DNA of 64,000 bases. It comes from Rhodospirillales bacterium. Lineage in GTDB: Bacteria > Pseudomonadota > Alphaproteobacteria > Rhodospirillales > UBA2165. Where the stretch lies: positions 18,788-82,787 of the forward strand of contig CBDBMR010000004.1 in NCBI GenBank assembly GCA_965207535.1. The letters run 5' to 3'. This document shows, in pieces, positions 1-64,000 of this stretch. The translations under genes and the position numbers were made by a program. Numbering within the stretch: position 1 is the stretch's first letter; the number at the start of each line of letters is the position of its first letter. The notes below the pieces were generated by a model. The model was not told the origin of the DNA, made no database searches, and saw nothing but the letters and a program-made list of their open reading frames with translations.

Positions 1-998
1 ATCTCAAACCGGTATTTGAGAAACTCGCCCGCAAGTTCGAAAACCCGCCCTGGCTGCATGTGCTGAGTCTTGATAACTCGGGGCGACGATTGACCGTCAG
101 CGTTCAATCGCCGGATCTTGTCGAAGCAATTTATCTCCTGGATGCGAATTCGTTGGAGGTCTCTCGGCTCGCGACGCGATCGATCGAACGGTCGGCGGAC
201 AAATTTGGTAAATCGGAGCGGATCAAGATTCCGGTGAGAGACGGTTCACAACTCGACGCCATCGTCACATTGCCCCGGGGTAGGGCGAAGTCGCGCGCTC
301 CCTTGGTGGTTCGATTGCACGGCGGACCATGGGCGCGATTCCTGCCCGTGTTTGATCGCACCTCACAGCTGCTCGCGGCCAATGGCTATGCGGTCATGAA
401 TTTGAACTATCGCGGATCTTCCTTCTACGGTCGGGAGTCGCAGGAAAAGGCGGCCAAAGAACTTCTCGAGACCGCGGACCGCGATATTGCCGACGTCGTC
501 GACTGGGCGAAGAAGAACCTTCCCATCGTCGATGACAGGATCGGCGTAATGGGATTTAGCTTCGGTGGATTTCTCGCGCTGCGGGCCGCTATTTCACAGC
601 CGGGACGGTTTAAGGCGGTAATCTCAACCAACGGAATGGTTGACATGAAGCAATTCTGGCTCCGACAGCAACCGATCCCCCTTGCACGAATTATGTGGAA
701 CAAATATTTGGGCCTGGGCAGCCGGTTCCCTACGAAGAGCGACCTGGAAAAATATCTGGACGCCAAATCCCCGGTTAACAATGTTACGTACACGTCAATA
801 CCGGTGCTGGTCGTTGCCGGCGCAAGAGATGCGCGGGTGTCATCCGCCGTGACTCAAAAATATGTCGAAAGGGCGGGCAGGAACGGAATGACCATCGATT
901 CCCTTGTGCTTCCTGGGGAAGGACACACGATCCGCCGACCGAAAAACTTGATTGCTTGGCACCAGCGAGTTCTCGACTTTCTAGAACAACACCTTTAG
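1..998 (+). CDS. S9-family serine peptidase (prolyl oligopeptidase / acylaminoacyl-peptidase type), C-terminal alpha/beta-hydrolase domain; 5' end lies off-window
   Basis: The frame of ORF 60..998 is open back to nt 3 with no stop, so the gene is cut by the window edge. Ser-Asp-His order is present: nucleophile elbow GFSFGG, then AGARDARV, then GEGHTI. Confidence 0.75.
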   Translation, partial: LKPVFEKLARKFENPPWLHVLSLDNSGRRLTVSVQSPDLVEAIYLLDANSLEVSRLATRSIERSADKFGKSERIKIPVRDGSQLDAIVTLPRGRAKSRAPLVVRLHGGPWARFLPVFDRTSQLLAANGYAVMNLNYRGSSFYGRESQEKAAKELLETADRDIADVVDWAKKNLPIVDDRIGVMGFSFGGFLALRAAISQPGRFKAVISTNGMVDMKQFWLRQQPIPLARIMWNKYLGLGSRFPTKSDLEKYLDAKSPVNNVTYTSIPVLVVAGARDARVSSAVTQKYVERAGRNGMTIDSLVLPGEGHTIRRPKNLIAWHQRVLDFLEQHL

Positions 999-1085
999 CC
1001 GTAGCTCAATCCCGGGTCCGGGATTATTCAACTGTCGAATGAAAATAGAGAGTTCGTCGGAGGAAGTGATTCACCGGCGGATCGC

Positions 1086-1889
1086 ATGATAGTTCATGGG
1101 CATGTGATGATGATTTTCGATGCGGCGTCAAAAAATCATTTGCCTTGCGGGGTGCGCGAGGTGCGTAATTGGCAATTACCACATTTAAGGCGGGTGAAGT
1201 TTGAATGGCCGCCTACCCGGCTCTTGAACAAAATCCATGCGCTGCATAACCGTCACGGGATCAAGCTGAAGAAGGAAAGCCTGTCCAGCAAGCGCCGCCT
1301 GATGGCGCTCGACATCGGCCGGTTCTCCGCCCTCGAGCAGGTCGAGCTCAAGGTGGTGCGCGACCAGGCCCTGGGCCTGACCGAGTCGGTCGCCGAACTG
1401 GACCGGGAGATCGAGCGCGCCGCCGGCGCCATGGACGGCTACGACAGCCTGGTCAGCATCAAGGGTATCGGTCCGCGTGCGGCCGCGGTCTTCCTGTCCG
1501 GCATCGGCGACGTCAACGACTTCGAGAGCGCCGACAAGCTGGCCGCCTATCTCGGCATCGTGCCCAGGGTCAGTCAATCGAACGAGTCGGTCAATTCGCG
1601 AAGCGAAATGATCTTAACCGACAACCGGGGGCGGATCACCAAGCGGGGCAACAAGCTGGTGCGCACCACGCTGGTGCAATGCACGCTGATCGCGATCCGC
1701 TACTCCGGCTATCTCAATGCCTTCTACCGCCGCATCAAGGAGCGGCGGGGCGCCGGCAAGGCGATCATCGCCACCGCCCGGAAGCTGCTCAAAATCATCT
1801 ACGACACGCTGAAAAACGGCTGGGTCTTCGAAGACTTTCCAAACTTCAAGAGACAGCAGGAACCCGTTTCCGCTGGACAACCATTATAG
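1086..1889 (+). pseudogene. IS110-family transposase, 5'-truncated remnant (C-terminal half only; the N-terminal DEDD/RuvC-like domain is missing)
   Basis: From about nt 1205 the ORF reads TRLLNKIHALHNRHGI...GIGPRAAAVFLSGIGDVNDFESADKLAAYLGIVPR...RITKRGNKLVRTTLVQ...AIIATARKLLKIIYDTLKNG, the conserved C-terminal half of IS110/IS116/IS902 transposases. The first ~40 codons are unrelated lower-GC sequence. It carries an in-frame ~12-codon insert (repeat 1584..1622). Confidence 0.8.
1584..1622 (+). repeat. Copy 1 of a ~38-nt direct repeat, inside the IS110 remnant ORF
   Basis: GAGTCGGTCAATTCGCGAAGCGAAATGATCTTAACCGAC compared with 1929..1966 GAGTCGGTCAATTCGGGACGAAATGACCTTAATTGATG. The first 15 nt are identical and about 31 of 38 aligned positions match, with two small indels. 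Confidence 0.8.
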
Positions 1890-1928
1890 GAGGTTTTGGA
1901 TGCGTCGGACGGAGTTGTTACAGGGACT

Positions 1929-1966
1929 GAGTCGGTCAATTCGGGACGAAATGACCTTAATTGATG
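1929..1966 (+). repeat. Copy 2 of the ~38-nt direct repeat, at the junction between the IS110 remnant and the truncated relaxase
   Basis: See copy 1. This copy lies 40 nt after the transposase stop codon and ends 5 nt before the first codon of the relaxase ORF. Confidence 0.8.
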
Positions 1967-1970
1967 AAGT

Positions 1971-4781
1971 TTGAAGAGGTTTACGGGCGCACCTGTCGCG
2001 GTGCGCTGGATCAAACGCCTCGGCAAGCGCGGCAAGGAGGGCGAGATCCATCACCGCCCCGGCCGCGACCTGGCCTTCAGCGCGCCCAAGAGCGTGTCCC
2101 TGGCCGCCCTGGTCGGCGGCGACGGGCGCATCGTCGAGGCGCATGACCGCGCCGTGGCGGGGGCGCTCGACTGGTTCGAGCGGAACGCCGCCGAGACCCG
2201 GATGCGGGACCCGGTACAGGGGCGCATGGTCCGGGCGGGCAACCAGAAGACGGTGATCGCCACCTTCCGCCACGACACGTCGCGGAACCTCGATCCCGCG
2301 CTGCACACCCATTCGGTGATCGCCAACATGGTGCAAGGCGAGGACGGCAAGTGGCGGACCATGGCCAACGAGCGGCTCTATGCCTCGAAGATGGCGCTGG
2401 GGGCGCTCTACCGCAACGCGCTGGCGGGCGAGCTCGGGAAGCTCGGCTACGCCATAGAGAAGACCCATGCCGACGGCCGGTTCGAGATCGCCGGTGTCTC
2501 GCGGGACATCGTGGAAGCCTTCTCCACGCGGCGGGCCGAAATCGAGGCGGCCATGGAGAGCCGGGGTCTGGGCACGACGGGTGAGAACCCGCACCTCGCC
2601 CGGCGCGCGGCGCTGATGACCCGGGCGGCCAAGCGCGAGGTGGACCGCGATGAACTGCGCGAGACCTGGGAGAAGCAGGCCGCCGCCCTCGGCTTCGACG
2701 CCAAGGGGCTGGTCGCGGAGGCGGTGGAGCGGGAATCGGCCGGTATGGCCCCACGGCGCAGCCTCGATGGGACCCTCGGGCCGACGAACGGCAGGACCCA
2801 TGACGGCCCCGGCGCCGCCGGCCGGGACGGAGCACCGGCGGCGGCGCGCCAGCCGGACCTGTTCGAGCACGCCGCGAAGGCGGACCCCGCGCGAACGGCG
2901 ATGGACTGGGCATTGGCCCATCTCTCGGAGCGCGATGCGGTGTTTTCCGATACCGGCCTGTTCGCGGCCGCGCTCGCCTTTGACCCCGGTTCGGCATCCA
3001 TCGGCGCCATCGAGCGGGCGGTGGAAGAGCTCAAGCGCGATGGCCGGCTGCACGATGCGCCGGGGCTGGCGGGCGGCGGCGGATTGACCACCGACAGGGC
3101 GCTGGCCGGGGAGCGGGAGACGGTCGCGCTGATGCGGAGCGGCGAACGGCGCGGCAAGGCACCCATGCGGGGCTGGATGGTGGAGCGGCACCTGCGCAAG
3201 GGACCGCTCACTGCCGGGCAGAAACAGGCGGTCAAGCTCATCCTGACCGAAAAGGACAGAACGGTGGGCGTCCAGGGCTACGCGGGCACGGGGAAGACGA
3301 AGATGCTGGCGCGTGCGAGGACGCTCGCCGGGAAGAAGGGCTGGCGCATGGTGGGCTTGGCGCCCTCGGCCTCGGCCGCGCGCACGCTCAACCAGGAATC
3401 CGGTATCGGTTCGGAGACCCTGCAACGCTTCCTCGCCCGCAACGCGGGCGTCGCCGAGGGCAGGCTGACCAGGAGGGGCGCGAAGGAAATGCGCAAGGCG
3501 TTCGCGAAGACCGTGCTGGTGGTCGACGAGGGCTCTCTCACATCCACCGTCCAGGCCCGCGACCTGCTCAGGATCGCGGGCGAACTGCGCATCCCGAAGC
3601 TGGTGCTGGTGGGGGATTCCAAACAGCTCGACGCGGTGGATGCCGGCAAGCCCTTCGCCCAGCTTCAGCAGGCGGGCATGAAGATGGCGGTGATGGACGA
3701 GATCCTGCGCCAGCGCGATCCCGGCCTGAAGGCGGCCGTGGAGGCGAGCCTCGCGGGTGAGATCGGCAAGGCATTCGACAGGCTCGGCGCCAATGTGGCC
3801 GAGGTCAAGGCCGACAACATCGCGGGCGCGGTGGCGGCAAGGTGGCTCAGGCTCTCCCCGGAGATGCGCGAGCACACCGGGGTGATGGCCCCGAGCCACG
3901 CGCTGCGGGAAGGCATCAACGGCCATATCCGCGAGCGCCTGGTGCGCGAGGGCCGTATTACCGGCCCCGTCCTGGAGACCTCGCGCCTGGTCTCGAAGGG
4001 CTACACCAACGCCGAGAAGTCGCTCGCGGCCAACTATGCACCGGGCGACGTGGTCGCGTTCCACCGTCCCTACAAACGGATCGGCGCCGCCAACGGCGAG
4101 GAGCGCCGGGTCGCCGGCGTCGACCGCAAGGAGGGAACCGTGCTGCTCGAAGCCCCGGGCGGCGGCACCGTCGCCTGGAAGCCGTCGGAGATCGGCGGGC
4201 GGCGGGGCGGAACGGAGGTCTACCGCCGCGAGAGCATGGAGCTTCGCGCCGGCGACCGCATCCGCTGGACCCGCAACGACAAGGGGCTCGGGCTGGTCAA
4301 CAGCGGGACCGCCGAAGTCATGGGCATCCGGAACGGCCGGGTGACGTTTCGGCTGGAGGACGGGCGCAGGCTCACGCTGACCCCGGGCGATCCGCAGCTT
4401 CGCCATCTGGACCATGCCTGGTGCTCGACCGTGCATGCGTTCCAGGGCCGCACGGTCGACAATGTTATTGCTGCGATGGAGGCGAACCATCCGGCATTGA
4501 CCACGCAGAAAGCGTTATACGTGGAAATCTCACGCGCCCGCGACCGGGCGGAGCTCGTGACCGACGACGCGCAGGCGCTCAAGGAACGCCTTGAAGCGGT
4601 CACGGGGATGCGCCTCTCGGCGCTGGAAGGCATCGGCGAGGACGTAAGCAGGGCGGGCGAGCGCGACGAAAGGGCCGCCCGGGAGAAGACGGAGCCGTCG
4701 AGGGACAGGATCGCACGCTCGACGCCGGAGCCCGAGCCAGCGGCGAAGACGAAGGTGCGCGAGATGAACCTCGGATTATAA
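1971..4781 (+). pseudogene. MOBF-type conjugative relaxase-helicase (TrwC/TraI/TraA-like), N-terminally truncated
   Basis: RDLAFSAPKSVSLAALVGGD and the His triad FRHDTSRNLDPALHTHSVIANM indicate a TrwC relaxase fold. RecD-like helicase motifs follow: Walker A GVQGYAGTGKT, Walker B VLVVDEGS, and C-terminal STVHAFQGRTVDNVI. The ~60-70 N-terminal residues that carry the catalytic Tyr in TrwC-type relaxases are absent. Confidence 0.8.
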
Positions 4782-5169
4782 GCAAGGCGCCTGGCGCGTC
4801 TTCCGGCGTGGAATTGTTGATGCGGTTCACAATCCAGTCCCCTGGGTGTATCACTACGAGGGTAAAATGCAGCGGCGCAAACTGCGTTACAGTCGGGTGC
4901 GCGATCCCATTGCGCGAATGCGCCGGGCAGATTGGCGAGGGAGAACGAGGTTTGCCGGAATTCGTCGCGGACAATGCTTCTTGTACTGCCAACACACAGT
5001 CGAACGCCGACAATGCACTTCAGCCGGCGGTCAAGGATTTTGAGCAGGCGGCCGCGGCATTCGCCGGGGATCGGGAACCCGAGTGTGGTGAGTGGATCAG
5101 GCACGTCACCGATTCCTGGATGGCTGTACGTCGAACCGCCAACAGACCTGCCGAAATTGGGAGGACGCA

Positions 5170-5391
5170 ATGACCAGACACATGACCGCGATCGTTGAAC
5201 GCGAAGACGAGGGCTATGTGGCGCTCTGCCCCGAGGTCGATATAGCAAGTCAGGGCGCGAGCGTGACGGAAGCGCGCGAGAACCTCGCCGAGGCGCTCGC
5301 GCTGTTTTTCGAGACGGCGGCTGGCGAGGAAATCGACCGGAGGCTGCGCGGCGAGGTCTACGTGACCCAGATTGAGGTGGCGGTTGGCTAA
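5170..5391 (+). CDS. hicB: HicB-family antitoxin (UPF0150-type, short form)
   Basis: ATG at 5170 is preceded by GGGAGGA. MTAIVEREDEGYVALCPEVDIASQGASVTEARENLAEALALFFE matches the HicB N-terminal fold pattern. It overlaps the start of the downstream hicA. Confidence 0.7.
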   Translation: MTRHMTAIVEREDEGYVALCPEVDIASQGASVTEARENLAEALALFFETAAGEEIDRRLRGEVYVTQIEVAVG

Positions 5392-5611
5392 GTTGCGTGT
5401 CTTGTCAGGACGCGAGGCCTGCCGGATTCTCGCCGCTCACGGCTTCGTCGAAGTCCGAAGACGCGGCAGTCACATCGCGATGCAGAAGGCTGTGGGTGAC
5501 GGCACGGTGACGGTTCCGGTGCCGGATCATCGGGAACTGCGCACCGGCACGCTGTTGTCGATCATCCGCCAGTCGGGCGTCCCGCGTTCGGCGTTTGAAG
5601 GAAAATCGTGA
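5384..5611 (+). CDS. hicA: HicA-family mRNA-interferase toxin
   Basis: LSGREACRILAAHGFVEVRRRGSHIAMQK...VTVPVPDHRELRTGTLLSIIRQSG is the YcfA/HicA pattern with its conserved His. The start is uncertain: TTG at 5384 follows GAGGT, and TTG at 5372 is an alternative. It overlaps the hicB stop codon. Confidence 0.7.
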   Translation: MAKLRVLSGREACRILAAHGFVEVRRRGSHIAMQKAVGDGTVTVPVPDHRELRTGTLLSIIRQSGVPRSAFEGKS

Positions 5612-5630
5612 GCGCGTCCGGTAAATGTCT

Positions 5631-6017
5631 TCACGCTGAATCCTCGCCCAGGGCCTCCGCCATCGTCTTGCGCCCATCGTTGAGGATGTCCTCAAGCTCC
5701 TGCTTGCGCTCTTCGCGGAGCAATTCCTGACCGCGGAGCGTGGCCAGCAGGTAGACGCCGCGGTAGATGTCCTCGATCAGCGAGAGATAACCGGGCGGGA
5801 TCGCGTCCTCGTCGGGCCTGTCGAGACGCTCCTCGGCGGCGGCGAGGGTCGCGGAACGGACGAGCTGGCTGGCCGGGATCCCCTGGCGCAGGGCCGCGTC
5901 CTCGACCAGTTGCCACTCCGAATCGGAGAACCGGATGGTGCGCGAGCGGCGGAAGTCGCCCGCACGGTCTTCGGATTCGTTCGGCTTCTCGTGAGATTTG
6001 CGAGGGTTTCGTGCCAT
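5631..6017 (-). CDS. Ribbon-helix-helix protein, MobC/CopG-like (orphan relaxosome accessory protein or regulator)
   Basis: The ATG at 6017 has SD AAGGAG upstream; the longer ORF back to 6272 was rejected. RTIRFSDSEWQLVEDAALRQGIPASQLVRSATLAAA fits a beta-strand plus two helices, as in RHH proteins. Confidence 0.55.
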   Translation of the reverse strand: MARNPRKSHEKPNESEDRAGDFRRSRTIRFSDSEWQLVEDAALRQGIPASQLVRSATLAAAEERLDRPDEDAIPPGYLSLIEDIYRGVYLLATLRGQELLREERKQELEDILNDGRKTMAEALGEDSA

Positions 6018-6654
6018 GTGGTTGCTCCTTTTCAGCCCCGCCAAGGTCCGGCGCGGGCCGAAATCATTTCCGAATCCAGACCGCTTGTCCCGCTTCCGGT
6101 CGAGAATCCGCAGGGTCATCGAGGCCGTCGCGGCCCTGCACCGCCTCCCGGCCAACGGTATGGCCGATCCTCCGGAGAGGGTGAAGATCGTGCCCGAACG
6201 GGGTGTGCGGGCGGGCCGATCCGGCCGGTTCCGGCGAACACAATTCGTGTTCTCAGCGTATTGCATCGCCATGCGCCAGGCAATCGGTCGGCGAAAGAAT
6301 ATGCTTCGATCATCCTGTATGGCCGCCAGGCGTCGCCAAGGGGCGCCAAGCGTACCGGCACGAATGTGTTTAGGGCGACATGCACTCGATCCGCAATGCT
6401 CGAATCGTCTTCAGTCGTCACCGGGGGTGCTGGAGCGCACTCCAGGGTATTCAAGGGTAGGTGTTGGCGGGCCTTGCAGCCTGCTGCGTCAGGTGTGAGA
6501 ACCAAACGCCGAAAGGCGTCCCGATTATACTTCCTAACCGCACAACCCGTCGGGCCATGAAAGCCGTTGTGCCAACGGCATTTAGCCCGAGCGGCGCTTG
6601 AGCGGCAGCGCCCGCCGCGCACTTGCGGAGACAGCCTCCGAACCGCCGCGCGGC

Positions 6655-6703
6655 TTCCGGGCGGCACTATAGGAAGCAGGAGGTAACATGGCAATGCACG
6701 GAA
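6655..6703 (+). promoter_or_regulatory. Conserved leader motif, copy 1 (TTCCGGGCG..TAGGAAGCAGGAGGTRAC-N4-CAATGCASGGA)
   Basis: ttccgggcggcactataggaagcaggaggtaacatggcaatgcacgga compared with 19416..19463 ttccgggcgatagtgtaggaagcaggaggtgacggatcaatgcagggagg. Both contain the SD AGGAGGT 9 nt upstream of an ATG. Confidence 0.6.
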
Positions 6704-6976
6704 TCCTGGGCACCGTCGCCGGTCTTCACACATGGCGCACCGGGCCCGCAGGCGTTCCCTCAGCGCACACGCGCCGTCGCACATGTTCCGGAGATCAGGG
6801 AGGCGCTGTACATATGTTGCCGCTGCGCACGGGCGGATGATGAAGGTGTTGCTGATCATGGCGATGGATTCTCCTTTCTCCGATGCGGCGCTGTCCGTGC
6901 CGCCGCACCGGATGGTGACGGCAGGAATGAACGGGCCGCGCCGTAGCAACGACGCGGCCCCTCGATGCGGTTCGGA

Positions 6977-7909
6977 TTACGCGGCGGCCTTCATGACGGG
7001 GATGCCGCGCTGCCGGGCCTTGTCGATCAGGTTCTCGGTGATACCGCTGCCGGGGAAGGCGATGACGCCCTTGGGCAGGAGGTTGAGCAGTTCGTCGTTG
7101 CGGCGGAACGGGGCAGCGCGCCCGTGGCGGTTCCAATCGGGCTTGCACACCACTTGGTGGATGCCGTTCGTCTCGGCCCACTTCGCGGCGATCTTCTCGA
7201 CGCCGGGGCCGCCGCCGTGGACCAGCACCATGTCGGCATACTTGGCCCGCGCCTTGTCGAGGTTGCGGATGACGGTGCCCGCGTCGGCGACGATCTTGCC
7301 GCCGGCGACGGCGACCAGGGTGCCGGCGGGCAGGTGCGCCCGGGTCTCGCGGTCTTTACGCGCCCGGATGAAATCGCGGGCGTCGATGGCGGCGGAGGTG
7401 AGCGCGCCGGTCCGGCTGGTGTGGCTGCCGTGCCGGGGCCGCCAGGTGTTGCCGGTCACGGCGCGGTACTGTTCGGCGGCCGCGTCGCGCAGGGTCTCGA
7501 AAGCGTCGCGGCGGTCGCCGAGGTTGCGCGCTCGGTCCGTCAGCAGTTCCAGCTCGTGGGCCTTCACTTCGCTGCCGTCCTGCGCGGTCTGGAGATCGCG
7601 AATCTCCGGGGCGAGCCGGTCGACGGCGCGGTCGAGCCGCTGGGTCTGGGCGTGCAGCATGTTGACGAACCCCCACAGCATCTGTTCGCGTTCGTCGGCG
7701 ATCTGGAACCCGTCGGGGCAGACGCCCTGGGCGATGATGCGGAAGGCATCCTCGACGGCGCCAGTGGCATCGTCTTCGTCCCAGACCTCGCGGGTATCGG
7801 TCTCGCCGCGCTCGGGCGCCGCGCCGTAGAGGGCGGCGTTCTCGCAGACGGTTGCGGTCATGGACTGCGCTTCGGTGTCGATGGGGTATACGTTCTCGAT
7901 GATGTTCAT
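6977..7909 (-). CDS. DUF2493 (SLOG/YspA-like) domain protein typical of conjugative-element backbones
   Basis: SD AGGAGA lies upstream of the ATG. The C-terminal MVLVHGGGPGVEKIAAKWAETNGIHQVVCKPDW...RNDELL...VIAFPGSGITENLIDKARQRGIPV is a Rossmann-like SLOG pattern. Confidence 0.7.
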   Translation of the reverse strand: MNIIENVYPIDTEAQSMTATVCENAALYGAAPERGETDTREVWDEDDATGAVEDAFRIIAQGVCPDGFQIADEREQMLWGFVNMLHAQTQRLDRAVDRLAPEIRDLQTAQDGSEVKAHELELLTDRARNLGDRRDAFETLRDAAAEQYRAVTGNTWRPRHGSHTSRTGALTSAAIDARDFIRARKDRETRAHLPAGTLVAVAGGKIVADAGTVIRNLDKARAKYADMVLVHGGGPGVEKIAAKWAETNGIHQVVCKPDWNRHGRAAPFRRNDELLNLLPKGVIAFPGSGITENLIDKARQRGIPVMKAAA

Positions 7910-8032
7910 AACGGTCTCCTGTTGCGTCCACCGGAGCGTTGCGCGCCGATGTGATGTCTCTTTGGCTTACGCGCGCGCAGGGGAAGCACCTGGCCTTACG
8001 GGGTCTTGGGGCGGGGTGGTGCGGAAAGCCGC

Positions 8033-8090
8033 CGATCTTGGTGCGGAAGATCGCCTTTGATCTTCACGGTCGGCGGCTTTCACGGCCCGC
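8033..8090. repeat. Extended imperfect hairpin (12-bp outer stem plus 7-bp inner stem) in a 380-bp intergenic gap
   Basis: GAAAGCCGCCGA (8033-8044) pairs with TCGGCGGCTTTC (8079-8090). Inner stem: GAAGATC (8055-8061) pairs with GATCTTC (8068-8074). No U-tract follows on either strand. Confidence 0.7.
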
Positions 8091-8293
8091 CCCTAGACCT
8101 CGTTGGGCCGGGCCGCAGGGCGTCTTCGCCCGGAGGACCCCGCAGGGGTTGCTGGACCGAGCACGTGTGGGACAATGAGACAACACAGTGGCCAGCTTTT
8201 TCCTTGCCGCCCGCACGGCCCCATGGGCGGTTCGGCTCGTACGGCGTTGCCCGTCCGGGCAGAGATCGTGCCGCCCACCGCCAACGCCGGCGG

Positions 8294-8515
8294 CTACCGA
8301 AACGGGTGGGTGTCCACCATCGACGTAACCACCTCACATATGCGTCCACGCTCGTGGATGCGGCGGAAGCCTCGCGGGTCCTCGTCGAGGTGGGCGACAT
8401 AGGTCACGCCGCCGCCGGGCACGTCGCTCTGGCGATAGAGATAGCCCACGGGCTCACCGTCGGCCATGATTAGCGCTTCGTTCTCGCCGGTGCGTCTAAA
8501 GGCGATGTCGGTCAT
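8294..8515 (-). CDS. Small hypothetical protein (73 aa)
   Basis: Only the last 73 codons of ORF 8294..9361 look coding. The ATG at 8515 is preceded by GGGAGA. Sequence: MTDIAFRRTGENEALIMADGEPVGYLYRQ... Confidence 0.5.
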   Translation of the reverse strand: MTDIAFRRTGENEALIMADGEPVGYLYRQSDVPGGGVTYVAHLDEDPRGFRRIHERGRICEVVTSMVDTHPFR

Positions 8516-8667
8516 ATCGGTCTCCCTGGTGATCGGATGAGGCGGCGCGGACCCTCGGTCCCGCCGCCGGGTTCGCTGGGCGCGGGTTCGGCTGCATGAG
8601 AACGGGGCGACCCCCTGCCGAAGCCCGGCAAGGGATCGCCCCGCGAGATGTGGGTCGGGATGGGCCG

Positions 8668-9144
8668 CTAGAACGGTATCCCGTCCGTGCCGGTATCGCC
8701 GGCCTGGGCCGGGGCGTCCGCGGCCGGGCTGTCCGAACCGCTCACGGGCGCCTCGTTCCCGGCCTCGGCCGCCGCGCCGCTGCCGTTTGCCCCGTTCGAC
8801 TTGTCGAGGAACTGGATTCGCGAGCCGGGGACCAGCAGGATCTCGGTCGAGAACCGGTCGGTGTCCTCTCCGTCCTTGCGCCAGCGCCGCGTCTGCATTT
8901 TGCCCGCGACGTAGACCAACCGGCCCTTCCGGGCGTTCTTCTCCAGCATGTCGACCAGGCCGGACTGGAACGTGACGGCGCGGTGCCACTCGGTCCTGTC
9001 GATGCGCTCCCCGTTCTTGTCGATGTAGCTCTCGTCGGTGGCGATGCTGAGGTTGGCCACGCGGCCCCCCGACACCAGGTTGTTGACCGTGACGTCGGCG
9101 CCGAGGCGGCCGATGACTTCCGCGCGATTCAATCCGAAGCTCAT
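8668..9144 (-). CDS. ssb: Single-stranded DNA-binding protein
   Basis: The ATG at 9144 is preceded by GAGGAG. OB-fold N-domain: LNRAEVIGRLGADVTV...TEWHRAVTF...GRLVYVAGKMQTRRW. It has a Gly/Ala/Ser-rich linker and an acidic tail ending DGIPF. Confidence 0.9.
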   Translation of the reverse strand: MSFGLNRAEVIGRLGADVTVNNLVSGGRVANLSIATDESYIDKNGERIDRTEWHRAVTFQSGLVDMLEKNARKGRLVYVAGKMQTRRWRKDGEDTDRFSTEILLVPGSRIQFLDKSNGANGSGAAAEAGNEAPVSGSDSPAADAPAQAGDTGTDGIPF

Positions 9145-9245
9145 AATCTTGCTCCTCATGCTCTCGTTGATGACGATGGGTTCCGAACGGCCGGGGCCGG
9201 AACCTCTCTCCAGCCCCTTCCGCCCGCTTTCTTCCCGCTTTTCTC

Positions 9246-9377
9246 TCACTCTCCTTCACCGCCGGGGGGTGCGAGGACCTCGCGGACGGCCCGGGGGTCG
9301 AGCCCCGCCTCGGCCAGCAGCTCACCGCCGGCGGGAATGTCGTGGCCGGTATCGGCGTCATGATCGAAGTCGAACAT
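9246..9377 (-). CDS. Possible 43-aa acidic small protein (below the ORF-track length cutoff)
   Basis: My own translation: TAAAAGGAGATAGCG-ATG then MFDFDHDADTGHDIPAGGELLAEAGLDPRAVREVLAPPGGEGE, stop at 9246. It has a strong SD and sits between the zinc-ribbon gene and ssb. Confidence 0.4.
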   Translation of the reverse strand: MFDFDHDADTGHDIPAGGELLAEAGLDPRAVREVLAPPGGEGE

Positions 9378-9493
9378 CGCTATCTCCTTTTAGCGGCGCC
9401 CGGGGATCGGACCGTGAGACCCTCTCTCCCGACCCTCCCGGGCATTCGCCTGGAAACCGCTTTCCTCCACCTCCCGCGCGGGCCCCCGGCGGT

Positions 9494-10513
9494 TTATTCC
9501 CACGCCGCCATGGCCGCGAGCGGGCTCGCCTCGCGCACCATCTCGACCCCCTCGGGGGAGAGCTTCTCGAAGGCGAGCCAGGCGGCGGCCTCCATCTCGT
9601 CGTCGAACACGCCGAGGCACTCCCCGGTCCCGCGCAGATACACCGTGATGGTGGGCGGATAGACCGGCATCCCCCGGAAGTGGGCGGACCGCTCGTGGGA
9701 GCGCTTCGCGCAGGCGGGACAGCGGCAGGCGCCGAACGCCGGCGCGCCGCAATCGGTGCAGGCCGAGCGGGCGCGGCGGGCGGCATACCTTTTTCGGGCC
9801 GCCGCGTTCTTCCGTTCGGGACACTTGCCGGCGTCCTCGATCGCAGCGCATCGCGCACATCGGGACCGGCCGTCTAGGACCGGTGTACCGCACCGGGTGC
9901 AGCAGCCGGCGGCCCTGTGTTCGACGTACTGCCGGCGTTCCCGCTCCTGCCGTTTCTCGCGGCATGGGGCGCAGGTCGTCCCGCCCTCGACGGGCGGGCG
10001 CTTGCCGCACCGGATACAGAGGCCTGCTTCCTTGCGCGCCTTCTGGTTCCGCTTGCTCTTGGCCCGGGCGGACTTTCTCTTTGCAGTTGCATTGGCGCCG
10101 CCGTAAAGCTTCCCGGCAGCCTTGCCAGCCCGGTATTTTGCGCGGTCGGACGCCCGCCTCTTCTCCAGACACCCCTCGCAGGCGGTGCGCGCTGGCGCGG
10201 CCGGGGCCTTGCCGCAGCGAACGCAGATGCCGGCGGCCCGGCGTTCGGCGGCCAGCCGGCGGGCGTGCTTGCGCTGGAAGGCTCTCGCCTTGTCCGGGTC
10301 ACGCCTGGGCAGGGCGGCGGCCCGCAGCCGCGCATCCCGGGTCCGGGATGCGCGATTGCCCTTCTCGGCGCAACCTGCGCAGAGGCGGCGCTCCGGTCCG
10401 GGCGGGTGCACTCCACACCGCGGGCAGAGCCCGGCGGCGGTGCGTTCGGCGGTCCGTTTTCTGAACCGCTCGCGGTCGCGCTGTCGGCGAACTTCGGGAT
10501 CTGCATAGGCCAC
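9494..10513 (-). CDS. Protein with five tandem CxxCG...CxxC zinc-ribbon repeats plus a ~50-aa C-terminal YPP...DDEMEAAAWLAF domain
   Basis: A GTG start at 10513 follows GGGAG with a 7-nt spacer. The five units are CPRCGVHPPGPERRLCAGC, CVRCGKAPAAPARTACEGC, CIRCGKRPPVEGGTTCAPC, CTRCGTPVLDGRSRCARC and CTDCGAPAFGACRCPAC. Each is followed by a Lys/Arg-rich stretch. The tail is homologous to the tail of the recombinase at 32635. Confidence 0.65.
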   Translation of the reverse strand: MAYADPEVRRQRDRERFRKRTAERTAAGLCPRCGVHPPGPERRLCAGCAEKGNRASRTRDARLRAAALPRRDPDKARAFQRKHARRLAAERRAAGICVRCGKAPAAPARTACEGCLEKRRASDRAKYRAGKAAGKLYGGANATAKRKSARAKSKRNQKARKEAGLCIRCGKRPPVEGGTTCAPCREKRQERERRQYVEHRAAGCCTRCGTPVLDGRSRCARCAAIEDAGKCPERKNAAARKRYAARRARSACTDCGAPAFGACRCPACAKRSHERSAHFRGMPVYPPTITVYLRGTGECLGVFDDEMEAAAWLAFEKLSPEGVEMVREASPLAAMAAWE

Positions 10514-10608
10514 GGCCGTACTCCCTGTCGATATCGGATTCGGGATAGAAAAAGGCCAGCCGGCTGCCGACGCCGGTGGGCCGGCCGGACGTCCGATGGG
10601 GAAGGCGC

Positions 10609-10935
10609 TCAGCCGCGTTGCCGGCGGTCGTGCCATAGGGACGTGGCCAGATCCCCCCAGAGCTGTTGGCCGCCCCGGGTGCGAAGCCCGGTGCAGACGA
10701 TGATCTCGGTGCGGGCCGGGCGCAGCTCCCTGACCGCCTTCAGCGTGGCGGTGATCCGCTTCGCCGGGCGTCCCTTTCCCTTCCCCGGCGCCTCGCCGGG
10801 CCAGGGGCGAATATCGCCATCGGCGTGGGCCTTAAAGCGCTCGATCACATATTTTTCGTCGGCGAGGCCGCTGCCGAATAGGTGGACCAGGAACGTTGCC
10901 GCCGTATTGCCGGGAACCGCCATTGCTGCATTCAT
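10609..10935 (-). CDS. Hypothetical backbone protein (108 aa); a paralogous fragment lies at 34071..34256
   Basis: The ATG at 10935 is preceded by GGAGA. MNAAMAVPGNTAATFLVHLFGSGLADEKYVIERFKAH aligns with MQAAIAPRGDARTFLTHFIGGGLEDDRYVVETYRSY. Confidence 0.55.
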   Translation of the reverse strand: MNAAMAVPGNTAATFLVHLFGSGLADEKYVIERFKAHADGDIRPWPGEAPGKGKGRPAKRITATLKAVRELRPARTEIIVCTGLRTRGGQQLWGDLATSLWHDRRQRG

Positions 10936-11163
10936 CGTGCCGTCTCCGTGTTGCCGTGGGTGGGAACGGCGGCAGCGCCTCCCTCGGGGACACCAACCGC
11001 CGCCCCGTTTCCGGCCAAATTCCACTCTTATGGAGGCACACGCAGTCAGGTGGAAAATCCGGTTTGCGTCCGTACTGTGTCCGCAATTGAATTTGCGAGT
11101 TCCGCCAATACCCAGTCGCCTTAATGACGAGTTGAATTCAGGTGGATAGACTATCTGTACAGA

Positions 11164-12099
11164 CTATCTAACCGTTTTCTCCGGCGCTTCTTCGATCAGC
11201 TTTCTGAGCAGATTAAGGTGGACTACCAAGTCGTCCTCCTTGGGTAATTGAACCTGTTCCCTATTGTGGTGCAGCACGTCATTTGCAAGCTGCCTAAGTC
11301 GGTGTAACTCAGCCTTTGGGACGGGCAAGTTGGTGCAGCTCTCGATACGAGTATGCAAATTGCCGTCGGATGCCCCGTAGTGCTTGGACAAAGTCTTCTC
11401 CAGAATTGATCTCATGAGCGCGAGCGCGGCGAACGGCACTCCATACACAAATGCCTCTTGTGCTTGCCGCAACAATGTTCGAAGGGATAAAGCCTCAGTT
11501 TCTCCATGGTGGCGGTCGACGTGCCGGGGGATCAATACGAATGGCACCAGGATTCGTCGCCGGATTATGCCTCGTAAATCTAACCCCGCTTGAGAACGCA
11601 GGCGTTCCCAGTACACCACTCCTTCCAATATTTCCTCAACATAGTCTTCCGGAAATGAGCGGGACTCATCGGAGGCCTGCTCATCGGCAAAACTAATTGC
11701 CTCCTCTATCCGATTAGCCTGATATCGAGCATGGGCATCAGCCGCCTCTATCTCCGATTCAAGGCTTGGTTTCGAAGTAAAGAATTTAGTGACGGATTCA
11801 CTACCCAGAAAGTCAGAGAGAGAAACGTTCTCCACCGGAATTGCATACCGTTCTTCAAAGTCTCTCCATTTATTCACAAATTGTGGGTTCTCCGGGCCAG
11901 CAAAGAGTTGGCGTTCCAACCGTTCGTAGCGCCTTAGCCGGGAAGCCACGTCAAGAACTTCGAGGCAAATCCCTTTAACCGGCTCATCGGACTCGGCCAG
12001 CGCCTCGAGTCCAGACGGATCATCGTCAGTGTATTCCTGGAGCTTGAAATACAGGGCCATAAATTTCACAACTAGTTCGTGGTCCTTCTCGACCGCCAT
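11164..12099 (-). CDS. Hypothetical protein with a DUF4145-like (HEPN-related) C-terminal domain
   Basis: Lower-GC gene. The C-terminus AQEAFVYGVPFAALALMRSILEKTLSKHY...LHRLRQLANDVLHH resembles the DUF4145 pattern (helical hairpin, then hxxhRxxGNxxxH). Confidence 0.45.
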   Translation of the reverse strand: MAVEKDHELVVKFMALYFKLQEYTDDDPSGLEALAESDEPVKGICLEVLDVASRLRRYERLERQLFAGPENPQFVNKWRDFEERYAIPVENVSLSDFLGSESVTKFFTSKPSLESEIEAADAHARYQANRIEEAISFADEQASDESRSFPEDYVEEILEGVVYWERLRSQAGLDLRGIIRRRILVPFVLIPRHVDRHHGETEALSLRTLLRQAQEAFVYGVPFAALALMRSILEKTLSKHYGASDGNLHTRIESCTNLPVPKAELHRLRQLANDVLHHNREQVQLPKEDDLVVHLNLLRKLIEEAPEKTVR

Positions 12100-12204
12100 C
12101 GTCGACCGCTTTCGCCTTTGCTCTTAGTGGTTCATCGGGGCCTATTATGAATGATTGATTGGGAGCTTATATGGAAGACTTGAGAGTTTGACGGAAAAGC
12201 CGCC

Positions 12205-12243
12205 ACTCCCTAGCCTTTCCCGTGAAGGGCAGGGGAGGAAAGA
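12205..12243 (+). promoter_or_regulatory. 5' leader of 12244..12849; inverted-repeat partner of 13272..13316
   Basis: ctccCTAGCCTTtCCCGTGaagggcaGGGGAGGaAAgaATG compared with the reverse complement of the right copy, tttCCTAGCCTTcCCCGTGtttgtcacGGGAGGgAAAaATG. Confidence 0.6.
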
Positions 12244-12849
12244 ATGGGGCTAAAAAACTGGGCCAAACGCGAGCGCCGTTCCCTGCTGGCAATCCTGATG
12301 ACACCCGCTCTTGTCACCGCCTTGTGGCTGGCAAGCGCGACCCTGGTTGCCGCCGAGGAAGTGAGCATTACCGACAAGGTCAGACTGTTTAACCAGTGCG
12401 GCGGCGTTTATCTGTCGGTAAACATCATTGATTTCGATAGAGCCGAAAAAAATAGGCTGACAGAAAAGCAGGTTGCGGCGGAGGTGCGCAACCGACTTCA
12501 GCGAGCCCGTATTTACAATACAGAACCCAACTTCAATAGGATGTTGAGGCTGGATGAGAAGGAGAGGTGGATCTTCGAGTCACCCAAGAATTTGAGGAGG
12601 CTCCATGTCTACATGCGTTTTGATAGACCAATAGCCAGAATAGACATTTCTCTCCAGAGGGTTATTAACCATCCTACTACACTGGGCCGCGACGGTCCTT
12701 TCAAAACAACTTGGAACAAACGAGTCTTTGGCATACATGTAGCCGTCGATGAAAGCCGCCCCTACGGCTATGTTTGGCTTAACCTCATCGACTTAATTGA
12801 CGAATTCATCGAGGAGTACCTTCGGGTAAACGCGGACGCCTGCAAGTGA
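12244..12849 (+). CDS. Exported hypothetical protein (N-terminal signal/TM helix)
   Basis: SD AGGAGGA upstream. The N-terminus RRSLLAILMTPALVTALWLASATLVAAEE is signal-peptide-like. No recognisable domain. Confidence 0.55.
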   Translation: MGLKNWAKRERRSLLAILMTPALVTALWLASATLVAAEEVSITDKVRLFNQCGGVYLSVNIIDFDRAEKNRLTEKQVAAEVRNRLQRARIYNTEPNFNRMLRLDEKERWIFESPKNLRRLHVYMRFDRPIARIDISLQRVINHPTTLGRDGPFKTTWNKRVFGIHVAVDESRPYGYVWLNLIDLIDEFIEEYLRVNADACK

Positions 12850-12896
12850 TCGAAAGTGTCCAAATCCCGCACCCTGTCAAGTTTTCTATATAGGTC

Positions 12897-13271
12897 CTAT
12901 CTCTTTAAGGTTTTGATGACAGCCAAGTCCCTAAGGCGTTGCCGTAGGTTTGCCAATTTCCTCTTGGCGGCCCCAACTCGGTTGTTAGCCAGATTCCAAT
13001 TCCAACTATCGTCGAAAATTGCCCGGCCATCTGCCACCACCTGTGGCACGCTCTCAATCCGGGCTCTGTCGGCTTCAGCGTTTGCCAATTCGGACTCCAA
13101 CTGATGTATCTGTCTCAGCAAGACATCGGGGTCGGTCGAATAACTGATATTCGGCTGAGTGCGATTGTTCTGATAGCCGCCGCTGCCAACACAGCCAGTT
13201 AGAACTAATCCAAGTGCTACCAATAGGCAGACCGAAATTCGACCAGTTGCTTTGCCGCATCTACCGACCAT
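12897..13271 (-). CDS. Hypothetical lipoprotein
   Basis: The ATG at 13271 is preceded by GGGAGGG. Lipobox: ISVCLLVALGLVLTGC. The C-terminal half looks coiled-coil (QLESELANAEADRARIE...). Confidence 0.55.
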   Translation of the reverse strand: MVGRCGKATGRISVCLLVALGLVLTGCVGSGGYQNNRTQPNISYSTDPDVLLRQIHQLESELANAEADRARIESVPQVVADGRAIFDDSWNWNLANNRVGAAKRKLANLRQRLRDLAVIKTLKR

Positions 13272-13316
13272 TTTTCCCTCCCGTGACAAACACGGGGAAG
13301 GCTAGGAAACAGCGGC
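13272..13316 (-). promoter_or_regulatory. 5' leader of the lipoprotein gene; inverted-repeat partner of 12205..12243
   Basis: See 12205..12243. It contains the hairpin CCCGTG/CACGGG, whose 3' arm overlaps the SD. Confidence 0.6.
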
Positions 13317-13839
13317 TATTTCGTCAATCTGTCAGGCTTTCTATATAAGCTCCTAAGGAAATGTCGGATTTGGCATTTGTGAAACGTCGCTGGCGTTTCA
13401 AAGGCGATTATTGTTCCAACCTTCTCCGCCCCTGTGACAACGTATGGATCGGCAAGGTAGGCGCAGTAACTCGCTGGTAGGTAGGCGACTCCCGCCCGAT
13501 ATCCTTCGAGAACAGCAAGGCGCCCGGGTCGCGGTATCCAGGCAGCGCCTCGACGACGGGCCGCGCGGCTGCGCTGAGCGGACCGGCCTTCGAATCGTCG
13601 AAAGACACTGTCGGGGCCATGGAAAAACCGACCGCTGGATCTCGCCGACTTGTGCGAGCGCACCGAGGCCGACGAAAACATCGCCGTCATCTTCGATCTG
13701 GACGCCGGAGACTCCAACCAAATCGTTAACCTATGCACGAAGAGCAAGAACATATGAGAGGCGAGATACGTGCACCACACACGCCACCCGGGCCAGCGCC
13801 GGCCGCGTCCGGCCGGCGTGGAACGATGTGGTTTCTCGG

Positions 13840-14145
13840 TCAGACGAGTTTGGCGCCGGTTGGCACTAGACCGGTTTCAGAGAACCGCCAAAGCGCAATA
13901 AGCAGCTTGCGGGCGAGCGCCACAACCATCACCCGGCGGATGCGCCCGCGAGCCCCGGCGGTGCGCTCGTTGAACTACTTGCTGAGCGCGCTATCGGGCT
14001 GATAGCGCAACCAGCGCCAGGCCATTTGGATGAGTTGTGCCCGGATCCATGCCGGATCGTCGCGGCCAATCCCCTGGTCGCGCTGCGTCTCGCGGCGACC
14101 GTCGCAGTGGAACCGGATTTATGCAGCGCCTTGGTCATGTTCGAA
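13840..14145 (-). pseudogene. IS110-family transposase 3' fragment with an in-frame stop
   Basis: My own translation of the minus strand: ...RDQGIGRDDPAWIRAQLIQMAWRWLRYQPDSALSK*FNERTAGARGRIRRVMVVALARKLLIALWRFSETGLVPTGAKLV*. This is the characteristic IS110 C-terminus (AWxWLRxQP...SxWF...IVALARKLLIALWR). A TAG sits where Trp is expected, and the 5' two-thirds of the gene is absent. Confidence 0.75.
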
Positions 14146-14348
14146 CCCTATCACGTTCCTTCGGCGGGGGTGATAAGCGATTGCTCCGGTGCGATTGCCC
14201 CGGGATTTCCCCGTGCTGGCGGACTGCGGTGGGCCGGCTGGGCAGCATGGGTGTGCCAAGGACGGTTCAGCCGTGCAGCGACCGGCAGCGATTCAATCAG
14301 ATCGCATTTGGAGCGGTTGGAAGGCTTTGGCCCTATAGTCGCCGATGC

Positions 14349-17300
14349 TCAAACGGACCTCTTTCGTGCCCTCCAAGGCAAAAGACTCTTTGTGACTCTC
14401 TGTGTGGTGAATGTCTGCTGCAGCGACTTCTCGTTGTCCGATATGGCGCGTTTGAACGCATGCCTCTGCTGTTTTACGAACCGCCGCTTCAAATCTTCTA
14501 AGGAGCCGTTTCCAACTGCATATTGGTCGTAGTCCTGGGACATCCATGTCCTGGCACGCCGGTCGCTACAGGCTATGAACAAACGCCAAAAGGCATGAGC
14601 AGCCTCGGCCGTATCAGCTTCGGCAAACTTCCGAAACCAATGGACGGCGAAGGCCTCTCTTTGGCCCATAATCCAGGAGTCATCATGTATATCCTGATAT
14701 TCGCCTATCGACGGGCCGCTTGGCCATTCCGCATCCCCAGCGATAGTGGGTCGAACGAACATGGGCTGAAGAAAGGCAGCCCGGCGTCGGTGTGCTGGGC
14801 AAGACGAACTTTCGTCTGAAGAAATTCTCTGCCCTAACCAGTCGATCCGGCCGGAACTTCGGGCCGCAACGACGATATCGAGTAAATCTTCGTCGGTTCG
14901 CGCTTCGTCGAGGTCGCATAGTTCATCCAAGACGGATTCGACCGCAGGACAATCCGGCGCCATGAATGGAGCAAATTTCAATCTGTCGATCCCGGTAAGG
15001 CCGATGAACCTCGTGGACTGACACTCTCGCAGGGCACGCCACAAAGGAATTCCACGAGACGGGTCACGTTTCAATACGGCCTCACATAGCCCGACGAAAA
15101 ACCCCTCGGCCAATCGAACTCTCCGGCGAAATTCATCCGTGAGCCGGTCGATGCCATCAAGCCAGCGGTCCAACGCCTCTGGACAGAGGTCGAGAACCTG
15201 ATCGAAGTCATCGGCGTGAAATCGGGTATGAAGAAATTGTGCCCCAGACTGCCGCGCCTGCCCGACGGCATTGATATAGGATTGAATGATCGTTCGTCGG
15301 CGCTCTTCATACTGTTCTGGCCTATTGACCCGTTCAAGGAGGGAACGGATATCATTCCCGTCGTCGCGATCTTCCACGATTTCACCGATCGTGAAATTGT
15401 AGTTCCCGGTGGAAGAGGCCTCATAGTCATGGAAGATATCGAGCCCCGATTCTGGAGCGTCCTTTTGGTATTGAGCCAGCGCGTTGGAAAGCAGATCCAC
15501 AGCAAGCTGTGCTTCATCCGGGAGCCGCGCTTCCCGGGACAGGGCTTCCAGCAACAGGAAGGGGGCGATCCGAGCGGCAAAATCAGAAAATCGGCGACCA
15601 CGGTGCGAGGCAATGATACCTCTTGAACCCATGATGTTTACCATGTGCGGCTGTGAGCACGACCATGACCAGTCTCTTTGATCGAGAGCATGTCCCAAGC
15701 ATTCTGCAGCGTTGGAACCCAGCAGGGCCCACGCTGCTTCAGAGGCGCCGTCTGAATCGGTGGAGAACAGGAGCTCGGAAAGGGCGTCGAACGCAGTTTC
15801 ACTGAGATCCAATTCGTATTCGACAAGGACGCTTGCTAATCGGTTCAACTTCCGCCTGTCGCCACCGCACAAAGCAATCAACTGATCGAGTTCGCTGGCG
15901 GACGGAGAATGGCAGACTCCCCCAAGACCCAGGAAGACGGGATCGATTTCTGAATCCAGAATTTTCGTCACTTGTTCTATAGGTGAGGCGCACTGAATTT
16001 CAGCAATCAGTAGGCCGGTCTGAATCAAGAGTTCGTCATCGTCAGATTCCCCGTGCCCTTGTTTCCTCAAGGTTTGCAGAGCTGCACTTTCTTCGTCCCT
16101 TACCAAGAGCATGACTTCCGGGGCAGCGAGCGCGGAACCAAAACGCTGATCTGGCGTACGTTCTGCAAATTGCCTCAATCGAGCGCGCTCGCAGTTAGCA
16201 AGACAGTCTGGATTGCATCTTGCAAGAGCGAGAGACAGGCGTTTCCATTGATCATCTTCGGACGTACGGTCCCTGCCCGTTGCCGTTTGGCTGAAATCGA
16301 AGCTCTCCGACACTACCGTCAGTTCATCAATGAAGTCTTGGGGAACCTGAAAGCTCGGATCGAGCAAAGCATCCTTTGACTTATTTATCCGACCAAACAT
16401 GGCAAGCGTCTTATCACAAAGCACCCTCGCCACGTGTCTTCGTTCGAGCCGAAAGTAAGAGCGCGCAGGATCGGAGAGATAGTCTCGCTCGTATTCAAAG
16501 ATGTGATCGATCTTGGGATCCATCGTCCAAGCCTCTTGCGCATCTTCGGAATATCCGGTGCGCCAAAGCAGGATGGATGCAATCCGCGCGTTGAGTTTCG
16601 GATGGTGGCCGGCTTCTACGGGAAGTGACCGTATTTCTTGGGATGCCGATCGAAGTCCTGCGGCTGTCTCTTCAGGATCAACGACATTGAGAATGTTCAG
16701 CCAGTACTGGGTTTCCTGTGCTGCCCCGCTACCAACGAGAGCAATTTGAATTGCCCCGTGAACGAAGAACTCGACGGCGTCCTTTAAGGGGCGTCCTTGC
16801 AACAGTTGAGCCGCCGCGACAATCAAATCTTCACCACTGTAGTCGACGATCTCGAAATTGCGGCACGCAATGGCGATCGTACCCGGCTCGGCTACACCTA
16901 TACGCTCCTTCAGGCGTTTGCACCGGCGCGCGTAACGTGAGTTGTCGGTGCGATCTGCTTCGTCCCCCCTCTTCTCGAGAGAGATGCAGTCTAGCCATCT
17001 CGATACGCGTTCCGCGATGGTTGCTGCAACGGCGGGGTCAGCCTTGTCGACCGCAGCTAGTACGTCGATGGCGATGTGCCTTGCAGTCGTTAGCGAATGC
17101 CCGCGGGAGGTTTCGATGACATCGAGCATCGGCGTAACCAGTGCGGGCGCAAGGACTTCAAGGTCGCCAAGATGGCTCTCGGGAACGTTCTGAGAATGAA
17201 GCCAACGAGTGCATAATGTGCCGAGCCATGCCGGTGATTCTGACTCGCTTCGCAGGAGGGCAATGGTCACAGCGGCGCGGAGAATCTCGGCGCGAACGTC

Positions 17301-19016
17301 ATATCCAGCGATGGGATCAAGGAAGTTGTCGAGTATGGTTGCCGGCTGTTCGCCGGGCTTGGCCCTGTCCATCTGAGAGACCAGCGCAAGACCCACGGCA
17401 TGGGAAACGAAATCGGGGTCGAATTCCAGCTCACCGTCCCGGTCGAGGGTGGCGAATATGCCGTCGATAACGCCTGAAACCCGGTGATAAACCTGATCCG
17501 ATGTTTGTATGGCCGAGGCGCTTAAGCTCTCGATGCGTTGACGTGTCGAGCGATTGCTTCCGTCTCTGTAGTCACGTGCCAGTTCCAGCAAGAACTGTCG
17601 CCATTCCGCCTCGCTGAAGGCACCGACCGATGCTTCTTGGATCGTGAATGCGCCGTAGGCCCAGAGAAGGCGATGGACGGTGACCTCTCCAACATCACCC
17701 AACTCCGACCTTAAACGGATGATGAGATCGAACATGCGCGGAATAGCGGCATGGTGAAGCAGCCGATCAGGCAAGTCGCCTCGGGAAAGGCCGGCGCCCT
17801 GCAGTTTCAGGTCCAATTCTCCGCCGGGTGTCAGATCGTAGTTTCCCACGTCGGTCCGATGGAGCGGAGCGATAAGGTTCGAAAGACGATGGAGCCGGTC
17901 CTCAAAAAAAGCGGTGCGCGTCGAAATCAGAGTTTGGACGCGTTGGTGGAAAGGAGCGTCTTCCAGCTGATGAAGGAGGCCGAGCCAATCACGCGAAGGG
18001 AGCTGGTTAATGCCATCGAAAAAGAGAAGGAACACATGGCCTTCATCGGCGGGCCGCGTTAGGAACCGTCCAACCCGTTTCTCCCAGTACAAAACGTCAC
18101 GCACTTCCGAAATATCGTGCAGGTACCGCGCAATCAAATGTAGCGCTTCATTTCCCCCGGAATCCGCGTGGCCAAGGGCTGAGGAGGGGGCGAGCACAAC
18201 TATAGGCAAGCTGTTTTGCCGATATTGCAGCCAATCCAGTGCAGCCCATGTCTTGCCCACACCTTCGGAGCCCACCAACGCCCCAACGGTGCCGTCATCA
18301 GAGCTATCGAGCCAAGAATCCAGGCTATCGATCAGGTTTGATCGGCGCACATGTCGTGCATTCTCGTCGCCGCCGGCCACATTCTGGCGAAACTTAGCCT
18401 GCGCCCTCCGACGCGAAGTCCAGATTTCTCGAAGGCGGCGATGACTGGAGTCTCGTACGGCGTCGTATCCGATCAACCAACTCTGGAGTTCTCTCTCGAT
18501 GAGTTGCAGCGTGGAAGCGTACTCTGGCAGTTCCGATATTCGCTTGAGAAGGGGCCTGTGTTGTTCGCCGAACTCGGTCGAAAAAAATTCCGGGCAGCTG
18601 GCGGCGAGAGCGGCAAGCCTCGGCAAAGGACGCGGCAACCAGTCGATCGAGACTGTGGCGATGCCATTGCTCAGGCCGACCTCGCCCATGGCATCCTGGA
18701 TCTGTTCAGGAACTTCTAGAGTCGTAACCAAGAGCCAAGCTTCGAGATCGGGGTGGCGTTTGCATGCCTGATCGATTTCACCGCGGATGCTTCGCTCGTC
18801 GAGCCTCGAGTTCGACCCGTAGCGGCGGGCCTCGAACACAAGGTATCTTCCTCCAATGCCTGATACACCCCCGTCGCCTCCTCTCTGGTTGCCGGAACGG
18901 GCCTGCCTGAATGGAACCCTCAGCAAGGCACCCAGGGCGAATCCTGCAAGTCGTTCGAGATGCTTCGGATCGGCTTCCAACAGGATCGAACGGAGTTGAT
19001 CGCACAAATCAGGCAT
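14349..19016 (-). CDS. Giant Mrr-like nuclease / STAND P-loop NTPase / long helical C-terminal region protein (Avs-like antiviral STAND candidate), 1,555 aa
   Basis: The ATG at 19016 is preceded by GGGGAG. N-terminus: LERLAGFALGALL...RGGDGGVSG...YLVFEARRYG...AWLLVTTLEVPEQ, which follows Mrr-cat logic (DGG-D ... E-x-K/R ... hhhTT). Walker A GSEGVGKTW lies at 18249-18272, and the Walker B-like motif is HVFLLFFDGINQL. More than 1,000 further residues carry no motif I recognise. Confidence 0.7.
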   Translation of the reverse strand: MPDLCDQLRSILLEADPKHLERLAGFALGALLRVPFRQARSGNQRGGDGGVSGIGGRYLVFEARRYGSNSRLDERSIRGEIDQACKRHPDLEAWLLVTTLEVPEQIQDAMGEVGLSNGIATVSIDWLPRPLPRLAALAASCPEFFSTEFGEQHRPLLKRISELPEYASTLQLIERELQSWLIGYDAVRDSSHRRLREIWTSRRRAQAKFRQNVAGGDENARHVRRSNLIDSLDSWLDSSDDGTVGALVGSEGVGKTWAALDWLQYRQNSLPIVVLAPSSALGHADSGGNEALHLIARYLHDISEVRDVLYWEKRVGRFLTRPADEGHVFLLFFDGINQLPSRDWLGLLHQLEDAPFHQRVQTLISTRTAFFEDRLHRLSNLIAPLHRTDVGNYDLTPGGELDLKLQGAGLSRGDLPDRLLHHAAIPRMFDLIIRLRSELGDVGEVTVHRLLWAYGAFTIQEASVGAFSEAEWRQFLLELARDYRDGSNRSTRQRIESLSASAIQTSDQVYHRVSGVIDGIFATLDRDGELEFDPDFVSHAVGLALVSQMDRAKPGEQPATILDNFLDPIAGYDVRAEILRAAVTIALLRSESESPAWLGTLCTRWLHSQNVPESHLGDLEVLAPALVTPMLDVIETSRGHSLTTARHIAIDVLAAVDKADPAVAATIAERVSRWLDCISLEKRGDEADRTDNSRYARRCKRLKERIGVAEPGTIAIACRNFEIVDYSGEDLIVAAAQLLQGRPLKDAVEFFVHGAIQIALVGSGAAQETQYWLNILNVVDPEETAAGLRSASQEIRSLPVEAGHHPKLNARIASILLWRTGYSEDAQEAWTMDPKIDHIFEYERDYLSDPARSYFRLERRHVARVLCDKTLAMFGRINKSKDALLDPSFQVPQDFIDELTVVSESFDFSQTATGRDRTSEDDQWKRLSLALARCNPDCLANCERARLRQFAERTPDQRFGSALAAPEVMLLVRDEESAALQTLRKQGHGESDDDELLIQTGLLIAEIQCASPIEQVTKILDSEIDPVFLGLGGVCHSPSASELDQLIALCGGDRRKLNRLASVLVEYELDLSETAFDALSELLFSTDSDGASEAAWALLGSNAAECLGHALDQRDWSWSCSQPHMVNIMGSRGIIASHRGRRFSDFAARIAPFLLLEALSREARLPDEAQLAVDLLSNALAQYQKDAPESGLDIFHDYEASSTGNYNFTIGEIVEDRDDGNDIRSLLERVNRPEQYEERRRTIIQSYINAVGQARQSGAQFLHTRFHADDFDQVLDLCPEALDRWLDGIDRLTDEFRRRVRLAEGFFVGLCEAVLKRDPSRGIPLWRALRECQSTRFIGLTGIDRLKFAPFMAPDCPAVESVLDELCDLDEARTDEDLLDIVVAARSSGRIDWLGQRISSDESSSCPAHRRRAAFLQPMFVRPTIAGDAEWPSGPSIGEYQDIHDDSWIMGQREAFAVHWFRKFAEADTAEAAHAFWRLFIACSDRRARTWMSQDYDQYAVGNGSLEDLKRRFVKQQRHAFKRAISDNEKSLQQTFTTQRVTKSLLPWRARKRSV

Positions 19017-19415
19017 ATGGACGCTCCCCTGCATACCGATCATTCCGGGTTGGCAGCTCGATCGTGTGCCAAACGTACCTGGAAATGCAGCGTCCTCGCT
19101 CGGATGCTGTTCCTATACGGTCTGTGTCCTATAACCGAAAATCCACAGCGCGGTGTCAAGACACGCTCAAGAGGCAACACGCGCGAGCCCTAGATCCAGG
19201 CAGTCATTAGGAACCTGTTCTAAGTACATAGTCACTAATCCCAAAGCCCGAACGATGTCGCCATCATCAGACAAGGTGACCGGACTTCGGTTATTCTGCA
19301 TTTATTTCTCCTGCTTGTGGTCAAATGATATTGATCTCTGTTTGTCTGGCGAGGAACTGGGGGTAGCAAGTGTGACGTGAGACTTAACTTCTCTCTAGTC
19401 ATGGGGAGAGACCGG

Positions 19416-19544
19416 TTCCGGGCGATAGTGTAGGAAGCAGGAGGTGACGGATCAATGCAGGGAGGCGCGCGCACCGGCAGCGTGACTTGCCCGGCCAGCA
19501 TCCTTTACGGAAGGCGTAAAACACAGTACGGTCGGCAAGCATGA
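19416..19544 (+). promoter_or_regulatory. Conserved leader motif copy 2 plus a 29-codon uORF overlapping the higB start (ATGA)
   Basis: Motif as at 6655..6703. The uORF runs from ATG 19455 to TGA 19542-19544 (MQGGARTGSVTCPASILYGRRKTQYGRQA), and its stop codon overlaps the higB ATG at 19541. Confidence 0.5.
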
Positions 19545-19819
19545 TTCGAAGCTTCAAGGATCGGGATACGCGCCGCTTCTTCGAGGGGCGGCGCGTCGCG
19601 GCATTCCAGGGCTTCGCCGGTCAGGCCGTGCGCCGGCTGATTTTGCTGGATGGCGCGGAGACGCTTGGCGACCTCGCCGCGCTGCCGAGCAACCGGCTCG
19701 AAGCGTTGCGCGGCGACCGCGCCGGTCAGCACAGCATTCGGATCAACGCGCAATGGCGTGTCTGCTTTCGTTGGACGGACGAAGGGCCGTGCGACGTGGA
19801 GATAGTGGATTATCACTGA
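19541..19819 (+). CDS. higB: HigB-family toxin (RelE/ParE superfamily, 'plasmid maintenance system killer')
   Basis: MIRSFKDRDTRRFFEG...LPSNRLEALRGDRAGQHSIRINAQWRVCFRWTDEGPCDVEIVDYH is the canonical HigB pattern. Confidence 0.85.
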   Translation: MIRSFKDRDTRRFFEGRRVAAFQGFAGQAVRRLILLDGAETLGDLAALPSNRLEALRGDRAGQHSIRINAQWRVCFRWTDEGPCDVEIVDYH

Positions 19820-19837
19820 GGGAGGAGGAGATTTGAC

Positions 19838-20143
19838 ATGAACGCCAGGAACGGAATGAGGCCGGTGCATCCCGGCGAAATCCTGCGCGGCGAGCTTGAT
19901 GAACTCGGGCTGTCGGCCAACGCGCTGTCGAAGGCGCTGGGCGTGCCGGTGAACCGGGTGACGATGATCCTGAACGGCCAGCGGGGCGTGAGCGCGGACA
20001 CGGCGCTGCGGCTGGCGCGGTATTTCGGGACGACGCCGCAACTTTGGCTGAATTTGCAGAAGACGTGGGAGCTTCGCCAAGCGGAGATCGCGGCGGGCCG
20101 GGAGATCGCGAAACGCGTGACGCCCCGGCAGTCGGCGGCGTAG
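19838..20143 (+). CDS. higA: HigA-family antitoxin (XRE HTH)
   Basis: SD GGAGGAGGAG upstream. MRPVHPGEILRGELDELGLSANALSKALGVPVNRVTMILNGQRGVSADTALRLARYFGTTPQLWLNLQ. Confidence 0.85.
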   Translation: MNARNGMRPVHPGEILRGELDELGLSANALSKALGVPVNRVTMILNGQRGVSADTALRLARYFGTTPQLWLNLQKTWELRQAEIAAGREIAKRVTPRQSAA

Positions 20144-20155
20144 CGGAGCGGCCTG

Positions 20156-22936
20156 ATGCGCCTGTCGTGGAACGAGGTTCGCGCCCGCGCCGCCGTCTTC
20201 GCCGAGGACTGGAAGGACGCGGCCTACGAAAAGGGCGAGACGCAGAGCTTCTACAACGCCTTCTTCGACGTGTTCGGAGTGCAGCGGCGGAACGTCGCCC
20301 GCTACGAGCAGCACGTCGCCAAGCTGGACAACCATTCGGGCTTCATCGACCTGTTCTGGCCGGGCGTGCTGCTCGTCGAACAGAAGAGCGCCGGGCGCGA
20401 TCTCCGCAAAGCCTACGAACAGGCCGGGGAGTATTTCGACGCGCTGCCGGAACGCGAGCGCCCGCGCTTCATCCTGGTGAGCGACTTCCGGACCTTCGAG
20501 CTGCACGATCTCGACGAGCGGGAGACCGCCGCCTTCCCGCTCGCCGACCTGCCCGCCCATGTCGAGTCGTTCGGCTTCATCCTCGGGGTGCAGCGCCGCA
20601 CATTCCGCGACCAGCACCCGGCGAACATCGAGGCCGCCGAACTGGTCGGGCGGCTGCACGACGCGCTCGACGCGGCCGGCTACCAGGGCCACGATCTCGA
20701 ACGCTTCCTGGTGCGGATCGTCTTCTGCCTGTTCGCCGACGACACCGGCATTTTCGAGCCGCGCGACATCTTCCTCGACTTCATCGAGACGCGGACGAGC
20801 GAGGACGGGGCCGACCTCGGGCCGTGGCTCGCGCAACTGTTCGAGGTGCTCGACACGCCGGAGGACGGGCGCGCGGCGACCCTCGACGAAGACCTCGCCC
20901 GGTTCCCCTACGTCAACGGCGCGCTGTTCGACGAACCGCTCAGGATTCCATCCTTCGACGCAGGGATGCGCGGGGCGTTGCTCGACGCCTGCCGTTTCGA
21001 CTGGTCGAACATCTCGCCGGCGATCTTCGGCGCGCTCTTTCAGTCGGTCATGGACCCGGCGGAGCGCCGCGCCCAGGGGGCGCACTACACGACCGAGAAG
21101 AACATCCTCAAGGTGATCGAGCCCCTGTTCATGGACGACCTGCGGGCCGAATTCGAACGCCTGAAGGCGCGGCGCGACAACCGCCGCCGGCCCGACCTGC
21201 TGCGCTTCCAGGAACGGCTCGGCGCACTCCGCTTCCTCGACCCGGCCTGCGGCTGCGGCAACTTTCTCATCATCGCCTACCGGGAATTGCGGCTGCTCGA
21301 AATCGAGGTGCTGAAGGAGGTGTACGCCAGCGGCCAGCTCGACGCCCTGGCGGAGACGCTGTCGCTGGTGGACGTAGATCAGTTCTACGGCATCGAGCTT
21401 GGCGAGTTCCCGGCCCGCATCGCGGAGACGGCGCTGTGGATGATGGACCACATCATGAACAACCGGCTGAGCCTTGCGCTCGGTGAAACCTTCGTCCGCA
21501 TTCCGCTCGAGAAGTCGCCCCACATCGTCCACGGCGACGCGCTGGAAACCGACTGGGCCGAACTGCTGCCGCCGGGCGATTGCTCGTTCGTGCTGGGCAA
21601 TCCGCCGTTCGTGGGCTCCAAGTACCAGACGGCGGAACAGCGCGCCCAGGTGCGCGAAATTGCCGCGCTCGGCAAGAGCGGCGGCACGCTCGATTACGTC
21701 GCCGCGTGGTTCATCAAGGCGGGCGAGTATGTGAAGGGCGGCGGGGCCCGGATCGGCTTTGTCGCCACCAACTCGATCACCCAGGGCGAACAGGTGGCGC
21801 AGCTATGGCCGGTCCTGTTCGAGCGCTGCAAGCTGGAGATCGCCTTCGCCCACCGGACCTTCGCCTGGGGATCGGACGCGCGCGGCAAGGCGCATGTGCA
21901 TGTGGTCATTCTCGGCCTCGACCGGCGGGAGGCCGCGCGGGCGGAGAAGCGGCTGTTCAGCTATCCCGACATCAACGGCGACCCGGAGGAAAGCCGTCAC
22001 GCGGCGCTGTCGCCGTACCTGTTCGATGCGGGCGGGTTGTCCGACCCGCATTTGGTGGTGCGGGAGGAAAGCGGGCCGATCAATGGGATGTCACAGCTTC
22101 TCACCGGCTCACAGCCAATCGACGATGGGCAATACATTTTCGACGCGGCGGAACGCGCCACGTTTTTGGAGGCGGAGCCGGACGCCGCGCCGTGGCTTCG
22201 GCCTTTCATCGGAGCGCGGGAATACTTGCAGGGCGCCGAGCGGTGGATTTTGGCGCTGCACGACGCGCCGCCCGAAGTGCTGTCGCGGCTGCCCCAAGTG
22301 CGGGAGCGGATCGCTGCCGTTCGGGCGTTTCGGCGGGAAAGCAAACGCAAATCAACCTTGAAGCTGGCCGACACACCGACGCTCTGGCAGGTCAACGTGC
22401 TTCCCGACGCGCCGTTTCTGGTGATTCCGGAAGTCAGTTCGGAACGCCGGGAGTACGCGCCCATCGGCTGGCTGGAGCCGCCGGTCATTCCGAGCAATCT
22501 CGTGCGGATTCTGCAAAACGCGAGCTTGGCCAATTTCGCGCTGCTCACGTCGTCCATGCACATGGCGTGGCTGCGCCATATCGGCGGACGACTCAAGAGC
22601 GACTACCGCTACTCCATCGGCCTCGTCTACAACACCTTTCCGCTGCCGCCCAAGGACTCGAACCTGTCAAAATTGGGGCCGCTCGCCCAGGCCGTGCTGG
22701 ACGCCCGCGTCGCTCATCCGGGCGCGACGCTCGCCGACCTCTACGACCCGGACCTGATGCCGCCGAACCTGCGCCGGGCGCATCAGGCGCTCGACCGCGC
22801 CGTGGACCGGCTCTACCGGCGCTCGGGGTTCGCGTCCGAGCGCGAGCGCGTCGAACATCTGTTCATGCTGTATGAGAAGATGCGGGCGCCCTTGGAAATC
22901 GGTATGAAGAGGAAACCACGCCGACGGCGAAAGTGA
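20156..22936 (+). CDS. MmeI-family type IIL/IIG restriction-modification enzyme (N-terminal PD-ExK nuclease fused to an N6-adenine methyltransferase and a target-recognition domain)
   Basis: Nuclease motif: FIDLFWPGVLLVEQKSAG, giving D65-X9-E75-X-K77. Helical spacer: ERFLVRIVFCLFADDTGIF. SAM motif I: FLDPACGCGNFLI. Catalytic motif IV: LGNPPFVG. At 926 aa it has the single-polypeptide size typical of this family. The start lies 12 nt after the higA stop codon. Confidence 0.8.
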   Translation: MRLSWNEVRARAAVFAEDWKDAAYEKGETQSFYNAFFDVFGVQRRNVARYEQHVAKLDNHSGFIDLFWPGVLLVEQKSAGRDLRKAYEQAGEYFDALPERERPRFILVSDFRTFELHDLDERETAAFPLADLPAHVESFGFILGVQRRTFRDQHPANIEAAELVGRLHDALDAAGYQGHDLERFLVRIVFCLFADDTGIFEPRDIFLDFIETRTSEDGADLGPWLAQLFEVLDTPEDGRAATLDEDLARFPYVNGALFDEPLRIPSFDAGMRGALLDACRFDWSNISPAIFGALFQSVMDPAERRAQGAHYTTEKNILKVIEPLFMDDLRAEFERLKARRDNRRRPDLLRFQERLGALRFLDPACGCGNFLIIAYRELRLLEIEVLKEVYASGQLDALAETLSLVDVDQFYGIELGEFPARIAETALWMMDHIMNNRLSLALGETFVRIPLEKSPHIVHGDALETDWAELLPPGDCSFVLGNPPFVGSKYQTAEQRAQVREIAALGKSGGTLDYVAAWFIKAGEYVKGGGARIGFVATNSITQGEQVAQLWPVLFERCKLEIAFAHRTFAWGSDARGKAHVHVVILGLDRREAARAEKRLFSYPDINGDPEESRHAALSPYLFDAGGLSDPHLVVREESGPINGMSQLLTGSQPIDDGQYIFDAAERATFLEAEPDAAPWLRPFIGAREYLQGAERWILALHDAPPEVLSRLPQVRERIAAVRAFRRESKRKSTLKLADTPTLWQVNVLPDAPFLVIPEVSSERREYAPIGWLEPPVIPSNLVRILQNASLANFALLTSSMHMAWLRHIGGRLKSDYRYSIGLVYNTFPLPPKDSNLSKLGPLAQAVLDARVAHPGATLADLYDPDLMPPNLRRAHQALDRAVDRLYRRSGFASERERVEHLFMLYEKMRAPLEIGMKRKPRRRRK

Positions 22937-22990
22937 TGACTTTTTTGCGATGGTCTTGGTTTGGCTTGGCGGATCACGAGAACGAATCCG

Positions 22991-24091
22991 ATGGATAAAA
23001 GCTATCTCTGGCCGAGTACGCTTCTTTTGCCGGTACGACCCCCAAAGATCGTATACCTAGATTTGAATCATTGGATCACTCTGGCGCAAATCGCCTCTGG
23101 CAGCCGTGATGGAGCAAGAGATAAGGAAATCCTTACCTTTTGCTTTACTTCTGCCGACAATGGGGACGCTATTTTTCCGATTTCACTAAGCATTTTTACG
23201 GAAATACTTAAGACAAAGAACCGTCAGATACGCCTAAATCTCCGTAAAGTCATTGAAAGGCTGAGCCAGTACATGGTTGTGACAAACCGGTTCGTAGTCG
23301 CAACTCATGAAATTGAAGCTCTCCTGGACAAAAAGGTCGGCCCTAATCCTGTACCGATCAACACGATGGATTACCTGGATTGGGGCGTATTTTGGGCTTT
23401 GGGTATTGATGGTGGCATTAGGGTCAGGTCAGAAGCCGGCGAAGACGTTACAGCCACAGTTCGTCAATCGTTTACCGGTGGCCCGAAAGCGTTCGATAAG
23501 ATGGTGAATAATGCGGGATTGGAGCTGAATCGACAGGTGCTCGATGGTCCACCGCCGGACGAAGAGCTTGAATTTCGACGACTAGGTTACAACCCCGAAG
23601 CGATACTTGAGTTGTATGATCGTGAAGCTACATACGAAGCGGAGTGGGCACGTCTACTCGACAAAAACTCGAAATGGAGGCGTGGTCGCCTGAGCGATCT
23701 TGTTTCAGCCCGAGAAGTAGCTTTTCATATCAACAGCATTCTCAAGAGAGGATGTAATGAGCGCAATATTGACTCTCTCCAATGTCTGTTTTCTTCAGTC
23801 GAAGATACACGCAATGCGTTCAATTCCATGCCCAGCTTCGATACCTCGGTGACGTTAAAGACATTTATTCACCGAAATGGCAGCCATCGTTGGAGCAATA
23901 ACGATATTCATGACATTCATGCTTTAGCGGTAACGTTGCCGTATTGCGATATTGTTGTGACTGATCGTGCAATGGCATCACAGGCGATACAATCCAAATT
24001 GGCTGAAAAATTGAGTACGGTAGTGCTTAGCAAGCTTTCCGATCTTCCCAAACATGGCGTAATTCCGGCGTTCACTCCCCTGGGCCTATGA
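22991..24091 (+). CDS. Hypothetical protein with possible split PIN-like termini (366 aa)
   Basis: Lower-GC gene. The N-terminus PKIVYLDLNHWITLA resembles PIN strand 1 with its Asp. The C-terminus NDIHDIHALAVTLPYCDIVVTDRAMA resembles the last PIN acidic residue. About 300 residues in between are unassigned. The start is uncertain (ATG at 22991 or TTG at 22961). Confidence 0.4.
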   Translation: MDKSYLWPSTLLLPVRPPKIVYLDLNHWITLAQIASGSRDGARDKEILTFCFTSADNGDAIFPISLSIFTEILKTKNRQIRLNLRKVIERLSQYMVVTNRFVVATHEIEALLDKKVGPNPVPINTMDYLDWGVFWALGIDGGIRVRSEAGEDVTATVRQSFTGGPKAFDKMVNNAGLELNRQVLDGPPPDEELEFRRLGYNPEAILELYDREATYEAEWARLLDKNSKWRRGRLSDLVSAREVAFHINSILKRGCNERNIDSLQCLFSSVEDTRNAFNSMPSFDTSVTLKTFIHRNGSHRWSNNDIHDIHALAVTLPYCDIVVTDRAMASQAIQSKLAEKLSTVVLSKLSDLPKHGVIPAFTPLGL

Positions 24092-25490
24092 TGCGGGGTC
24101 GTGGGCGCCGCGCCCCGTTAGGCTAAGCAAGGAGAGTGACCATGGGTGAGTACGTTGGCTTTGATGTTTCGAAGGAAGAGACAGCATTTTGCGTGAAGGA
24201 CGGTGCAGGAGAGATTTTGGCGCAAGGCAAGGCGGAGACCGACCCTCGGGCGTTGTTTGAGGTGTTGAAGGAGCATTGTCTGTGTCCGGATCGGATTGTT
24301 CTGGAGACCGGGACACTGTCGGGCTGGCTGGCACGGAGTCTGGACGAGATGGGGATTGCGGTGGAAGTGATCGATGCCCGCCAGGCCCATGCGGTGATGC
24401 GTCTTCAACACAACAAGACCGATGCCAAGGACGCCGAGCTTCTGGCGGAGATCGCGCGCACCGGCTTCTGCCGCCCTGTATCGGTGAAGAGCGAGTTGGC
24501 CCAGGAGAGTCGGGTTCTGCTCAAGGCTCGGTCTCACCTGGTGCGCCAGCGCCGCGATACTCACAACACGATCCGGGGTCTTCTTGCCTCGTTGGGGATC
24601 CGTTTTCCCAAGGGCACGAGCAAGCTGCTCCGCGGAGTGCGCGCGCAGCTCGAGGACCGTCCCGAGCTACGCCCGGCGATTGCGCCGTTGCTGTCCTCGC
24701 TCACGGCGCTGGACAGCACGATTGCGGAGCTGGATGAGGCGGTCGCTGCGCGCGTCAAGGACGATCCGGCCTGCCGCCTGCTGATGACCGTGCCCGGAGT
24801 CGGACCGCTCACGGCGCTGGCCTATGTGAGTACCATCGGCGACGCCGGGCGCTTCGCCCGATCGCGCAGCTTGGGCGCTTATCTCGGGCTGACCTCCAGA
24901 CGTTGGCAATCGGGCGAGATGGATTACAGCGGGTGCATCTCCAAGCACGGCGACGCGATGCTGCGCAGCTTATTGTACGAGGCCGCCAACAGCCTGCTTG
25001 TGGTGGTGCGCCGGGCCCATCCGCTCAAGGACTGGGCGCGGCGGATCAAAAAGCGGACCAGCCACAAGAAGGCCTGCGTGGCCCTGGCGCGCAAGCTTGC
25101 GGTGATCCTCCATCGCATGTTGATCACTGGCGAGCCGTTCCGCTGGCCGGCCCGAGAGATTCAGGCGGCATGAGTGAGAGAACGGACTGCGTAGACGACG
25201 GTAACGAGCACGAGGAGACAACATAGTTCCGCACGAGCGGAAAGGCGCGTCCCCGCCGGGACGTCGGCCGAGGCCATCCCGTTTTATGTGTTGCAAGGCG
25301 GCTCAGGCCGCCAACAATGCGTCCTCTGACCCTGGGAGGCCGAAGCCAAAGGGCACCATCATGAAGCAAGCCAGCCAGAGCGCCGGCAAAGACTTCGTAG
25401 ACAACCCTGTACCCGGCGGCGGCAAGCCCGGAGGAGTTGACCCGAACGCCGGAATTAGACAACACATTTAGAGCGATGGGGGTTATGACG
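24092..25490 (+). mobile_element. IS110-family insertion sequence (IS1111-like layout: short 5' end, long 3' non-coding end); boundaries approximate
   Basis: The high-GC block begins right after the stop codon of the low-GC upstream gene and ends where the low-GC sequence resumes, near 25480-25500. Only 44 nt precede the transposase ATG, while about 300 nt follow its stop codon. Confidence 0.6.
24136..25173 (+). CDS. IS110-family transposase, full length (345 aa)
   Basis: SD AAGGAGAG upstream. N-terminus YVGFDVSKEETAFCV carries the first Asp of the DEDD motif. C-terminus: LMTVPGVGPLTALAYVSTIGDAGRFARSRSLGAYLGLTSRRWQSGEMDYSGCISKHGDAMLRSLLYEAA...KKACVALARKLAVILHRML. Confidence 0.9.
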   Translation: MTMGEYVGFDVSKEETAFCVKDGAGEILAQGKAETDPRALFEVLKEHCLCPDRIVLETGTLSGWLARSLDEMGIAVEVIDARQAHAVMRLQHNKTDAKDAELLAEIARTGFCRPVSVKSELAQESRVLLKARSHLVRQRRDTHNTIRGLLASLGIRFPKGTSKLLRGVRAQLEDRPELRPAIAPLLSSLTALDSTIAELDEAVAARVKDDPACRLLMTVPGVGPLTALAYVSTIGDAGRFARSRSLGAYLGLTSRRWQSGEMDYSGCISKHGDAMLRSLLYEAANSLLVVVRRAHPLKDWARRIKKRTSHKKACVALARKLAVILHRMLITGEPFRWPAREIQAA

Positions 25491-25708
25491 TGGTGCGGTC
25501 AAGATCGGAAAGACCAGTTTACTTCCCCGTGCTAAATTAGCCTGTATCGATTCAGTTAGATTATGGAATGAATCGTGGCGCTGATTCCAGCCAGTTACCT
25601 AATAGCAGTCGTTTCTCTCGGGACATTCGACGACTCGTTTGAACACGTCGGTACGGGGTTTCTGTACGCCCACCCCCTACCCAATAGGCGGAACCGGACA
25701 GGCGCGCG

Positions 25709-26176
25709 GTGAAATTCACCCCTGAAATTCTGGTGCCGATGTTTCGGAAGGCCGCAACACTGCGTAACGAAATGCTGGCGGCAGGATTTACCGACAACGG
25801 TGGGGCCATTCACAGCGCCGAGCGGATACTGGATATCCTGGGCGTCCGCCTCAATTATCCGGTTCTGTCTCATATCAACAACCTTTGCGAATACCCGGAC
25901 GCGGAATTTTCCGAGGCGGCCTGGGCCGCCCATGAACGAGGCGAGCAAGTCTTCATTGAACACGTCTCGCCCACGAGAGACTTCACCCGCCATGCGATAA
26001 GGCTTCTCGACGAAGGGGCGAGTGACGAAGAATTCACTGATTATGTCGTTGAACACTACCGGCTGGTCTTACTGACCAAGGAAGAAAGGCAGCGCCTGGA
26101 TAGGATCAACCGCTCTCGAATGACGCCGGACCGATTGGGTGAAGCCGGTATCCAGGTTCAGCGGCGAGCCGGCTGA
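25709..26176 (+). CDS. Hypothetical protein, possible small His-Me-finger (DUF1524-like) nuclease
   Basis: GEQVFIEHVSPTRDF and a later YRLVLLTKEERQRLDRINRS resemble the (D/E)H-x-x-P ... hhLLt...N pattern. The start is uncertain (GTG at 25709 or ATG at 25739). Confidence 0.35.
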   Translation: MKFTPEILVPMFRKAATLRNEMLAAGFTDNGGAIHSAERILDILGVRLNYPVLSHINNLCEYPDAEFSEAAWAAHERGEQVFIEHVSPTRDFTRHAIRLLDEGASDEEFTDYVVEHYRLVLLTKEERQRLDRINRSRMTPDRLGEAGIQVQRRAG

Positions 26177-26386
26177 CGGTTGCAGCAACGCACGATTTTT
26201 GTGCGACTACGAATAGCGCTCTCGGCTTCGATTGTTGGAAGGGGCAGAAGGCGACAAGTGATGGATATTGAACGTCAGAAATATCGCGAAGAAAACACGC
26301 GCTGGCAGGGGGTTTCATTTGAGGAGATACGCTAAATCCAATTGAGCTAAGCCGAGGCGCTTCAATCTGATTCAAATGCGTTTCAC

Positions 26387-26758
26387 TTAGGACAGACCTA
26401 TGGCTTCCTTGCCCAATTCAACCAAACACGCCTTTAGCACATCGAATGCGAGGCCGCCCGTTGTTTCAAGGCATTTCTCCTTTGCCTTCTTCCAAATTGT
26501 ATCGTTTCGGGCAGCATCCAAAAAATCATGACCTTCCCATGTCATCCCGTAGATCTCGCACCGCGTGATCCTGTGGGCGCGTCCGTCACCGCTCGGAATG
26601 GTAACCCCTTTGACCAGCCCATGTTCGATCATGAGTTCTACATGAAGCTTGGTTTCCTCCTCGCTGTGGCCGGTAACATCAAGTTTGATTTCCTTTCCGG
26701 GATCGGTCGCTTCGATCTGCAAAAGGATTCCACGGACAAGGTCCATATTTCGTTTCAT
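26387..26758 (-). CDS. DUF2513-family protein (winged-helix-like)
   Basis: The ATG at 26758 is preceded by AGGGGG. MKRNMDLVRGILLQIEA...HVELMIEHGLVKG...ITRCEIYGMTWEGHDFLDAARNDTIWKKAKEK matches the usual DUF2513 opening and core. Confidence 0.6.
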   Translation of the reverse strand: MKRNMDLVRGILLQIEATDPGKEIKLDVTGHSEEETKLHVELMIEHGLVKGVTIPSGDGRAHRITRCEIYGMTWEGHDFLDAARNDTIWKKAKEKCLETTGGLAFDVLKACLVELGKEAIGLS

Positions 26759-26886
26759 GCAAACCCCCTGTCGGTCTTCGGCTTTTTGACCCCGAACATC
26801 ATGATCGCGGTTAGCGCGGTAGGGGGACAACTTTGCGATGATTCGGCCCAAGGTCAACGGTTTCCCGGATCGACAGGGGGTCTCGA

Positions 26887-28095
26887 TCAAAGCTGGCGGT
26901 CCCGGTCCAACCGAGGAGGTGGGCGGGACGATGTCCGGCCGCATGGGAGGCGCATCGCCTCGGCGATCAAGCTCCCGACCTTCTCCGCCGCCTCGACCAG
27001 ATGGCCGTCGTCAAGGTGGGCGTATCCCGCCGTGGTCTCGTACCGCCGGTGACCGAGCAGCTTTCCGACCAGCGCCAGGTTCTCACCCGCCATGACGGCC
27101 TGGCTGGCCGCCGTGTGGCGCAGGTCGTGCAGGCGCAGGCGGCCAAGCCCCGCATCTTCACAGACCGTCCGCCAGCAGTTCGTGAGAACCCAGATTCCCC
27201 GGCCTTCGGCATGGCGCGGAAACAGGAACGCATCCGGGTCGCCAGGACCGGGCAGCACCTCGATGAGCGCCCGCGCGGCCTCGCCGAGCGGCACGGCGCG
27301 CGGGCCGGTTTTCGAATCTTCGAGGTTCAACGCATCCGCGCTGACATTGCGCCAGCGCAGATTCAGAACTTCGCTGCGGCGGCACCCGGTCAGGGCCAGC
27401 AGCCGGATCGCAGCGACGGCCTCGGGCCAGCGGTCCTCATGGGCGTCGAGCGCACGCCCGAGTCGCGTCAGTTCATCGGTATCGAGGAACCGCGCGACCT
27501 TCTTCCTCGGGTTCTTCCGGATACCCAGGCAGGGGTTGGTGTCCCGCTCGCGCATTCCCCACTCCTCGGCCCGGAACATCATCGCGCGCAGGATCTCGAG
27601 CGCGCGGTTGGCCGCGCCGGGTTTGTCCCTGCTCGCCGCGTCGAACCACGCGGCCACGTCCTCCAGACCGATTTGGTCGAGAGGCATCCTGCCGAACGTG
27701 GGCAGGATGCGGGCTTTCAGGTAGATGCGCACGGTCCTGCGCCCGGAGGGCTTCCAGTGCGGATCGCAGCGCCGCAGATACTCGTCTGAAAACTCCCGCA
27801 GCGTCGGGGTCTGCTTGTCTTTCTGGATGTCGTCCGCGGGATTATCGCCCGCGCGGATGCGGGCGAGCATGTCGCGGGCGCGGCGGCGGGCCTCCACGAG
27901 CTCCATCTCTCCATGCCGGGCGATGACGATGCGGCGGCTCCGCCCCTCGATGCGGGCCTGCACGATCCAGATCTTGCTGCCCGAGGGATGGATGCGAAGG
28001 CCGAAGCCGGGCAAAGCCTTGTCGAACAGGATGGTGTCCTTCGGGCCGGGCCGGCTCGCGCGGGCCAGCTTCGCGGTAAGATCAACCCTTGGCAT
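26887..28095 (-). CDS. P4-type tyrosine integrase (DUF4102 arm-binding N-domain), downstream member of an overlapping pair
   Basis: The ATG at 28095 is preceded by GGGAGAG. N-terminus: FDKALPGFGLRIHPSGSKIWIVQARIEGRSRRIVIARHGEM. Catalytic residues: LTGCRRSE, LHDLRHTAAS, LGHRRYETTAGYAHL. Confidence 0.85.
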   Translation of the reverse strand: MPRVDLTAKLARASRPGPKDTILFDKALPGFGLRIHPSGSKIWIVQARIEGRSRRIVIARHGEMELVEARRRARDMLARIRAGDNPADDIQKDKQTPTLREFSDEYLRRCDPHWKPSGRRTVRIYLKARILPTFGRMPLDQIGLEDVAAWFDAASRDKPGAANRALEILRAMMFRAEEWGMRERDTNPCLGIRKNPRKKVARFLDTDELTRLGRALDAHEDRWPEAVAAIRLLALTGCRRSEVLNLRWRNVSADALNLEDSKTGPRAVPLGEAARALIEVLPGPGDPDAFLFPRHAEGRGIWVLTNCWRTVCEDAGLGRLRLHDLRHTAASQAVMAGENLALVGKLLGHRRYETTAGYAHLDDGHLVEAAEKVGSLIAEAMRLPCGRTSSRPPPRLDRDRQL

Positions 28096-29272
28096 GATCG
28101 CACTCTCCCTTGTTCTTCGCACCGTTTCCGGCCAGGGCCGCATGGATGCGGTTCGATACCCGGTCGGCGGCGTCCGTGACCGACCGGTCCGACAGATGGA
28201 CGTATCGCTCGGTCGTCTCGACCAGCGAATGGCCCAGCAGCTTGGCGATGGTCACCATGTCCAGGCCGTTCATGGCCGCGATCGAAGCCCAGCTATGGCG
28301 CAAATCGTGCAGCCGCAGACCGGGCAGTCCGGCCTCGGCGCGGATGCGGTTCCAATGGGACGCGATGTTGTCGATGGGCCGCGTCGGCGGACGGACGGGA
28401 AACAGATACGGGCAATCCTCGCCATAGCGCGGGATGGCGTCGATCACGGCCCGCGCCGCGCTCGACAGCCAGACCGTACGCGGACCCGACTTCGAGTCGG
28501 GAAGGAATATCCGCTTGCCCTTGATCCAGTCCCATTCGAGCGAGGCGATTTCGCCGAAGCGGCAGCCGGTCAGCATCAGCAAACGGATGACGGCGACGGC
28601 CTGGGGGCAATAGAACTCGTCGCGGGTGAGCACGGCGTTAAGCCGGGCCATCTCCTCGGCGTCGAGGAACCGCTCCTTCGGCTCCATCCTGTATCGTTTG
28701 GCGTTCTTGCACGGATTGGAGTTGTGCCGGCGGTATCCCCAAAGCTCGGCCATGCGCATCATCATGGACAGCACCGGCATGGCGCGGTTGGCGACGCCGG
28801 GCCGCCCGGCCATGGACGCGAACCAGTCCTTGACGTGCTCGGACGCGATGGCGTCCACGGTCAGATGACCGAAGGCGGGCAGGATGTCCTTGCGGACCAT
28901 GTAGGCGTTGGTCTCCTGGGTCCGGGGCTTCCAGTGCCGGGCCTGCCGGTCGAGGAATTCCTCCGCGAAGGCATCCATCGGATGCCCCGGCGTCCTGGGG
29001 CCGCCGCCGTTCTTCACCGTTTCGGTGAAGGCGGCAATCAGCCTGCGGGCTTCGGCGCGCGCCTCCGGGACCGTCATGGTCTCGGCATTGCCCACGGTGG
29101 CGTAGCGCCTGCGGCCGCGCAACGTGGTCTCCAGCGTGAAGCTGCGCGCGCCGCTCGGGAAGACACGGAGCCTCAGGCCGGGCACCGCGTCGTCGCGGAC
29201 GTCGAAGCGCTTGTCGCGGGGCTTGGCGGCGCGGACGCGCCGGGCGAAGGTGGATTTGGTCTGCTCGCTCAT
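28082..29272 (-). CDS. P4-type tyrosine integrase (DUF4102 N-domain), upstream member of the overlapping pair
   Basis: SD GAGGAG upstream. N-terminus: VRDDAVPGLRLRVFPSGARSFTLETTLRGRRRYATVGNAETM. Catalytic residues: LTGCRFGE, LHDLRHSWAS, LGHSLVETTERYVHL. Its stop codon at 28082-28084 lies 14 nt inside the next integrase ORF. Confidence 0.85.
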   Translation of the reverse strand: MSEQTKSTFARRVRAAKPRDKRFDVRDDAVPGLRLRVFPSGARSFTLETTLRGRRRYATVGNAETMTVPEARAEARRLIAAFTETVKNGGGPRTPGHPMDAFAEEFLDRQARHWKPRTQETNAYMVRKDILPAFGHLTVDAIASEHVKDWFASMAGRPGVANRAMPVLSMMMRMAELWGYRRHNSNPCKNAKRYRMEPKERFLDAEEMARLNAVLTRDEFYCPQAVAVIRLLMLTGCRFGEIASLEWDWIKGKRIFLPDSKSGPRTVWLSSAARAVIDAIPRYGEDCPYLFPVRPPTRPIDNIASHWNRIRAEAGLPGLRLHDLRHSWASIAAMNGLDMVTIAKLLGHSLVETTERYVHLSDRSVTDAADRVSNRIHAALAGNGAKNKGECDHAKG

Positions 29273-30264
29273 GATCGCGGCTCCTCGTTCAGGCCGCGCG
29301 GCTGAGCCGTAGGACAGGAAGCAGCCGCGGCGGCGTTTCGTCGGGGAAGCCGCGCGGCGGCGCGGGACGGGACGGGCCGTAAAGCCCTGTAATCACCGAA
29401 CTTTTCGTCCCAACAAGGGGTGGCGGGCGCTGGCGGGAAGTGCACCTTCGGTGCGTCAGGTGTGACGAAACAACCGCTCCGCGGTCCAGAAGGCTAAAAT
29501 CGTGCAGCGATTTTTGTGGGGGAATCGCCGCCGGCGAGAGCGGCGGCGGCGGTGTCCACACCGGTGCGGATAGAGAGAAGACGGGACCGGAATCGGTGAA
29601 CGGGATCGGGTGGTGACGTGGCGGGGCGACGATGCGTCGGCGGCAGCCAGATGGTTGCAGGCGCCGCGGCGGCATCGGCCGGGACGGACGACGGCGATAT
29701 TGAGCGGATGAGATGATGGCCGAACGGCCGATATCTCGCCGCCGCCCGCCCTCGGCTGCCGGCGCCTCTGGCGTCCGGGTCACCGGCATGGAGCCTGGGC
29801 GGTGAAAATCGCGGTCGGCACGCCCGGCACATGGGCCTGGGCCTCGGCCTCGCCGGGTTGTTCGGCCCGGTGCCTGTCGCCGGCGGAGGACCATCGAAAG
29901 CGGCATCGCCCCCATAATCGCGCTGTTGGCGACAGGACGGCGATACACATGACGGCGGGTGGCGGGCCGACGGCACGTGCCGGAAGCCGCCGCGAGCCCG
30001 GCCCCCGGGCACATCCTGCCGGAATGGGCCGTCGAGACGCGGGCCGCTAGACGCGCCCCGGAAGAACTGTTCTTCTCGGCGGCCGGTGAAGCGGAGCTGC
30101 GATACGGCGCGGCAATGGGCTGCGCTCGACCGGCCGGGCGCTACGATCACGGTCGGGCAATTCGGCAATCAAGAGCGCGCGCTGGAGTTTGATTAAACCG
30201 CCGTTGCTTTCAGGGGACGAACTCAACTAGGGTACCGGCATCGCAGCCACGGGCGCCAATCGTC

Positions 30265-31017
30265 ATGAAGATTCTGACCACCGCACTGATCTGCGTCCTG
30301 CTCTCCTTCGCGCCCGCAATCGGTGGCGATGCGGCCGGCGACAAGCTGCGCATCGGCGTGGATCCCGGCTACCCGCCCTTCAGCGGAACCGACGATGCGG
30401 GCCGGCTTCAGGGCTTCGACATCGACATCGCCAAGGCGCTGTGCGCGAAGCTGGAAACGGAATGCGCGTTCGTGCCAACACTGTGGGAGGGGTTGATCCC
30501 GGGGCTGCTCGCCGGGACCTTCGACGCCATCGTCTCCAGCATGTCGATAACCGAAAAGCGCCGGCAACTGGTCGCGTTCACGGACCGCTACTACAGCAAT
30601 GTCGTCCGCTTCGTCGCGCGGAAGGGCTCGGGCTTCGATCCGGCCGCGCCGGCGGGACGGGTCATCGGCGCGGCCCGCGCGACCATCGCCTCGGACTGGC
30701 TGGAAGCCAACATGGAGGAGCTTGCGGAGATCAGGCTATTCGGCGGACAGGGGGCGCTCCGCCGGGCGCTGCTGGAGGGCCGGGTGGACGCTGCGTTCGG
30801 CGACGGGCTGGGCTTCTGGACCTGGCTCCGCAGCCCGGCGGGCGCGGACTTCGCGTTCGCGGGCGAAGGATACCGCCTCGACGAAGGCATCGGCATTGCC
30901 GTGCGCAAGGAGGACGAGACCCTGCGCGGTCGTCTCAACCGGGCGCTCCGGGACATCCGCCGCGACGGCGCCTACCGCGGGATCAACGCGAAATACTTTC
31001 CGTTCGACATTTACTGA
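30265..31017 (+). CDS. Periplasmic amino-acid-binding protein (ABC family-3 SBP, His/Lys/Arg/Orn type); orphan, with no permease or ATPase gene nearby
   Basis: It has a signal peptide. LRIGVDPGYPPFSGTDDAGRLQGFDIDIAKALCAKL...WEGLIPGLLAGTFDAIVSSMSITEKRR is the SBP_bac_3 pattern. Confidence 0.8.
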   Translation: MKILTTALICVLLSFAPAIGGDAAGDKLRIGVDPGYPPFSGTDDAGRLQGFDIDIAKALCAKLETECAFVPTLWEGLIPGLLAGTFDAIVSSMSITEKRRQLVAFTDRYYSNVVRFVARKGSGFDPAAPAGRVIGAARATIASDWLEANMEELAEIRLFGGQGALRRALLEGRVDAAFGDGLGFWTWLRSPAGADFAFAGEGYRLDEGIGIAVRKEDETLRGRLNRALRDIRRDGAYRGINAKYFPFDIY

Positions 31018-31122
31018 CCCGCCGGGACGGCTTGATCCGGCGGCCGGCGGCGCGTAGGGTTCCGGGACTGATCAGCCCCTTCCTATCCCCTGGGTTCCTG
31101 ATTGGTGAACGAACCTGCTACC

Positions 31123-31163
31123 GAAGCCGCCCGGGTTTGGCGTCCGGGCGGCTTCACCTTTTC
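31123..31163 (+). terminator. Rho-independent terminator candidate downstream of the SBP gene
   Basis: GAAGCCGCCCGG (31123-31134), a 9-nt loop, then CCGGGCGGCTTC (31144-31155), followed by ACCTTTT. Confidence 0.6.
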
Positions 31164-31742
31164 AGGCCGCCGGATCCCCTAAGGCACAAAGCGAAGCGAC
31201 TGCCTTGGACTGCCGAAAACCGCCTGAAACAGGCAGTCCAGGTCAGTCCCGGTCAAGATTTTTGACCGTTCTTCGCTGAATGCCCGGCTTCAGTTTGTGC
31301 CTTATGTGGCGGCGGGCGAAGCCGCGCTCAGGACCGGCGGCACGTGCAATCCCCGCTTGCGAGGCCTCGGAGCGCTTTACGGGCAGCGGTGAAGGGCGAG
31401 TATGGCAATCGAACTCCGGAGATTAGTCGCGGCGCCATAATCCGACCGGGCGGTGATTTGCCGCTCGACCAAACCGCGGTGCTTCAACTCGGCGGCGGCG
31501 CGGCAGATGCGCGTTACCGGCAGCAACACGCCCGGCTCCGGCGGTTGGCGCCTGGGACGCCGGCGGCCCGCCGGTTCCCATGGGGAACACGGGTGAAGCG
31601 CGCCGGATGGACCGGCGGCCGAGTGGAAGGTTCGACGGGTTGCGGTTGGAATTGGAGAAAAGAAGCCCCGCCGCACGAGGGGACTCGGCGGCGGGGCAAG
31701 GCAGCGGGCGACTCCATGTAACCCACTGCCGGTCGGCAGGAA

Positions 31743-31790
31743 CCTAAATCAAGATGAAGCCGCCCGAGGTCGGACAGCCCGGGCGGCTTC
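31743..31790 (-). terminator. Hairpin/terminator candidate downstream of 31937..32227; its stem sequence is nearly identical to the one at 31123
   Basis: On the minus strand, GAAGCCGCCCG pairs with CGGGCGGCTTC, followed by ATCTTGATTT. Confidence 0.45.
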
Positions 31791-31936
31791 ACGGGAGTAG
31801 TGGAAGATCGAAGTTGCGTTCGTTCTTCCATCAACCGGGCCGCTTCTCCACCGGAAAGGACCGTAACCGGAGCGGCCTGGTTGATGACAGGCTATTTGCC
31901 CGCGGTCCCCAACGCAAACGGAATTGGTCAGGCCTC

Positions 31937-32227
31937 TCATATCTGGATGATCGCCCGGACCGTCCCGAAATCGACGATGGCAAAGTCGCAACGCGGCTGG
32001 TTCCGGATCGGCCGGGCGTTCCGGAAGTAGACGGCGTGTTCATCTTCGCGCCGCTGACCGGGCTCGTGCCAGGCGTTTAGCCGCTCGTTGTCGATGGTGG
32101 CAACTGTCTCCGAGGTTAAAATCACGGAGTCGTTGTCGGTCTGCCGTTCTGCAAGATAGCCAGAGAGCTTTTCGGCGGCGGCGTTGATCCGGTCCCAGTC
32201 GGCTTCGGTCAATTGGGAAAGGTCCAT
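31937..32227 (-). CDS. Hypothetical protein (96 aa)
   Basis: ATG at 32227. MDLSQLTEADWDRINAAAEKLSGYLAERQTDNDSVILTSE... No recognisable domain. Confidence 0.45.
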   Translation of the reverse strand: MDLSQLTEADWDRINAAAEKLSGYLAERQTDNDSVILTSETVATIDNERLNAWHEPGQRREDEHAVYFRNARPIRNQPRCDFAIVDFGTVRAIIQI

Positions 32228-32634
32228 TCCATTTTCCCTGTTTGTAACCGAGCCGGGGCGCACGCTTCGGGCCGGTGTCTTATGGCGCCATGACCTTGGC
32301 GTCCGCATTGTTGCGCCTGGCCCATTGCCGCGCCGTCCCGCGGATGTGGAAAGAGCCTGGGCACGAGGCCCAGGCTCCCTGAAGTAGCCATGTGGTTACC
32401 AACCACACCGACAAAAAGGACGGCATCGACGCCAGCCTCACCGCCTTAATTGTCGAAACATCGAAGCAACCGCAAGGTAAGGAATCGCCTCGATGTCTGA
32501 CGCCACAACACCGTTACGGGAGAAACCGTGATGTCGGGCGCCACGATAATCTCCCCCGCGGCCGGGCGCAAGGCGCGCATCCCGGCGGGCGGCGGGACGG
32601 CGGCGCAGCACGGCGAGCCCCCGCCGCGGCGGGG

Positions 32635-34014
32635 CTATTCCCAGGCGGCCAGCGAGACGATCTCCACCTGGCCGCGGTCGATCCTCTGGAAGGCGAGCCA
32701 GGCGGCGACCTCCATCTCGTCGTCGAGGACGGCAAGCGGCTCGTCGGCGCCGCGCAGGAACACGGCGTAGCGCGGCGGATAGTCCGCGACCTCGCGGAGG
32801 GCGTTGAGATCGACCTTGGCGTACACGGCGGTGGCCGACGGGCTGCGATGGCCGAGAAAGTCCCCGATCTCCTTCATCGACATGCCCTGGTCGAGGAGAT
32901 GCCGGGCAGCGGCATGGCGCAGCGCGTGAGGCCCGCGGGGGCCGTCGACGACACCGACCCGCCGCAGACGGTTGCGGACGATGCTTGCCATCACACCCCG
33001 GCTGAGCGGTCGGATCGGAGCGAAGAGCGTGAGGAAGAGGGTGCGTTCGGGGCGCGGCGGACGAACTTCGAGAATGTAGCGGAGAATGGCCTGTCCAACG
33101 CCCCGGGACAGGGGGAAGATATGCGTCCGGCCGGACTTGGAGCGGTGCACGCGCAGCGTCTCGTTCTCCCAGTCCAGGTCATCCAGTTGCAAGCGGCCGA
33201 CCTCGCCCGAGCGCAGCCCGTAGGCGACCAGCAGCATCAGGATGGCGCGGTCGCGCTTGTCGACCGCCCGCTCACCCTCGGTAGTGGCCAACAGGCGCTC
33301 GACATCCTCCCGGCTCAGCCCCGCCGGCACCGGATCGGTCGGATAGACCCGCGGAGGGATCATCGCGGCGGCTATCCCCGGTCTGCACCAGCCGCGATCC
33401 TCGGCAAAGCGGAAGAACCCGCGAATGCATCCCGCGTACCGCCTTATCGAACTCCGGCTGTAGCGCCCGGTGGCGCTCTTCGCCACGATGGCGGTGTCGA
33501 CATCCGTCAGAGTGACGGAGGAAAGCGATACATCATTGGCATCCAGCCGGTCGAAGAAGTTATCGAGGTCGAGGCGGTACAACCGGATCGTCGACTCCGA
33601 CAACCCGCGTTCTTCGCGCATCCATGCCCCATAGGAATCGAGTTCGGCACGGTGGGGAGGCTGGGCCATCGGCGGCTCTTCGAGCCAACCGAGAAAGCGC
33701 AGCCACCGAATCGCACCTCGCACCACGCGCTTTGCCGACGCCGGTGAAGTCGGCACCGTCCGGTGGTACCTGTGATCCCCGGGACGCGACCATTCCGCGA
33801 TCGCAGCCTCGAGCTGGGGAATGCTGACCGTGTCGCCTGCCTTCAAATCCAGAAGATGGACCAGACGGGTCTGTTCCATCGCGGTGAGGCGCAACGTCCG
33901 CCGGCTGGCGCCCGATTGCGCGAGATGGTCGAGATAGCTCAGCCGCTGATCGGCGAGCGGCGCTGTTTGGTGCTTCTCAAGTGCTTGCGGCGTCGTGAAT
34001 AGTTCTTCGAACAT
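32635..34014 (-). CDS. XerC/D-like tyrosine recombinase (459 aa) fused in frame to a ~50-aa YPP...DDEMEVAAWLAF tail homologous to the zinc-ribbon protein C-terminus
   Basis: The ATG at 34014 is preceded by AAGGAG; the upstream 209 codons of ORF 32635..34641 were rejected. Catalytic residues: LLVAYGLRSGEV, PHALRHAAARHL, LGHRSPSATAVYAKV. The tail YPPRYAVFLRGADEPLAVLDDEMEVAAWLAFQRIDRGQVEIVSLAAWE follows directly. Confidence 0.8.
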   Translation of the reverse strand: MFEELFTTPQALEKHQTAPLADQRLSYLDHLAQSGASRRTLRLTAMEQTRLVHLLDLKAGDTVSIPQLEAAIAEWSRPGDHRYHRTVPTSPASAKRVVRGAIRWLRFLGWLEEPPMAQPPHRAELDSYGAWMREERGLSESTIRLYRLDLDNFFDRLDANDVSLSSVTLTDVDTAIVAKSATGRYSRSSIRRYAGCIRGFFRFAEDRGWCRPGIAAAMIPPRVYPTDPVPAGLSREDVERLLATTEGERAVDKRDRAILMLLVAYGLRSGEVGRLQLDDLDWENETLRVHRSKSGRTHIFPLSRGVGQAILRYILEVRPPRPERTLFLTLFAPIRPLSRGVMASIVRNRLRRVGVVDGPRGPHALRHAAARHLLDQGMSMKEIGDFLGHRSPSATAVYAKVDLNALREVADYPPRYAVFLRGADEPLAVLDDEMEVAAWLAFQRIDRGQVEIVSLAAWE

Positions 34015-34070
34015 GATCGTCTCCTTTTTGCTGGAGCCATGATCATGTCCACCGTGTAGTGCTGTGAAAA

Positions 34071-34256
34071 TTATGTTGACTTCAACTTCGTCGATGACCC
34101 GCCAGAGACCGGGGTCCGTCGCCGCCGCAACATAATCGGCTGCGCAACATATGAGCGGTAGGTCTCGACCACATAGCGGTCGTCTTCGAGACCGCCGCCG
34201 ATGAAGTGGGTGAGGAACGTGCGCGCGTCGCCGCGCGGTGCGATTGCCGCCTGCAT
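34071..34256 (-). pseudogene. Truncated paralogue of 10609..10935
   Basis: SD GGAGG upstream. The first ~36 codons align with the 108-aa protein; after ETYRSY the sequence diverges and stops. Confidence 0.5.
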
Positions 34257-34452
34257 GATGTCGCCTCCGTCTCGCTTGATGATGGTGAACGGCGGCCGAT
34301 GCCCTCCCCGGGCATCCGGCCACCGCCCCGTTCACGGCCAAGCCTCTCCTCTTTATGGAGAAGAGCACGGGGATGGAGACGGCGACGGAATGGCCGACGC
34401 GGAATTCATCGGTTTTCATTGATGTGCGTACCGGCATGCGGTACGGATAGCC

Positions 34453-34731
34453 ATGATCCGGAGCTTTCGTCATCGAGGCCTCAAGCGGATGTATGAGCGA
34501 GGAGATAGGAGAGGGGTGGGATTCGATCTCTTGGATCGTATCGCGCTGGCGCTGGCCGACCTCGACGACGCGGGCAAACCCTCCGACCTCAATCTGCCTG
34601 GCTATCGGATTCATCCGCTGAAGGGCAATCTCAAGGGGCACTGGAGCATCTCAATTTCAGGAAACTGGCGGGTGACCTTTCGCCTCGAGGACGGAGACGT
34701 ATACGATGTCGACTTGGTCGACTATCACTGA
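34453..34731 (+). CDS. higB: HigB-family toxin (second copy)
   Basis: [18 protein letters not shown]...[45 protein letters not shown]. Confidence 0.85.
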
Positions 34732-34745
34732 CGGGAGCCAAGAGT

Positions 34746-35042
34746 ATGCCGATGATCGATCCTCCCCATCCTGGACGAAGCGTCCGCGAAAACTGTCTGG
34801 AACCGCTAGGCTTGAGCGTGACCGAGGCGGCGCGTGTGCTCGGCGTTGCCCGTCACACACTGTCCCGGGTGCTGAATGGCCACGCAGGGATTTCACCTGA
34901 AATGGCGATCCGCCTCGAAAAGGCGGGCTGGTCAAATGCCGAATTCTGGTTGCGGCGCCAGACCACCTACGATCTCGTCCAGGCGCGGAGACACGAGGAC
35001 CAAATCGCGGTGCGGCGTTATCAGCCACATGCGGCGGCATGA
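34746..35042 (+). CDS. higA: HigA-family antitoxin (second copy, XRE HTH)
   Basis: [72 protein letters not shown]. Confidence 0.85.
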
Positions 35043-35173
35043 CTGTTCTACATGTTCGATCCCCGCGGGCTGATCGTCGCGACATACAATTCCATGATCG
35101 CAATGCCGTACCGGCCGTTCAGGTGTCCGGCGGTCAGCGGATTCCGGGTGCCCATTGGCTGGATGTATTAAAG

Positions 35174-35932
35174 CTACCGGAACCGCGCGTCATCGAGTTG
35201 CCGATAGGCGTCCGTATTCTTTAATTTGCCGTTGCCTTTAGCCAGATCGAAGGGGACCCGGCCGCGTTGGTCTCGCGTCGCGGGGTCCGCCCCGGCATCA
35301 AGCAAGGCGTTGACGGTTTCGGCGGAGCCGAACCTCACCGCCACGTGCAGCGGGGTTAGGCCATGTACGGTTCGCGCTTCGATATCGGCCCCGGCATCAA
35401 ACAAGGCGTTGACGGTCTCGGCGGTGCCGGCCACCGCCGCCGCCACGTGCAGCGGGGTCTGACCGTCTTTGGCTCGCGCTTGAATGTCGGCCCCGGCATC
35501 AAGCAAGGCGTTTATGGTCTCGGCGGAGCCGAGCGCCGCCGCCATGTGCAGCGGGGTCAGGCCGTTTAGGTCTCGCGCCTCAATGTCCGCCCCGGCGCGA
35601 AGCAAGGCGTTGACGGTCTCGGCGGTGCCGAACCCCGCCGCCCCGTGCAGCGGGGTCAGGCCGTTTACGTCTTGCGCGTCGATGTCCGCCCCGGCGCGAA
35701 GCAAGGCGTCGATGGCCTCGACGGCGCCGGCCCCCGCCGCCATGTGCAGCGAGGTCAGGCCATGTTCGGCTCGTGCTCCAATGTCCGCCCCGGCATCAAG
35801 GCACCGCTTCACATCCGCGCCGGCGGCGGTTTTGAAGAACGCCTTTGTGTTCCACGACGCGCAATCGGGTTGCGCATGGGCCGGGCCGGTCAGGGCCAAG
35901 GCAAGCGCACTGGCGGCAAGCAGTCGAAGCAT
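35174..35932 (-). CDS. Secreted ankyrin-repeat protein (about six ANK repeats)
   Basis: ATG at 35932. Signal peptide: MLRLLAASALALALTGPAHA. Repeats have the form GLTPLHMAAxxGxAETVNALLxAGADIxAR. Confidence 0.85.
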   Translation of the reverse strand: MLRLLAASALALALTGPAHAQPDCASWNTKAFFKTAAGADVKRCLDAGADIGARAEHGLTSLHMAAGAGAVEAIDALLRAGADIDAQDVNGLTPLHGAAGFGTAETVNALLRAGADIEARDLNGLTPLHMAAALGSAETINALLDAGADIQARAKDGQTPLHVAAAVAGTAETVNALFDAGADIEARTVHGLTPLHVAVRFGSAETVNALLDAGADPATRDQRGRVPFDLAKGNGKLKNTDAYRQLDDARFR

Positions 35933-36052
35933 GGAGGGTCCTTTCAGCCTATTCGGTTGGAGTGTGCACTTCGCCGGAGTGTTTTCCTTGAAGCGGCCTT
36001 GGACCGTCCGCACCCCTTCGCGCGCAGGGGATGTTCCCGCAACAGAGATCGT

Positions 36053-36973
36053 TTACCGCGCAACCTCACGTCGCGGACGCACCTCGTATGACAATGCAGG
36101 AAGAGTCCTTATCGCTTCGAAAATAGTTCCTCGCCAACGCCATCCTTGACCGTATGTGAAAATCCCTGGCCCGCGTACCGGTCCTACGGCGGCATTATCG
36201 GGTATGAACCAAGTCATCGACATATCCCTTAGTAGTAGTCGGGTTATTTCGGCCAAACCCACAAGCATTCCCGGGTTGGCCAAAATCTTTTGGAATTCGT
36301 TGGCCAAAATATTTCGCAATTCGCCGGGGTCTTCCTCGTCGATGTCCCTCAGGACCGTTATCGCAATCTTCATTTCTTCCTGACACAGTTCGGGCTTCTC
36401 TTCTGACGCGCACGAAGCCTCGAGATCGGGAAGATCCTCGATTGCCGGGCGCGGAACTTCGGCAACCGACACCCTGTAGGGGTTGTAGACGCCGGTCAAC
36501 GGTTCGACATGCATACCCAAGACATCTTCGGCGAAGCCGGCCGGCAGCGTCCTCGGGTCGTAAGGGCCTACCTGGATGGAACAGCCGTTCCCCCTGATGC
36601 CCGAGTACTTGAAGTTTATCGGCACAGGCACGGCCGAATAGGGTATCCCCTGACGTACAAAAGCATCCTTGTCGAATATGTGATCCGCCAACATGCATGC
36701 GTTGGCGGCCGAGTTGAGTTCGGCCCGCATTTCGGCAAGAAACGTTTGCTCCTTCACGTGTGACTTTAGACCCGGCCGCTCCGAGAGGTGCGTGACGGCG
36801 TCATGAAACGAGGCGATGTATGAAAGCATCGACATCTTGGGTTGCAATAGAACACGGTCAATTATCTGCCCATCTTCGAGGACCGTGGTCGTCCCCTCGA
36901 CTTTCAGGCACCCCGAAAGGACAATCGAGAATCCGATTACCGCGAAAACGAGTTTCCAAGATCTCATGTTCAT
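36053..36973 (-). CDS. Hypothetical lipoprotein
   Basis: Lipobox: WKLVFAVIGFSIVLSGC. The start is ambiguous (ATG at 36973, 36967 or 36994). Lower-GC gene with no recognisable domain. Confidence 0.5.
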   Translation of the reverse strand: MNMRSWKLVFAVIGFSIVLSGCLKVEGTTTVLEDGQIIDRVLLQPKMSMLSYIASFHDAVTHLSERPGLKSHVKEQTFLAEMRAELNSAANACMLADHIFDKDAFVRQGIPYSAVPVPINFKYSGIRGNGCSIQVGPYDPRTLPAGFAEDVLGMHVEPLTGVYNPYRVSVAEVPRPAIEDLPDLEASCASEEKPELCQEEMKIAITVLRDIDEEDPGELRNILANEFQKILANPGMLVGLAEITRLLLRDMSMTWFIPDNAAVGPVRGPGIFTYGQGWRWRGTIFEAIRTLPALSYEVRPRREVAR

Positions 36974-37204
36974 GTAACTTCTTTTGCCGAACATTGTCCC
37001 CATTCCGGGATTTTCGTGCTCCCGGAAAAAATCGGAATATTTGGCACCTTCCGCCTCCGGCATGTGGCGCTCGGTCCAGTTTCGCACTGTATGGCGGGGC
37101 CGCAGGAAACACAATATGGCGCGTACCCTTGCGGCGACGGTGATGACAACGCGGTCACCCGCCGGAGCAGGACCGCCGGCAGCGGCACCGCCCCTTGCCA
37201 GCCC

Positions 37205-38056
37205 TCACGGCAGGACCGGCACTGCCCGCAGATAATCGAAGATCGCCCCGGCGATGCGCCGGCGCTCTGCCTCCGGCAGACGGTTCGAGAGCGCCGGCAT
37301 CGTCGCGCCCTCGCGCTCCGAGGCCGGAACCAGCATGGGCCGCAGGAATGCCGCCCTGTCGGCGCTCTTGGCGATCTCAGCCAGATTGCCCACGAACTTC
37401 TCGCCGCCATAGCCGTTGACCTTGTGGCAGGTCAGGCAATAGGCCTTGACCAGCATCGCGCCCGGCCGCAGGCGAGGATCGAGACCTTCAGGCAGCAGCG
37501 CGGCGTCCGACAGGGCGACAGGGTTCACCACCGCCACCTGGTAGGGCCAGTCGCGCGCGCCCTCGGCAATCAGCGCCGGATTGCCCATATTGTCCCAGAC
37601 CAGATAGTAAGGCCCGAGAGGGACGTTCTTCTCGTTCTGCCGGATGTTGTCCACCGTGAAGGGGGCGCCGTCCCCGTGCGCGAAGACGATGAACGCCTTC
37701 TCCTCGTGGAAGCGCCGCACCGGGATGCGCGAGACGTAGCCGTCCAGGGCGCGGAACTCGATCGCCCCGCCCCGCCGGTTCCAGTCCCCGCCCAGGATGC
37801 GCTGGAGCACCTCGACCGCCGGATAACCGACATAGCGAACCTCGACATGGCGGTCGCCTACGCTCAGATGAGGCTCGTAGACGGCGACCGTCCCGGGCGG
37901 CGTTCCCATCCGCCGCTCGAGTTCCTCCGGCGGCGGCAGTTCCGCCGCCCCCGCCGTGCCGGCCAGGAGGACGGTCCCCCATAAGGTGCAGCGGAGAATG
38001 CCCGTCCCCCGCTTCCGCCGGGGCTTGAATCCCCTGCCGGTCTCCTTGTTTTTCAT
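37205..38056 (-). CDS. Periplasmic protein with a C-terminal mono-haem c-type cytochrome motif
   Basis: N-terminal basic/hydrophobic signal: RRKRGTGILRCTLWGTVLLAGTAGAAE. Haem-binding motif: YCLTCHKVNG, with a downstream Met (GATMPAL). The N-domain is unassigned. The long ORF back to 38449 was rejected. Confidence 0.55.
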   Translation of the reverse strand: MKNKETGRGFKPRRKRGTGILRCTLWGTVLLAGTAGAAELPPPEELERRMGTPPGTVAVYEPHLSVGDRHVEVRYVGYPAVEVLQRILGGDWNRRGGAIEFRALDGYVSRIPVRRFHEEKAFIVFAHGDGAPFTVDNIRQNEKNVPLGPYYLVWDNMGNPALIAEGARDWPYQVAVVNPVALSDAALLPEGLDPRLRPGAMLVKAYCLTCHKVNGYGGEKFVGNLAEIAKSADRAAFLRPMLVPASEREGATMPALSNRLPEAERRRIAGAIFDYLRAVPVLP

Positions 38057-38163
38057 GTTGCCCATCCCGCGTCGATTCACCCGTTCAGCCGCACATGATC
38101 GCCCGGCGCACCGGAAACGGCGGTTCGACCGAATCCGGAGGCGAGTTCCGTCTTGTATCGCGC

Positions 38164-39318
38164 TCAACTCAAAATATCTTCCCCGATGCTGGCAGCGACC
38201 TTGGCCGACGACGCCTTGATGGAATCCCGCGCCAGATGCGCATAGCGCGACGTCGTCTCGATCTTGTTGTGCCCCAGCAGCTTGCCGATCATCGAAAGCG
38301 ACTCCCCGAGGGCCAGCGCCCTGGATGCGAACGAGTGCCTGAGATCGTGAATCCGCACGTCCTCGAGGTCCGCCTCCGCCCGCACCCGGTCCCAGTAGTG
38401 GTTGAGATCGGCAAGGCGACGGCCCGGCTTGGTGCCCGGGATCACCCACGGGTTGCCTTCGATGCGCGGCAGTTCCGCCAGTACCCGCGCCGCCGCCGGC
38501 GACAGCGGCACCAGCCGCGCGCCGGTTTTCGAATCGGCGAGCCTCAACTCGCCCGCTTCAAGGTCCACGTGCTTCCACTGGAGCTCGACGATCTCGTTCC
38601 GCCGGCACCCGGTCAGCATCAGCAGCCGGATCGCCGCCGCAGGGTAGGCCGTCAATCTTCCCTCGGCCTCCATCTCGTTCAGCACCGCGCCCAGGTGGCG
38701 GAACTCCGCCTCGGTCAGGAAACGCTCCCGCTTCTTCTCCTGGTATTTGCGCACGTACTTGCAGGGATTGCCCCCAGTTCGCAGCTTCCATTCCTCGGCG
38801 AAGTTGAACAGGCTGTTGCCGATCTCCAGCGCCCGGTTCGCCTGATAGGGAATATGGCGGAGATCGCGGTGCAGTTCGTCGATGTGCTTGCGCTCCACAT
38901 CCTCCACCGCCATCTTTCCGTAGGACGGCACGATGAAGCGCTCGACCACGCTGCGGTACATCTTGCGCGTGCTCTCCTTGCAGCGCATGTCCACATGCTC
39001 TTCCAGATAGCGCGCGGCAAGCTCGGCCACCGTCACCGCGTCTCGCTCCACCGGATCCTCGCCGCTCCGAATGCGGTTGAGGGTCGTGGCCGCCTTCTTG
39101 CGCGCCTCGTCGGCGGTGATAACCCCGTGGCGTCCCAGCGTCACCCGGTGCGACCTCCCCTTGCGCCGGGTCTGGACGACATACACTTTCGCTCCCGACG
39201 GATAGACCCTGACCCCGAAGCCGGGGATGCGGTCATCCCAGAAGACCGCGTCGCGGTTCTCCACCGAGAGTGCATCGACGGTGCGTTTGGAGATGGTTCG
39301 GAACTTCAGCTTGGCCAT
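38164..39318 (-). CDS. P4-type tyrosine integrase (DUF4102 N-domain), third copy
   Basis: SD AGGGAG upstream. N-terminus: FWDDRIPGFGVRVYPSGAKVYVVQTRRKGRSHRVTLGRHGVITADEARKKA. Catalytic residues: LTGCRRNE, IHDLRHSFAS, LGHNKIETTSRYAHL. Confidence 0.85.
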   Translation of the reverse strand: MAKLKFRTISKRTVDALSVENRDAVFWDDRIPGFGVRVYPSGAKVYVVQTRRKGRSHRVTLGRHGVITADEARKKAATTLNRIRSGEDPVERDAVTVAELAARYLEEHVDMRCKESTRKMYRSVVERFIVPSYGKMAVEDVERKHIDELHRDLRHIPYQANRALEIGNSLFNFAEEWKLRTGGNPCKYVRKYQEKKRERFLTEAEFRHLGAVLNEMEAEGRLTAYPAAAIRLLMLTGCRRNEIVELQWKHVDLEAGELRLADSKTGARLVPLSPAAARVLAELPRIEGNPWVIPGTKPGRRLADLNHYWDRVRAEADLEDVRIHDLRHSFASRALALGESLSMIGKLLGHNKIETTSRYAHLARDSIKASSAKVAASIGEDILS

Positions 39319-39702
39319 GTGGTGCTCCCTGTCGGAATGATTCTCACTCCACCCGGCCGCCCGGGATATTCCGTTCCGTAAGCGTAAGCTAGACGTAAGC
39401 GACCGGAGTGGTACTCCCGGATCTTGTATCGTAGCTGAGGGCGGGTTTCAAGGGGTGTCGACATGGCCAGAAACCCTTGTAACGTTGGGAATAACCCAGG
39501 AAATGTCGTCTCCTGCGTTCTACAGGCAACTCAAGCGTACTTGTGTCCAGATATCCGGAAATGGGTCTCTATTTAAGTGCCGCCGATATCGGCGGCAAGG
39601 CGCAGGCTGCCACTTTGTTCGCGCTTTTTGGCCAATGTCGTGTCTCTCCCCCTAACCGGCAGGATATGGTTTCCGTCTATTGCCGCGACCGGATTTGCCG
39701 CC

Positions 39703-40887
39703 CTAGATTTCCGGCCAGTGACTGATCGGGAGCCCCGTGTGGTTTTCGGCGTAGACGATTTGTGGAGGCCTATCACTGATCAGATACCGAAGCTGTGCCT
39801 CGTGCATTCGGGCGTCAAACGGGGTGCGATCCGGATAGATGTGGTACATCGCGGTGTTTGACCAAGAGAATCGTTGAACCTGCCAGTTTCGTTCCAAGGC
39901 AATGTCCGAGTATTGCCGAAGCAGCGACTCATCGCTTTTCGTGAAATGGTCGATCAACGCTGCCGAAAGCACGCTGACATCTGCAACGGCCGAGTTCAAA
40001 CCCTTTGCACCGGTGGGGGGAACCACATGTGCTGCATCCCCCGCCAAGAACAGGCGCCCATGTTGCATCGGTTCGGAGAAGAAGCTCCGCAACGGCGTGA
40101 CCTCCTTTTGAAGTATCGGCCCACGCTCGAGCGTCCATCCAGGCGCCCCCAACCGTGTTTCCAACTCATCCCATATCCGGTCGTCGGACCATTCCGACAA
40201 TTCTTCATCTGGCTCGCATTGGAGATATAGGCGGCTGATCGTCGGTGATCTCATGCTCAACAGGGCGAAGCCGTTCTCGTGGTGGGAAAAAAGTGCAACC
40301 TCTTTTGACGGGGGGGCCTCAGCCAAGACGCCCAGCCAGCCGAATGGATACACCGTTTCGTAGGTTTTCAGGATGTCGACCGGCATGGCCTTCCGAGATG
40401 CCCCATGGAAGCCGTCACAACCGGCAATGATGTCGGCCGTCAACTCGTGAGTCCGGCCGTTGTGCTCATAGCGAACCGTCGGCCGATCACCGTCAATGTC
40501 CTCGATCGCAACAACGGGCGCTTCATAAATGACATTGTGGTTTTCCTTGGCGAGCGCCCCGAGCAAATCGCGCGTGATTTCCTGTTGACCATAAACCGTA
40601 ACACCACGGCCGATCAGCTCTTCAAAATCGAGCATGTAATGCCGGTTCCGATAGCCGATGCAGACGCCGCGATGGTACATGTGCTCTATCCTCAACCGGT
40701 CACCAAGACCGGCCTTAATCAGCATATCGACGGTGCCCTGCTCCAAAACGCCCGCACGAATTCGCTGCTCTACATATTCGCGGCTTCTTGCCTCGAGGAT
40801 GATACTCTCAATGCCGCGGAGACGAAGGATCCAAGCCAATAGGGATCCCGAGGGGCCGGCCCCAACGATTGCCACGGGAACGTGCAT
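39703..40887 (-). CDS. pobA: 4-hydroxybenzoate 3-monooxygenase
   Basis: The ATG at 40887 gives a 394-aa product. VAIVGAGPSGSLLAWIL..., ...CDGFHGASR..., LFLAGDAAHVVPPTGAKGLNSAVADV. Confidence 0.85.
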   Translation of the reverse strand: MHVPVAIVGAGPSGSLLAWILRLRGIESIILEARSREYVEQRIRAGVLEQGTVDMLIKAGLGDRLRIEHMYHRGVCIGYRNRHYMLDFEELIGRGVTVYGQQEITRDLLGALAKENHNVIYEAPVVAIEDIDGDRPTVRYEHNGRTHELTADIIAGCDGFHGASRKAMPVDILKTYETVYPFGWLGVLAEAPPSKEVALFSHHENGFALLSMRSPTISRLYLQCEPDEELSEWSDDRIWDELETRLGAPGWTLERGPILQKEVTPLRSFFSEPMQHGRLFLAGDAAHVVPPTGAKGLNSAVADVSVLSAALIDHFTKSDESLLRQYSDIALERNWQVQRFSWSNTAMYHIYPDRTPFDARMHEAQLRYLISDRPPQIVYAENHTGLPISHWPEI

Positions 40888-40952
40888 AATGGTTACCTCT
40901 CTGCCCGGCGTGCGCTCGTGACGCACGGCAGGAACGCAAGTTGGGAAAAAAG

Positions 40953-41798
40953 CTAGGCGGCGTCCTGCATGGTGATCAGACCCATGCCGGTGGTCATCGG
41001 CGCGTAGTAATTGCGATGAATCCTTTGGACATCGGGGGTCATGGCGCCACGCATGGTGAGCCACATGATGAGCTCGACCGCTTCGGCACCCGCCTGCTCC
41101 ATCAAATCAAAATGGGTCATGTCGCAAATTGCCTGCGGGTCCGATTCAATTTTGTCCAAGAACCAATTGTCGAAGTCGGAGTTCAAATGCCCGAACCGCT
41201 CCCCGTGCAGTTGATGCGACATGCCTCCAGTGCCCATGACGGCCACATTGATATCCTGGTCATAGCTTTCGACGGCGCGCCTCAAGGCAGCACCCAGCTT
41301 GAAGCAACGGAGCGCGGTCGGAATGGGATGTTGGAGGACATTGACCTGCACCGGGATGACCTTGACCGGCCACTCGCCTTGCTGCGGAAAACACAGATCC
41401 ATCGGAACCAGCAGACCGTGTTCGACGGCCATTTCCTTGCAGATAGTGATGTCGAACTCTTCTTCGTAGACAAGATGCCTGCAGATATGGGTGGAAAGTT
41501 CCAGATCACCCTTTATCGACGGCAACGGCCGGACGCCGAAGCCCTCATCGGCGATCGCATATTCGGACGCGGCGCCAACGGCGAATGTCGGATATTTGGA
41601 GAAGGAAAAGTCGCAGGCGTGATCGTTGTAGATGACGATGACCACGTCGACCTTCCTCTCATCCGACAGCCAGGCCTGTACCGGCTCGTAGGCGTCAAAG
41701 AGAGGTTTCCACTCCGGCGTATTCTGTCTTCCGCTATCCACGACGGCGCCAATCGACGGAACGTGCGAGGTTCCAATTCCTGCAACAATCGTAGCCAT
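40953..41798 (-). CDS. ligB: Protocatechuate 4,5-dioxygenase beta subunit (LigB-type extradiol dioxygenase)
   Basis: MATIVAGIGTSHVPSIG...VVIVIYNDHACDF...VEHGLLVPMDL...VAVMGTGGMSHQLHG. Its start lies directly after the ligA stop codon. Confidence 0.8.
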   Translation of the reverse strand: MATIVAGIGTSHVPSIGAVVDSGRQNTPEWKPLFDAYEPVQAWLSDERKVDVVIVIYNDHACDFSFSKYPTFAVGAASEYAIADEGFGVRPLPSIKGDLELSTHICRHLVYEEEFDITICKEMAVEHGLLVPMDLCFPQQGEWPVKVIPVQVNVLQHPIPTALRCFKLGAALRRAVESYDQDINVAVMGTGGMSHQLHGERFGHLNSDFDNWFLDKIESDPQAICDMTHFDLMEQAGAEAVELIMWLTMRGAMTPDVQRIHRNYYAPMTTGMGLITMQDAA

Positions 41799-41799
41799 C

Positions 41800-42159
41800 T
41801 CAGGTCGCTCCCTTTTCATTGCGGGTTTCGAGAAATTCCTCGTAGGACATGCCGAGTTGTTGAGCCCCCAACGGGTAGAGACCAACGTCAAAGATCGCGG
41901 CAATCCGAACGACGTTGTAGATATTGCCGCCGGCTTTCACGAGATTGAGCCAGTCGTTATCGAGGATCAGCTTCTTCTCCTCGTCCGTTAGTTCGAATTG
42001 ATCCATGACGGCGCCCGTGTTCGATTTGAATGCGTCACGGTTTTCCGCGCTGTTCAACCACTCGGCCAACCGGTTGATGCGCAAGCCTTTCTCGCTCATC
42101 GTCAAATCAAAGACGTAAGTGTCCTTGATCGATTTGCCGGGCTTTAGCTGGTCAACCAT
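41800..42159 (-). CDS. ligA: Protocatechuate 4,5-dioxygenase alpha subunit
   Basis: A small subunit directly upstream of ligB. YVFDLTMSEKGLRINRLAEWLNSAENRDAFKSN...FELTDEEKKLILDNDWLNLVKAGGNIY. Confidence 0.75.
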   Translation of the reverse strand: MVDQLKPGKSIKDTYVFDLTMSEKGLRINRLAEWLNSAENRDAFKSNTGAVMDQFELTDEEKKLILDNDWLNLVKAGGNIYNVVRIAAIFDVGLYPLGAQQLGMSYEEFLETRNEKGAT

Positions 42160-42282
42160 CTCATCACCCTCGTGTCGTGATCCAACGAACCGAGGCGATT
42201 TTAAATAGAGCGGAATAGTTGGACAATATATTATTTTTAAAACATATTATCCCATATTTATTGACAATTAGGTGGTCGAAGC

Positions 42283-43188
42283 ATGGCGAACCAGCTTGAT
42301 CAAATGAGGGCTTTCACGGCCGTCGTCGATACGGGTGGATTTACGAAAGCGACCAAGCGCACCGGTACATCGAGGGCGGCGGTAAGCCGCCATATTCTTG
42401 ATTTGGAGGAGCGGCTTGGCGCCAGGCTTCTGAACCGCACAACCAGGCAAATGAGCCTCACGGATGTGGGCAGCAACTTCTACGAAAGGTGCTGCCAAAT
42501 CCTCGACGAGATAGATATTGCGGAGCGCAGCGTTTTGGATTCCAACTCCGGGCCTCAAGGAACATTGCGCGTCGTCGCGCCAATCAATTTTGGCCTGAAC
42601 GATTTGGGAGAGGGTGTTGTCGAATTTCTACGGGAATTTCCCCTCATCCGGTTGGATTTGAGCCTGAATGACCAGTTGGTCGATCCAATGGAGGGCGGAT
42701 TTGATATCGCCATCCGTTTGCTTCAGTCCGAACCGCAGATACCGAAGACCCTAGGTATTCATCGGCTATTCCAATCAACGCGAATGCTGTGCGCGTCACC
42801 CGGCTATCTTGACCAACATGGCGAGCCGACTACGCCCGATGAGTTGGCCCGGCACCAATGCCTGTCTTACAGCTATGTCGAGGATCCCGGCATCTGGCGC
42901 CTATCCCGTAACGGTCGCGATTACCTTGTGCCTGTTTCAAGCCGGGTAACCACGAGCGCGGGACGGGTAATCGCGGCTGCGGCCGAGCAAGGTCTCGGAA
43001 TCGCCTATGGGCCGGAGGCATTTTTTCGTGAACAACTCGCCCGCGGAACCGTCAGGCAGGTAATGGGCGACTACGACCTCCCGCGCGCGTCGATCTACAG
43101 CCTGTTTGCGCGGAGCAAATATGTGCCGGCGAAAATCGATGCCTTCAATGGGTTCATGGAGCGGTTCTTCGAAGGAAAAATCTTTTGA
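42283..43188 (+). CDS. LysR-family transcriptional regulator, divergent from ligAB
   Basis: N-terminal HTH: LDQMRAFTAVVDTGGFTKATKRTGTSRAAVSRHILDLEERLGARLLNRTTR. C-terminal LysR substrate-binding domain. Confidence 0.85.
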   Translation: MANQLDQMRAFTAVVDTGGFTKATKRTGTSRAAVSRHILDLEERLGARLLNRTTRQMSLTDVGSNFYERCCQILDEIDIAERSVLDSNSGPQGTLRVVAPINFGLNDLGEGVVEFLREFPLIRLDLSLNDQLVDPMEGGFDIAIRLLQSEPQIPKTLGIHRLFQSTRMLCASPGYLDQHGEPTTPDELARHQCLSYSYVEDPGIWRLSRNGRDYLVPVSSRVTTSAGRVIAAAAEQGLGIAYGPEAFFREQLARGTVRQVMGDYDLPRASIYSLFARSKYVPAKIDAFNGFMERFFEGKIF

Positions 43189-43354
43189 CCTGCAAGCAGT
43201 CGTAGCGTGATTTCAGATGTCTCCGTTGGGTCCGGAAGCGACCAGCTCAACGTCCGCTTTCTCGGTTCGGACACGGCCCAGAGCGGACGACGCTGCGGAA
43301 TAGGTAGCTGCCGGCCGAATGAGCGCTCTCCTCTTCTGTGATCAGGTCACGAAG

Positions 43355-44998
43355 CTAGCGTCCGACAACGACATCAAGGATTTGATCCGGAATGCCCGGC
43401 TCGGTATCGCCGCGCCAGGCCACGTGCTGATCGGGGCGGATTAGCGCCAACGGCTTTTCATAAAGCGCCAACAGGCCTGGCTCGGTTACGTCTACGACCG
43501 TCATCGGAATATCACGGTCCGCCGCTGCTTTCTCAAACCCCGTCACTGGGGGCGGGTTTTCACCCATGCGCAACAGCGTGAACCCGGGACCAAAGCGGTC
43601 AAACAATGACTCTCGTTCTTCAATCCAGTAGTGGGGCGCCCGCCCCCCGGGTGTTGCCGAAGGCACGTAGGCTTTTGGGTCATCGGGCGGCGGGGTCGTA
43701 CCATCGTCAACGATGATCGGCGAGCCGTCATACCGGGCCCCAAGCTGAATTCCCAAGCTGGCGAATTCTTCGCGAAAGGTTTCCACTTCGTTTGCGAATT
43801 CGGCGCGTTCAGCGTCCCCTTCCGGCGAGTCCTCTTCGATGTGGGGCGGTATCTCAAGATTGGCAATTTGTTCAGCGAGATTGCCGGACTCCGTGGTGTT
43901 GCGCACGCCGATGGGTTGGCGTTCCGCTTCGTAGCTCTCGAGCAATTTGGCCCCGCCCCAGCCGTGGTGAACGGCGGCCAGCTTCCAGGCCAGGTTCGCG
44001 GCATCATCCATGCCTGTGTTGAAGCCGAATCCGCCCGAAGGCGTGAATAAGTGAACCGAGTCGCCGGCGAGCAGAACCCGATCCGACTGATAGTGATCCA
44101 GTACCAGGGCAAGCCCAGCCCACCATTCCTGGACGGATACGACCTCGGCACCGACATCAGCTCCGATGGTCGTGTGAAACAATTCCTGAATATCGATGTC
44201 CTCGATTTCGGCGTCCTTGTCGATATGGGCAAGAATGACGAACTCCCCCTGGCAATCGAGGGAGATGCAGTCGAACCGCCGATCGGAGTTGATCGTCAGG
44301 TAGTGCCATCCGATGGGCATCGTCAAAATGTCATAGACCTTGGGGGCGCGAAGGTAGATCGAGAGCATGCGCCCGTCATAAAAGTCGGTGCCCGAAGACG
44401 AGCGGCCGCTGTATTTGAAACCGAGCCTCCGGCGGATCATTCCATTCCCGCCATCGCATCCGATCATGTAGCCGGCTCGGACAGCCTTGGTCTCGCCGGT
44501 GGATATTTCCTCTATTTCGGCCTCGACAAAGCCATCGCCCTGTTCAAATTCGTTCATCCGCCAGCCGAAGCGCAAATCGGAGGCCGGGTGCATTTCAGCG
44601 TGCCGCCGAAACACCGGCTCAAGATAAAATTGATTGCAGCGATGAATGGGTTCAGGCGTCAGCAGTGTCGGGCCCCACGGTCCCGGGTTGCCGACTTTTT
44701 CGTTGGTGCTGGGCATCTCGATCCTGCCCAGTTCGTACCCGTTGAATCGAGTCAGATAGACGATATCGGTTGAATAATCCGGTGGAACACCAATCTGCCG
44801 CAGCTCGGCCGCGACACCAAGGCGCCGCAAGTGCTCCATCGACCTTGCATTGACCGTACTGCCCTTGGGGTGGGTCGACGTCGTTTCCTTGACGTCGACA
44901 AGTAGAAACGGAACGTCCTTTACGCCCAACTCAACGGCAAGAAACAGGCCTACCGTCCCGCCGCCAACGATTAGTACAGGTGTCTCGATGTCTGCCAT
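43355..44998 (-). CDS. FAD-dependent aromatic-ring monooxygenase (PheA/TfdB-type)
   Basis: VLIVGGGTVGLFLAVELG (GxGxxG), LLAGDSVHLFTPSGGFGFNTGMDDAANLAWKL, and a thioredoxin-like C-terminal domain. The start is either ATG at 44998 or TTG at 45031. Confidence 0.75.
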   Translation of the reverse strand: MADIETPVLIVGGGTVGLFLAVELGVKDVPFLLVDVKETTSTHPKGSTVNARSMEHLRRLGVAAELRQIGVPPDYSTDIVYLTRFNGYELGRIEMPSTNEKVGNPGPWGPTLLTPEPIHRCNQFYLEPVFRRHAEMHPASDLRFGWRMNEFEQGDGFVEAEIEEISTGETKAVRAGYMIGCDGGNGMIRRRLGFKYSGRSSSGTDFYDGRMLSIYLRAPKVYDILTMPIGWHYLTINSDRRFDCISLDCQGEFVILAHIDKDAEIEDIDIQELFHTTIGADVGAEVVSVQEWWAGLALVLDHYQSDRVLLAGDSVHLFTPSGGFGFNTGMDDAANLAWKLAAVHHGWGGAKLLESYEAERQPIGVRNTTESGNLAEQIANLEIPPHIEEDSPEGDAERAEFANEVETFREEFASLGIQLGARYDGSPIIVDDGTTPPPDDPKAYVPSATPGGRAPHYWIEERESLFDRFGPGFTLLRMGENPPPVTGFEKAAADRDIPMTVVDVTEPGLLALYEKPLALIRPDQHVAWRGDTEPGIPDQILDVVVGR

Positions 44999-45288
44999 GA
45001 CCGTGTTCGCAATGGTTTTCGGTTCGGACAAGCAAGCCCATAGAGTTGCTGTTTGATAGTAACTCTGTCAATGGGACCAGCGGTCGGAAACGACCAACCT
45101 GAAGCGCAGTGGTGGATTGCGCCTCACCAGGTGATAAGCCGCTGCGACCTGTCATCAAATTCGGACAGATGAGTTTTATGGTGATGACAACGCACCGGGG
45201 GGTTCGCATATTTGCACGTAATCAATAACCGCCGTCTAAACGGGGCGGTCAAACTGGCAGACCTACTATTCTAGAACGCATTGTCAAA

Positions 45289-45750
45289 ATGCTGGCCCTG
45301 GTCAGCGGAGTGACTCTCTTGGCGCTCATGTGCCTGATCGTCTACTCCGTCTTCATGCGGCGCGTCTTTAACGCCCCGCCCCTCGGGGTCTATGACACCG
45401 CCGAAGTCATGCTGATCCCCGTGGTTGCGTTTTCGTTGGCGTATACGGGCCTGACCAAGGGCCACATCTTCGTTGATCTGCTGTCGTCGTTCGCGAAACC
45501 GCGCACCATTCAGAGGAGCGATGCCGTCGTCCTGCTTGTCTGCGGGCTGCTGGTCGCGCTCCTGACCTGGGAGAGTATTCTTTTGGGCGTCCGCGCGATC
45601 GAGGTGAACGAAGTCACACAGATGGTCGAGATACCCTATTTCCCGTTCATTGCGGCGCTGGCGCTGGGCGCGGCGTTGTTCGCCATCGTCCTGTTCAAGC
45701 AGGCCTGGCAGGCACTCAAAGGCATAGAGAGTCCCCCGGAACATGACTAA
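45289..45750 (+). CDS. TRAP transporter small permease (DctQ-type)
   Basis: Four-TM profile. LALMCLIVYSVFMRRVFNAPPLGVYDTAEVML. It overlaps the start of the large permease gene. Confidence 0.75.
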   Translation: MLALVSGVTLLALMCLIVYSVFMRRVFNAPPLGVYDTAEVMLIPVVAFSLAYTGLTKGHIFVDLLSSFAKPRTIQRSDAVVLLVCGLLVALLTWESILLGVRAIEVNEVTQMVEIPYFPFIAALALGAALFAIVLFKQAWQALKGIESPPEHD

Positions 45751-47056
45751 CACCATGTTCGGGCTGGTTGGGCTTGCGAGCCTGTTCACCTTGCTGGCGC
45801 TCCGCATGCCGGTGGCCATTGCCATGGCGCTGGTGGGCGTCGTCGGCTTTGGCGTCATGAATGGCTGGTCGCCCGCCATATCCATGCTGGCCGACGAGGC
45901 CTTCGTCATCTCCAACAACTATGAACTCATCGTCATTCCGCTGTTCATTCTGATGGGCAACTTCGCTTCCGTGTCGGGTATGAGCCGTGACCTGTACAAC
46001 GCGGCCTATAGCTGGTTCGGCCACTGGCGGGGCGGGCTTGCCTCGGCGACCATCGCAGCCTGCGCGGGCTTTGCCGCCCTGTCCGGCTCTTCGGTCGCCT
46101 CGGCGGTGACCATGGGGCGGGTGTCGCTGCCGGAGATGAAGCGGTACAATTACAATTCCAAGCTGGCGACGGGCTGTATCGCCGCGGGCGGCACACTCGG
46201 CATACTGATCCCGCCGTCCACCGGCTTTATCATCTACGCCATCCTCACCGAGGAATCCATCGGCCGGCTGTTTCTCGCCGGCGTGATTCCGGGCATTCTG
46301 CTGGCCGTCCTGTTCATCGTTTCGATCTACATTCAGACCCGCATCAATCCGGAACTGGGACCGGCGGGTCCGAGGGCTTCGGCAAAGCAGCGGGTGCAGT
46401 CCGTCGGCCAATCGACGGCGATGATCGTCATCGTCCTGATCACCATCGGTGGGATTTACGGCGGCGTGTTTACGCCGACCGAGGCGGCCGGCGTCGGGGC
46501 CATGCTGTCGTTTCTCCTGACGCTTTATCGCCGGCGTTTGACGCGCGAGTCGCTGGCCGACGTGTTGTATCGGACAATTCGGACGACGGGTCTGGTATTC
46601 TTCATCCTGATCGGCGCCCATGTCTTCAATCCGTTCTTGGCGCTGACCGAGATACCGTCGGACCTCGCCAGCCTGCTGACCGGGCTGGACGTTTCGCCCA
46701 TCACGGTCATTCTCATCCTGATGGGCGCCTACATCGTGCTCGGGTCGTTCCTCGAGGGCTTTGCCATGCTCGTCCTGACCCTGCCCATCGTGCATCCGTT
46801 GATCGTCGAGTTGGGATTCGACCCCATCTGGTTCGGTGTATTGATCGTCATCATCATTGAAATCGGATTGATCACACCGCCCGTCGGTGTCAACGTATTC
46901 GTCGTTAAGGGGATCGCCGGCGATGTGCCGCTCCGGCACATTTTCGCCGGGGTCATTCCATTTTGGATCGCGATGATCGTCTGCATCCTGATTTTGATCG
47001 TGTTTCCCGAGATCGCCCTGTTCTTGCCGAACACGATGATCGAGGCGACCGGATAG
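45743..47056 (+). CDS. TRAP transporter large permease (DctM-type)
   Basis: 437-aa polytopic protein. FILMGNFASVSGMSRDLY...AALSGSSVASAVTMG. Confidence 0.85.
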   Translation: MTNTMFGLVGLASLFTLLALRMPVAIAMALVGVVGFGVMNGWSPAISMLADEAFVISNNYELIVIPLFILMGNFASVSGMSRDLYNAAYSWFGHWRGGLASATIAACAGFAALSGSSVASAVTMGRVSLPEMKRYNYNSKLATGCIAAGGTLGILIPPSTGFIIYAILTEESIGRLFLAGVIPGILLAVLFIVSIYIQTRINPELGPAGPRASAKQRVQSVGQSTAMIVIVLITIGGIYGGVFTPTEAAGVGAMLSFLLTLYRRRLTRESLADVLYRTIRTTGLVFFILIGAHVFNPFLALTEIPSDLASLLTGLDVSPITVILILMGAYIVLGSFLEGFAMLVLTLPIVHPLIVELGFDPIWFGVLIVIIIEIGLITPPVGVNVFVVKGIAGDVPLRHIFAGVIPFWIAMIVCILILIVFPEIALFLPNTMIEATG

Positions 47057-47143
47057 ACTGATTGGAGGGGTATCCCAATAAGTCCGGGTCAAAAAATAGC
47101 CCGGCGCATCAATTCCAAACGAACGTGCAAGGAGGTAGTCACG

Positions 47144-48178
47144 ATGAAGACCATGAAAACGACTTTGATGCTGACGGCATTTGCCGCCGGCATTGCCGGC
47201 CTGGCCGGGGCGCCGGCACCGTCCTCGGCCAGCACCGTGGAACTAAAACTCGCATCCTTCACAGGCCCCAAACATGCCATGAACCGGGCCTTCTTCACCC
47301 CGTGGGTGAAAAAAGTCGGCGCGGAATCCAACGGCACATTGCAGATCAAGATGTTCGTCGGCGGCAAGCTCGGCAAGGGCGGCCCGCGCCAGTTCAAGCG
47401 CGCGGTGGACGGTGTGGCGGACATTACTTTCGGCCTGCAAGGCTACACGTCCAGCCAGTTCCGCCGCACATCGCTGATCGAACTGCCGGGAATCGCCAAC
47501 AATGGCGTCGAAGCCACCCGCGCGCTGTGGGCGGCCTATGAGGGCCACCTGGAAAAAGAGTACGGCGAGGTCAAACTCCTGTTCATGTGGTCGGTTGACC
47601 GTCCGGTCATCATGACCAAGAACAAGCCGATCAAATCCATTTCCGACCTCGAGGGCATGAAGATCCGCACGCCCTCGCAGGCCCAGGCGAAGACGCTGAA
47701 GTCTTTGGGCGCGGTGCCGATCGCCATGCCCATCACCAAGGTTTACAACGCCATGGCGCGGGGACTGCTCGACGGCGTCTTGACCTCGACCACGACCCTG
47801 ACCGGCTTCAAACTCATCGAGGTCACCAAATACTTCACCGAAGGATTGCCGTGGGGAACCTCGCCCATGTTCCTGGTGATGAACAAGAACTCGTACAACG
47901 GCCTGTCGGCGGCGCACAAGGCGGTCATCGACCGGACCACCGGTCCGAAACACAGTGAAATGGGATCGGCGGTCTATGACAAGGAGAGCGTCGACGGCTT
48001 CAATCTGGTCCGCAACTCGAAGAACCACGAACTGTACAGGTTCTCCGACGCGGAGATCCGAAAAGGAACCAATCTCCTGATGAAGGCGGCCGGCGACATT
48101 ATCGCCGAGACCGAAGCCGGCGGCGTTCAGGCGCGGACGATCGTCAAGAAAATGAAAGCGGCGAATCCGACGAATTAG
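47144..48178 (+). CDS. TRAP transporter solute-binding protein (DctP-type)
   Basis: SD AAGGAGG upstream, with a signal peptide. Last gene of the QMP set. Confidence 0.8.
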   Translation: MKTMKTTLMLTAFAAGIAGLAGAPAPSSASTVELKLASFTGPKHAMNRAFFTPWVKKVGAESNGTLQIKMFVGGKLGKGGPRQFKRAVDGVADITFGLQGYTSSQFRRTSLIELPGIANNGVEATRALWAAYEGHLEKEYGEVKLLFMWSVDRPVIMTKNKPIKSISDLEGMKIRTPSQAQAKTLKSLGAVPIAMPITKVYNAMARGLLDGVLTSTTTLTGFKLIEVTKYFTEGLPWGTSPMFLVMNKNSYNGLSAAHKAVIDRTTGPKHSEMGSAVYDKESVDGFNLVRNSKNHELYRFSDAEIRKGTNLLMKAAGDIIAETEAGGVQARTIVKKMKAANPTN

Positions 48179-48327
48179 GTTCCCGAAACAGGTAAATTTT
48201 CCAATACGGACTGGGGCATCGGCGTATCCGATGCCCCAATTTTTTTGCCGGCGCTCCGGCTGCCTCGAATTTGGATCGATATATCCCGTGTCCGCTCTGG
48301 GCCGGGAGGCGGACGTTCGCACTGCGT

Positions 48328-49479
48328 TTATTGCAGCGCCATTGCCGCACCTTGAGCAAGATTGGCTAGTTTCCTCCACACGACCGAACGGGCCACCACT
48401 TCCCGGCCGGCAACGGTGCCGAAACCGCAATCGGTTCCGGCAATCACCCGGTCCCCGCCAACGATTTCCACGAACGACTTCAGGCGCTGGGCGATCAGAC
48501 GGGGGGTCTCCACCAGATTGGTGGTGGTATCGATGACACCCGGAATGAGAACGGTATCGTCGTTCAGTTTTGCCGCCTGCCAGTCTTCCCACTCATGGGC
48601 ATGGGCGGGGTTGGCGGCCTCGAACAGGATCGCCGGCGGATTGGCCTTCATGAGCGCCGGGATAATTTTTGCGACCGGCAGATCATGGGTATGGGGGCCG
48701 GGATAGTTGCCCCAGCAAATGTGCATGCGGAGCCGATCCTTGGGTAATCCCTCGGTGGCAACATTAAGGGCCTCGATATTTCGTTCGGCGACCATGAGGA
48801 AAGTCTCGTCGGAAACATCCTGGTAGTTCATGTGGCGGATCATGGCCAGATCCGGACAATCGATCTGGAGTTGGAATCCGGCGTCCAGGATCGCCTCATA
48901 TTCCGTCCGCATGGCGGATGCCAAGGCGGCCAGGAATGTTTCCTCGTTGCCGTAATGCAGATCGTGGACGAAGTGGGCGAGAGTGCCGGGCGCGGCGCTG
49001 TTGATGAAGGCCGACGACGGTTCGACACCCGCCTTCCTCGCGGCGGCCGTCAAATTGGCGATATCACGTTCCACCGGGCCTGTGTCTTCGTAGGAGATCG
49101 GCCCCTCGCAGACGACCGGAGCCAGCAACCGGCGGGCGGTGCCGCGTCCGGGCCCCTCTCCCACATCGGGATGATCCCCCTGATCCCGGGGCGGCTTGGG
49201 CGGGCCGCCGCCAGGCTGCCCCGTCGTCACGCCGGCCAGCCTATGTTTCACATAGTGGGTATAGGAGGACTTGCTCATCTCTCCATCACCTACGATGTTG
49301 ATCCCGGCGTCGACCTGCTGGGCAACCGCGCTGTCGACGGCCTCCGTGGTTTGCCGATGGAGTTCGTCCCGGTCGTGGACCTCACCCCCGTCCTCCAGGA
49401 TCAGCAGATCAAAAAGCGGTTCCGGACGGGGAAGGCTACCGACGTGAGTGGTTTGGAGGGGAGAAGCCAAGCTGGTCAT
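48328..49479 (-). CDS. Cobalamin-independent methionine synthase (MetE C-terminal domain)-like family protein
   Basis: TTHVGSLPRPEPL...INIVGDGEMSKSSYTHYV...IDCPDLA...MHICWGNY are features of the MetE-like Zn methyltransferase fold. Confidence 0.65.
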   Translation of the reverse strand: MTSLASPLQTTHVGSLPRPEPLFDLLILEDGGEVHDRDELHRQTTEAVDSAVAQQVDAGINIVGDGEMSKSSYTHYVKHRLAGVTTGQPGGGPPKPPRDQGDHPDVGEGPGRGTARRLLAPVVCEGPISYEDTGPVERDIANLTAAARKAGVEPSSAFINSAAPGTLAHFVHDLHYGNEETFLAALASAMRTEYEAILDAGFQLQIDCPDLAMIRHMNYQDVSDETFLMVAERNIEALNVATEGLPKDRLRMHICWGNYPGPHTHDLPVAKIIPALMKANPPAILFEAANPAHAHEWEDWQAAKLNDDTVLIPGVIDTTTNLVETPRLIAQRLKSFVEIVGGDRVIAGTDCGFGTVAGREVVARSVVWRKLANLAQGAAMALQ

Positions 49480-49503
49480 CGAGACATTATCCTTAAATTT
49501 GCC

Positions 49504-51852
49504 CTAGGAGCGGGCAGGGTATTCCTGACGGGCAAAAAAGCGGTGTACGGCCAGAAGAATCAGAGCGGCGGCCAAGGCGCTCACGGCTATGAGCGGAGAC
49601 TTGAATAGGATGAGAACCGCAAGAACCAGCCGAAGACAGACCGAGAGGTTGGAGATGCGCGCGGCGTCGAAGAGGCTCAACGCGCTGGCGACAAGATAGA
49701 GGCTCACCAGGAGGCGGGCGAGCAACCAGGCCAGCCCCGGGAAATCGACCGACCCGTCATAGCCGGGCAAGAACTTCCTTCCGCCCTCGCCGCCTGACGG
49801 CGCAAGTTGGGCCTGCTCGATCAGCAGCAATTCCGGATAAAATGCGAAGACAAAGGGAATGACGAACATCACGATTCCGGCTCGGACGGCCGCCACTCCC
49901 GTCGCCATGGGGTCCGCTTTGGTAATGGAAGCCGCGGCAAACGCAGCGATTGCAACGGGCGGCGTTATCGAAGAGGCAACGGCAAAATAGAAGACAAACA
50001 TATGAGCCGTCAGAGTGGAAACGCCGAGGGCAATCAACAAAGGTCCGAGCAGCAATATGACATTCACATATGCCGGTAGCGTCGGCATCCCCATGCCCAG
50101 GAGGATCGCGGCCAACATGCCGATGGTAAGCGCGACAAACAGATAGAGAGGCCCGCCTAACGCAAACTCCATTCCCAGGAAGGAAAAGTGCTCGATGGAC
50201 GACAGCCATTTCAGGACATCCCCTGTAATGAGGCCCGGCAGGTCGGTAAAGCTGATACAGATATCGATAACCGCAACGGCGAAGAACATCAGGAACAGGC
50301 GGCTGATAACCACGCCGCCGTCGGAGAGGACTCTCAGGACGATCCTTGGCTTTTGCCGGATGGCGGAGTCCATGAACAGCATCCCCAGCAACACCATGAC
50401 CGCCCAAAAGCCGGCGGAGTCGGGATCGCCCGCGGCATTTCTTATGAGCAGCAGCCCCCAGGGCATTTCCTCACCGGAACCGACGTCATAGCCAACCCAT
50501 TGCGCCAGGGTGCCCGAGGTCAGGGCATCCTTGGACGTCAGCAGCAGAACCAAAATCACCAGGATCGGGACGAATACCATCGCCAGATTCATCCAATCAG
50601 CCCGGGTAAGCCGCATCTCCGCCGTAAGCTCACCGACCCGCTGGATGTTCTGTCGGCGGGATTCGAAGACCACGGTCATGAACAGGCTGGCAAAATAGGC
50701 GATGGCCGGCAGAAACGCCGCAATGATGATCTCGGAATAGGGGATTGCGGTGAGCGACGCCAAAACGAAGGCGGCGACCCCCATCACTGGCGGCATGATT
50801 TGACCACCGCTGGAGGCCGCGGCCTCGACCCCGCCGGAGAATGTGCGTTTAAATCCGCGTTCGGCCATCATGGGAATGGTCAGCGTGCCGGTACCCAGCA
50901 CATTGACCACCGGTCCACCCGAGATGGTGCCGAATAGAGCGGAGGAGACGATTGCCGCATGGGCAGGGCCGCCCCGTAAATGCCGGGTTATCACCACGGC
51001 CAGCTTGATCAAGGAGCGGCCTCCGGCCGAAGCGCCGAATAGGACCCCCAGAATGACATAGGGGAAAACGATGTTCATGAGCACGTTGAGGAACTGACCC
51101 AACAGGCCGTGTGATTCCAGGGTAATGGCATCGCTGGCCCCGGTGATCGCCTTGTCGAATGTGCGTCCCGACGGCAGGTCCGCGCCTATAACCGTGATCA
51201 GGTACTTGTTGCCCGACCAGTCGAACAGCCAGGAGAGCGAACTGAGGATTGTGTAAATCGTGAAAATGATGGCGATGGCCACCAAGGGAAAGCCCCAGAC
51301 CTTGATGTTATAGACGAAGAACATGGAGACGATGCCGAGAAGGATGGGGATCACCCATCCGCCCAGCTGCGCTTGGCACTGGGGCAACTCTTCCGGCGGG
51401 TCGGTTCCGAATAAGGTTCGGTATTCCTCCGCGCGGGCGGCATTGGCCGCCAGAATACGGTCTCGTTCCCCGGTGATCTGATCGATCAGGCAGACCTGAT
51501 CATTCTGAATCCAATAGGCCAGGACCAGCAGTACCGTCGTCAGCACCATGACCACGTCGGTGGTGAGGCCGACGGAAAATCGCGCCGCCCCGCGGTCCCT
51601 CCAGTCCCGGGCGAAGGAATCGTTCAGAACGACGACAACCATCATTATCAAAAAGACGATGGGGAACAGGAATTCCGCATCGAATTTGGAAATGCGTTGG
51701 ATGCCGCCCAATCCGGGAACCATCCGCACGAGTTCGAGCAGACCCGGCACCGTCGGCAAATTGTTGATCATGCCGATAACGACCAGGATCAGACCCAACC
51801 CCAGCGCCAAGCGCTGGGCCCAATCCTGCGTCTCGGGATTCCGGTCCGGCAT
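49504..51852 (-). CDS. TAXI-type TRAP transporter fused permease (4TM/12TM fusion)
   Basis: 782-aa polytopic protein adjacent to a TAXI solute-binding protein gene. Confidence 0.8.
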   Translation of the reverse strand: MPDRNPETQDWAQRLALGLGLILVVIGMINNLPTVPGLLELVRMVPGLGGIQRISKFDAEFLFPIVFLIMMVVVVLNDSFARDWRDRGAARFSVGLTTDVVMVLTTVLLVLAYWIQNDQVCLIDQITGERDRILAANAARAEEYRTLFGTDPPEELPQCQAQLGGWVIPILLGIVSMFFVYNIKVWGFPLVAIAIIFTIYTILSSLSWLFDWSGNKYLITVIGADLPSGRTFDKAITGASDAITLESHGLLGQFLNVLMNIVFPYVILGVLFGASAGGRSLIKLAVVITRHLRGGPAHAAIVSSALFGTISGGPVVNVLGTGTLTIPMMAERGFKRTFSGGVEAAASSGGQIMPPVMGVAAFVLASLTAIPYSEIIIAAFLPAIAYFASLFMTVVFESRRQNIQRVGELTAEMRLTRADWMNLAMVFVPILVILVLLLTSKDALTSGTLAQWVGYDVGSGEEMPWGLLLIRNAAGDPDSAGFWAVMVLLGMLFMDSAIRQKPRIVLRVLSDGGVVISRLFLMFFAVAVIDICISFTDLPGLITGDVLKWLSSIEHFSFLGMEFALGGPLYLFVALTIGMLAAILLGMGMPTLPAYVNVILLLGPLLIALGVSTLTAHMFVFYFAVASSITPPVAIAAFAAASITKADPMATGVAAVRAGIVMFVIPFVFAFYPELLLIEQAQLAPSGGEGGRKFLPGYDGSVDFPGLAWLLARLLVSLYLVASALSLFDAARISNLSVCLRLVLAVLILFKSPLIAVSALAAALILLAVHRFFARQEYPARS

Positions 51853-51915
51853 GTCGGAGGGCGATGGCTAAGGCGGCGCCAGGCGGGCGTCCGCCGCCTT
51901 AGCCGGTCTCCCGTG

Positions 51916-52956
51916 TTACTTGGCGCAGTCTGGAACCTTGTAGCCTGCTTTTTCCAAGGCGGTAACGGCGCCCGGATGGTATTTTAGGCCGACCGGCCCG
52001 CACATGCTCACGTTGGTGTTGATGCCGGCATGGCCCATGGCTTTGGCGAATGGGGCCTTTTTGTAGAAATCCGGCAAAGATCCCATGAACGCGGTAACTA
52101 GTTTCTCGGCCAGATCGTTGGACATGCGCTTGTGCACCACGTCACCGCCGGTGATCGAAATGGAGCGATATTTTCCATCCTCGGAGATTAATTTCACATT
52201 GTCGCCGTAGCCGGTGGCTGCTTTATCCAGGATAATCGGCGCATGGCCCGGGCTACGGGAAAAGCCTTGAAATTTCTTGGATTCGAACACCGCTTTAGGC
52301 ACGGAGATCAGATTCATCTTGCCGGCGGATCCAACTACGGTCATCCAGTTGGAGGGAAAGGAACCCGGACGTAACGAAGCGTCGACCGAGCCGTCCAGCA
52401 TCACAGAAGGGGCCTGGGGCCAGGGGACCTGCCGGCCGGTATATTCCTTGCCGTCGGTCATGCCGGTGACAAGGCGGATAATATTGCGGGCGTCATTCAG
52501 CGCGCCGCCTCGGGGCGGGCCATTGTGGACTTTTTTGCCTTTCAGGTCCTGAAAGCTGTCAATACCGGAACTCTGGTAGGCAACCAGGTGGTAACTGCCC
52601 AGGAAGTAGGGGAAGAGCAAACGCAGGTTGCCGGCCAGTTCAGCACCCTTGTCCTTGCCCAGTCCGCCATACATGGCCAACCCCTTCTTCATCAAAAGGA
52701 CCAGGATCATCGGTGCGACGGTAATGTCGGTATTGCCCGACCCCACCTTTTGCACGGAGTTGGAGAGTGTCTGACCTGCGTTGATCTGAAGATTGGCGAT
52801 GTTGCTCGCACTGGCCACGGCGGCCAGGTGGGACGTTGTCAGATGCGGAGCGTCACCGGGCGAGCCCGTATCCGCGGTCAGTTTGACTTGAGACAGGGCC
52901 GGTGTGGCCATCAATGATGCGGCTATTGCAAAGGAAAACACTTTGGAATTGAGCAT
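51916..52956 (-). CDS. TAXI-family TRAP solute-binding protein
   Basis: The ATG at 52956 is preceded by GGGAGG. It has a signal peptide. GSPGDAPHLTTSHLAAV...GNTDITVAPM...YFLGSYHLVAY. Confidence 0.75.
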   Translation of the reverse strand: MLNSKVFSFAIAASLMATPALSQVKLTADTGSPGDAPHLTTSHLAAVASASNIANLQINAGQTLSNSVQKVGSGNTDITVAPMILVLLMKKGLAMYGGLGKDKGAELAGNLRLLFPYFLGSYHLVAYQSSGIDSFQDLKGKKVHNGPPRGGALNDARNIIRLVTGMTDGKEYTGRQVPWPQAPSVMLDGSVDASLRPGSFPSNWMTVVGSAGKMNLISVPKAVFESKKFQGFSRSPGHAPIILDKAATGYGDNVKLISEDGKYRSISITGGDVVHKRMSNDLAEKLVTAFMGSLPDFYKKAPFAKAMGHAGINTNVSMCGPVGLKYHPGAVTALEKAGYKVPDCAK

Positions 52957-53100
52957 GAATCGCCTCCCGTTGTATTGCTTGGCTTCTACTGGATCAAAAT
53001 TTATTGTTGCATATGCTACAATATTGACCGTACAAGTGCAATAGGCTGCCTGCATCCGTCTCAAGTATTTGCAAAACCGAAATTTCGAGGCCTGAACACG

Positions 53101-53568
53101 ATGACATCCACGTTGGTACCCGAGATGGAAATCGACGACATCCTGAATGTCAGAATTGTTCGGCTTGCCGCAAAGCTATCCCTTGCCTTCCAGCGGGAGG
53201 CCCTCGTCCCCGCGGGTCTGACGTTACAGGAATGGCGTCTGATATTTGGTTTGGCGCAGTTTGGGGACTCCCATCTCCGTGGAATTTCCCGCTTGATTCA
53301 GCTGCATGCGGCACATACCAGCCGCGTCGCTCAGCAGCTTGAAGCAAAAAATTTCCTGCGGAGGTCATCCGACCCCAATGACAGCCGCAAGATTCTGCTG
53401 TCTCTCACCGAGGAAGGGCGAGACATGTTCTTCGATGTTTGGCCCAAAGCCTATGATTTCAGCATGCGTCAGAAAGAGGCTTTGGGAGCGGAGAAGTTCG
53501 CCATGCTGAAGGGTATCCTCGACGATCTTAAAGGCTACGCCGATGAGTCGTTGGAGGTGGAGTATTAG
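53101..53568 (+). CDS. MarR-family transcriptional regulator
   Basis: LTLQEWRLIFGLAQFGDSHLRGISRLIQLHAAHTSRVAQQLEAKNFLRRSSDPNDSRKILLSLTEEG is a winged-HTH pattern. Confidence 0.8.
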   Translation: MTSTLVPEMEIDDILNVRIVRLAAKLSLAFQREALVPAGLTLQEWRLIFGLAQFGDSHLRGISRLIQLHAAHTSRVAQQLEAKNFLRRSSDPNDSRKILLSLTEEGRDMFFDVWPKAYDFSMRQKEALGAEKFAMLKGILDDLKGYADESLEVEY

Positions 53569-53703
53569 GCAGTTAAGCCTTACCCCACTATCACGGTTTC
53601 GATTTTCAAGGCTGATCCACCGCCCTCTGGGTAGGCTTTGCAGCTGTCCGCTGTGGGCCGGATAGTTGCACCTGAGCCGATACCGGCGCTCTAGGTTAGG
53701 CGA

Positions 53704-55227
53704 CTAGACGACCTCGACGGCCTGCATCATGCCCAAATCCTCGTGGCGCAGTATGTGGCAATGAATGACGAACTTCCCTCTGAATTTCTTGAAGTTTGTC
53801 CTGAAGATGACCGAGCCGGGTTCGCGGCCCCGCCGAACCGGCAGGGCGATCGTGTCCTGCCAACGGCGCAGCGGGGAGTCGATTGCCAGTTCCACTCCGT
53901 CGATATGGGTCACGAAAAACGGATTCACGTGGATGTGGTAGGGATGTACGCCGTTCGAGTTGTTTCGGACCGTCCATTCCTCCGACTCGCCTAGCTTCAT
54001 GGTTTGCCGAACTTGGCCCGAATAAGCCTCTCCGTCGATCCGAAAACCCGGTCCAAACGTTATGGTTCTCGTTTTCAGTTCGTGACTATCGAAACTCGGT
54101 AGTCCCGGTCCGGGGCCCGGCAGGGTGTCTTCCTCGGACCATTCATGGTCAACCGGGCGGCCCGCGATGCGGACTGCAAGCTGGACCGGCTCGGTATTCG
54201 TCAATACGCCGTCCAAGTGGAGAAAATGGGCTAGGGAGCGCAGCGCCGAAACCATCGTCAGTCCGGTTGCCGCATCGGGGGGAACGCGCACCATGAGGTC
54301 CATGCGATTACCCGGTGACAGGGCCGCCGGGTTCAGCCAAGGCTGTTCGCGTCCGGTGGACAGGACTCTATGGCGTTTCGACAGGGTAATTCCGTCAAAG
54401 GCAATCTGGTGGAGTTCGAGGCTGGGGTTGCTTGAGGAAACGTGAACGAACGAATCCGCCGTCGTTGCCGCATTTATGATGCGCCATCTCTGAACTTCCC
54501 CCGGCCTCATGGTAATTGTCGGATCGGGTTCTCCGCCGCCCGCGGGATCCACCCTGACCAATCCGCGATTGGTGATCATGAAAATCTGCTCGACCGCATT
54601 TTCGATATAGCTCGGCATGGCGCCTGGGCGGTCTTTGACGACCAGGGGACCAAACAACCCGCCACCGACCTGCTGATTTGTCGAACCGTGTTTATGTGCG
54701 TGGTACCAAAACGTTCCGGTGGGATGGTCCGCCGGAATTTCGAAACGATACCTTGTTTCGTATCGGCGAAAATTCGGCGAGTCACAGTTCAGCCTCTGTT
54801 CTCTCGGGACCACCTCAAGGAACATATCGTCGGCATCATACCGGCCGCTGGAATCGGTCGTTGGAGAGACATGCAGACCATGGGTATGGAGGTTCGTCGT
54901 ATTCAGGCCGTGAAAGTTGTTGTGATCGGAAACACAATCGTCGTCGAGAGCAGGAAGACTGTTCGTGAGGTGCACATCCAGCACCTCTCCCGGATTGGTA
55001 TAGATAGTCGGTCCCGGAGATTTTCCGTTGTAGGTATAGCGGCGCCCGGCCCGGCCCACGTCCAAATGAACACCGGCGAAGCCGGATTTCTTGCTTTTTG
55101 CATTTGCCGACGCAACCAAACCATTCGCGCCAAGTGAGCTGGACGCCACGGCGGCACCGAGCGTCGCGCCCGACCATCCCAGTAATTTTCGGCGGCTTAT
55201 CTTCCGGCCGCTTCCTTCGCGCGCCAC
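53704..55227 (-). CDS. Multicopper oxidase with a Tat signal
   Basis: Tat motif: SRRKLLGWSGATLGAAVA. Copper-binding motifs: HTHGLHV, WYHAHKHG, HPYHIHVNPF, HCHILRHEDLGMM. Confidence 0.85.
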   Translation of the reverse strand: MAREGSGRKISRRKLLGWSGATLGAAVASSSLGANGLVASANAKSKKSGFAGVHLDVGRAGRRYTYNGKSPGPTIYTNPGEVLDVHLTNSLPALDDDCVSDHNNFHGLNTTNLHTHGLHVSPTTDSSGRYDADDMFLEVVPREQRLNCDSPNFRRYETRYRFEIPADHPTGTFWYHAHKHGSTNQQVGGGLFGPLVVKDRPGAMPSYIENAVEQIFMITNRGLVRVDPAGGGEPDPTITMRPGEVQRWRIINAATTADSFVHVSSSNPSLELHQIAFDGITLSKRHRVLSTGREQPWLNPAALSPGNRMDLMVRVPPDAATGLTMVSALRSLAHFLHLDGVLTNTEPVQLAVRIAGRPVDHEWSEEDTLPGPGPGLPSFDSHELKTRTITFGPGFRIDGEAYSGQVRQTMKLGESEEWTVRNNSNGVHPYHIHVNPFFVTHIDGVELAIDSPLRRWQDTIALPVRRGREPGSVIFRTNFKKFRGKFVIHCHILRHEDLGMMQAVEVV

Positions 55228-55475
55228 GTTGTCAATTCCCGACTTTTCCGCGTGACATACCTGAACCGTTTCCGCTCAAACGACGCCAATTCGAAATTCC
55301 GTCGCCTGCCCGATGACCCGGAATGATGTGCATCTCTCCCCGGGGATCGAAGCATTCATCGACCAGGTGAGAGTTTCGGGCCGCCAAATCGGCCGGGCTT
55401 CGAAGTCCGGCGTATGGCCGAACACCGAGCGATTGCCGCCTCCACCTTGATATATCTCCGAGGTTGAATCCAAGT

Positions 55476-56174
55476 TCAGATGCCCGGATCGTCGGTGAGC
55501 GGGTTGGGTTTCGCCAGCACGCGAAGATCCGGCACTTTTGTCAGGCTGATTTTGGCGCCGTCCACGATCACGCCGTAGGGTGCCAGCGTGTTGAACGCCC
55601 TCGATAGATTTTCCGGGGTCATACCAAGCAGGGCGGCAAGCGTCTTCTTGTCGATTGCGAGATTGACGATGCCGGTCGTTCCCTGCTGTTCATATTCATG
55701 GAGCAGATAGTTGGCGAGCCGCTCCACCGAGGTGCGCAGCTTTTGGTTCTTCAGCGATTTCACCATGTCGCGATAGCGGATCGACAGTTCCTGAACGATT
55801 GACCGCGCGAACTCGGCGTCGCGTTCGAAGACCGCGCGGGCATTTTCCGAGGGGATCATGAGAATTCGCGACGGGGCCAGTGTCCGTGCCGACATGAGAT
55901 GGGGCGCATCACGGAGCACGGCGGCGAGAATGAACGTGGCCACCGGTTGAATGATGGCCAGTGTCGTTTCGCGGCCGTTGTCATGGGCAAACAATTCAAC
56001 GCTGCCTTCGACCACCACATGGAGAAAGTCGGCGGCGTCGCCCTCGGCGATGAGTTCAACCTGTGGCGGGAACCGCTGCAGGTACGCCGCCTGCATGATT
56101 TCCTCAAAGTTGTCCTCGGCCATCCCGGCGAACAGCTCAAGCTCCCGAATCACCGGCAAATCATCTGGTCGCAA
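55476..56174 (-). CDS. Crp/Fnr-family regulator, Dnr/NnrR-type (no N-terminal Cys cluster)
   Basis: It has a cNMP-binding-like barrel and a C-terminal HTH (KKTLAALLGMTPENLSRAFNTL). It is divergent from narK. Confidence 0.8.
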   Translation of the reverse strand: MRPDDLPVIRELELFAGMAEDNFEEIMQAAYLQRFPPQVELIAEGDAADFLHVVVEGSVELFAHDNGRETTLAIIQPVATFILAAVLRDAPHLMSARTLAPSRILMIPSENARAVFERDAEFARSIVQELSIRYRDMVKSLKNQKLRTSVERLANYLLHEYEQQGTTGIVNLAIDKKTLAALLGMTPENLSRAFNTLAPYGVIVDGAKISLTKVPDLRVLAKPNPLTDDPGI

Positions 56175-56206
56175 CCTGTGCCTCCCCTACGCGGCAAGCG
56201 GCTTCT

Positions 56207-56220
56207 TGACAATTATCAAA
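56207..56220. promoter_or_regulatory. FNR/Dnr-type box TTGAC-N4-ATCAA
   Basis: ttgacaattatcaa lies in the divergent dnr-like/narK intergenic region. Confidence 0.6.
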
Positions 56221-56319
56221 CAGCTTTTCAGAAAACCGAACCGGTCACAACAGCTCGATCAATCGGCAACTAAACAATTGATTCGACGACACTTATTTTA
56301 TCGTCGGCAGCCCTGATCC

Positions 56320-56333
56320 TTGACCGCCGTCAA
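56320..56333. promoter_or_regulatory. FNR/Dnr-type box TTGAC-N4-GTCAA
   Basis: ttgaccgccgtcaa lies about 50 nt upstream of the narK1 start. Confidence 0.55.
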
Positions 56334-56380
56334 GTTCATCTCGTCCCGCCTCGTTCAATGTCGACCCGTTCAGTCCGCTG

Positions 56381-57802
56381 ATGGCGTCAAAGAGGGGCAA
56401 GGCGATGAATGAACTGGATGGGGTGAGCGGCTCGGCACAGAACCGTATTCTCGGGATGAGCACACTGGCTTTCACCGTGTGCTTCGCGGTGTGGACGATC
56501 TTTTCCATCATCGGCGTGAAGATCAAACAGGACCTTGGGCTGTCCGATACGGAATTCGGTTTGCTTGTCGGCACGCCGATCCTGACCGGCTCCCTCAGCC
56601 GGATTTTCCTGGGCATCTGGACCGATCAATATGGCGGCCGGATCGTTTATTTCCTCACGATGGTGTCCGCGGCCGCGGCCACCTTCCTGCTGTCCTTCGC
56701 GACGACCTACGAACTCATGCTCGTGGCCGCCCTGGGCGTAGGACTGGCCGGCGGCTCGTTTGCCGTCGGTATTGCCTACGTTTCCAAATGGTACCCGCCC
56801 GACAGGCAGGGAACCGCCCTCGGCATTTTCGGCGCCGGCAACGTCGGTGCGGCGGTCACCAAGTTTACCGCGCCCTTCGTCCTGGTGGCGTTCGGGTGGG
56901 AGATGGTCGCCCAGGTATGGGCCGCCGCCCTGGTGGTCATGGCGGTCGTGTTCTGGTTCACCACCAACGATGACCCGGAGCTCGCGTCGCGGAAGCAAAC
57001 AGGGGAAAAGGCCCGAAGCGCTTTTCTGCAGCTCGATCCGCTGAAGTATCAGCAGGTCTGGCGCTTCGCGATCTACTACTTCTTCGTCTTCGGGGCCTTC
57101 GTCGCGCTGGCCCTCTGGCTGCCGCGCTATCTGGTTGGCGTCTACGGACTGGACATCAAGACGGCCGGTATCCTGGCGGCGTTCTATTCGGTGCCGGCGA
57201 GTATCTTCCGGGCCTACGGCGGTCACCTTTCCGACAAATACGGCGCCCGGACAATCATGTACTGGACATTCGGCGTCTCGGCGGTGTGCTGCTTCCTGCT
57301 GTCCTATCCGGACACCGACTATGTCGTGCGAGGGATCGAGGGTCCCATTGGCTTCACCATCAATATGAACCTGGTCCCGTTCGTCGTGCTGGTCTTTGTC
57401 CTTGGGTTCTTCATGAGCCTCGGCAAGGCGGCGGTCTATAAGCATATCCCGGTCTACTATCCCGACCATGTCGGATCGGTAGGCGGCCTTGTCGGCATGA
57501 TCGGCGGCCTCGGCGGTTTCGTGCTGCCCATCGCCTTCGGCCTGATGAATGACCTTACCGGCGTCTGGACCAGCTGCTTCATGCTGCTGTTCATTTTGGT
57601 CGCCACCGCGTTCGTCTGGATGCACGGCGCCATCCTGCACATGGAGAAGAAGGCCACGGTGGCGCAGCGCGCCGGCCTGCCGCAACTTCCCGAGCTCGCT
57701 CACGTCCACCGGCCGGAGCACGAGGGCGCGCTGGGGCCACGGGGCGCCGAGCCGGGAGATCCGCCTTCCGGCCTGACCAACCGGCCCACCCCGGCGCAGT
57801 AA
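56381..57802 (+). CDS. narK: MFS nitrate/nitrite transporter (NarK1-type)
   Basis: 12-TM MFS protein. GLLVGTPILTGSLSRIFLGIWTDQYGGR is the NNP signature region. Confidence 0.85.
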   Translation: MASKRGKAMNELDGVSGSAQNRILGMSTLAFTVCFAVWTIFSIIGVKIKQDLGLSDTEFGLLVGTPILTGSLSRIFLGIWTDQYGGRIVYFLTMVSAAAATFLLSFATTYELMLVAALGVGLAGGSFAVGIAYVSKWYPPDRQGTALGIFGAGNVGAAVTKFTAPFVLVAFGWEMVAQVWAAALVVMAVVFWFTTNDDPELASRKQTGEKARSAFLQLDPLKYQQVWRFAIYYFFVFGAFVALALWLPRYLVGVYGLDIKTAGILAAFYSVPASIFRAYGGHLSDKYGARTIMYWTFGVSAVCCFLLSYPDTDYVVRGIEGPIGFTINMNLVPFVVLVFVLGFFMSLGKAAVYKHIPVYYPDHVGSVGGLVGMIGGLGGFVLPIAFGLMNDLTGVWTSCFMLLFILVATAFVWMHGAILHMEKKATVAQRAGLPQLPELAHVHRPEHEGALGPRGAEPGDPPSGLTNRPTPAQ

Positions 57803-57841
57803 TCCGGACGGCACCCGCAAACGCATGGAGGAGCGGACGAG

Positions 57842-59236
57842 ATGAGCACAGCAGACCAGACCGGGGGACGGCAGGGACATACGTTGACCGATTGGCGGCC
57901 CGACGATCCGGAATTCTGGAAATTCTCCGGCCGTAGGATCGCGTCCAAGAATCTCTGGATATCCATCCCGTGCCTGCTCCTGGCCTTTTCGGTGTGGCTG
58001 GTGTGGAGCGTGGTGGTCGCCAAGCTGCCGTCCATCGGTTTTGCGTACAACACCAACCAGCTGTTCTGGCTCGCCGCGCTGCCGGGTCTATCCGGTGCGA
58101 CGCTCCGCATTTTCTATTCCTTCATGGTGCCGATATTCGGCGGCCGGCTGTGGACGGCGCTGTCCACGGCCTCCCTCCTGATCCCGGCGGTGGGCATCGG
58201 CTTTGCCGTGCAGAACCCGGACACGCCCTATGTGCTGTTCCTGGCGCTCGCCTTGCTGTGCGGATTGGGCGGCGGCAATTTCGCCTCGTCAATGGCCAAT
58301 ATCAGCTTCTTCTATCCCAAGTCGGAAAAGGGCCATGCGTTGGCGATGAACGCCGGGCTCGGCAATGCCGGCGTGAGCGTCATGCAATTCGCCGTGCCGC
58401 TGGCCATCACCGCCGGCGTGTTTGGCGCCATGGGCGGCGAACCGCAGACCGCTACGGACGGAACCAAGCTGTGGCTGCAGAATGCCGGCTTCGTTTGGGT
58501 GCCGTTCCTTTTGATCACGTCCATCGCCGCCTGGTTTGGAATGGACAACATCGAAAGCGCCCGAGCCTCATTCAAGGAGCAGTCGATCATCTTCAAACGG
58601 AAGCACAACTGGATCATGTGCGTTCTGTACACCGGGACCTTCGGTTCGTTCATCGGCTATTCGGCGGGATTTCCGCTTCTCGCGAAGACCCAATTTCCCG
58701 AGGTCAACTCATTACAGTTCGTGTTCCTGGGACCGCTGATCGGCGCGCTCAGCCGGGCCGCCACCGGATGGGTGTCGGACAAGTATGGCGGCGGACGGGT
58801 TACCTTCTGGACGTTTTTGGTGATGATTTTGGCCGTTGGCGGGGTGTTGTTCTTCCTCGGCATCAAGGAGACGCCGGGTGCCTTCTGGGGCTTTTTCGCC
58901 ATGTTCATGGTGCTGTTCTTCGCCACCGGCGTCGGCAACGCCTCCACCTTCCAGATGATCCCGATGATCATGGGCCAGGAGGTCGGCCGGCTGATGCCCG
59001 ATAAGCAGGGAACCGAGTTCCAGCGGCAGGCCGACCGGGAGTCGGCGGCGATCATCGCCTTCACCTCGGCTATCGCAGCCTATGGCGCGTTCTTCATTCC
59101 CAAGGCGTATGGCACGTCCATCACGCTCTCCGGCGGCCCCGAGCTCGCGCTCTGGGTATTCATGACCTTCTACGCCGTCTGTGTGGTCATCACCTGGTTC
59201 TATTACACAAGGCGCAACGCGCCGGTTCCGTGCTGA
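57842..59236 (+). CDS. narK: MFS nitrate/nitrite antiporter (NarK2-type)
   Basis: WRPDDPEFW opening. LSGATLRIFYSFMVPIFGGR. Located directly upstream of narG. Confidence 0.85.
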   Translation: MSTADQTGGRQGHTLTDWRPDDPEFWKFSGRRIASKNLWISIPCLLLAFSVWLVWSVVVAKLPSIGFAYNTNQLFWLAALPGLSGATLRIFYSFMVPIFGGRLWTALSTASLLIPAVGIGFAVQNPDTPYVLFLALALLCGLGGGNFASSMANISFFYPKSEKGHALAMNAGLGNAGVSVMQFAVPLAITAGVFGAMGGEPQTATDGTKLWLQNAGFVWVPFLLITSIAAWFGMDNIESARASFKEQSIIFKRKHNWIMCVLYTGTFGSFIGYSAGFPLLAKTQFPEVNSLQFVFLGPLIGALSRAATGWVSDKYGGGRVTFWTFLVMILAVGGVLFFLGIKETPGAFWGFFAMFMVLFFATGVGNASTFQMIPMIMGQEVGRLMPDKQGTEFQRQADRESAAIIAFTSAIAAYGAFFIPKAYGTSITLSGGPELALWVFMTFYAVCVVITWFYYTRRNAPVPC

Positions 59237-59256
59237 GCGGAAGGAGGAGAAAAACC

Positions 59257-62200
59257 ATGAGCCATCTTCTGGACCGACTGAATTTCTTCAAACCGGCCAA
59301 CGTCGGCAAGTTCGCCGATGGTCACGGGGTGACCCGGCGCGAAAACCGGGATTGGGAGGACGGATACCGAAGCCGTTGGCAGCACGACAAGATCGTCCGT
59401 TCCACCCACGGCGCCAACTGCACGGGCTCGTGTTCCTGGAAGATCTATGTGAAGGGCGGCATCGTTACCTGGGAAACCCAGCAGACCGATTATCCCCGCA
59501 CTCGCCCGGACTTGCCCAACCACGAGCCTCGCGGCTGTTCCCGGGGGGCCAGCTACTCCTGGTACCTCTATTCCGGCAACCGGGTGAAATACCCGCTTGT
59601 CCGCTCCCGGCTGATCAAGCTGTGGCGCGAAGCCCGCGCGGTCCAAACCCCCGTGGCCGCGTGGGCATCCATTGTCGAGAACCCCGAGAAGCGTGCCGCC
59701 TATACGAAAAAGCGCGGCCTCGGCGGGTTCGTCCGCTCGTCGTGGGATGAGGTGAACGAGATCATTGCCGCGGCAAATGCCTATACGGCGAAAACCTACG
59801 GACCCGACCGGGTGATCGGTTTCTCGCCGATCCCGGCCATGTCCATGGTTTCCTACGCCGCGGGGTCGCGGTACCTGTCTCTCATGGGCGGCGTCTGCAT
59901 GTCGTTTTACGACTGGTACTGCGATTTGCCGCCGGCCTCGCCGCAGACCTGGGGTGAGCAGACGGACGTTCCCGAAAGCGCGGACTGGTACAATTCCGGG
60001 TTCCTCATGCTATGGGGGTCCAACGTCCCGCAGACCCGAACCCCAGACGCCCACTTCTATACCGAGGCGCGATACAACGGCACCCAATCGGTGGTCGTCA
60101 GCCCGGATTACTCGGAGGCGTCCAAGTTCGCCGATTTGTGGCTGCATCCCAAGCAAGGCACCGATTCGGCCCTCGCCATGGCCATGGGACACGTCATCTT
60201 GCGCGAGTTCCATCTCGACCGCCAGGTGCCGTACTTCGAGGACTACGCCCGTCAGTACACCGACATGCCCATGCTGGTGCGGCTGGTTGAAAAGGACGGT
60301 CACTACGTGCCCGACCGGATGCTCCGGGCATCCGACTTCGCCGACGGCTTGGGCGAGACGACCAACGCCGAATGGAAGACCGTCGGCATCGACGCAAAAA
60401 GCGGGGAGCCCGTGGCGCCCCGAGGCTCGGTCGGCTTCCGTTGGGATGAGCCGGGCAAGTGGAACTTGGAGGAAAAGGACGCCGCCGGTCGGAATACCCG
60501 ACTGAGCCTGACCTTCATCATGGAAGAGGACCACGATGGTGTGGTCGAGGTTGGTTTCCCCTATTTCGGCAATCGCGAACACGACGTGTTCAAGGGTACC
60601 GACCATCCTGACGTGCTCTATCGCCGGCTGCCGGCAAAAGAGGTCGCGCTCAAGGACGGCAAGGCGCTGGCCGCAACCGTGTTCGACCTGTTTGTCGCCA
60701 ACTACGGTCTCGACCGGGGCCTCGAGGGCCAACATGTCGCCACCGGCTACGAGGACGATGTTCCCTACACGCCGGCCTGGGCGGAAGCGATCACCGGCGT
60801 TCCGGCGGCGCAGATCATCTCGGTCGCCCGCGCCTTTGCCGACAATGCCGAGAAGACCAACGGCAAGTCCATGGTCATCCTCGGGGCAGGTCTCAACCAC
60901 TGGTATCACATGGACATGAACTACCGGGGCATCATCAATCTCTTGGTGATGTGCGGGTGCGTCGGCCAATCGGGGGGCGGCTGGTCCCATTATGTGGGGC
61001 AGGAAAAGCTCCGGCCCCAGACCGGCTGGTTGCCGTTGGCCTTCGCCCTCGATTGGGGGCGACCGCCCCGGCATATGAACTCCACGTCCTTCTGGTACGC
61101 GCACACGGACCAGTGGCGCTACGAGACTTTGGGGGTCGACGAAATCATCTCCCCGACGGCCCCCGAGGGACCGTGGGACGGGGCGCTGATCGACTACAAC
61201 GTCCGCGCCGAGCGCATGGGCTGGCTGCCGTCGGCGCCCCAGCTCAAGGGCAATTCGCTCAACATCGCCGACGAGGCCGCCGAGGCCGGCAAGGAGCCCA
61301 AGGAGTACGTGGTCGATGCGCTGCGTTCGGGCGAATTGCAGATGTCCTGCGAGGACCCGGACGATCCCGCCAACTGGCCCCGCAATCTCTTCGTCTGGCG
61401 ATCCAACCTGTTGGGGTCATCGGGCAAGGGGCACGAATATTTCCTCAAGCATCTGCTCGGAACCTCCCACGGGGTGATGAACAAGGATCTCGGCGAACAG
61501 GGAGGCGCCAAACCCAACGACGTGACCTGGCACGACGAAGCGCCGGAAGGAAAACTGGATCTTCTCGTGACCCTCGACTTCCGGATGTCCACCACCTGCG
61601 TCTATTCGGACATCGTTTTGCCGACGGCCACTTGGTACGAGAAAAACGACCTCAACACCTCCGACATGCATCCGTTTATCCATCCGCTGACGGGCGCGGT
61701 GGATCCGGTTTGGGAATGCCGTTCGGATTGGGACATCTACAAGGGGATCGCCGAGAAATTCTCCGAGGTGGCGCCCGAGGTCCTGGGGGTCGAGAAGGAC
61801 GTGGTCATGGTGCCGATCCAGCACGACACGCCGGCGGAGATCGCTCAGGCCCTCGACGTGAAGGAATGGAAGAAGGGGGAGGTCGATCCCATCCCCGGCA
61901 AGACCATGCCCCAAATCGCCGTGATCGAGCGGGACTATCCGAACCTCTACAAGCGGTTTACGGCGCTGGGACCCCTGATGACCGAACTCGGCAACGGCGG
62001 CAAGGGGATCAACTGGAACACCGCCCGCGAGGTGGAGAACCTGGCAGGCCTCAATGGGGTTGTGACCGAGGAAGGTCCGACCAAGGGCATGCCCCGGATC
62101 GAAAGCGACATCGACGCCACCGAGGTGATCCTCATGTTGGCGCCCGAAACCAACGGCGAGGTTGCCGTGAAGGCGTGGGAGGCATTGTCCAAGAATACCG

Positions 62201-63000
62201 GACGCGACCACTCCCATCTCGCCGCTCCCAAGGAGGATGAGAAGATCCGGTTCCGGGATGTGGTAGCGCAGCCCCGAAAGATCATCTCGTCGCCCACCTG
62301 GTCGGGCCTGGAATCGGAGAAGGTCTGTTACAACGCGGGCTACACCAACGTCCATGAGCTGATTCCGTGGCGGACCCTCTCCGGACGGCAACAGCTCTAT
62401 CAGGATCATTTGTGGATGCGGGCGTTCGGCGAAGCGCTTTGCGTCTACCGTCCGCCGGTCGATCTCAAGACGGTCAAGCCGATCATCGACGAGAAACCGA
62501 ACGGCAACGACCAGGTGGTCTTGAACTTCATCACCCCGCACCAGAAATGGGGCATCCACTCGACCTATACCGACAATCTGCTGATGCTGACCCTCAATCG
62601 GGGCGGGCCGGTGGTCTGGATTTCCGAGGTCGACGCCCGGAAGGCGGGGATCGAGGACAACGACTGGGTCGAGGCCTATAACATCAACGGCGCGTTGACG
62701 GCGCGGGCGGTGGTCTCCCAGCGGATGCGGGAGGGCACCATCTTCATGTACCACGCCCAGGAGAAGATCATTAATACCCCGGGCGCGGAGACGACGGGCA
62801 ACCGGGGCGGCATCCACAATTCGGTGACCCGCGCCATCGTCAAGCCCACCCATATGATCGGCGGATACGCCCAACAGTCCTACGGCTTCAATTACTACGG
62901 AACCGTCGGGTCCAACCGGGACGAGTTCGTCATTGTCCGCAAAATGGAAAACGTTGATTGGCTCGAGCGCCCGGCGCCCGATGCCGAGGAGATCGTCTGA
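59257..63000 (+). CDS. narG: Respiratory nitrate reductase alpha subunit
   Basis: The ATG at 59257 is preceded by [20 protein letters not shown]...[23 protein letters not shown] is the FS0 His/Cys cluster. The product is 1,247 aa. Confidence 0.95.
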   Translation: [1247 protein letters not shown]

Positions 63001-64000
63001 TGAAAATCCGCGCACAAATCGGAATGGTGCTCAATCTCGACAAGTGCATCGGCTGCCACACCTGTTCGGTGACCTGCAAGAACGTGTGGACCAATCGCGA
63101 AGGCATGGAATACGCCTGGTTCAACAATGTCGAGACCAAGCCCGGCGTCGGTTATCCCAGGGAATGGGAGAACCAGGACAAGTGGAACGGCGGATGGAAG
63201 CGCACCGGCAGCGGCAAGCTCCACCCCAAGATGGGCAATAAATGGCAGATCCTCGCCAAGATTTTCGGCAATCCGGACCTGCCCGAGATCGACGACTATT
63301 ACGAACCGTTCGACTTCGATTACGAGCATCTGCAAACCGCCCCCGAGCTGGAAGCGACTCCGACGGCCCGGCCGCGTTCGGCGATCACCGGCGAACGGAT
63401 GGAGAAGATCGAATGGGGACCCAACTGGGAGGAGATTCTCGGCGGCGAGTTTTCCAAACGGTCCGCGGACAAGAACTTCGACGACATCGAAAAATCAATC
63501 TACGGCGAATTCGAGAACACCTTCATGATGTATCTGCCGCGGCTGTGCGAGCATTGCCTCAATCCGACCTGTGTCGCGGCGTGTCCCTCGGGCGCCATCT
63601 ACAAGCGCGAAGAAGACGGGGTCGTGCTCATCGATCAGGAAAAGTGCCGGGGCTGGCGGATGTGCGTGTCGGGCTGCCCCTACAAGAAGATTTATTACAA
63701 CTGGTCGACCGGTAAATCCGAGAAGTGCACCTTCTGCTATCCGCGCATCGAGGCCGGCGAGCCGACGGTGTGTTCCGAAACCTGCGTCGGCCGCATCCGT
63801 TACCTGGGCGTGGTGCTCTATGACGCCGACGGCATCGAAAAGGCGGCGGCGACGGAAAGCACGGCCGACCTCTACGAAGCGCAGTTGGATGTCTTTCTCG
63901 ACCCCGACGATCCCCACGTGCGGTCTCAGGCGCGCAAAGACGGCGTACCCGAGGCCTGGCTGACGGCGGCGCAGGCCTCGCCGGTCTACAAGATGGCCAT
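63000..64000 (+). CDS. narH: Respiratory nitrate reductase beta subunit, 3' end off-window
   Basis: My own translation: the ATG overlaps the narG TGA (ATGA). MKIRAQIGMVLNLDKCIGCHTCSVTCKNVW..., with later CEHCLNPTCVAACPSGAIYKR and CRGWRMCVSGCPYKK ferredoxin clusters. The frame is open to the window end, so it is absent from the ORF track. Confidence 0.9.
   Translation, partial: MKIRAQIGMVLNLDKCIGCHTCSVTCKNVWTNREGMEYAWFNNVETKPGVGYPREWENQDKWNGGWKRTGSGKLHPKMGNKWQILAKIFGNPDLPEIDDYYEPFDFDYEHLQTAPELEATPTARPRSAITGERMEKIEWGPNWEEILGGEFSKRSADKNFDDIEKSIYGEFENTFMMYLPRLCEHCLNPTCVAACPSGAIYKREEDGVVLIDQEKCRGWRMCVSGCPYKKIYYNWSTGKSEKCTFCYPRIEAGEPTVCSETCVGRIRYLGVVLYDADGIEKAAATESTADLYEAQLDVFLDPDDPHVRSQARKDGVPEAWLTAAQASPVYKMA

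Follow-up and report, generated by a model that had tools for sequence, protein, structure and literature searches.

Zn5, a protein of five tandem Cys4 units, is encoded by a real, conserved gene and is a component of an F-type (MOBF) integrative conjugative element (ICE). The gene lies in a stretch of 64,000 nucleotides from a Rhodospirillales bacterium, which we call the window. No curated family claims the protein, and as far as sequence searches reach, its family is uncharacterised. What does Zn5 do? Our leading answer, offered tentatively, is that it may be a zinc-dependent modular DNA-binding accessory protein of the element. It probably binds DNA, single-stranded by preference, during transfer or establishment; zinc binding, the timing of action and the contacts with partners are things that we infer. 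At present Zn5 is a well-supported 'conserved hypothetical' whose predicted role is plausible.

The minus-strand frame translates into 339 amino acids with no internal stops, and AGGGAG ends 7 nt 5' of its GTG start. Several homologues also begin with GTG. We found at least 828 homologues, mostly of exactly 339 residues; among the 120 best, 83 have precisely this length and start with MAY(A/R)DPE. Homologue lengths and starts give no support to a longer ATG-initiated reading frame (to 10636, 380 aa). Every homologue that carries a name is labelled 'hypothetical'. The earlier note had left room for the frame not being translated. The motif cysteines are conserved and dN/dS is about 0.3, and because of this conservation and this ratio we take Zn5 to be translated as annotated. 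Coordinates of the gene and its neighbours are collected in Table 1.

Table 1. Positions in the window of the Zn5 gene, its parts and the surrounding features
Feature	Coordinates	Strand	Description
Zn5 CDS	9494..10513	-	339 aa + stop; GTG start; AGGGAG ribosome-binding site
Zn unit 1	10370..10426	-	C30-x2-C33-G...C45-x2-C48; spacer N11; four Cys invariant; C45/C48 at start of helix 46-65
Zn unit 2	10169..10225	-	C97-x2-C100-G...C112-x2-C115; spacer N11
Zn unit 3	9962..10018	-	C166-x2-C169-G...C181-x2-C184; spacer N11
Zn unit 4	9848..9901	-	C205-x2-C208-G...C219-x2-C222; spacer N10
Zn unit 5	9710..9760	-	C252-x2-C255-G...C265-x2-C268; spacer N9
Acidic C-terminal alpha/beta domain of Zn5	9497..9679	-	residues 279-339; predicted strand-strand-helix-strand-helix; family-specific
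Gene X	10609..10935	-	108-aa basic protein directly upstream of Zn5
p41	9246..9377	-	acidic peptide, 43 aa, pI 4.1; between Zn5 and ssb
SSB	8668..9159	-	OB-fold ssDNA-binding protein; Pfam SSB 6e-21; PHROG 44
p73	8294..8515	-	small ORF after ssb, MTDIAFRRTGENE...THPFR; clusters with homologous ORFs in other loci
Conserved non-coding element	8106..8223	-	upstream of YAcAr gene; CTGTC(C/T)CATTGT(G/C)CCACACGTGCTC ... AACCCCTNCGGGGT
YAcAr/DUF2493 SLOG-family protein	6977..7909	-	310 aa; Pfam 2e-22
Ribbon-helix-helix (RHH) protein	5631..6017	-	NikA/DUF6290-like, weak match
TrwC-type (MOBF) relaxase-helicase	1971..4781	+	5'-truncated

Zn5 has 24 cysteines, 20 of which form five CxxCG-N(9-11)-CxxC units, as translation and a motif count bear out. 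This regularity is far beyond chance. When the protein was shuffled 100,000 times, 97,063 shuffles contained no unit, 2,916 contained one, 21 contained two and none reached three; the 10 CxxC motifs compare with a shuffle mean of 1.6. The earlier note had described the same 20 cysteines in five units, and its pattern holds except that its spacer of 9-12 residues narrows to 9-11. Its estimate that the first three units lie about 55-65 aa apart was too low: from start to start the distances are 67 and 69 aa, followed by 39 and 47 aa. The residues that it saw leading into the units (AAG followed by L, I or C, or SA) are AAGL, AAGI, EAGL, AAGC and RSA, and the basic stretch that it placed after each unit is a basic helix.

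Across 27 diverse homologues, 19 of the 20 cysteines in these units never vary, and C112, the remaining one, is at least 90% conserved; the extra cysteines at 204, 231, 263 and 299 are not conserved. Conserved arginines recur at i, i+4 and i+8 (R16, R20 and R24), and the helices are near-invariant on all faces in the homologue alignment. Family members have 4, 5, 6 or 8 units with the C-terminal domain unchanged, a natural series that could serve to study how repeat number relates to binding length. In keeping with this modularity, the Zn5 gene contains repeats at the DNA level.

The AlphaFold2 (AF2) model of Zn5 has a mean pLDDT of 83 and a pTM of 0.39, and it depicts well-defined units with no fixed global arrangement. 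In each modelled unit a short hairpin knuckle holds the first CxxC, and the second lies where a helix makes its first turn; by DSSP the helices begin at 46, 113, 182, 220 and 266, at the second CxxC of units 1-5. Together with the conservation of the cysteines, the model points to a treble-clef-like Cys4 finger of the ComFC/RecR type, built from a knuckle and a helix. The earlier term 'zinc ribbon' is refined accordingly: the predicted fold is not a two-hairpin ribbon. Tandem Cys4 fingers that alternate with basic helices are a rare architecture in bacteria. The array has a net charge of +50 and a pI of 10.8, and the whole protein a charge of +44 with 24% Arg+Lys. The distinct C-terminal domain noted earlier is indeed present, with about 60 residues, an alpha/beta prediction, a net charge of -6 and a pI of 4.3. 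It has no Pfam match, and its matches in BFVD are weak ones (E >= 0.1) to very small phage proteins, one of them a DUF2188 protein. Foldseek with the full model found nothing in the PDB at E <= 0.001; the top matches span about 40 columns of topoisomerase II and MreB (E ~0.7-1).

To which known family might Zn5 belong? No Pfam or NCBIfam model reaches threshold, nothing significant appears in PADLOC or PHROGs, and no match came from 72,556 plasmids and 50,697 phage genomes searched by tblastn. Searches of the literature on DUF2493/YAcAr, sponge ICEs and leading-region zinc proteins turned up no account of the family. The earlier note had not recognised the family and had allowed for a match to a well-characterised one; the searches agree with the former and gave no instance of the latter. 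The nearest curated models are generic double zinc ribbons, chiefly DZR_2 (PF18912), which represents a ComFC-type finger. Zn5 of the window scores 13.0 bits (E = 0.091) against a gathering cut-off of 27 bits. At E <= 0.01, DZR_2 matches 18 of 27 family members (best 2.1e-5), and two members carry a precomputed PF18912 match. The Zn5 gene is 72% GC, and its high Arg/Ala content inflates some weak similarities.

The fingers of DZR_2/DZR (PF12773), ComFC and RecR share with Zn5 the order CxxC, short spacer, CxxC and helix. In Helicobacter pylori ComFC the spacer is 8 residues (C3, C6, C15, C18; PMC9005727), compared with 9-11 in Zn5. The single finger of ComFC is joined to a phosphoribosyltransferase domain, whereas the Zn5 family has 5-8 fingers with long basic helices between them, lacks an enzyme domain and ends in a C-terminal domain of another kind. 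ComFC is an ssDNA-binding protein that acts together with DprA on incoming ssDNA (PMC9005727); the Zn5 gene, similarly, has as neighbours the genes for SSB and for a SLOG protein related to DprA.

Other multi-cysteine proteins offer partial likenesses. The zinc ribbons of topoisomerase I (zf-C4_Topoisom, PF01396) resemble Zn5 in being several tandem Cys4 modules, and those of the Escherichia coli enzyme bind ssDNA. By analogy, these C-terminal ribbons are the best functional comparison for a bacterial multi-finger protein that would bind ssDNA. They differ in having longer spacers and two hairpin knuckles, in being appended to an enzyme and in lacking intervening basic helices, and PF01396 is absent among the Pfam matches of Zn5 at E <= 10. 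DksA/TraR C4 proteins likewise have a long helix followed by G-x-C-x2-C-G and are encoded on conjugative elements and phages, and residues 140-196 of Zn5 weakly match PHROG 54 (E = 0.056). We rejected this identity: there is no zf-dskA_traR Pfam match at E <= 10, the spacers are 9-11 residues and not about 17, and Zn5 lacks the acidic-tipped coiled coil, carries its finger in multiple copies and is much more basic. Profile searches of the PDB and Foldseek gave no solved structure that matches Zn5. One weak profile match was to the N-terminal lead-in of the HNH endonuclease 4h9d (E = 0.095). An HNH identity was also discarded, as the cysteine pairs are 9-11 aa apart rather than about 35-40 and no H...N...H lies between them. 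Apparent fusions of Zn5 to an integrase, a DDE transposase, DruA or LolA among representatives at 50% identity look like frameshifted or chimeric gene calls.

The closest relatives outside the family come from phages. Aligned by hhalign to a 220-aa, 4-unit phage protein (IMG/VR L088), the Zn5 array scores a probability of 98% (E = 2.7e-13, 160 columns, 35% identity), and the reciprocal search from the phage array finds the Zn5 family (P0078) at 1.9e-13. Foldseek against BFVD gives E-values of 1.7e-5 to 8e-5 (for example B6CXI6). Judged by these profile alignments, the array is homologous to 2-4-unit proteins of uncultured phages. The phage arrays share the lead-in K/R..Y..R...GLC..CGK with Zn5; they differ in their smaller length, in having no acidic C-terminal domain and in their low-GC hosts, and are likewise functionally uncharacterised. 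Their genes lie in replication modules, just after the replisome organiser, a G39P-like loader or a SNF2 helicase. Some end in an HNH-like segment, which Zn5 lacks: in L096 it matches HNH_4 (E = 0.0047), and in L098 it was recognised by eye.

The neighbourhood of Zn5 is conserved too. The order X, Zn5, p41, SSB, YAcAr, RHH, convergent with TrwC, is kept in most of 82 loci, and X is the tightest-linked partner (76/82). These conserved partners agree with the earlier placement of the gene in a DNA-processing block, and ssb and the DUF2493/YAcAr gene do lie directly downstream on the same strand. Modelled by AF2, X is beta-rich with a C-terminal helix (pLDDT 79); it has no Pfam or plasmid match, and Foldseek against the PDB returned only noise. 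An acidic peptide of the p41 type, about 41 aa long, belongs to the conserved operon and has the core motif LLAE(A/L/I)G(L/I)D..(A/T)(V/I)RE. The ssb reading frame, 8668-9249, encodes 193 aa, and SSB probably starts at M31 or M36. The RHH protein is likely a relaxosome accessory factor. Full-length relatives of YAcAr occur on 745 alphaproteobacterial plasmids, mostly conjugative. The non-coding element recurs at 11 loci, its 18-nt core differing by 3 mismatches or fewer, and has no Rfam match.

That the element is an F-type (MPF-F/MOBF) ICE is seen from TrwC in the window, TraD and an F-type type IV secretion system (T4SS) in relatives, and integrases, which flank many Zn5 loci. In relatives TrwC is preceded by TrbC, TraN, TraF, TraH, TraG and TraD, with RHH and YAcAr following (L180, L176). 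The TrwC of the window lacks the first ~69 aa of its intact relatives, including the YYERDGYY motif, and because this relaxase is truncated we regard the window's copy of the element as decayed. No tRNA attachment sites were found. Marine metagenome-assembled genomes, many of sponge-associated lineages, carry the elements in multiple copies, and the family seems not to extend beyond uncultured marine bacteria, of which many are sponge symbionts. Upstream of X, both in the window and at related loci, are toxin-antitoxin (TA) pairs, methyltransferases, an MmeI-type enzyme and restriction-modification cargo. The Zn5 gene marks an F-type ICE family that is present many times per genome and whose cargo includes TA, restriction-modification and methyltransferase genes, a family that bears on gene exchange in sponge symbiont communities.

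Where in the transferred strand would the Zn5 operon lie? Leading regions cluster ssb, methyltransferase, toxin-antitoxin and uncharacterised genes (PMC11541004). The Zn5 locus has this mix, with SSB downstream of Zn5 and TA systems and methyltransferases upstream of X. The operon points towards the conserved intergenic element, but oriT was not located. The leading or establishment position of the operon is therefore putative, as is its role there. If an F-like oriT lay upstream of the T4SS operon, the Zn5 module would enter late, on the non-template strand. A likeness to the R388 nic site (GTGTTGTCT/CAT) in the intergenic element of the window was dropped because, as we estimate, 64 kb should contain a 9-mer with one mismatch about 14 times; its TTGTCT core, moreover, is not conserved in other loci.

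These observations suggest how Zn5 might work. Cys4 fingers and their flanking Arg/Lys-rich helices, strung like beads, would form an extended, flexible and strongly cationic array. The array would lie along element DNA, most plausibly the single strand of conjugative transfer or replication intermediates derived from it, and might shield or order this DNA jointly with SSB and YAcAr, the DprA-related protein, both encoded in the same operon. The acidic C-terminal domain could be a docking or regulatory module for X, p41, SSB or YAcAr. Circumstantial evidence for a DNA binder comes from the charge of the array, the range of 4-8 units, and the phage arrays in replication modules, some with HNH-like ends. 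If Zn5 binds transferred DNA, it would represent a new non-OB-fold class of accessory DNA-binding protein in conjugation.

A different proposal, to which we give a modest share of belief, is that Zn5 is a sequence-specific transcription factor. In this view, as with the multi-finger proteins of eukaryotes, every finger and its helix would recognise one sub-site of the DNA, and Zn5 would turn genes for transfer or establishment on or off. A second cysteine pair at the N-terminus of a helix, followed by that helix, is the DNA-reading geometry of GATA and nuclear-receptor fingers, and the modelled Zn5 units place the second pair in this way before a basic helix. In the phages the related genes are followed directly by a small regulator of the LuxR/GerE type, where early genes give way to late ones, and a conserved non-coding element lies within the Zn5 operon. 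Against this proposal, no set of 5-6 repeated sites was found near the gene. The GGAGAGAGG motif, found twice in the window, upstream of p41 and ssb, was rejected as a conserved site, being present in only 7 of 78 loci. The charge of the array and helices that are near-invariant on all faces better suit non-specific binding to the backbone, and a variable number of units in an unchanged neighbourhood argues against a fixed operator.

Somewhat less probable, in our judgement, is a protein-protein scaffold that recruits the SSB tail, RecA, the replisome, the relaxase or the T4SS coupling protein without contacting nucleic acid. The analogy with characterised fingers gives it weight. DNA contact is not proven for the fingers of ComFC, RecR and RadA, at least some of which mediate protein-protein contacts, and the ComFC finger may serve protein or membrane association (PMC9005727). 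By that analogy the Zn5 fingers, too, may mediate protein contacts, which counts against a DNA binder. Tight co-inheritance with the small proteins X and p41 would also fit a scaffold, as would the acidic C-terminal domain. Yet an overall charge of +44 with so much Arg and Lys is unusual for a pure protein adaptor, and the homologous arrays lie in phage replication modules and are in some phages fused to HNH-like nuclease motifs.

Returning to Zn5 as a DNA-binding accessory protein, we can extend that reading to the operon, with correspondingly little confidence. X, Zn5 and p41 might be an unrecognised ssDNA-handling or establishment module of an F-type ICE family that is spread across phyla and multiplied in sponge-symbiont genomes. 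Zn5 would be a 'beads-on-a-string' ssDNA coat whose length is tuned by its 4-8 units, and it might travel to the recipient together with the DNA. As VirE1 does for VirE2, p41 would maintain Zn5 in an inactive or soluble state. In Agrobacterium, VirE2 is a translocated ssDNA-coating protein and VirE1 its small acidic chaperone; Zn5 and p41 resemble the pair as a basic putative nucleic-acid binder encoded beside a small acidic peptide in an element of the conjugation type. This is analogy only: the proteins are not homologous, and their genes are arranged differently.

An anti-defence or 'stealth' factor that coats incoming DNA against restriction and nucleases, or an element-encoded nucleoid-associated protein, strikes us as improbable, though it overlaps the preferred reading and is not sharply separable from it. 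The nearby SSB, TA systems, methyltransferases and MmeI-type enzyme resemble leading-region anti-defence islands, which are rich in uncharacterised genes (PMC11541004), and plasmid relatives of YAcAr have either a methyltransferase-helicase and a toprim gene or HU and MucR genes as neighbours. Against it, Zn5 matches no PADLOC model and has no homology to a known anti-restriction protein, and the leading-region position that the idea needs is unproven with oriT not found.

Very unlikely, finally, is an RNA-binding protein analogous to the zinc-binding ribosomal proteins, for instance one with an effect on translation or on the stability of RNA: the PDB profile matches to the basic-helix-plus-zinc modules of eL43 (E = 0.012) and eL37 (E = 0.038), which share with Zn5 a basic helix and then xC-x2-CGK, are weak and not significant, the conserved neighbours are all DNA-handling genes, and no Rfam RNA lies nearby (no matches in window positions 1-30,000).

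Zn5, a tandem zinc-finger protein encoded in the window, represents an undescribed family that joins a known kind of finger to an unusual tandem architecture within a distinctive family of integrative conjugative elements (ICEs). Minus-strand translation confirms the open reading frame that the earlier note had reported, and to judge from its sequence it is a real gene (72% GC, GC3 83%). Its GTG start, a codon also used by several homologues, follows an AGGGAG that ends 7 nt upstream. A longer, ATG-initiated version of 380 aa is unsupported: 83 of the 120 best homologues are exactly 339 aa long and begin with MAY(A/R)DPE. The earlier note had asked whether homologues with conserved cysteines exist. 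A word-indexed search finds at least 828 homologues, and a full HMM scan of 1.84 billion representatives yields 772 clusters at E <= 1e-10. Compared pairwise with 12 homologues of 46-72% identity, the gene has a dN/dS of 0.27-0.53, mostly about 0.3.

The array itself is conserved, highly cationic and modular, made of Cys4 fingers. Twenty of the 24 cysteines form the five units that had been described; among 100,000 shuffled versions of the protein none contains three or more units and only 21 contain two. In 27 diverse sequences 19 of the motif cysteines never vary and the remaining one, C112, is conserved in at least 90%; the four cysteines outside the motifs are not conserved. Some details of the original description need correction. 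The layout of cysteine pairs, CxxCG-N(9-11)-CxxC, holds with a spacer of 9-11 and not up to 12 residues, and the first three units are 67 and 69 aa apart rather than 55-65, the later ones 39 and 47 aa. Each unit has AAGL, AAGI, EAGL, AAGC or RSA in front of it.

What kind of finger is this? An AlphaFold2 model built from the 27-sequence alignment (mean pLDDT 83, pTM 0.39) presents locally confident units whose overall arrangement is not fixed, as beads on a string would be. Helices start at residues 46, 113, 182, 220 and 266, which places every unit's second CxxC in the opening turn of a helix; the first CxxC lies within a short hairpin. The name 'zinc ribbon' is for this reason only approximate: repeated Cys4 units are there as proposed, but the model depicts knuckle-plus-helix fingers, treble-clef-like and of the ComFC/RecR type, in place of ribbons. 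The separate C-terminal domain that had been claimed does have its own predicted fold, a small strand-strand-helix-strand-helix domain at residues 289-336. It is acidic (net charge -6, pI 4.3); the array (residues 1-278) carries a net charge of +50 with a pI of 10.8.

The family went unrecognized in the earlier note, and we find no curated family for it in Pfam, NCBIfam, PADLOC or PHROGs. Pfam's matches to the window protein are generic and sub-threshold (Zn_Ribbon_1, DZR and DZR_2, scoring 13-15.5 bits where the cut-offs are 25-27), NCBIfam and PADLOC give no match, and the PHROGs match, with E = 0.056, is to a DksA-like finger. In the family as a whole, DZR_2, which models the N-terminal finger of ComFC, is matched at E <= 0.01 by 18 of 27 members. 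The crystal structure of Helicobacter pylori ComFC shows this as a Cys4 finger (C3, C6, C15, C18) with two strands and then a helix; structurally it is nearest to the RecR finger, and it may serve to associate with proteins or the membrane instead of contacting DNA (PMC9005727). When PDB sequences were searched by profile, only weak matches emerged: the basic-helix-plus-finger modules in ribosomal proteins eL43 and eL37, and the N-terminal lead-in in the HNH endonuclease 4h9d.

Unit number varies within the family. Members with five units have 339 aa, those with six have 380-383 aa with the extra unit N-terminal, those with eight have 465-468 aa, and divergent forms have about 4-7 units; all share the C-terminal domain. 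Repeats at the DNA level within the Zn5 gene (64-76% identity, spaced 201-324 nt) are a record of the unit duplications.

Sequence comparison also shows that the array is homologous to those of phage replication modules. IMG/VR contains 34 viral loci with Zn5-like proteins of about 130-335 aa, 25-33% identical. One of 220 aa with four units aligns to the Zn5 family profile over 160 columns (hhalign probability 98%, E = 2.7e-13), and a search from it retrieves a Zn5-family member at 1.9e-13. Foldseek found nothing significant for Zn5 in the PDB; among BFVD viral models, small multi-zinc proteins of phages match the array (E = 1.7e-5 to 8e-5), and only tiny phage proteins match the C-terminal domain, weakly. 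Upstream of the phage genes lie a replisome organiser, a G39P-like helicase loader or an SNF2 helicase; downstream are a small LuxR-type regulator and a serine recombinase. Because some phage relatives end in an HNH-like motif, the array may be able to serve as the DNA-targeting part of a nuclease. Where metagenomic representatives appear to be fused to integrase, transposase, DruA or LolA, frameshifted or chimeric gene calls look like the cause.

Features of the window and of related phage loci (L096, L098, L085). Coordinates are those of the window unless another locus is named.
Feature	Position	Strand	Remarks
TrwC relaxase	1971-4781	plus	convergent with Zn5 operon
Ribbon-helix-helix (RHH) protein	5631-6017	minus	
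YAcAr/DUF2493	6977-7909	minus	
Conserved non-coding stretch	about 8106-8223		core 8166-8183; between p73 and YAcAr gene
p73	8294-8515	minus	
SSB	8668-9159	minus	
p41	9246-9377	minus	43-aa acidic peptide
Zn5	9494-10513	minus	339 aa, GTG start
Zn5 unit 1	residues 30-48		
Zn5 unit 2	residues 97-115		
Zn5 unit 3	residues 166-184		
Zn5 unit 4	residues 205-222		
Zn5 unit 5	residues 252-268		
X	10609-10935	minus	108 aa
Cargo block	11164-25173		upstream of X
DUF4145 protein	11164-12099		cargo block
1564-aa ORF	14349-19043		cargo block; no Pfam or PADLOC match
MmeI-type restriction-modification enzyme	20156-22936		cargo block; complete
IS110 transposase	24136-25173		cargo block; intact
Two tandem tyrosine integrases	26887-29272		Arm-DNA-binding domains
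668-aa integrase	32635-34641		separate
Ankyrin-repeat protein	35174-36013		279 aa, 5 Ank repeats
Phage zinc-array ORF	L096 7977-8660		C-terminal HNH_4 match, E = 0.0047, below cut-off
Phage zinc-array ORF	L098 7974-8981		EVDHINGDG...LCANCN motif by eye
Phage zinc-array ORF	L085 7899-9023		EVDHINGDG...LCANCN motif by eye

Zn5 is tightly linked with X, p41, the single-strand DNA-binding protein SSB and the DprA-related YAcAr protein in an F-type ICE. We clustered open reading frames over 82 loci, made up of the window region, contig loci L001 and L002, and 79 of the 80 genome loci. X is the immediate upstream neighbour of Zn5 in 76 of the 82, SSB is about 0.5 kb downstream in 72 and YAcAr about 1.6 kb downstream in 57; the RHH gene follows YAcAr, and a convergent TrwC is found within 10 kb in 24. 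The position upstream of ssb and the DUF2493 gene given in the earlier note is correct, both being downstream on the same strand. X, a basic protein, has 303 homologues, all about 108 aa long and all unnamed; at 69-93% identity its conservation exceeds that of Zn5, and the beta-rich fold predicted for it has no PDB match. Most loci in which SSB was located have a small acidic peptide (40-60 aa, pI about 4) between Zn5 and SSB, with the motif MF(D/E)...LLAE(A/L/I)G(L/I)D..(A/T)(V/I)RE and no known family. Some loci have a second acidic ORF of 83-88 aa besides the p41-type peptide.

The conserved non-coding element reads CTGTC(C/T)CATTGT(G/C)CCACACGTGCTC, followed by the hairpin AACCCCTNCGGGGT, and is present in 11 loci; a hairpin lies at 8024-8081 and a 17-nt inverted repeat is near the element. 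Rfam has no match for it. It could be an oriT, a single-stranded DNA promoter or a small RNA. An R388 nic-like motif in the window's copy is unconserved among other loci.

In metagenomes, relatives of the window's TrwC come after TrbC, TraN, TraF, TraH, TraG and a TraD/TrwB coupling protein, and in related loci L180 and L176 they are followed by RHH-YAcAr; from this gene order the family is therefore classed as an F-type (MPF-F, MOBF) ICE. The window's copy is, on its sequence, a non-autonomous remnant, because its TrwC, whose residue 15 aligns to residue 70 of intact homologues, has lost the first ~69 aa with the YYERDGYY motif and adjoins a truncated IS110-family transposase with the C-terminal domain only (1086-4781 for relaxase and transposase together). 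Cargo upstream of X is variable (HigBA, VapC, RelE/Xre pairs, methyltransferases) and bounded by tyrosine integrases. Many related loci also have tandem integrase pairs beside the module, which points to insertion of elements side by side. Neither Zn5 nor X occurs in the plasmid and phage collections searched; in contrast, full-length YAcAr relatives occur on 745 alphaproteobacterial plasmids, mostly conjugative. On one, Sulfitobacter plasmid NZ_CP025813.1 (3163-9885), the YAcAr gene follows genes for a 1460-aa methyltransferase/DEAD-helicase and a toprim-domain protein, which occupy the place of X-Zn5-SSB in sponge-symbiont elements.

What might the array do? The earlier reading of Zn5 as a multivalent nucleic-acid binder is reasonable, but its support is circumstantial only. 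Zn5 would bind zinc and lie along DNA, the likeliest target being the single strand that transfer generates. It may cooperate with SSB and YAcAr, and its acidic C-terminal domain may dock partners. Rival roles are those of a sequence-specific regulator, a protein scaffold, an anti-defence coat or an RNA binder. Leading regions of plasmids contain SSB, methyltransferases, toxin-antitoxin systems and uncharacterised genes, the same mix as around Zn5 (PMC11541004). Should oriT be located in the conserved intergenic element that the operon points to, X-Zn5-SSB would have the T-strand as template, the arrangement of leading regions; with an oriT upstream of the T4SS operon, as in F, entry of the module would be late and on the non-template strand. 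Zn5 would be of more interest were DNA coating, translocation or a chaperone role of p41 demonstrated.

Nearly all 80 genome loci with Zn5 come from metagenome-assembled genomes (MAGs). Hosts are mostly Alphaproteobacteria (Rhodospirillales, Defluviicoccus), with some Gammaproteobacteria (Ca. Poriferihabitaceae, Ca. Foliamicus, Ca. Rariloculaceae); the phylum-level outliers, Poribacteria and the Gemmatimonadota Ca. Palauibacter poriticola, are on short binned contigs. Many genomes have multiple copies, one isolate at least 10, and near-identical segments of 8-11 kb are common to copies. In one MAG (loci L044, L045, L048, L061, L070 and L071) these segments are 97.6-99.7% identical over 7.9-10.9 kb; their left edge is sharp and lies about 3.8 kb upstream of Zn5, at a 784-bp tandem duplication with a DDE transposase gene. 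Names in the record titles suggest a sponge or coral holobiont origin for several hosts. Ankyrin-repeat proteins are common in sponge symbionts, and the window's own ankyrin-repeat protein thus fits the sponge-associated names of Zn5-carrying MAGs.

Follow-up and report, generated by a model that had tools for sequence, protein, structure and literature searches.

An Avs-like STAND protein with an Mrr-like nuclease domain and a long alpha-solenoid from a Rhodospirillales bacterium, a candidate antiviral receptor of an unnamed family

Results

The window analysed here, a stretch of 64,000 nucleotides from a Rhodospirillales bacterium (contig CBDBMR010000004.1 of GenBank assembly GCA_965207535.1), was found to carry a complete gene for a STAND protein of 1,555 aa on the minus strand (14349..19016). 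The frame is intact, as the first-pass annotation made from the letters alone had read it, and can be extended to an alternative in-frame ATG upstream at 19043 (ORF 14349..19043, 1,564 codons). The ATG at 19016 is the more plausible start of the 1,555 aa product because it is preceded at 7 nt by GGGAG; close homologues, which are full-length, start at the same position. All residue numbers given here are counted from 19043, in keeping with the earlier annotation. Since at least 229 homologues align with the product over nearly its whole length, 14349..19016 is excluded as a chance reading frame. A 44 aa ORF upstream of the gene (19300..19166) has a strong ribosome-binding site and was not conserved near homologues, and the number of sites in promoter and terminator scans did not exceed chance expectation.

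The gene lies in a segment of low GC content (0.52–0.59 over the gene versus 0.63–0.73 in the flanks). Directly past its stop codon is the degraded 3’ remnant of an IS110-family transposase gene (about 13830..14140, minus strand), and 1.1 kb upstream, transcribed divergently, is an MmeI-type (type IIL) restriction-modification gene (20156..22936, plus strand). A DUF4145 gene is a further neighbour in the window, and the element around the STAND gene carries a TrwC relaxase, IS110 and an integrase. Relatives are carried on ICE, plasmid and Tn7-like elements. In a comparison of 77 homologous loci no neighbouring family was common to more than 10, hence no conserved partner gene was recognised, and the gene stands alone, as had been thought; the drop in GC content and the adjoining IS110 remnant had likewise been seen correctly at first pass. 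Two genes of unknown function downstream of the homologue in Geomonas terrae were considered as partners and rejected, as they do not recur in the comparison of loci and have no Pfam match. Defence or mobile-element genes are frequent neighbours: within two genes of the family member at the ~33 loci surveyed there were matches to models of Lamassu LmuB, Gabija GajB, type I methyltransferase, SAVED effector, DRT and ArdC, an observation that is descriptive, made with no background control, and that includes some generic matches (UvrD/GajB, SMC/LmuB).

The homologues (at least 229 at E ≤ 1e-3) are uniform in length at about 1,550 aa, align over 97–100% of the window protein and share 33–99% identity, with conservation running from end to end. 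They occur in at least 159 species genomes scattered over Pseudomonadota, Latescibacterota, Nitrospinota, Thermodesulfobacteriota and Myxococcota, and none was found in the phage genomes searched. Relatives in NCBI include E4633_03740 of Geomonas terrae, a homologue in Hyalangium rubrum and OXU42_11260 of a MAG. Some relatives are extended at the N-terminus (P0142, P0139, P0170 and others); they proved to have no additional domain and are therefore probably gene-calling extensions. A profile of the N-terminal domain retrieved 1,069 cluster representatives, of which the 150 best listed were family members or fragments only (E ≤ 1e-22), so that among the matches listed this exhaustive search gave no bridge to Mrr proteins outside the family.

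Searches of the window protein against Pfam, NCBIfam and PADLOC gave nothing below E 0.1 and no family was assigned, the best Pfam match being AAA_25 (E 0.14). PADLOC, suggested in the first-pass annotation as a check, did not recognise the gene, its Avs/NLR models matching neither the window protein nor 30 relatives. Sequence searches of the PDB with the single sequence and with full-length, 1–600 and 10–142 profiles returned noise only, and Avs4 (8dgf) was not reached by HMMER/profile searches even at E ≤ 10. A sister family, 26% identical and annotated as ‘NACHT domain-containing protein’, matched NACHT at E 6e-6 (26.6 bits versus a cut-off of 26.7). Judged by these searches, the family is large, widespread and unnamed, and is outside Avs1–5 as modelled in PADLOC 2.0.0.

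Residues ~10–140 (18624..19016, minus strand) are predicted to form an Mrr-like PD-(D/E)xK nuclease domain on the basis of the structural model, family profiles and conservation. The motifs first taken as Mrr-like, GGDGGVSG (D57), LVFEARRYG (E71, R73) and LLVTTLEVPEQ, were all located at the residues assigned to them. The model comprises a helix at 26–41 with an invariant E30, a strand at 45–47, the GGDGG loop containing D57, a strand at 68–75 (E71-A-R73-R-Y), a helix at 83–96, a strand at 102–107 (EAWLLVTT), a helix at 113–126 and a strand at 129–133. This order appears to fit the alpha-beta-beta-beta-alpha-beta core of PD-(D/E)xK enzymes, with residues 51–64 around D57 modelled at the lowest confidence (pLDDT < 50).

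A putative catalytic core, D57...E71-x-(K/R)73 (18825..18875, minus strand), was drawn from the alignment of family members, in which D57 is kept in 257 of 258 and E71 in 258 of 260. In PD-(D/E)xK enzymes the third catalytic residue is canonically Lys. At position 73 Lys is found in 156 of 260 members (60%) and Arg in the other 104 (40%), and no other residue occurs. The window protein has Arg, which marks the subclade to which it belongs. In the alignment Arg73 is a clade-level polymorphism of the family; the E-A-R reading that had been singled out as unusual is thus present, and is not peculiar to this gene.

The relationship to Mrr was assessed with profiles. Mrr_cat was the most frequent Pfam family among N-terminal fragments of family members (10 of 58, best E 4.6e-6) and was also matched by 2 of 31 full-length members; the window protein’s own N-terminal domain had no Pfam Mrr_cat match. 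The Pfam model for NACHT-associated inactive REase domains was matched weakly by 2 of the 58. Comparison by hhalign with an alignment of E. coli Mrr, a type IV restriction endonuclease (Mrr_cat, PF04471), was weak (E 0.0012, probability 19%, 63 aligned columns), and with the E. coli Mrr sequence alone the probability was 1.8%; the Mrr profile was shallow because the Mrr relatives used were all at least 70% identical. In the hhalign register the Glu of helix alpha1, the G-D-G-G loop and the (E/Q)-A-(K/R)-R-(Y/W) strand of the family and of Mrr line up, followed in the same order by a later hydrophobic-TT strand, and D and E are 14 positions apart, just as D and Q are in E. coli Mrr (GDGGIDG...VQAKRW). 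The window family differs from Mrr in having E for the first Q of QxK and, in 40% of members, R for K, and the second Asp of GDGGIDG is missing from GGDGGVSG of the window protein. The winged-helix N-terminal DNA-recognition domain of E. coli Mrr is absent as well, the nuclease domain being fused to a STAND switch instead.

A helical linker (residues ~141–250; 18294..18623, minus strand) with seven predicted helices and conserved W208, Q220 and AGG 223–225 connects the nuclease domain to a NACHT-like STAND NTPase (residues ~251–575; 17319..18293, minus strand) made up of a nucleotide-binding domain, a helical domain and a winged-helix-like region. Both motifs named for this module at first pass, GSEGVGKTW (K264) and the Walker B-like HVFLLFFDGINQL, are where they had been placed, except that the complete GSEGVGKTW occupies nt 18246–18272 and the span first given, 18249–18272, holds its first 8 codons.

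Conservation in the family identifies GSEGVGKTW (residues 258–266; 18246..18272, minus strand) as the Walker A motif or P-loop, with G261 in 218 of 218 members, K264 in 216 of 217 and T or S at position 265 in all 217. The Walker B motif is FLLFFDGINQ (residues 338–347; 18003..18032, minus strand). Its D343-G344 is invariant (209/209), N346 is found in 204 of 209 members, and position 347 is Q in 168 and E in 41. N346 and Q/E347 thus stand where canonical NACHT DGLDE has an acidic D-E pair, and the canonical DG[LI]DE occurs in only 2 of the 209; going by these residues, the Mg-binding Asp of Walker B is kept and the catalytic base has probably been lost. A sensor-1 Arg, R376, conserved in 197 of 209 members, is in an S-T-R motif (residues 374–376; 17916..17924, minus strand) at the end of strand 369–376. 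Among 31 full-length members, NACHT was matched by 5 (best E 2.4e-4) and AAA_22 by 18, and AAA_16 was also matched.

The AlphaFold model of residues 1–600 (pLDDT 82, pTM 0.82) supported the STAND/AAA+ fold foreseen for the middle region. Its best solved match in Foldseek was Avs4 (8dgf; E 1.3e-9, TMq 0.44), the output for which gives no extent of alignment over the nuclease domain. The next matches were CED-4, NLRP3, RPP1, Apaf-1 and Dark (E up to 4e-5), and the AAA+ proteins NSF and ORC/Cdc6 were also among them, as expected from the shared core.

The remaining ~990 residues (576–1564; 14352..17318, minus strand) are presumed to be the sensor and were assigned as an alpha-solenoid from the model and conservation. 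The C-terminal model (pLDDT 87, pTM 0.86) is nearly all helical repeats, its beta structure being limited to four short elements, and many Trp, Arg and Asp residues in this region are invariant across the family; mean column identity is 54%, versus 58% in the N-terminal 600 residues. Structural matches were to generic HEAT/ARM solenoids of eukaryotes (karyopherins, CAND1, mTOR-type) at TM ~0.2; 8dgf was absent from the 50 listed, and going by these matches the solenoid is unlike any solved Avs sensor. As these matches are generic, the fold does not indicate a ligand. The C-terminus had been called unrecognisable; this is true of its sequence, which has no motif that could be named from Pfam, PADLOC, NCBIfam or PDB searches, and untrue of its fold, a confidently modelled alpha-solenoid. 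Such a solenoid is the commonest type of Avs sensor (Lee et al. 2026, PMC13581612).

Discussion

Proteins of the Avs class combine an effector, a STAND NTPase and a large sensor (PMC13601566, PMC13581612). The window protein has this tripartite structure in a single polypeptide, its presumed sensor being well above the 400 aa taken as the minimum for the class. Lee et al. 2026 look for a defence-type effector or an association with defence genes, and here there are both an Mrr-like effector and a nearby restriction-modification gene. The initial proposal of an Avs-like sensor therefore stands as far as the order nuclease, STAND, sensor is concerned (family matches to Mrr_cat and NACHT, fold match to Avs4), and does not extend to membership of Avs1–5, going by PADLOC. 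Most likely, the protein represents a family that is new within the Avs/bacterial-NLR class and is not Avs4 itself, with no match to a PADLOC 2.0.0 model that would place it in a named family (Avs1–24, bNACHTxx).

The closest solved structure is that of EcAvs4 bound to the portal protein of phage PhiV-1 (8dgf). The two proteins share the domain order in a single polypeptide of ~1,550 residues (1,534–1,541 modelled residues in EcAvs4 versus 1,555), and the window protein would be expected to share the mode of action of EcAvs4, ligand-induced oligomerisation that switches on the N-terminal nuclease. Unlike EcAvs4, to which it has no detectable sequence similarity, the window family has DGxNQ in Walker B and, in one subclade, Arg for the nuclease Lys, and the Avs4 sensor is not among the listed matches of the window solenoid. 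Likeness to the bNACHT or NLR-like proteins lies in GxGKT, hhhhDGhN(Q/E) for DGhDE, an (S/T)xR sensor 1, an N-terminal effector, a C-terminal repeat sensor and association with defence islands; what sets the family apart from the bNACHT/Avs catalogue, which in Lee et al. 2026 covers 589 STAND clades and at least 90 types of defence sensor (PMC13581612), is its HEAT/ARM-like solenoid of ~990 residues, to which none of the solved structures listed is a specific counterpart. Apaf-1, CED-4, NLRP3 and plant RPP1 share the nucleotide-binding, helical and winged-helix fold (Foldseek E 2e-6 to 4e-5) and differ in having CARD, PYD or TIR in place of the nuclease and other sensor repeats, at 11–15% identity.

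In our assessment the product is likely to be an antiviral STAND receptor that works as a single protein, is Avs-like (bacterial NLR-like) and is encoded on a mobile defence island. Three other readings were weighed. That the protein is a true Avs4 family member, diverged in sequence and sensing portal proteins as EcAvs4 does, would account for the best solved match of residues 1–600, for the shared domain order, the nearly equal length and the Mrr-like N-terminal nuclease of both. It appears most improbable, given that the PADLOC Avs models match none of the 31 proteins, that 8dgf stays out of reach of searches by sequence or by profile, and that the C-terminal model finds only eukaryotic solenoids among its listed matches; moreover, unrelated sensors occur on similar chassis and portal sensing arose more than once (Lee et al., PMC13581612). 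The Arg at position 73, where Lys is canonical, could instead mean a crippled nuclease in an otherwise Avs-like receptor, this copy being inactive or signalling with no DNA cleavage. We regard this as very unlikely, as 104 of 260 members have Arg, which persists over a subclade of 33–99% identity, and as the ORF here is intact and full-length; the retention of Arg together with invariant D57 and E71 indicates selection on a working site, not decay.

A role outside defence has to be considered too, either as a signalling or regulatory NTPase or in the maintenance and competition of mobile elements, with the nuclease-like domain binding DNA or processing it at specific sites. STAND clades with and without a defence role are interspersed (Lee et al., PMC13581612), end-to-end conservation and uniform length would suit such a role, carriage on ICE, plasmid and Tn7-like elements could equally reflect the biology of mobile elements, and the weak matches to the inactive REase model point the same way. 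Set against this are the D/E/(K|R) triad, whose conservation above 99% would argue for an active enzyme, and the sporadic taxonomy, variable loci, lack of a conserved partner and recurring defence genes nearby; Mrr is also one of the effectors that seeded the search for defence STANDs by Lee et al. (PMC13581612). On balance a non-defence role seems unlikely, and the Avs-like antiviral receptor is preferred.

For such a receptor we infer an antiviral role, ligand-induced oligomerisation, a DNA target and abortive infection. The resting protein would be a monomer kept inactive by the NACHT-like NTPase module. Its ~990-residue solenoid would bind a conserved protein of the invader, by analogy a core structural or replication protein of phage, and binding would release the ATP-bound NTPase to form an oligomer, which in solved Avs proteins is a tetramer. 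The N-terminal Mrr-like PD-(D/E)xK domains would thereby be brought together into an active nuclease, which would degrade DNA indiscriminately and abort the infection. In SeAvs3, EcAvs4 and SeAvs7 tetramerisation does unite and activate the N-terminal nuclease domains, and in Avs4 this domain is Mrr-like (PMC13601566). Since the Walker B Asp is followed by Asn-Gln and not by an acidic pair, the switch is probably the binding of ATP and not its hydrolysis, and SeAvs7 is activated by a nucleotide-dependent conformational change and not by hydrolysis (PMC13581612).

A bolder version is put forward tentatively and is rather doubtful as a whole. The protein might be the founding example of a phylum-spanning Avs-like family whose NACHT switch (DGxNQ) is dead for hydrolysis and whose nuclease is a PD-(D/E)xR variant, and in which the trigger of the unusually conserved solenoid is not among the known Avs ligands. 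As the gene often rides on conjugative or integrative elements, that trigger may be a protein of conjugation or of an ICE, as opposed to a core protein of tailed phages.

Should the antiviral reading be right, the 2023 PADLOC models overlook a large family of bacterial NLR-like receptors; with no PADLOC match, and no significant Pfam or NCBIfam match for the window protein, this family would go uncounted in model-based surveys. One more sensor family is useful and not surprising, because the Avs-type sensor families reported so far number at least 90 (PMC13581612). The natural variation between Lys and Arg at a PD-(D/E)xK site offers a test of the chemistry that the nuclease tolerates, and Asn-Gln in place of the Walker B acidic pair a test of whether STAND receptors need hydrolysis or just the binding of ATP. 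The family would also add a new sensor to the map of invader proteins that bacteria recognise.

The STAND gene and its family

The STAND gene is a single unbroken reading frame on the minus strand (14349..19043, 1,564 codons, which also set the residue numbers used here). The sequence GGGAG lies 7 nt ahead of the ATG at 19016 and close homologues start at the same place, such that the 1,555-aa product (14349..19016) is the likelier one. The single 1,555-aa gene described in the first-pass annotation was borne out, and the motifs quoted there, namely GGDGGVSG (D57), LVFEARRYG (E71 and R73), LLVTTLEVPEQ, GSEGVGKTW (K264) and HVFLLFFDGINQL, were all found at the residues assigned to them. The low-GC segment was likewise confirmed, with a GC content of 0.52–0.59 in the gene versus 0.63–0.73 in the flanking DNA. 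About 120 nt upstream, a 44-codon ORF (MQNNRSPVTLSDDGDIVRALGLVTMYLEQVPNDCLDLGLARVAS, 19166-19300, minus strand) is preceded by an AGGAG ribosome-binding site; it is not conserved upstream of the STAND-gene homologues.

Among the candidates tested, at least 229 proteins matched the product at E ≤ 1e-3, nearly always 1,530–1,600 aa long, with query coverage of 97–100% and identity of 33–99%. An alignment of 31 sequences shows conservation along the entire length: mean column identity is 54%, and invariant residues extend as far as W1557. Given its length and the hundreds of full-length homologues, the ORF is judged not to be a chance feature. The family is present in at least 159 species genomes, and the best 80 loci belong to Alpha-, Beta- and Gammaproteobacteria, Latescibacterota, Nitrospinota, Thermodesulfobacteriota, Myxococcota and others. 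One metagenome-assembled genome (OZ241875.1; loci L006 and L008) carries two full-length paralogues about 2 Mb apart, sharing 55% and 54% identity with the window protein. No relative was found in phage genomes; plasmids contain one full-length relative, plus one sister family. The latter (1,512 aa, positions 5788-10326 of locus L086, Sphingobium yanoikuyae plasmid NZ_CP060127.1) is annotated as a NACHT domain-containing protein, has the motifs E-G-K and DGLNQ, and is homologous at both ends, with 26% identity across the first ~820 residues and 24% across the final ~250; a VapBC toxin-antitoxin pair and an AAA ATPase and RloB pair lie beside it.

The window protein itself had no match below E 0.1 in Pfam, PADLOC 2.0.0 or NCBIfam, so that the PADLOC check proposed earlier yielded no known defence model, and all PDB chains, searched by sequence and by profile, returned noise only. 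NCBI relatives are labelled hypothetical protein, which is what the gene is by current annotation models; two UniRef relatives bear the name "NACHT domain-containing protein".

N-terminal nuclease domain

Column statistics for nuclease and NTPase positions were drawn from 260 family members, with denominators varying by column. The residue of the window protein recurs at E30 (244/248), Q53 (257/257), D57 (257/258), E71 (258/260), Y75 (256/260) and T108 (250/259), while position 101 is E or D in all. The E-A-R at the nuclease site had been listed as an unusual point; the Arg is indeed present, but position 73 is K in 156 members and R in 104, with no other residue, and Arg73 is thus a family polymorphism that varies by clade. 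R73-type proteins form the subclade that lies closer to the window protein, with a median identity of 57% across residues 1-600, and K73-type proteins are more distant (median 37%), the two types overlapping. Retention of Arg across a subclade spanning 33–99% identity, with D57 and E71 intact, indicates, as far as sequence can tell, a working and not a decayed site.

Mrr_cat was the commonest Pfam match among 58 N-terminal fragments of the family (10 members, best E 4.6e-6), accompanied by weak matches to Mrr_cat_2 and to a NACHT-associated REase model, and 2 of 31 full-length members matched it; homology of the domain to Mrr appears supported transitively. Alignment by hhalign to E. coli Mrr relatives gave E 0.0012 with a probability of only 19%, in a register that pairs the alpha1 Glu, GDGG and the (E/Q)A(K/R)R(Y/W) strand. 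In the AlphaFold model the order of secondary structure is compatible with a PD-(D/E)xK core, the D57 loop (residues 51-64) having pLDDT below 50. The Mrr-like nuclease identity is well supported at the family level, and from its conservation the domain is predicted to be catalytically active.

NTPase module

Walker A is essentially invariant across the family. Walker B reads hhhhD-G-h-N-(Q/E), being DGLNQ in 138 and DGLNE in 32 of 209 members, and the canonical DGLDE/DGIDE in only 2; it is followed by an (S/T)xR sensor-1 arginine (R376 in 197/209). A helical and winged-helix-like region carries a PR motif (435-436) and a VHR motif with H457 in 165/207, the latter a possible counterpart of the ADP-contacting STAND His noted for SeAvs7 (PMC13581612). 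Replacement of the Walker B acidic pair by Asn-Gln suggests that ATP may be bound without efficient hydrolysis, consistent with SeAvs7, in which a nucleotide-dependent conformational change, rather than hydrolysis, is reported to cause activation (PMC13581612).

Pfam matches to NACHT (5 of 31 members, best E 2.4e-4), AAA_22 (18/31) and AAA_16 (8/31) were obtained in family members. The structural check of the STAND region, by AlphaFold and Foldseek, came out in favour of the proposal: the model of residues 1-600 (pLDDT 82, pTM 0.82) had as its top PDB match 8dgf, Avs4 with the PhiV-1 portal (E 1.3e-9, TMq 0.44, the extent of the alignment over the nuclease domain not being shown), followed by CED-4, NLRP3, RPP1, Apaf-1 and Dark, and also by generic AAA+ proteins.

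C-terminal solenoid

The C-terminal ~990 residues, modelled from a 17-sequence alignment (pLDDT 87, pTM 0.86), are almost all helical repeats with four short beta elements. This region had been called unrecognisable, which holds for sequence libraries but not for the fold, a confidently modelled and conserved solenoid; its mean column identity is 54% versus 58% for the N-terminal 600 residues, about equal conservation. Among the matches listed, Foldseek gave generic HEAT/ARM solenoids only (karyopherins, CRM1, CAND1, mTOR; E ~1e-4, TM ~0.2), and no Avs sensor appeared among the 50. In the model the fold class is clearly that of an alpha-solenoid, the commonest Avs sensor type (Lee et al., PMC13581612).

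Genomic context

The IS110 remnant noted in the first-pass annotation, a degraded 3' end (~13830..14140, minus strand; translation '...VMVVALARKLLIALWRF', stop codons upstream), lies directly past the STAND stop codon; across ~190 nt it is 77–79% identical to plasmid IS110 genes at the nucleotide level. Divergently, 1.1 kb upstream of the STAND gene, a complete 926-aa MmeI-type (type IIL) RM enzyme (20156..22936, plus strand) has all five MmeI Pfam domains (N, helicase spacer, MTase, TRD and C; E 3e-83 to 9e-27), and its GC is host-like whereas that of its neighbours is not. Further features are a 936-aa TrwC relaxase/helicase (1971..4781, plus strand), a 311-aa DUF4145 protein (11164..12099, minus strand; C-terminal domain E 6e-7) located where the GC of the island is lowest (~0.51), an intact-looking 345-aa IS110 transposase (24136..25173, plus strand) with DEDD_Tnp_IS110 and Transposase_20 domains, and a 418-aa tyrosine integrase with an Arm DNA-binding domain (26887..28143, minus strand). 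As a set, these features indicate an element that is integrative or mobilisable and carries defence cargo. The relaxase and integrase suggest that an integrative conjugative or mobilisable element takes up roughly the first 28 kb of the window; no tRNA gene turned up anywhere in the window. A second, divergent IS110-like C-terminal region lies within ORF 1086..1889 (plus strand; 32% identity to the 24136-25173 transposase). Between the MmeI gene and that transposase, an AT-rich patch (GC 0.47) contains a 376-aa ORF (22961-24091, plus strand), without Pfam match, which may be a further cargo gene.

The DUF4145 gene is not conserved beside STAND-gene homologues. When the 1,177 ORFs that flank the gene at 77 loci were clustered, no neighbour family was shared by more than 10 of the loci or kept a constant position; the STAND gene is a stand-alone unit, as had been claimed. 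The 131 proteins at most two genes away include, descriptively and without background control, matches to Lamassu LmuB, Gabija GajB/UvrD, type I RM methylases, SAVED effectors, DRT reverse transcriptase-helicase and ArdC, and single loci have Tn7-like genes, IS elements and integrases. In Geomonas terrae (L001, 12684-16093) co-directional 573- and 563-aa genes without Pfam match stand after the homologue and before Tn7-like tnsA/B/C; lacking recurrence at other loci, they were rejected as conserved partners.

Discussion

An Avs-like receptor is the best-supported explanation, based on the domain identities, residue conservation, fold match, single-gene organisation and mobile/defence context observed here. 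The alpha-solenoid would bind an invader protein, upon which the ATP-bound NACHT-like module would oligomerise and bring the N-terminal Mrr-like domains together, leading to DNA cleavage and aborted infection; trigger, oligomerisation, DNA target and phenotype are in this scheme what we infer. The cleavage step is modelled on SeAvs3, EcAvs4 and SeAvs7, in which tetramerisation brings together and activates the N-terminal nuclease domains (PMC13601566).

The earlier reading as an Avs-like antiviral sensor was largely right, but by current models the protein does not belong to a named Avs type. The likeness to Avs4 is one of proposed mode of working, whereas the Avs4 sensor differs from the C-terminal solenoid, judged from the Foldseek matches listed; membership of Avs4 was rejected given this different sensor, no sequence-model match and no HMMER homology to 8dgf. 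The protein fits the structural definition of the Avs/bNACHT class, to which it is a family-level addition outside the named Avs types. Lee et al. (Nature 2026) described 589 clades of prokaryotic STAND proteins (198 defence-associated) and no fewer than 90 prevalent sensor types, with Mrr among the seed effectors (PMC13581612); because of this coverage and the use of an Mrr seed, the family is probably already inside their catalogue. It overturns nothing and extends a list of Avs-type receptors that is already long; it is a clean, large family without annotation, with two natural motif variants, Arg73 and DGxNQ, that are worth testing.

Follow-up and report, generated by a model that had tools for sequence, protein, structure and literature searches.

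The MmeI-family restriction-modification (R-M) gene of this Rhodospirillales genome lies directly behind a higB-higA toxin-antitoxin (TA) pair, and the linkage of higBA with MmeI is conserved but facultative among relatives. On balance, the locus is somewhat probably a compact, horizontally mobile defence cassette, consisting of an autoregulated higB-higA operon with an MmeI type IIL gene directly behind it. The best reading of the arrangement is that a promoterless mobile MmeI gene rides behind the autoregulated higBA operon, and the resulting block looks like a travelling three-gene defence cassette that recurs in many unrelated sponge-associated bacteria. The features of the locus are as follows, with coordinates in the window, i.e. 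the whole 64,000-nt stretch of DNA that was analysed.

19416-19500, + strand: truncated 3' tail (~45-85 nt) of a repeated ~220-270-nt non-coding element (blastn, alignments)
19455-19544, + strand: apparent 29-codon upstream open reading frame (uORF), judged to be no gene
19504-19520, no strand assigned: palindrome TTTACG-GAAGG-CGTAAA, putative HigA operator, overlapping a -35-like hexamer
19527-19532, + strand: -10-like box TACGGT, spaced 17 nt from the preceding TTTACG and 8 nt from the higB ATG that follows
19541-19819, + strand: higB, RelE-superfamily mRNA-interferase toxin of the GraT type, 92 aa (PF05015, PDB matches)
19838-20143, + strand: higA, helix-turn-helix (HTH, Xre-type) antitoxin and predicted autorepressor, 101 aa (TIGR02607, PF01381, PDB matches)
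20145-20148, + strand: GGAG Shine-Dalgarno sequence of the MmeI gene, 7 nt before its ATG
20156-22936, + strand: MmeI-family type IIL (IIG) R-M gene, intact, 926 aa (Pfam, PADLOC, PDB 5HR4)

The higB, higA and MmeI-family genes

The three genes are intact and co-oriented, with gaps of 18 nt (higB to higA) and 12 nt (higA to MmeI), and a Shine-Dalgarno sequence precedes each of the latter two genes; that of higA, GGGAGGAGGAG (19820-19830), is strong and lies within the 18-nt gap. Direct reading thus bears out both gaps, and the Shine-Dalgarno in the second of them, as described in an earlier sequence-only reading of this DNA. That reading had also named a separate promoter and a terminator between higA and the MmeI gene as what would speak against it. 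From higB up to MmeI no terminator-like site was called, nor any sigma-70-like site by a crude consensus promoter scan, and the 12-nt gap is too small to hold a terminator. The block is compositionally coherent, with a GC content of 63-69% versus 47-58% in the flanks, and the gap from the MmeI gene to the next ORF is 24 nt. Of the packed four-part block originally proposed, the tightly spaced higB, higA and MmeI genes with no called terminator stand, but the uORF is not a real gene.

The identities first given to HigB and HigA are upheld by profile and structure matches. HigB matches PF05015 (1.4e-13, 51.6 bits against a cut-off of 27), the putative killer protein 6F8S_B (3e-25) and Proteus HigB 4MCT_B (2e-6), and its C-terminus is a conserved VDYH (the DYH motif). 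HigA matches the TIGR02607 equivalog model at 95.3 bits (cut-off 47.7; 1.4e-27) as well as PF01381, together with PDB entries 3TRB (1.5e-31) and 6F8H/6F8S and 7CSV/6JPI (~1e-23); GenBank lists an identical protein, from a Rhodospirillales MAG, as a HigA family antitoxin. On these matches the pair is assigned to the HigBA (GraTA-like) type II TA modules, with toxicity and neutralisation predicted. It resembles GraTA and Pseudomonas HigBA (6F8S, 6F8H, 6JPI; PMC6987408) in its bicistronic order with the toxin gene first, its RelE-fold HigB with a DYH end, its Xre-HTH HigA and the palindrome (here a putative operator) in its promoter, and these too are widely mobile modules that usually occur alone. 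Unlike them, it is followed in the same orientation, after only 12 nt, by a 2.8-kb R-M gene (in relatives also by mrr), and therefore the TA promoter probably drives the cargo gene. Its putative operator also differs, being TTTACG-N5-CGTAAA rather than TTAAC GTTAA, and its higB appears leaderless.

Placement of the 926-aa enzyme in the MmeI family is likewise well founded. PF20464, PF20465, PF20473, PF20466 and PF20467 all match in that order (E = 5e-45 to 3e-83), phmmer aligns residues 1-913 with residues 1-906 of MmeI (5HR4; E = 5e-271), and the PADLOC REase_MTase_IIG model spans residues 2-911. The single polypeptide is made up of an N-terminal nuclease, a helical spacer, a gamma-class N6-adenine methyltransferase, a target recognition domain (TRD) and C-terminal domains. 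The nuclease triad in its expected spacing (D65-X9-E75-X-K77), the SAM motif DPACGCGNF and the NPPF motif (GNPPFVG), all three noted earlier, are found in the translation and align with those of MmeI. As in the MmeI/type IIL family generally, the five domains form one protein with no separate methyltransferase gene nearby: Pfam, NCBIfam and PADLOC find no methyltransferase domain in the neighbouring ORFs (1564 aa, 376 aa, HigB, HigA and an IS110 transposase). BREX PglX, which is accompanied by PglZ, BrxC and BrxL, was considered and rejected, since the protein reaches 17.7 bits against a cut-off of 900 with the NCBIfam model for BREX-6 MTaseX and has a nuclease domain of its own; scans of the neighbouring ORFs with the same three resources gave no BREX components.

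In MmeI-type enzymes a single protein both cuts and protects DNA, modification is confined to one of the two strands, and cleavage falls about 20/18 nt from the site. The present enzyme would place its methyl group on a single strand of an NNCGAG-type site and cleave at a distance of about 20 nt. This site, which is like that of NmeAIII, is predicted by applying the published specificity rules for the MmeI family (PMC2731914) to TRD residues E759, N781, L782, K814, D816 and R818. The TRD is variable among relatives, and window positions 22090-22436 are unalignable in several loci.

The apparent uORF and the repeat tail

The uORF was correctly located by the sequence-only reading, at 19455-19544 with 29 codons and a TGA (19542-19544) that overlaps the higB ATG (19541-19543) as ATGA, but its status as a gene of the operon is not sustained. 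The overlap arises because the second codon of higB starts with A. The 9 kb around the uORF are overlapped by 109 ORFs of at least 25 aa, or about 12 per kb, and therefore a frame of 29 codons is at chance level. Neither frame nor start codon is kept in five relatives (L081, L001, L006, L011 and L039): the closest of them, L081 (94% nucleotide identity), has a 4-nt deletion that breaks the frame, and L001 has ACG in place of the ATG. In other loci the homologous ATG opens ORFs of 33, 73, 123 or 150 aa. The uORF, which has no Pfam match, was rejected as a gene on these grounds.

This apparent reading frame owes its AGGAGG (19439-19444) and its ATG (19455) to the repeat tail, which also forms the left edge of the homology between the window and L081. 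A full copy of the repeated element lies at 6483-6700, and an Rfam search with the element gave no match. The uORF is thus judged to be a chance reading frame that runs across the repeat tail and the promoter/operator region, where it covers the conserved palindrome TTTACG-N5-CGTAAA and the -10-like box; it is probably upstream of the transcription start.

A putative higBA operator and promoter

TTTACG-N5-CGTAAA occurs only once in the window. Its half-sites keep a constant spacing to the higB ATG in about 17 loci with higBA of the window's type, whereas the spacer and flanks vary, and the shared homology of these modules begins only ~35-40 nt before higB. The -10-like box is kept in relatives as TAYRGT or TAGAGT; a simple consensus promoter scan did not call it. 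Each of the three lineages into which linked HigBA modules fall has its own palindrome and -10-like box just before higB. The closest solved relatives of this antitoxin are GraA and PaHigA, and antitoxins of this type bind palindromes in their own promoters, resulting in autorepression (PMC6987408). Thus, the palindrome and -10-like box are probably the operator and promoter of higBA. No Shine-Dalgarno sequence is present before higB, and the position of the -10-like box implies an mRNA that may be leaderless, or nearly so, at higB.

Linkage of higBA and MmeI among relatives

The phylogenetic distribution of the linkage was followed in 80 species-level genomes whose MmeI gene shows 73-86% identity, most of them MAGs of sponge symbionts drawn from many phyla; at least 549 MmeI loci were found in total, and the linkage counts cover these 80. 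In 22 of the 80 loci, the 1.6 kb upstream of MmeI contain a HigA-like gene or its remnant (counts that are not phylogenetically independent), and about 58 have no HigA-like gene. Recurrence in relatives had been set beforehand as a test of the proposed coupling, and the linkage is indeed found in at least 22 of the 80 genomes and also in metagenome contigs.

The sequence-only reading did not recognise the arrangement as standard, a fair assessment. Morgan et al. 2009 (PMC2731913) report no conserved neighbour for 20 characterised MmeI-family genes, and none of 11 annotated plasmid-borne MmeI relatives has higBA nearby. In contrast to that published family, higBA, alone or together with mrr, recurs immediately upstream of MmeI in this clade, and compared with the family at large the clade is unusually uniform for a group that spans so many phyla.

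Within linked loci, homology extends as a block from ~35-40 nt before higB to the 3' end of the MmeI gene, between flanks that are unrelated. The two parts diverge in parallel (higBA/MmeI identity to the window of 94%/91% in L081, 87%/85% in L001 and 80%/83% in L002). Such blocks with HigBA of a second lineage (T2) occur among Alphaproteobacteria, Gammaproteobacteria, Gemmatimonadota and Rhodothermales. The direct arrangement is also present in L103 (15-nt gap), L007 and L095, and in at least eight loci a gene for the type IV nuclease Mrr stands between higA and MmeI, with gaps of 16 nt and 3-4 nt. In the divergent arrangement T3, the region of ~100 nt that is shared with MmeI contains the palindrome.

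An alternative explanation of this pattern is that higBA and MmeI are passive neighbours, i.e. independent selfish or mobile genes brought together in an integrase-borne, TA-rich island, with a weak MmeI promoter inside higA and no coupling between them. Each is often found without the other: in L094 an identical HigA has unrelated genes as its neighbours, and seven of the ten closest metagenome HigA relatives are without an MmeI gene. Other TA families (PIN/VapB, DUF433/DUF5615, HepT, RHH) occur upstream of other MmeI copies, and therefore the linkage signal may partly reflect TA-rich islands; the island itself (HicAB, IS110 transposase, P4-type integrase, patches that differ strongly in GC content) and the richness of sponge microbiomes in R-M and TA genes (PMC5099237; see also PMC5649159) fit such co-occurrence. 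The higA-MmeI junction is, moreover, highly variable, at 12, 15, 25-120 or ~240 nt (L081) or a whole mrr gene. Set against this, HigA-like genes are concentrated immediately upstream of MmeI, with 17 matches in the first 500 nt versus about 0.2 per 500-nt bin in the rest of the 5-kb flanks on both sides. The association is seen in three separate HigBA lineages, genes on the same strand lie very close together (12-16 nt apart where higBA is of the window's type, ~30-130 nt for the majority of T2 loci), and the block moves as a unit across phyla. Nor does the MmeI gene bring a promoter region with it: in all 80 related loci, nucleotide homology with the window sets in 0-13 nt ahead of its ATG, and no relative has a conserved upstream region belonging to this gene. 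Proximity alone is a possible explanation but a rather unlikely one.

Proposed regulation and evolutionary history of the block

Under the preferred cassette reading, the transcript would begin some 0-2 nt ahead of the higB ATG, from the higBA promoter. It would then have no leader for higB, whose translation would be poor, whereas higA and MmeI would use their Shine-Dalgarno sequences. We infer read-through from higBA into MmeI on a single transcript; HigA, or a HigA-HigB complex, bound at TTTACG-N5-CGTAAA would therefore set the level of the restriction enzyme. The TA pair may also give the cassette post-segregational stability through addiction. A fused R-M polypeptide could not readily stabilise itself in this way, since its ability to cut and its ability to protect decay in step. 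Against this reading, a weak promoter inside higA may exist in an alphaproteobacterium of 65% GC.

TA modules placed in an integron or island before promoterless mobile genes, and carrying their own promoter, are thought to stabilise these genes and help express them; higBA cassettes are known from the Vibrio superintegron, and TA genes are enriched in defence islands. The block resembles such cassettes in having an own-promoter TA module before a mobile gene and in lying near R-M, transposase and integrase genes. It differs in being linked to one R-M lineage rather than to arbitrary cassettes, and in the lack of an integron integrase, the only recombinases nearby being the IS110 transposase and the P4-type integrase. 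An integron gene cassette was rejected, as an attC site (about 60-140 nt) cannot fit gaps of 12 and 24 nt.

Alternatively, HigA may act mainly as a controller, in the manner of a C protein, that delays or caps MmeI expression after transfer, with HigB incidental or being lost. C-protein R-M operons have the same layout of a small co-oriented HTH repressor gene upstream of the nuclease gene with a palindrome in front, and feedback-limited restriction would be expected in both cases. The shared palindrome of T3 and the toxin-less forms (higA-MmeI in L007, higA-mrr-MmeI in L009) are in line with such a role. However, the HTH protein has a toxin as its partner and is classed as a HigA equivalog, not as a C-protein family member, and its best structural relatives are TA antitoxins. 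Upstream of higB only a single palindrome is seen and no C-box-like tandem palindromes, and C-protein-controlled R-M was rejected on these grounds. In most linked copies higB is intact with its DYH motif, higBA is a stand-alone module elsewhere, and a fused R-M enzyme has less need of a delay between methylase and nuclease. Several linked copies are decaying, with the toxin lost in L007 and L009 and MmeI a pseudogene in L007 and L046; because the MmeI gene of L007 is itself a pseudogene, that locus reflects decay and not design. Control as the main function of HigA is thus improbable.

PrrC is an anticodon nuclease encoded inside the type Ic R-M operon EcoprrI and is restrained by the R-M complex itself, and TA modules can act as abortive-infection systems. 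A comparable guard or back-up role, in which HigB is a second-line RNase of a layered defence unit, set free once the restriction enzyme or host transcription has been blocked by a phage, is suggested by the recurrent linkage of an RNA-cleaving toxin with an R-M enzyme in one operon and by the third nuclease, Mrr, but it is very improbable here, given that HigB has its own antitoxin, nothing indicates an interaction of HigB or HigA with MmeI, higBA is absent from the PADLOC defence models, the linkage is facultative and simple co-carriage fits the observations equally well.

The regulation, stability and transfer of one-protein R-M genes are poorly understood, and the MmeI family has been described without a conserved partner gene. 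If the cassette reading is true, the locus is a testable example of a TA module serving as promoter, regulator and stabiliser of a defence gene, a modular, TA-driven restriction cassette of a kind not described for the MmeI family, and it offers a tractable case of the inter-phylum spread of one defence gene in a host-associated community; if proximity is the whole explanation, it is an ordinary piece of a defence island. Practical predictions are a one-strand m6A motif of the NNCGAG type and the HigA operator sequence. A broader proposal, put forward tentatively and with some doubt, is that in sponge microbiomes one promoterless MmeI gene spreads between phyla by docking behind HigBA operons, which would serve both as an expression platform (a HigA-operated leaderless promoter) and as an addiction device, with Mrr sometimes added to give a three-nuclease operon; in its strongest form, HigB would also be a functional back-up arm of the defence, set free by a block of the R-M enzyme or of host transcription. 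The Mrr that is sometimes part of the linked partner is a methyl-dependent nuclease.

Gene content and packing of the cassette

The cassette consists of three intact, co-oriented genes, which the sequence-only reading had placed behind a 29-codon upstream ORF as one apparent operon. Its coordinates for all four ORFs were reproduced from the ORF list and the raw sequence, and profile searches (PF05015, TIGR02607 and the five MmeI domains) agree with its naming of the HigB toxin, the HigA antitoxin and the MmeI-family enzyme.

19541-19819, + strand: higB, 92 aa; PF05015 match, 1.4e-13
19838-20143, + strand: higA, 101 aa; TIGR02607, 95 bits (cut-off 47.7)
20156-22936, + strand: MmeI-family gene, 926 aa; all five MmeI domains, in order

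The gap between higB and higA is 18 nt and contains GGGAGGAGGAG (sequence read directly), while that between higA and the MmeI gene is 12 nt, with GGAG 7 nt 5' of the MmeI-gene ATG. No terminator-like or consensus promoter sites were called inside the block, and its composition is uniform (63-69 % GC, with 54 % just upstream and 47 % just downstream). The 926-aa protein aligns end to end with MmeI (PDB 5HR4, E = 5e-271), its D-X9-E-X-K, DPACGCGNF and NPPF motifs included. The nearest structure to HigB is the GraT-type toxin 6F8S_B (3e-25), with the C-terminal DYH motif kept, and the nearest relatives of HigA are 3TRB, GraA and Pseudomonas HigA.

Recurrence of the higBA-MmeI linkage

A scan of one genome per GTDB species returned at least 549 MmeI loci, and the best 80 of these (L001-L080; 73-86 % protein identity, ~66-88 % in nucleotides) were searched in six frames with HigA and HigB profile HMMs. 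A HigA-like gene or remnant was detected at 23 loci, 22 of which have it no more than 1.6 kb upstream of the MmeI gene; the linkage proposed in the sequence-only reading is thus conserved in relatives. The first 500 nt upstream of the MmeI gene hold 17 HigA matches, and the other ~16 bins of 500 nt (5-kb flanks on both sides) hold four in total, representing two genes. Three HigBA lineages are involved, all of them PF05015 and HTH pairs, with HigA proteins ~33 % identical between lineages; L081 and L094-L103 below are further loci with related sequence.

T1 (window type): L001, L002, L006, L081; higA alone in L007, L009; fragments in L028, L016
T2: L003, L004, L011, L013, L017, L029, L040, L057, L038, L074
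T2, frame-shifted remnants: L005, L012, L032, L039, L047
T3: L046, L060, L061 (in L060 and L061 higBA is divergent from the MmeI gene, ~100 nt apart)

The block recurs as a unit. Pairwise blastn delimits a common stretch that opens ~35 nt 5' of higB and closes where the MmeI gene ends, the sequence on either side being unrelated, and the T2 block is likewise seen between unrelated flanks across four phyla. Identities of higBA and of the MmeI gene to the window are 94 and 91 % in L081, 87 and 85 % in L001, and 80 and 83 % in L002; the two diverge in step. Between higA and the MmeI gene of L081 is a 72-aa ORF (5783-6001) resembling the N-terminal part of another HigA-type antitoxin.

Mrr is a type IV, methyl-dependent nuclease. 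The window cassette does not include it, and a 309-aa Mrr protein (PF14338 and PF04471) is encoded between higA and the MmeI gene in L001, L006, L009 and L096, with gaps of 16 nt and 3-4 nt around the inserted gene. In five more loci mrr abuts the MmeI gene on its own. Counting all of these, only 3-4 nt separate mrr from the MmeI start in at least nine loci (L001 4068-4997, L006, L009, L014, L015, L016, L022, L065 and L096 4321-5241). C-terminal Mrr remnants fused to other ORFs occur in L028 and L059.

The linkage is facultative from either side. An identical HigA protein is encoded in L094, where the left flank is as in L081 and the MmeI gene is absent. Among the 10 closest T1 HigA relatives with downstream sequence in a metagenome scan, an intact MmeI gene follows in two (L103, with a 15-nt gap, and L096, with Mrr between), Mrr and MmeI remnants in one (L098) and none in seven. 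No MmeI gene was found at ~45 more distant HigA loci. Stand-alone higBA of the window type is followed by ordinary genes (an oxidoreductase, an esterase, a rhodanese, an enolase-like gene, transposase fragments), and the idea that higBA serves generally as a platform for defence genes was rejected. Conversely, a HigA-like gene was not found in ~58 of the 80 MmeI loci. In some of these, TA genes of other kinds lie up to 700 nt upstream (PIN three times, VapB, DUF433/DUF5615, an HI1420-type antidote, an RHH antitoxin, HepT), and in others housekeeping genes. Eleven annotated plasmid-borne MmeI relatives (38-69 % identity) have neighbours other than higBA, one of them VbhA/Fic ~600 nt upstream, and higBA is therefore not a general feature of MmeI genes. 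No conserved neighbour was reported for 20 characterised MmeI-family members (Morgan et al. 2009, PMC2731913).

In the literature searched, no paper describes a HigBA-MmeI module. The parts belong to well-known families, and it is their recurrent combination, tight yet facultative, as a higBA(-mrr)-MmeI cassette that is undescribed there.

The region upstream of higB

The 29-codon ORF (19455-19544, + strand), whose TGA overlaps the higB ATG, does not hold up as a gene or leader peptide. ORFs of at least 25 codons are abundant, with 109 overlapping the 9 kb around the cassette, and the ATGA overlap arises because the second codon of higB starts with A. L081, the closest relative, is 94 % identical in nucleotides across this region, yet a 4-nt deletion there puts the ORF out of frame. 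The start codon is replaced by ACG in L001, and the homologous ATG in other loci opens ORFs of 33, 73, 123 or 150 codons.

In window-type higBA modules conservation starts only ~40 nt 5' of higB. It includes a palindrome, TTTACG-N5-CGTAAA (19504-19520), and a -10-like TACGGT (19527-19532), which follows TTTACG by 17 nt and ends 8 nt before the higB ATG. The two keep their position in ~17 related loci while spacer and flanks vary, and each of the three lineages has its own palindrome directly 5' of higB. The nearest characterised antitoxins, GraA and PaHigA, repress their own operons via promoter palindromes (PMC6987408). We infer that these sites are a putative higBA operator and promoter, in which case the 29-codon ORF would lie upstream of the transcription start. 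A Shine-Dalgarno sequence is absent before higB and present before higA and the MmeI gene, and the higB mRNA may be leaderless or nearly so. In the T3 loci L060 (4899-5001) and L061 (4903-5001) higB and the divergent MmeI gene share an intergenic region of ~100 nt that contains a perfect palindrome, GTGTAACAT-N-ATGTTACAC; in this arrangement a HigA operator could thus be part of the MmeI promoter as well.

The ATG of the 29-codon ORF and the AGGAGG preceding it belong to the tail of a repeated non-coding element of ~220-270 nt. It begins GGTGTGAGAAC and ends GGAAGCAGGAGGTAAC..CAATG, with a GCTTCC...GGAAGC hairpin at its 3' end followed by AGGAGG and ATG. Copies are 80-91 % identical between unrelated genomes and precede T1 and T2 higBA(-MmeI) modules in seven loci.

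Window 6483-6700: full copy
Window 19416-19500: truncated copy, tail only
L001 3000-3268
L003 3851-4129
L004 3979-4216
L006 3096-3358
L011 3850-4299
L039 4048-4262
L099 3242-3462

Rfam searches of window 18900-24200, window 6300-6900 and L003 gave nothing above noise, an alignment fold yielded no compensatory pairs or covariation support, and the MFE z-score is only -2.2; a known RNA family was therefore rejected both for the element and for the region upstream of higB. Candidate identities for the element are an sRNA, a site of recombination or insertion, and a mobile promoter or leader.

Genomic context and models of the linkage

The main rival to a functional linkage is that higBA and the MmeI gene are passive co-residents of a TA-rich, integrase-borne island. 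The HicAB, SLOG, DUF4145, transposase and integrase genes in the window fit it; they are listed here together with the two ORFs that flank the cassette.

5092-5611: HicAB (HicB-like/HicA TA pair)
6977-7909: YspA-type SLOG protein
11164-12099: DUF4145 protein
14349-19043, - strand: 1564-aa ORF before higB, 55-59 % GC
22961-24091, + strand: 376-aa ORF starting 24 nt after the MmeI stop, 47 % GC
24136-25173: IS110-family transposase
26887-28143: P4-type tyrosine integrase

GC content swings from 47 % to 72 % in what looks like a mosaic integrative island; no tRNA genes were found in the 64-kb window, and an integron cassette with attC is dismissed because the gaps are too short. Searches of Pfam, NCBIfam and PADLOC matched neither the 1564-aa nor the 376-aa ORF, and with no homologue next to related MmeI genes in any of the 80 loci both were rejected as conserved partners. 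The 1564-aa gene also adjoins higB in L095, apparently another sample of the same organism. Three observations speak against pure coincidence, although they do not prove functional coupling: HigA genes are sharply concentrated in position upstream of MmeI, three independent HigBA lineages show the linkage, and gaps between genes on the same strand are very short.

Under functional coupling, the higBA promoter would drive a higB-higA-MmeI transcript, and MmeI expression would thereby be set by HigA, or by the TA complex, acting at the palindrome. The TA pair may also stabilise the cassette; a fused R-M enzyme would have no obvious way to addict its host because its cutting and protection decay together. 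A C-protein-like model and a PrrC-like guard model are also possible, on architecture only. The operon with possible addiction or regulation put forward in the sequence-only reading is plausible, and it withstands the check on conservation that the same reading set.

Spread and predicted specificity of the MmeI clade

Protein relatives of the MmeI-family enzyme number in the thousands, and the top 120 clusters are 82-100 % identical. The hosts of the best 80 loci span at least 10 bacterial phyla and comprise Alpha- and Gammaproteobacteria, Binatia, Acidobacteriota, Gemmatimonadota, Nitrospirales, Thermodesulfobacteriota, Chloroflexota, Cyanobacteria, Rhodothermales, Latescibacterota and Spirochaetia. 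Many point to sponges by name (Ca. Synechococcus spongiarum, Poriferihabitaceae, Porisulfidus), and most of the hosts, judged also from their bin names, are presumably sponge-associated MAGs. Each of the 80 loci shows nucleotide homology to the window from 0-13 nt before the MmeI ATG to ~40 nt before the stop. The MmeI gene thus has no conserved upstream region, and its promoter region does not travel with it. This distribution suggests massive inter-phylum transfer of a single MmeI gene. The higBA(-mrr)-MmeI cassette occurs in one rapidly spreading clade. Phage was rejected as the vehicle of the transfer, as just five IMG/VR contigs hold a relative (54-64 % identity) and none is from the tight clade. 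A UPGMA tree of MmeI proteins on p-distances is star-like with T2-linked copies scattered, and only weakly separates an ancestral T2 linkage with repeated loss from one assembled several times. MmeI ORFs are truncated in L007, L022, L046 and L066, and several linked copies are decaying. In L081 a DDE transposase (8828-10576) is inserted near the MmeI 3' end, with the displaced tail at 10691-10786.

Specificity positions were taken from the 5HR4 alignment (query residue = MmeI residue + 8) and are occupied by E759, N781, L782, K814, D816 and R818. The Morgan and Luyten rules (PMC2731914) then assign C to position 3 from E and N, which MmeI shares, G to position 4 from L at the position of A774 combined with R at that of R810, and G to position 6 from K-x-D. 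This predicts the site NNCGAG, carrying m6A at its A and resembling that of NmeAIII (GCCGAG). A TRD segment of ~350 nt (window 22090-22436) is swapped in L039, L054, L068, L073 and L074. Some MAGs hold two MmeI copies (L021/L042, L035/L073), and in L018 two lie in tandem (5002-7754 and 7985-10737).
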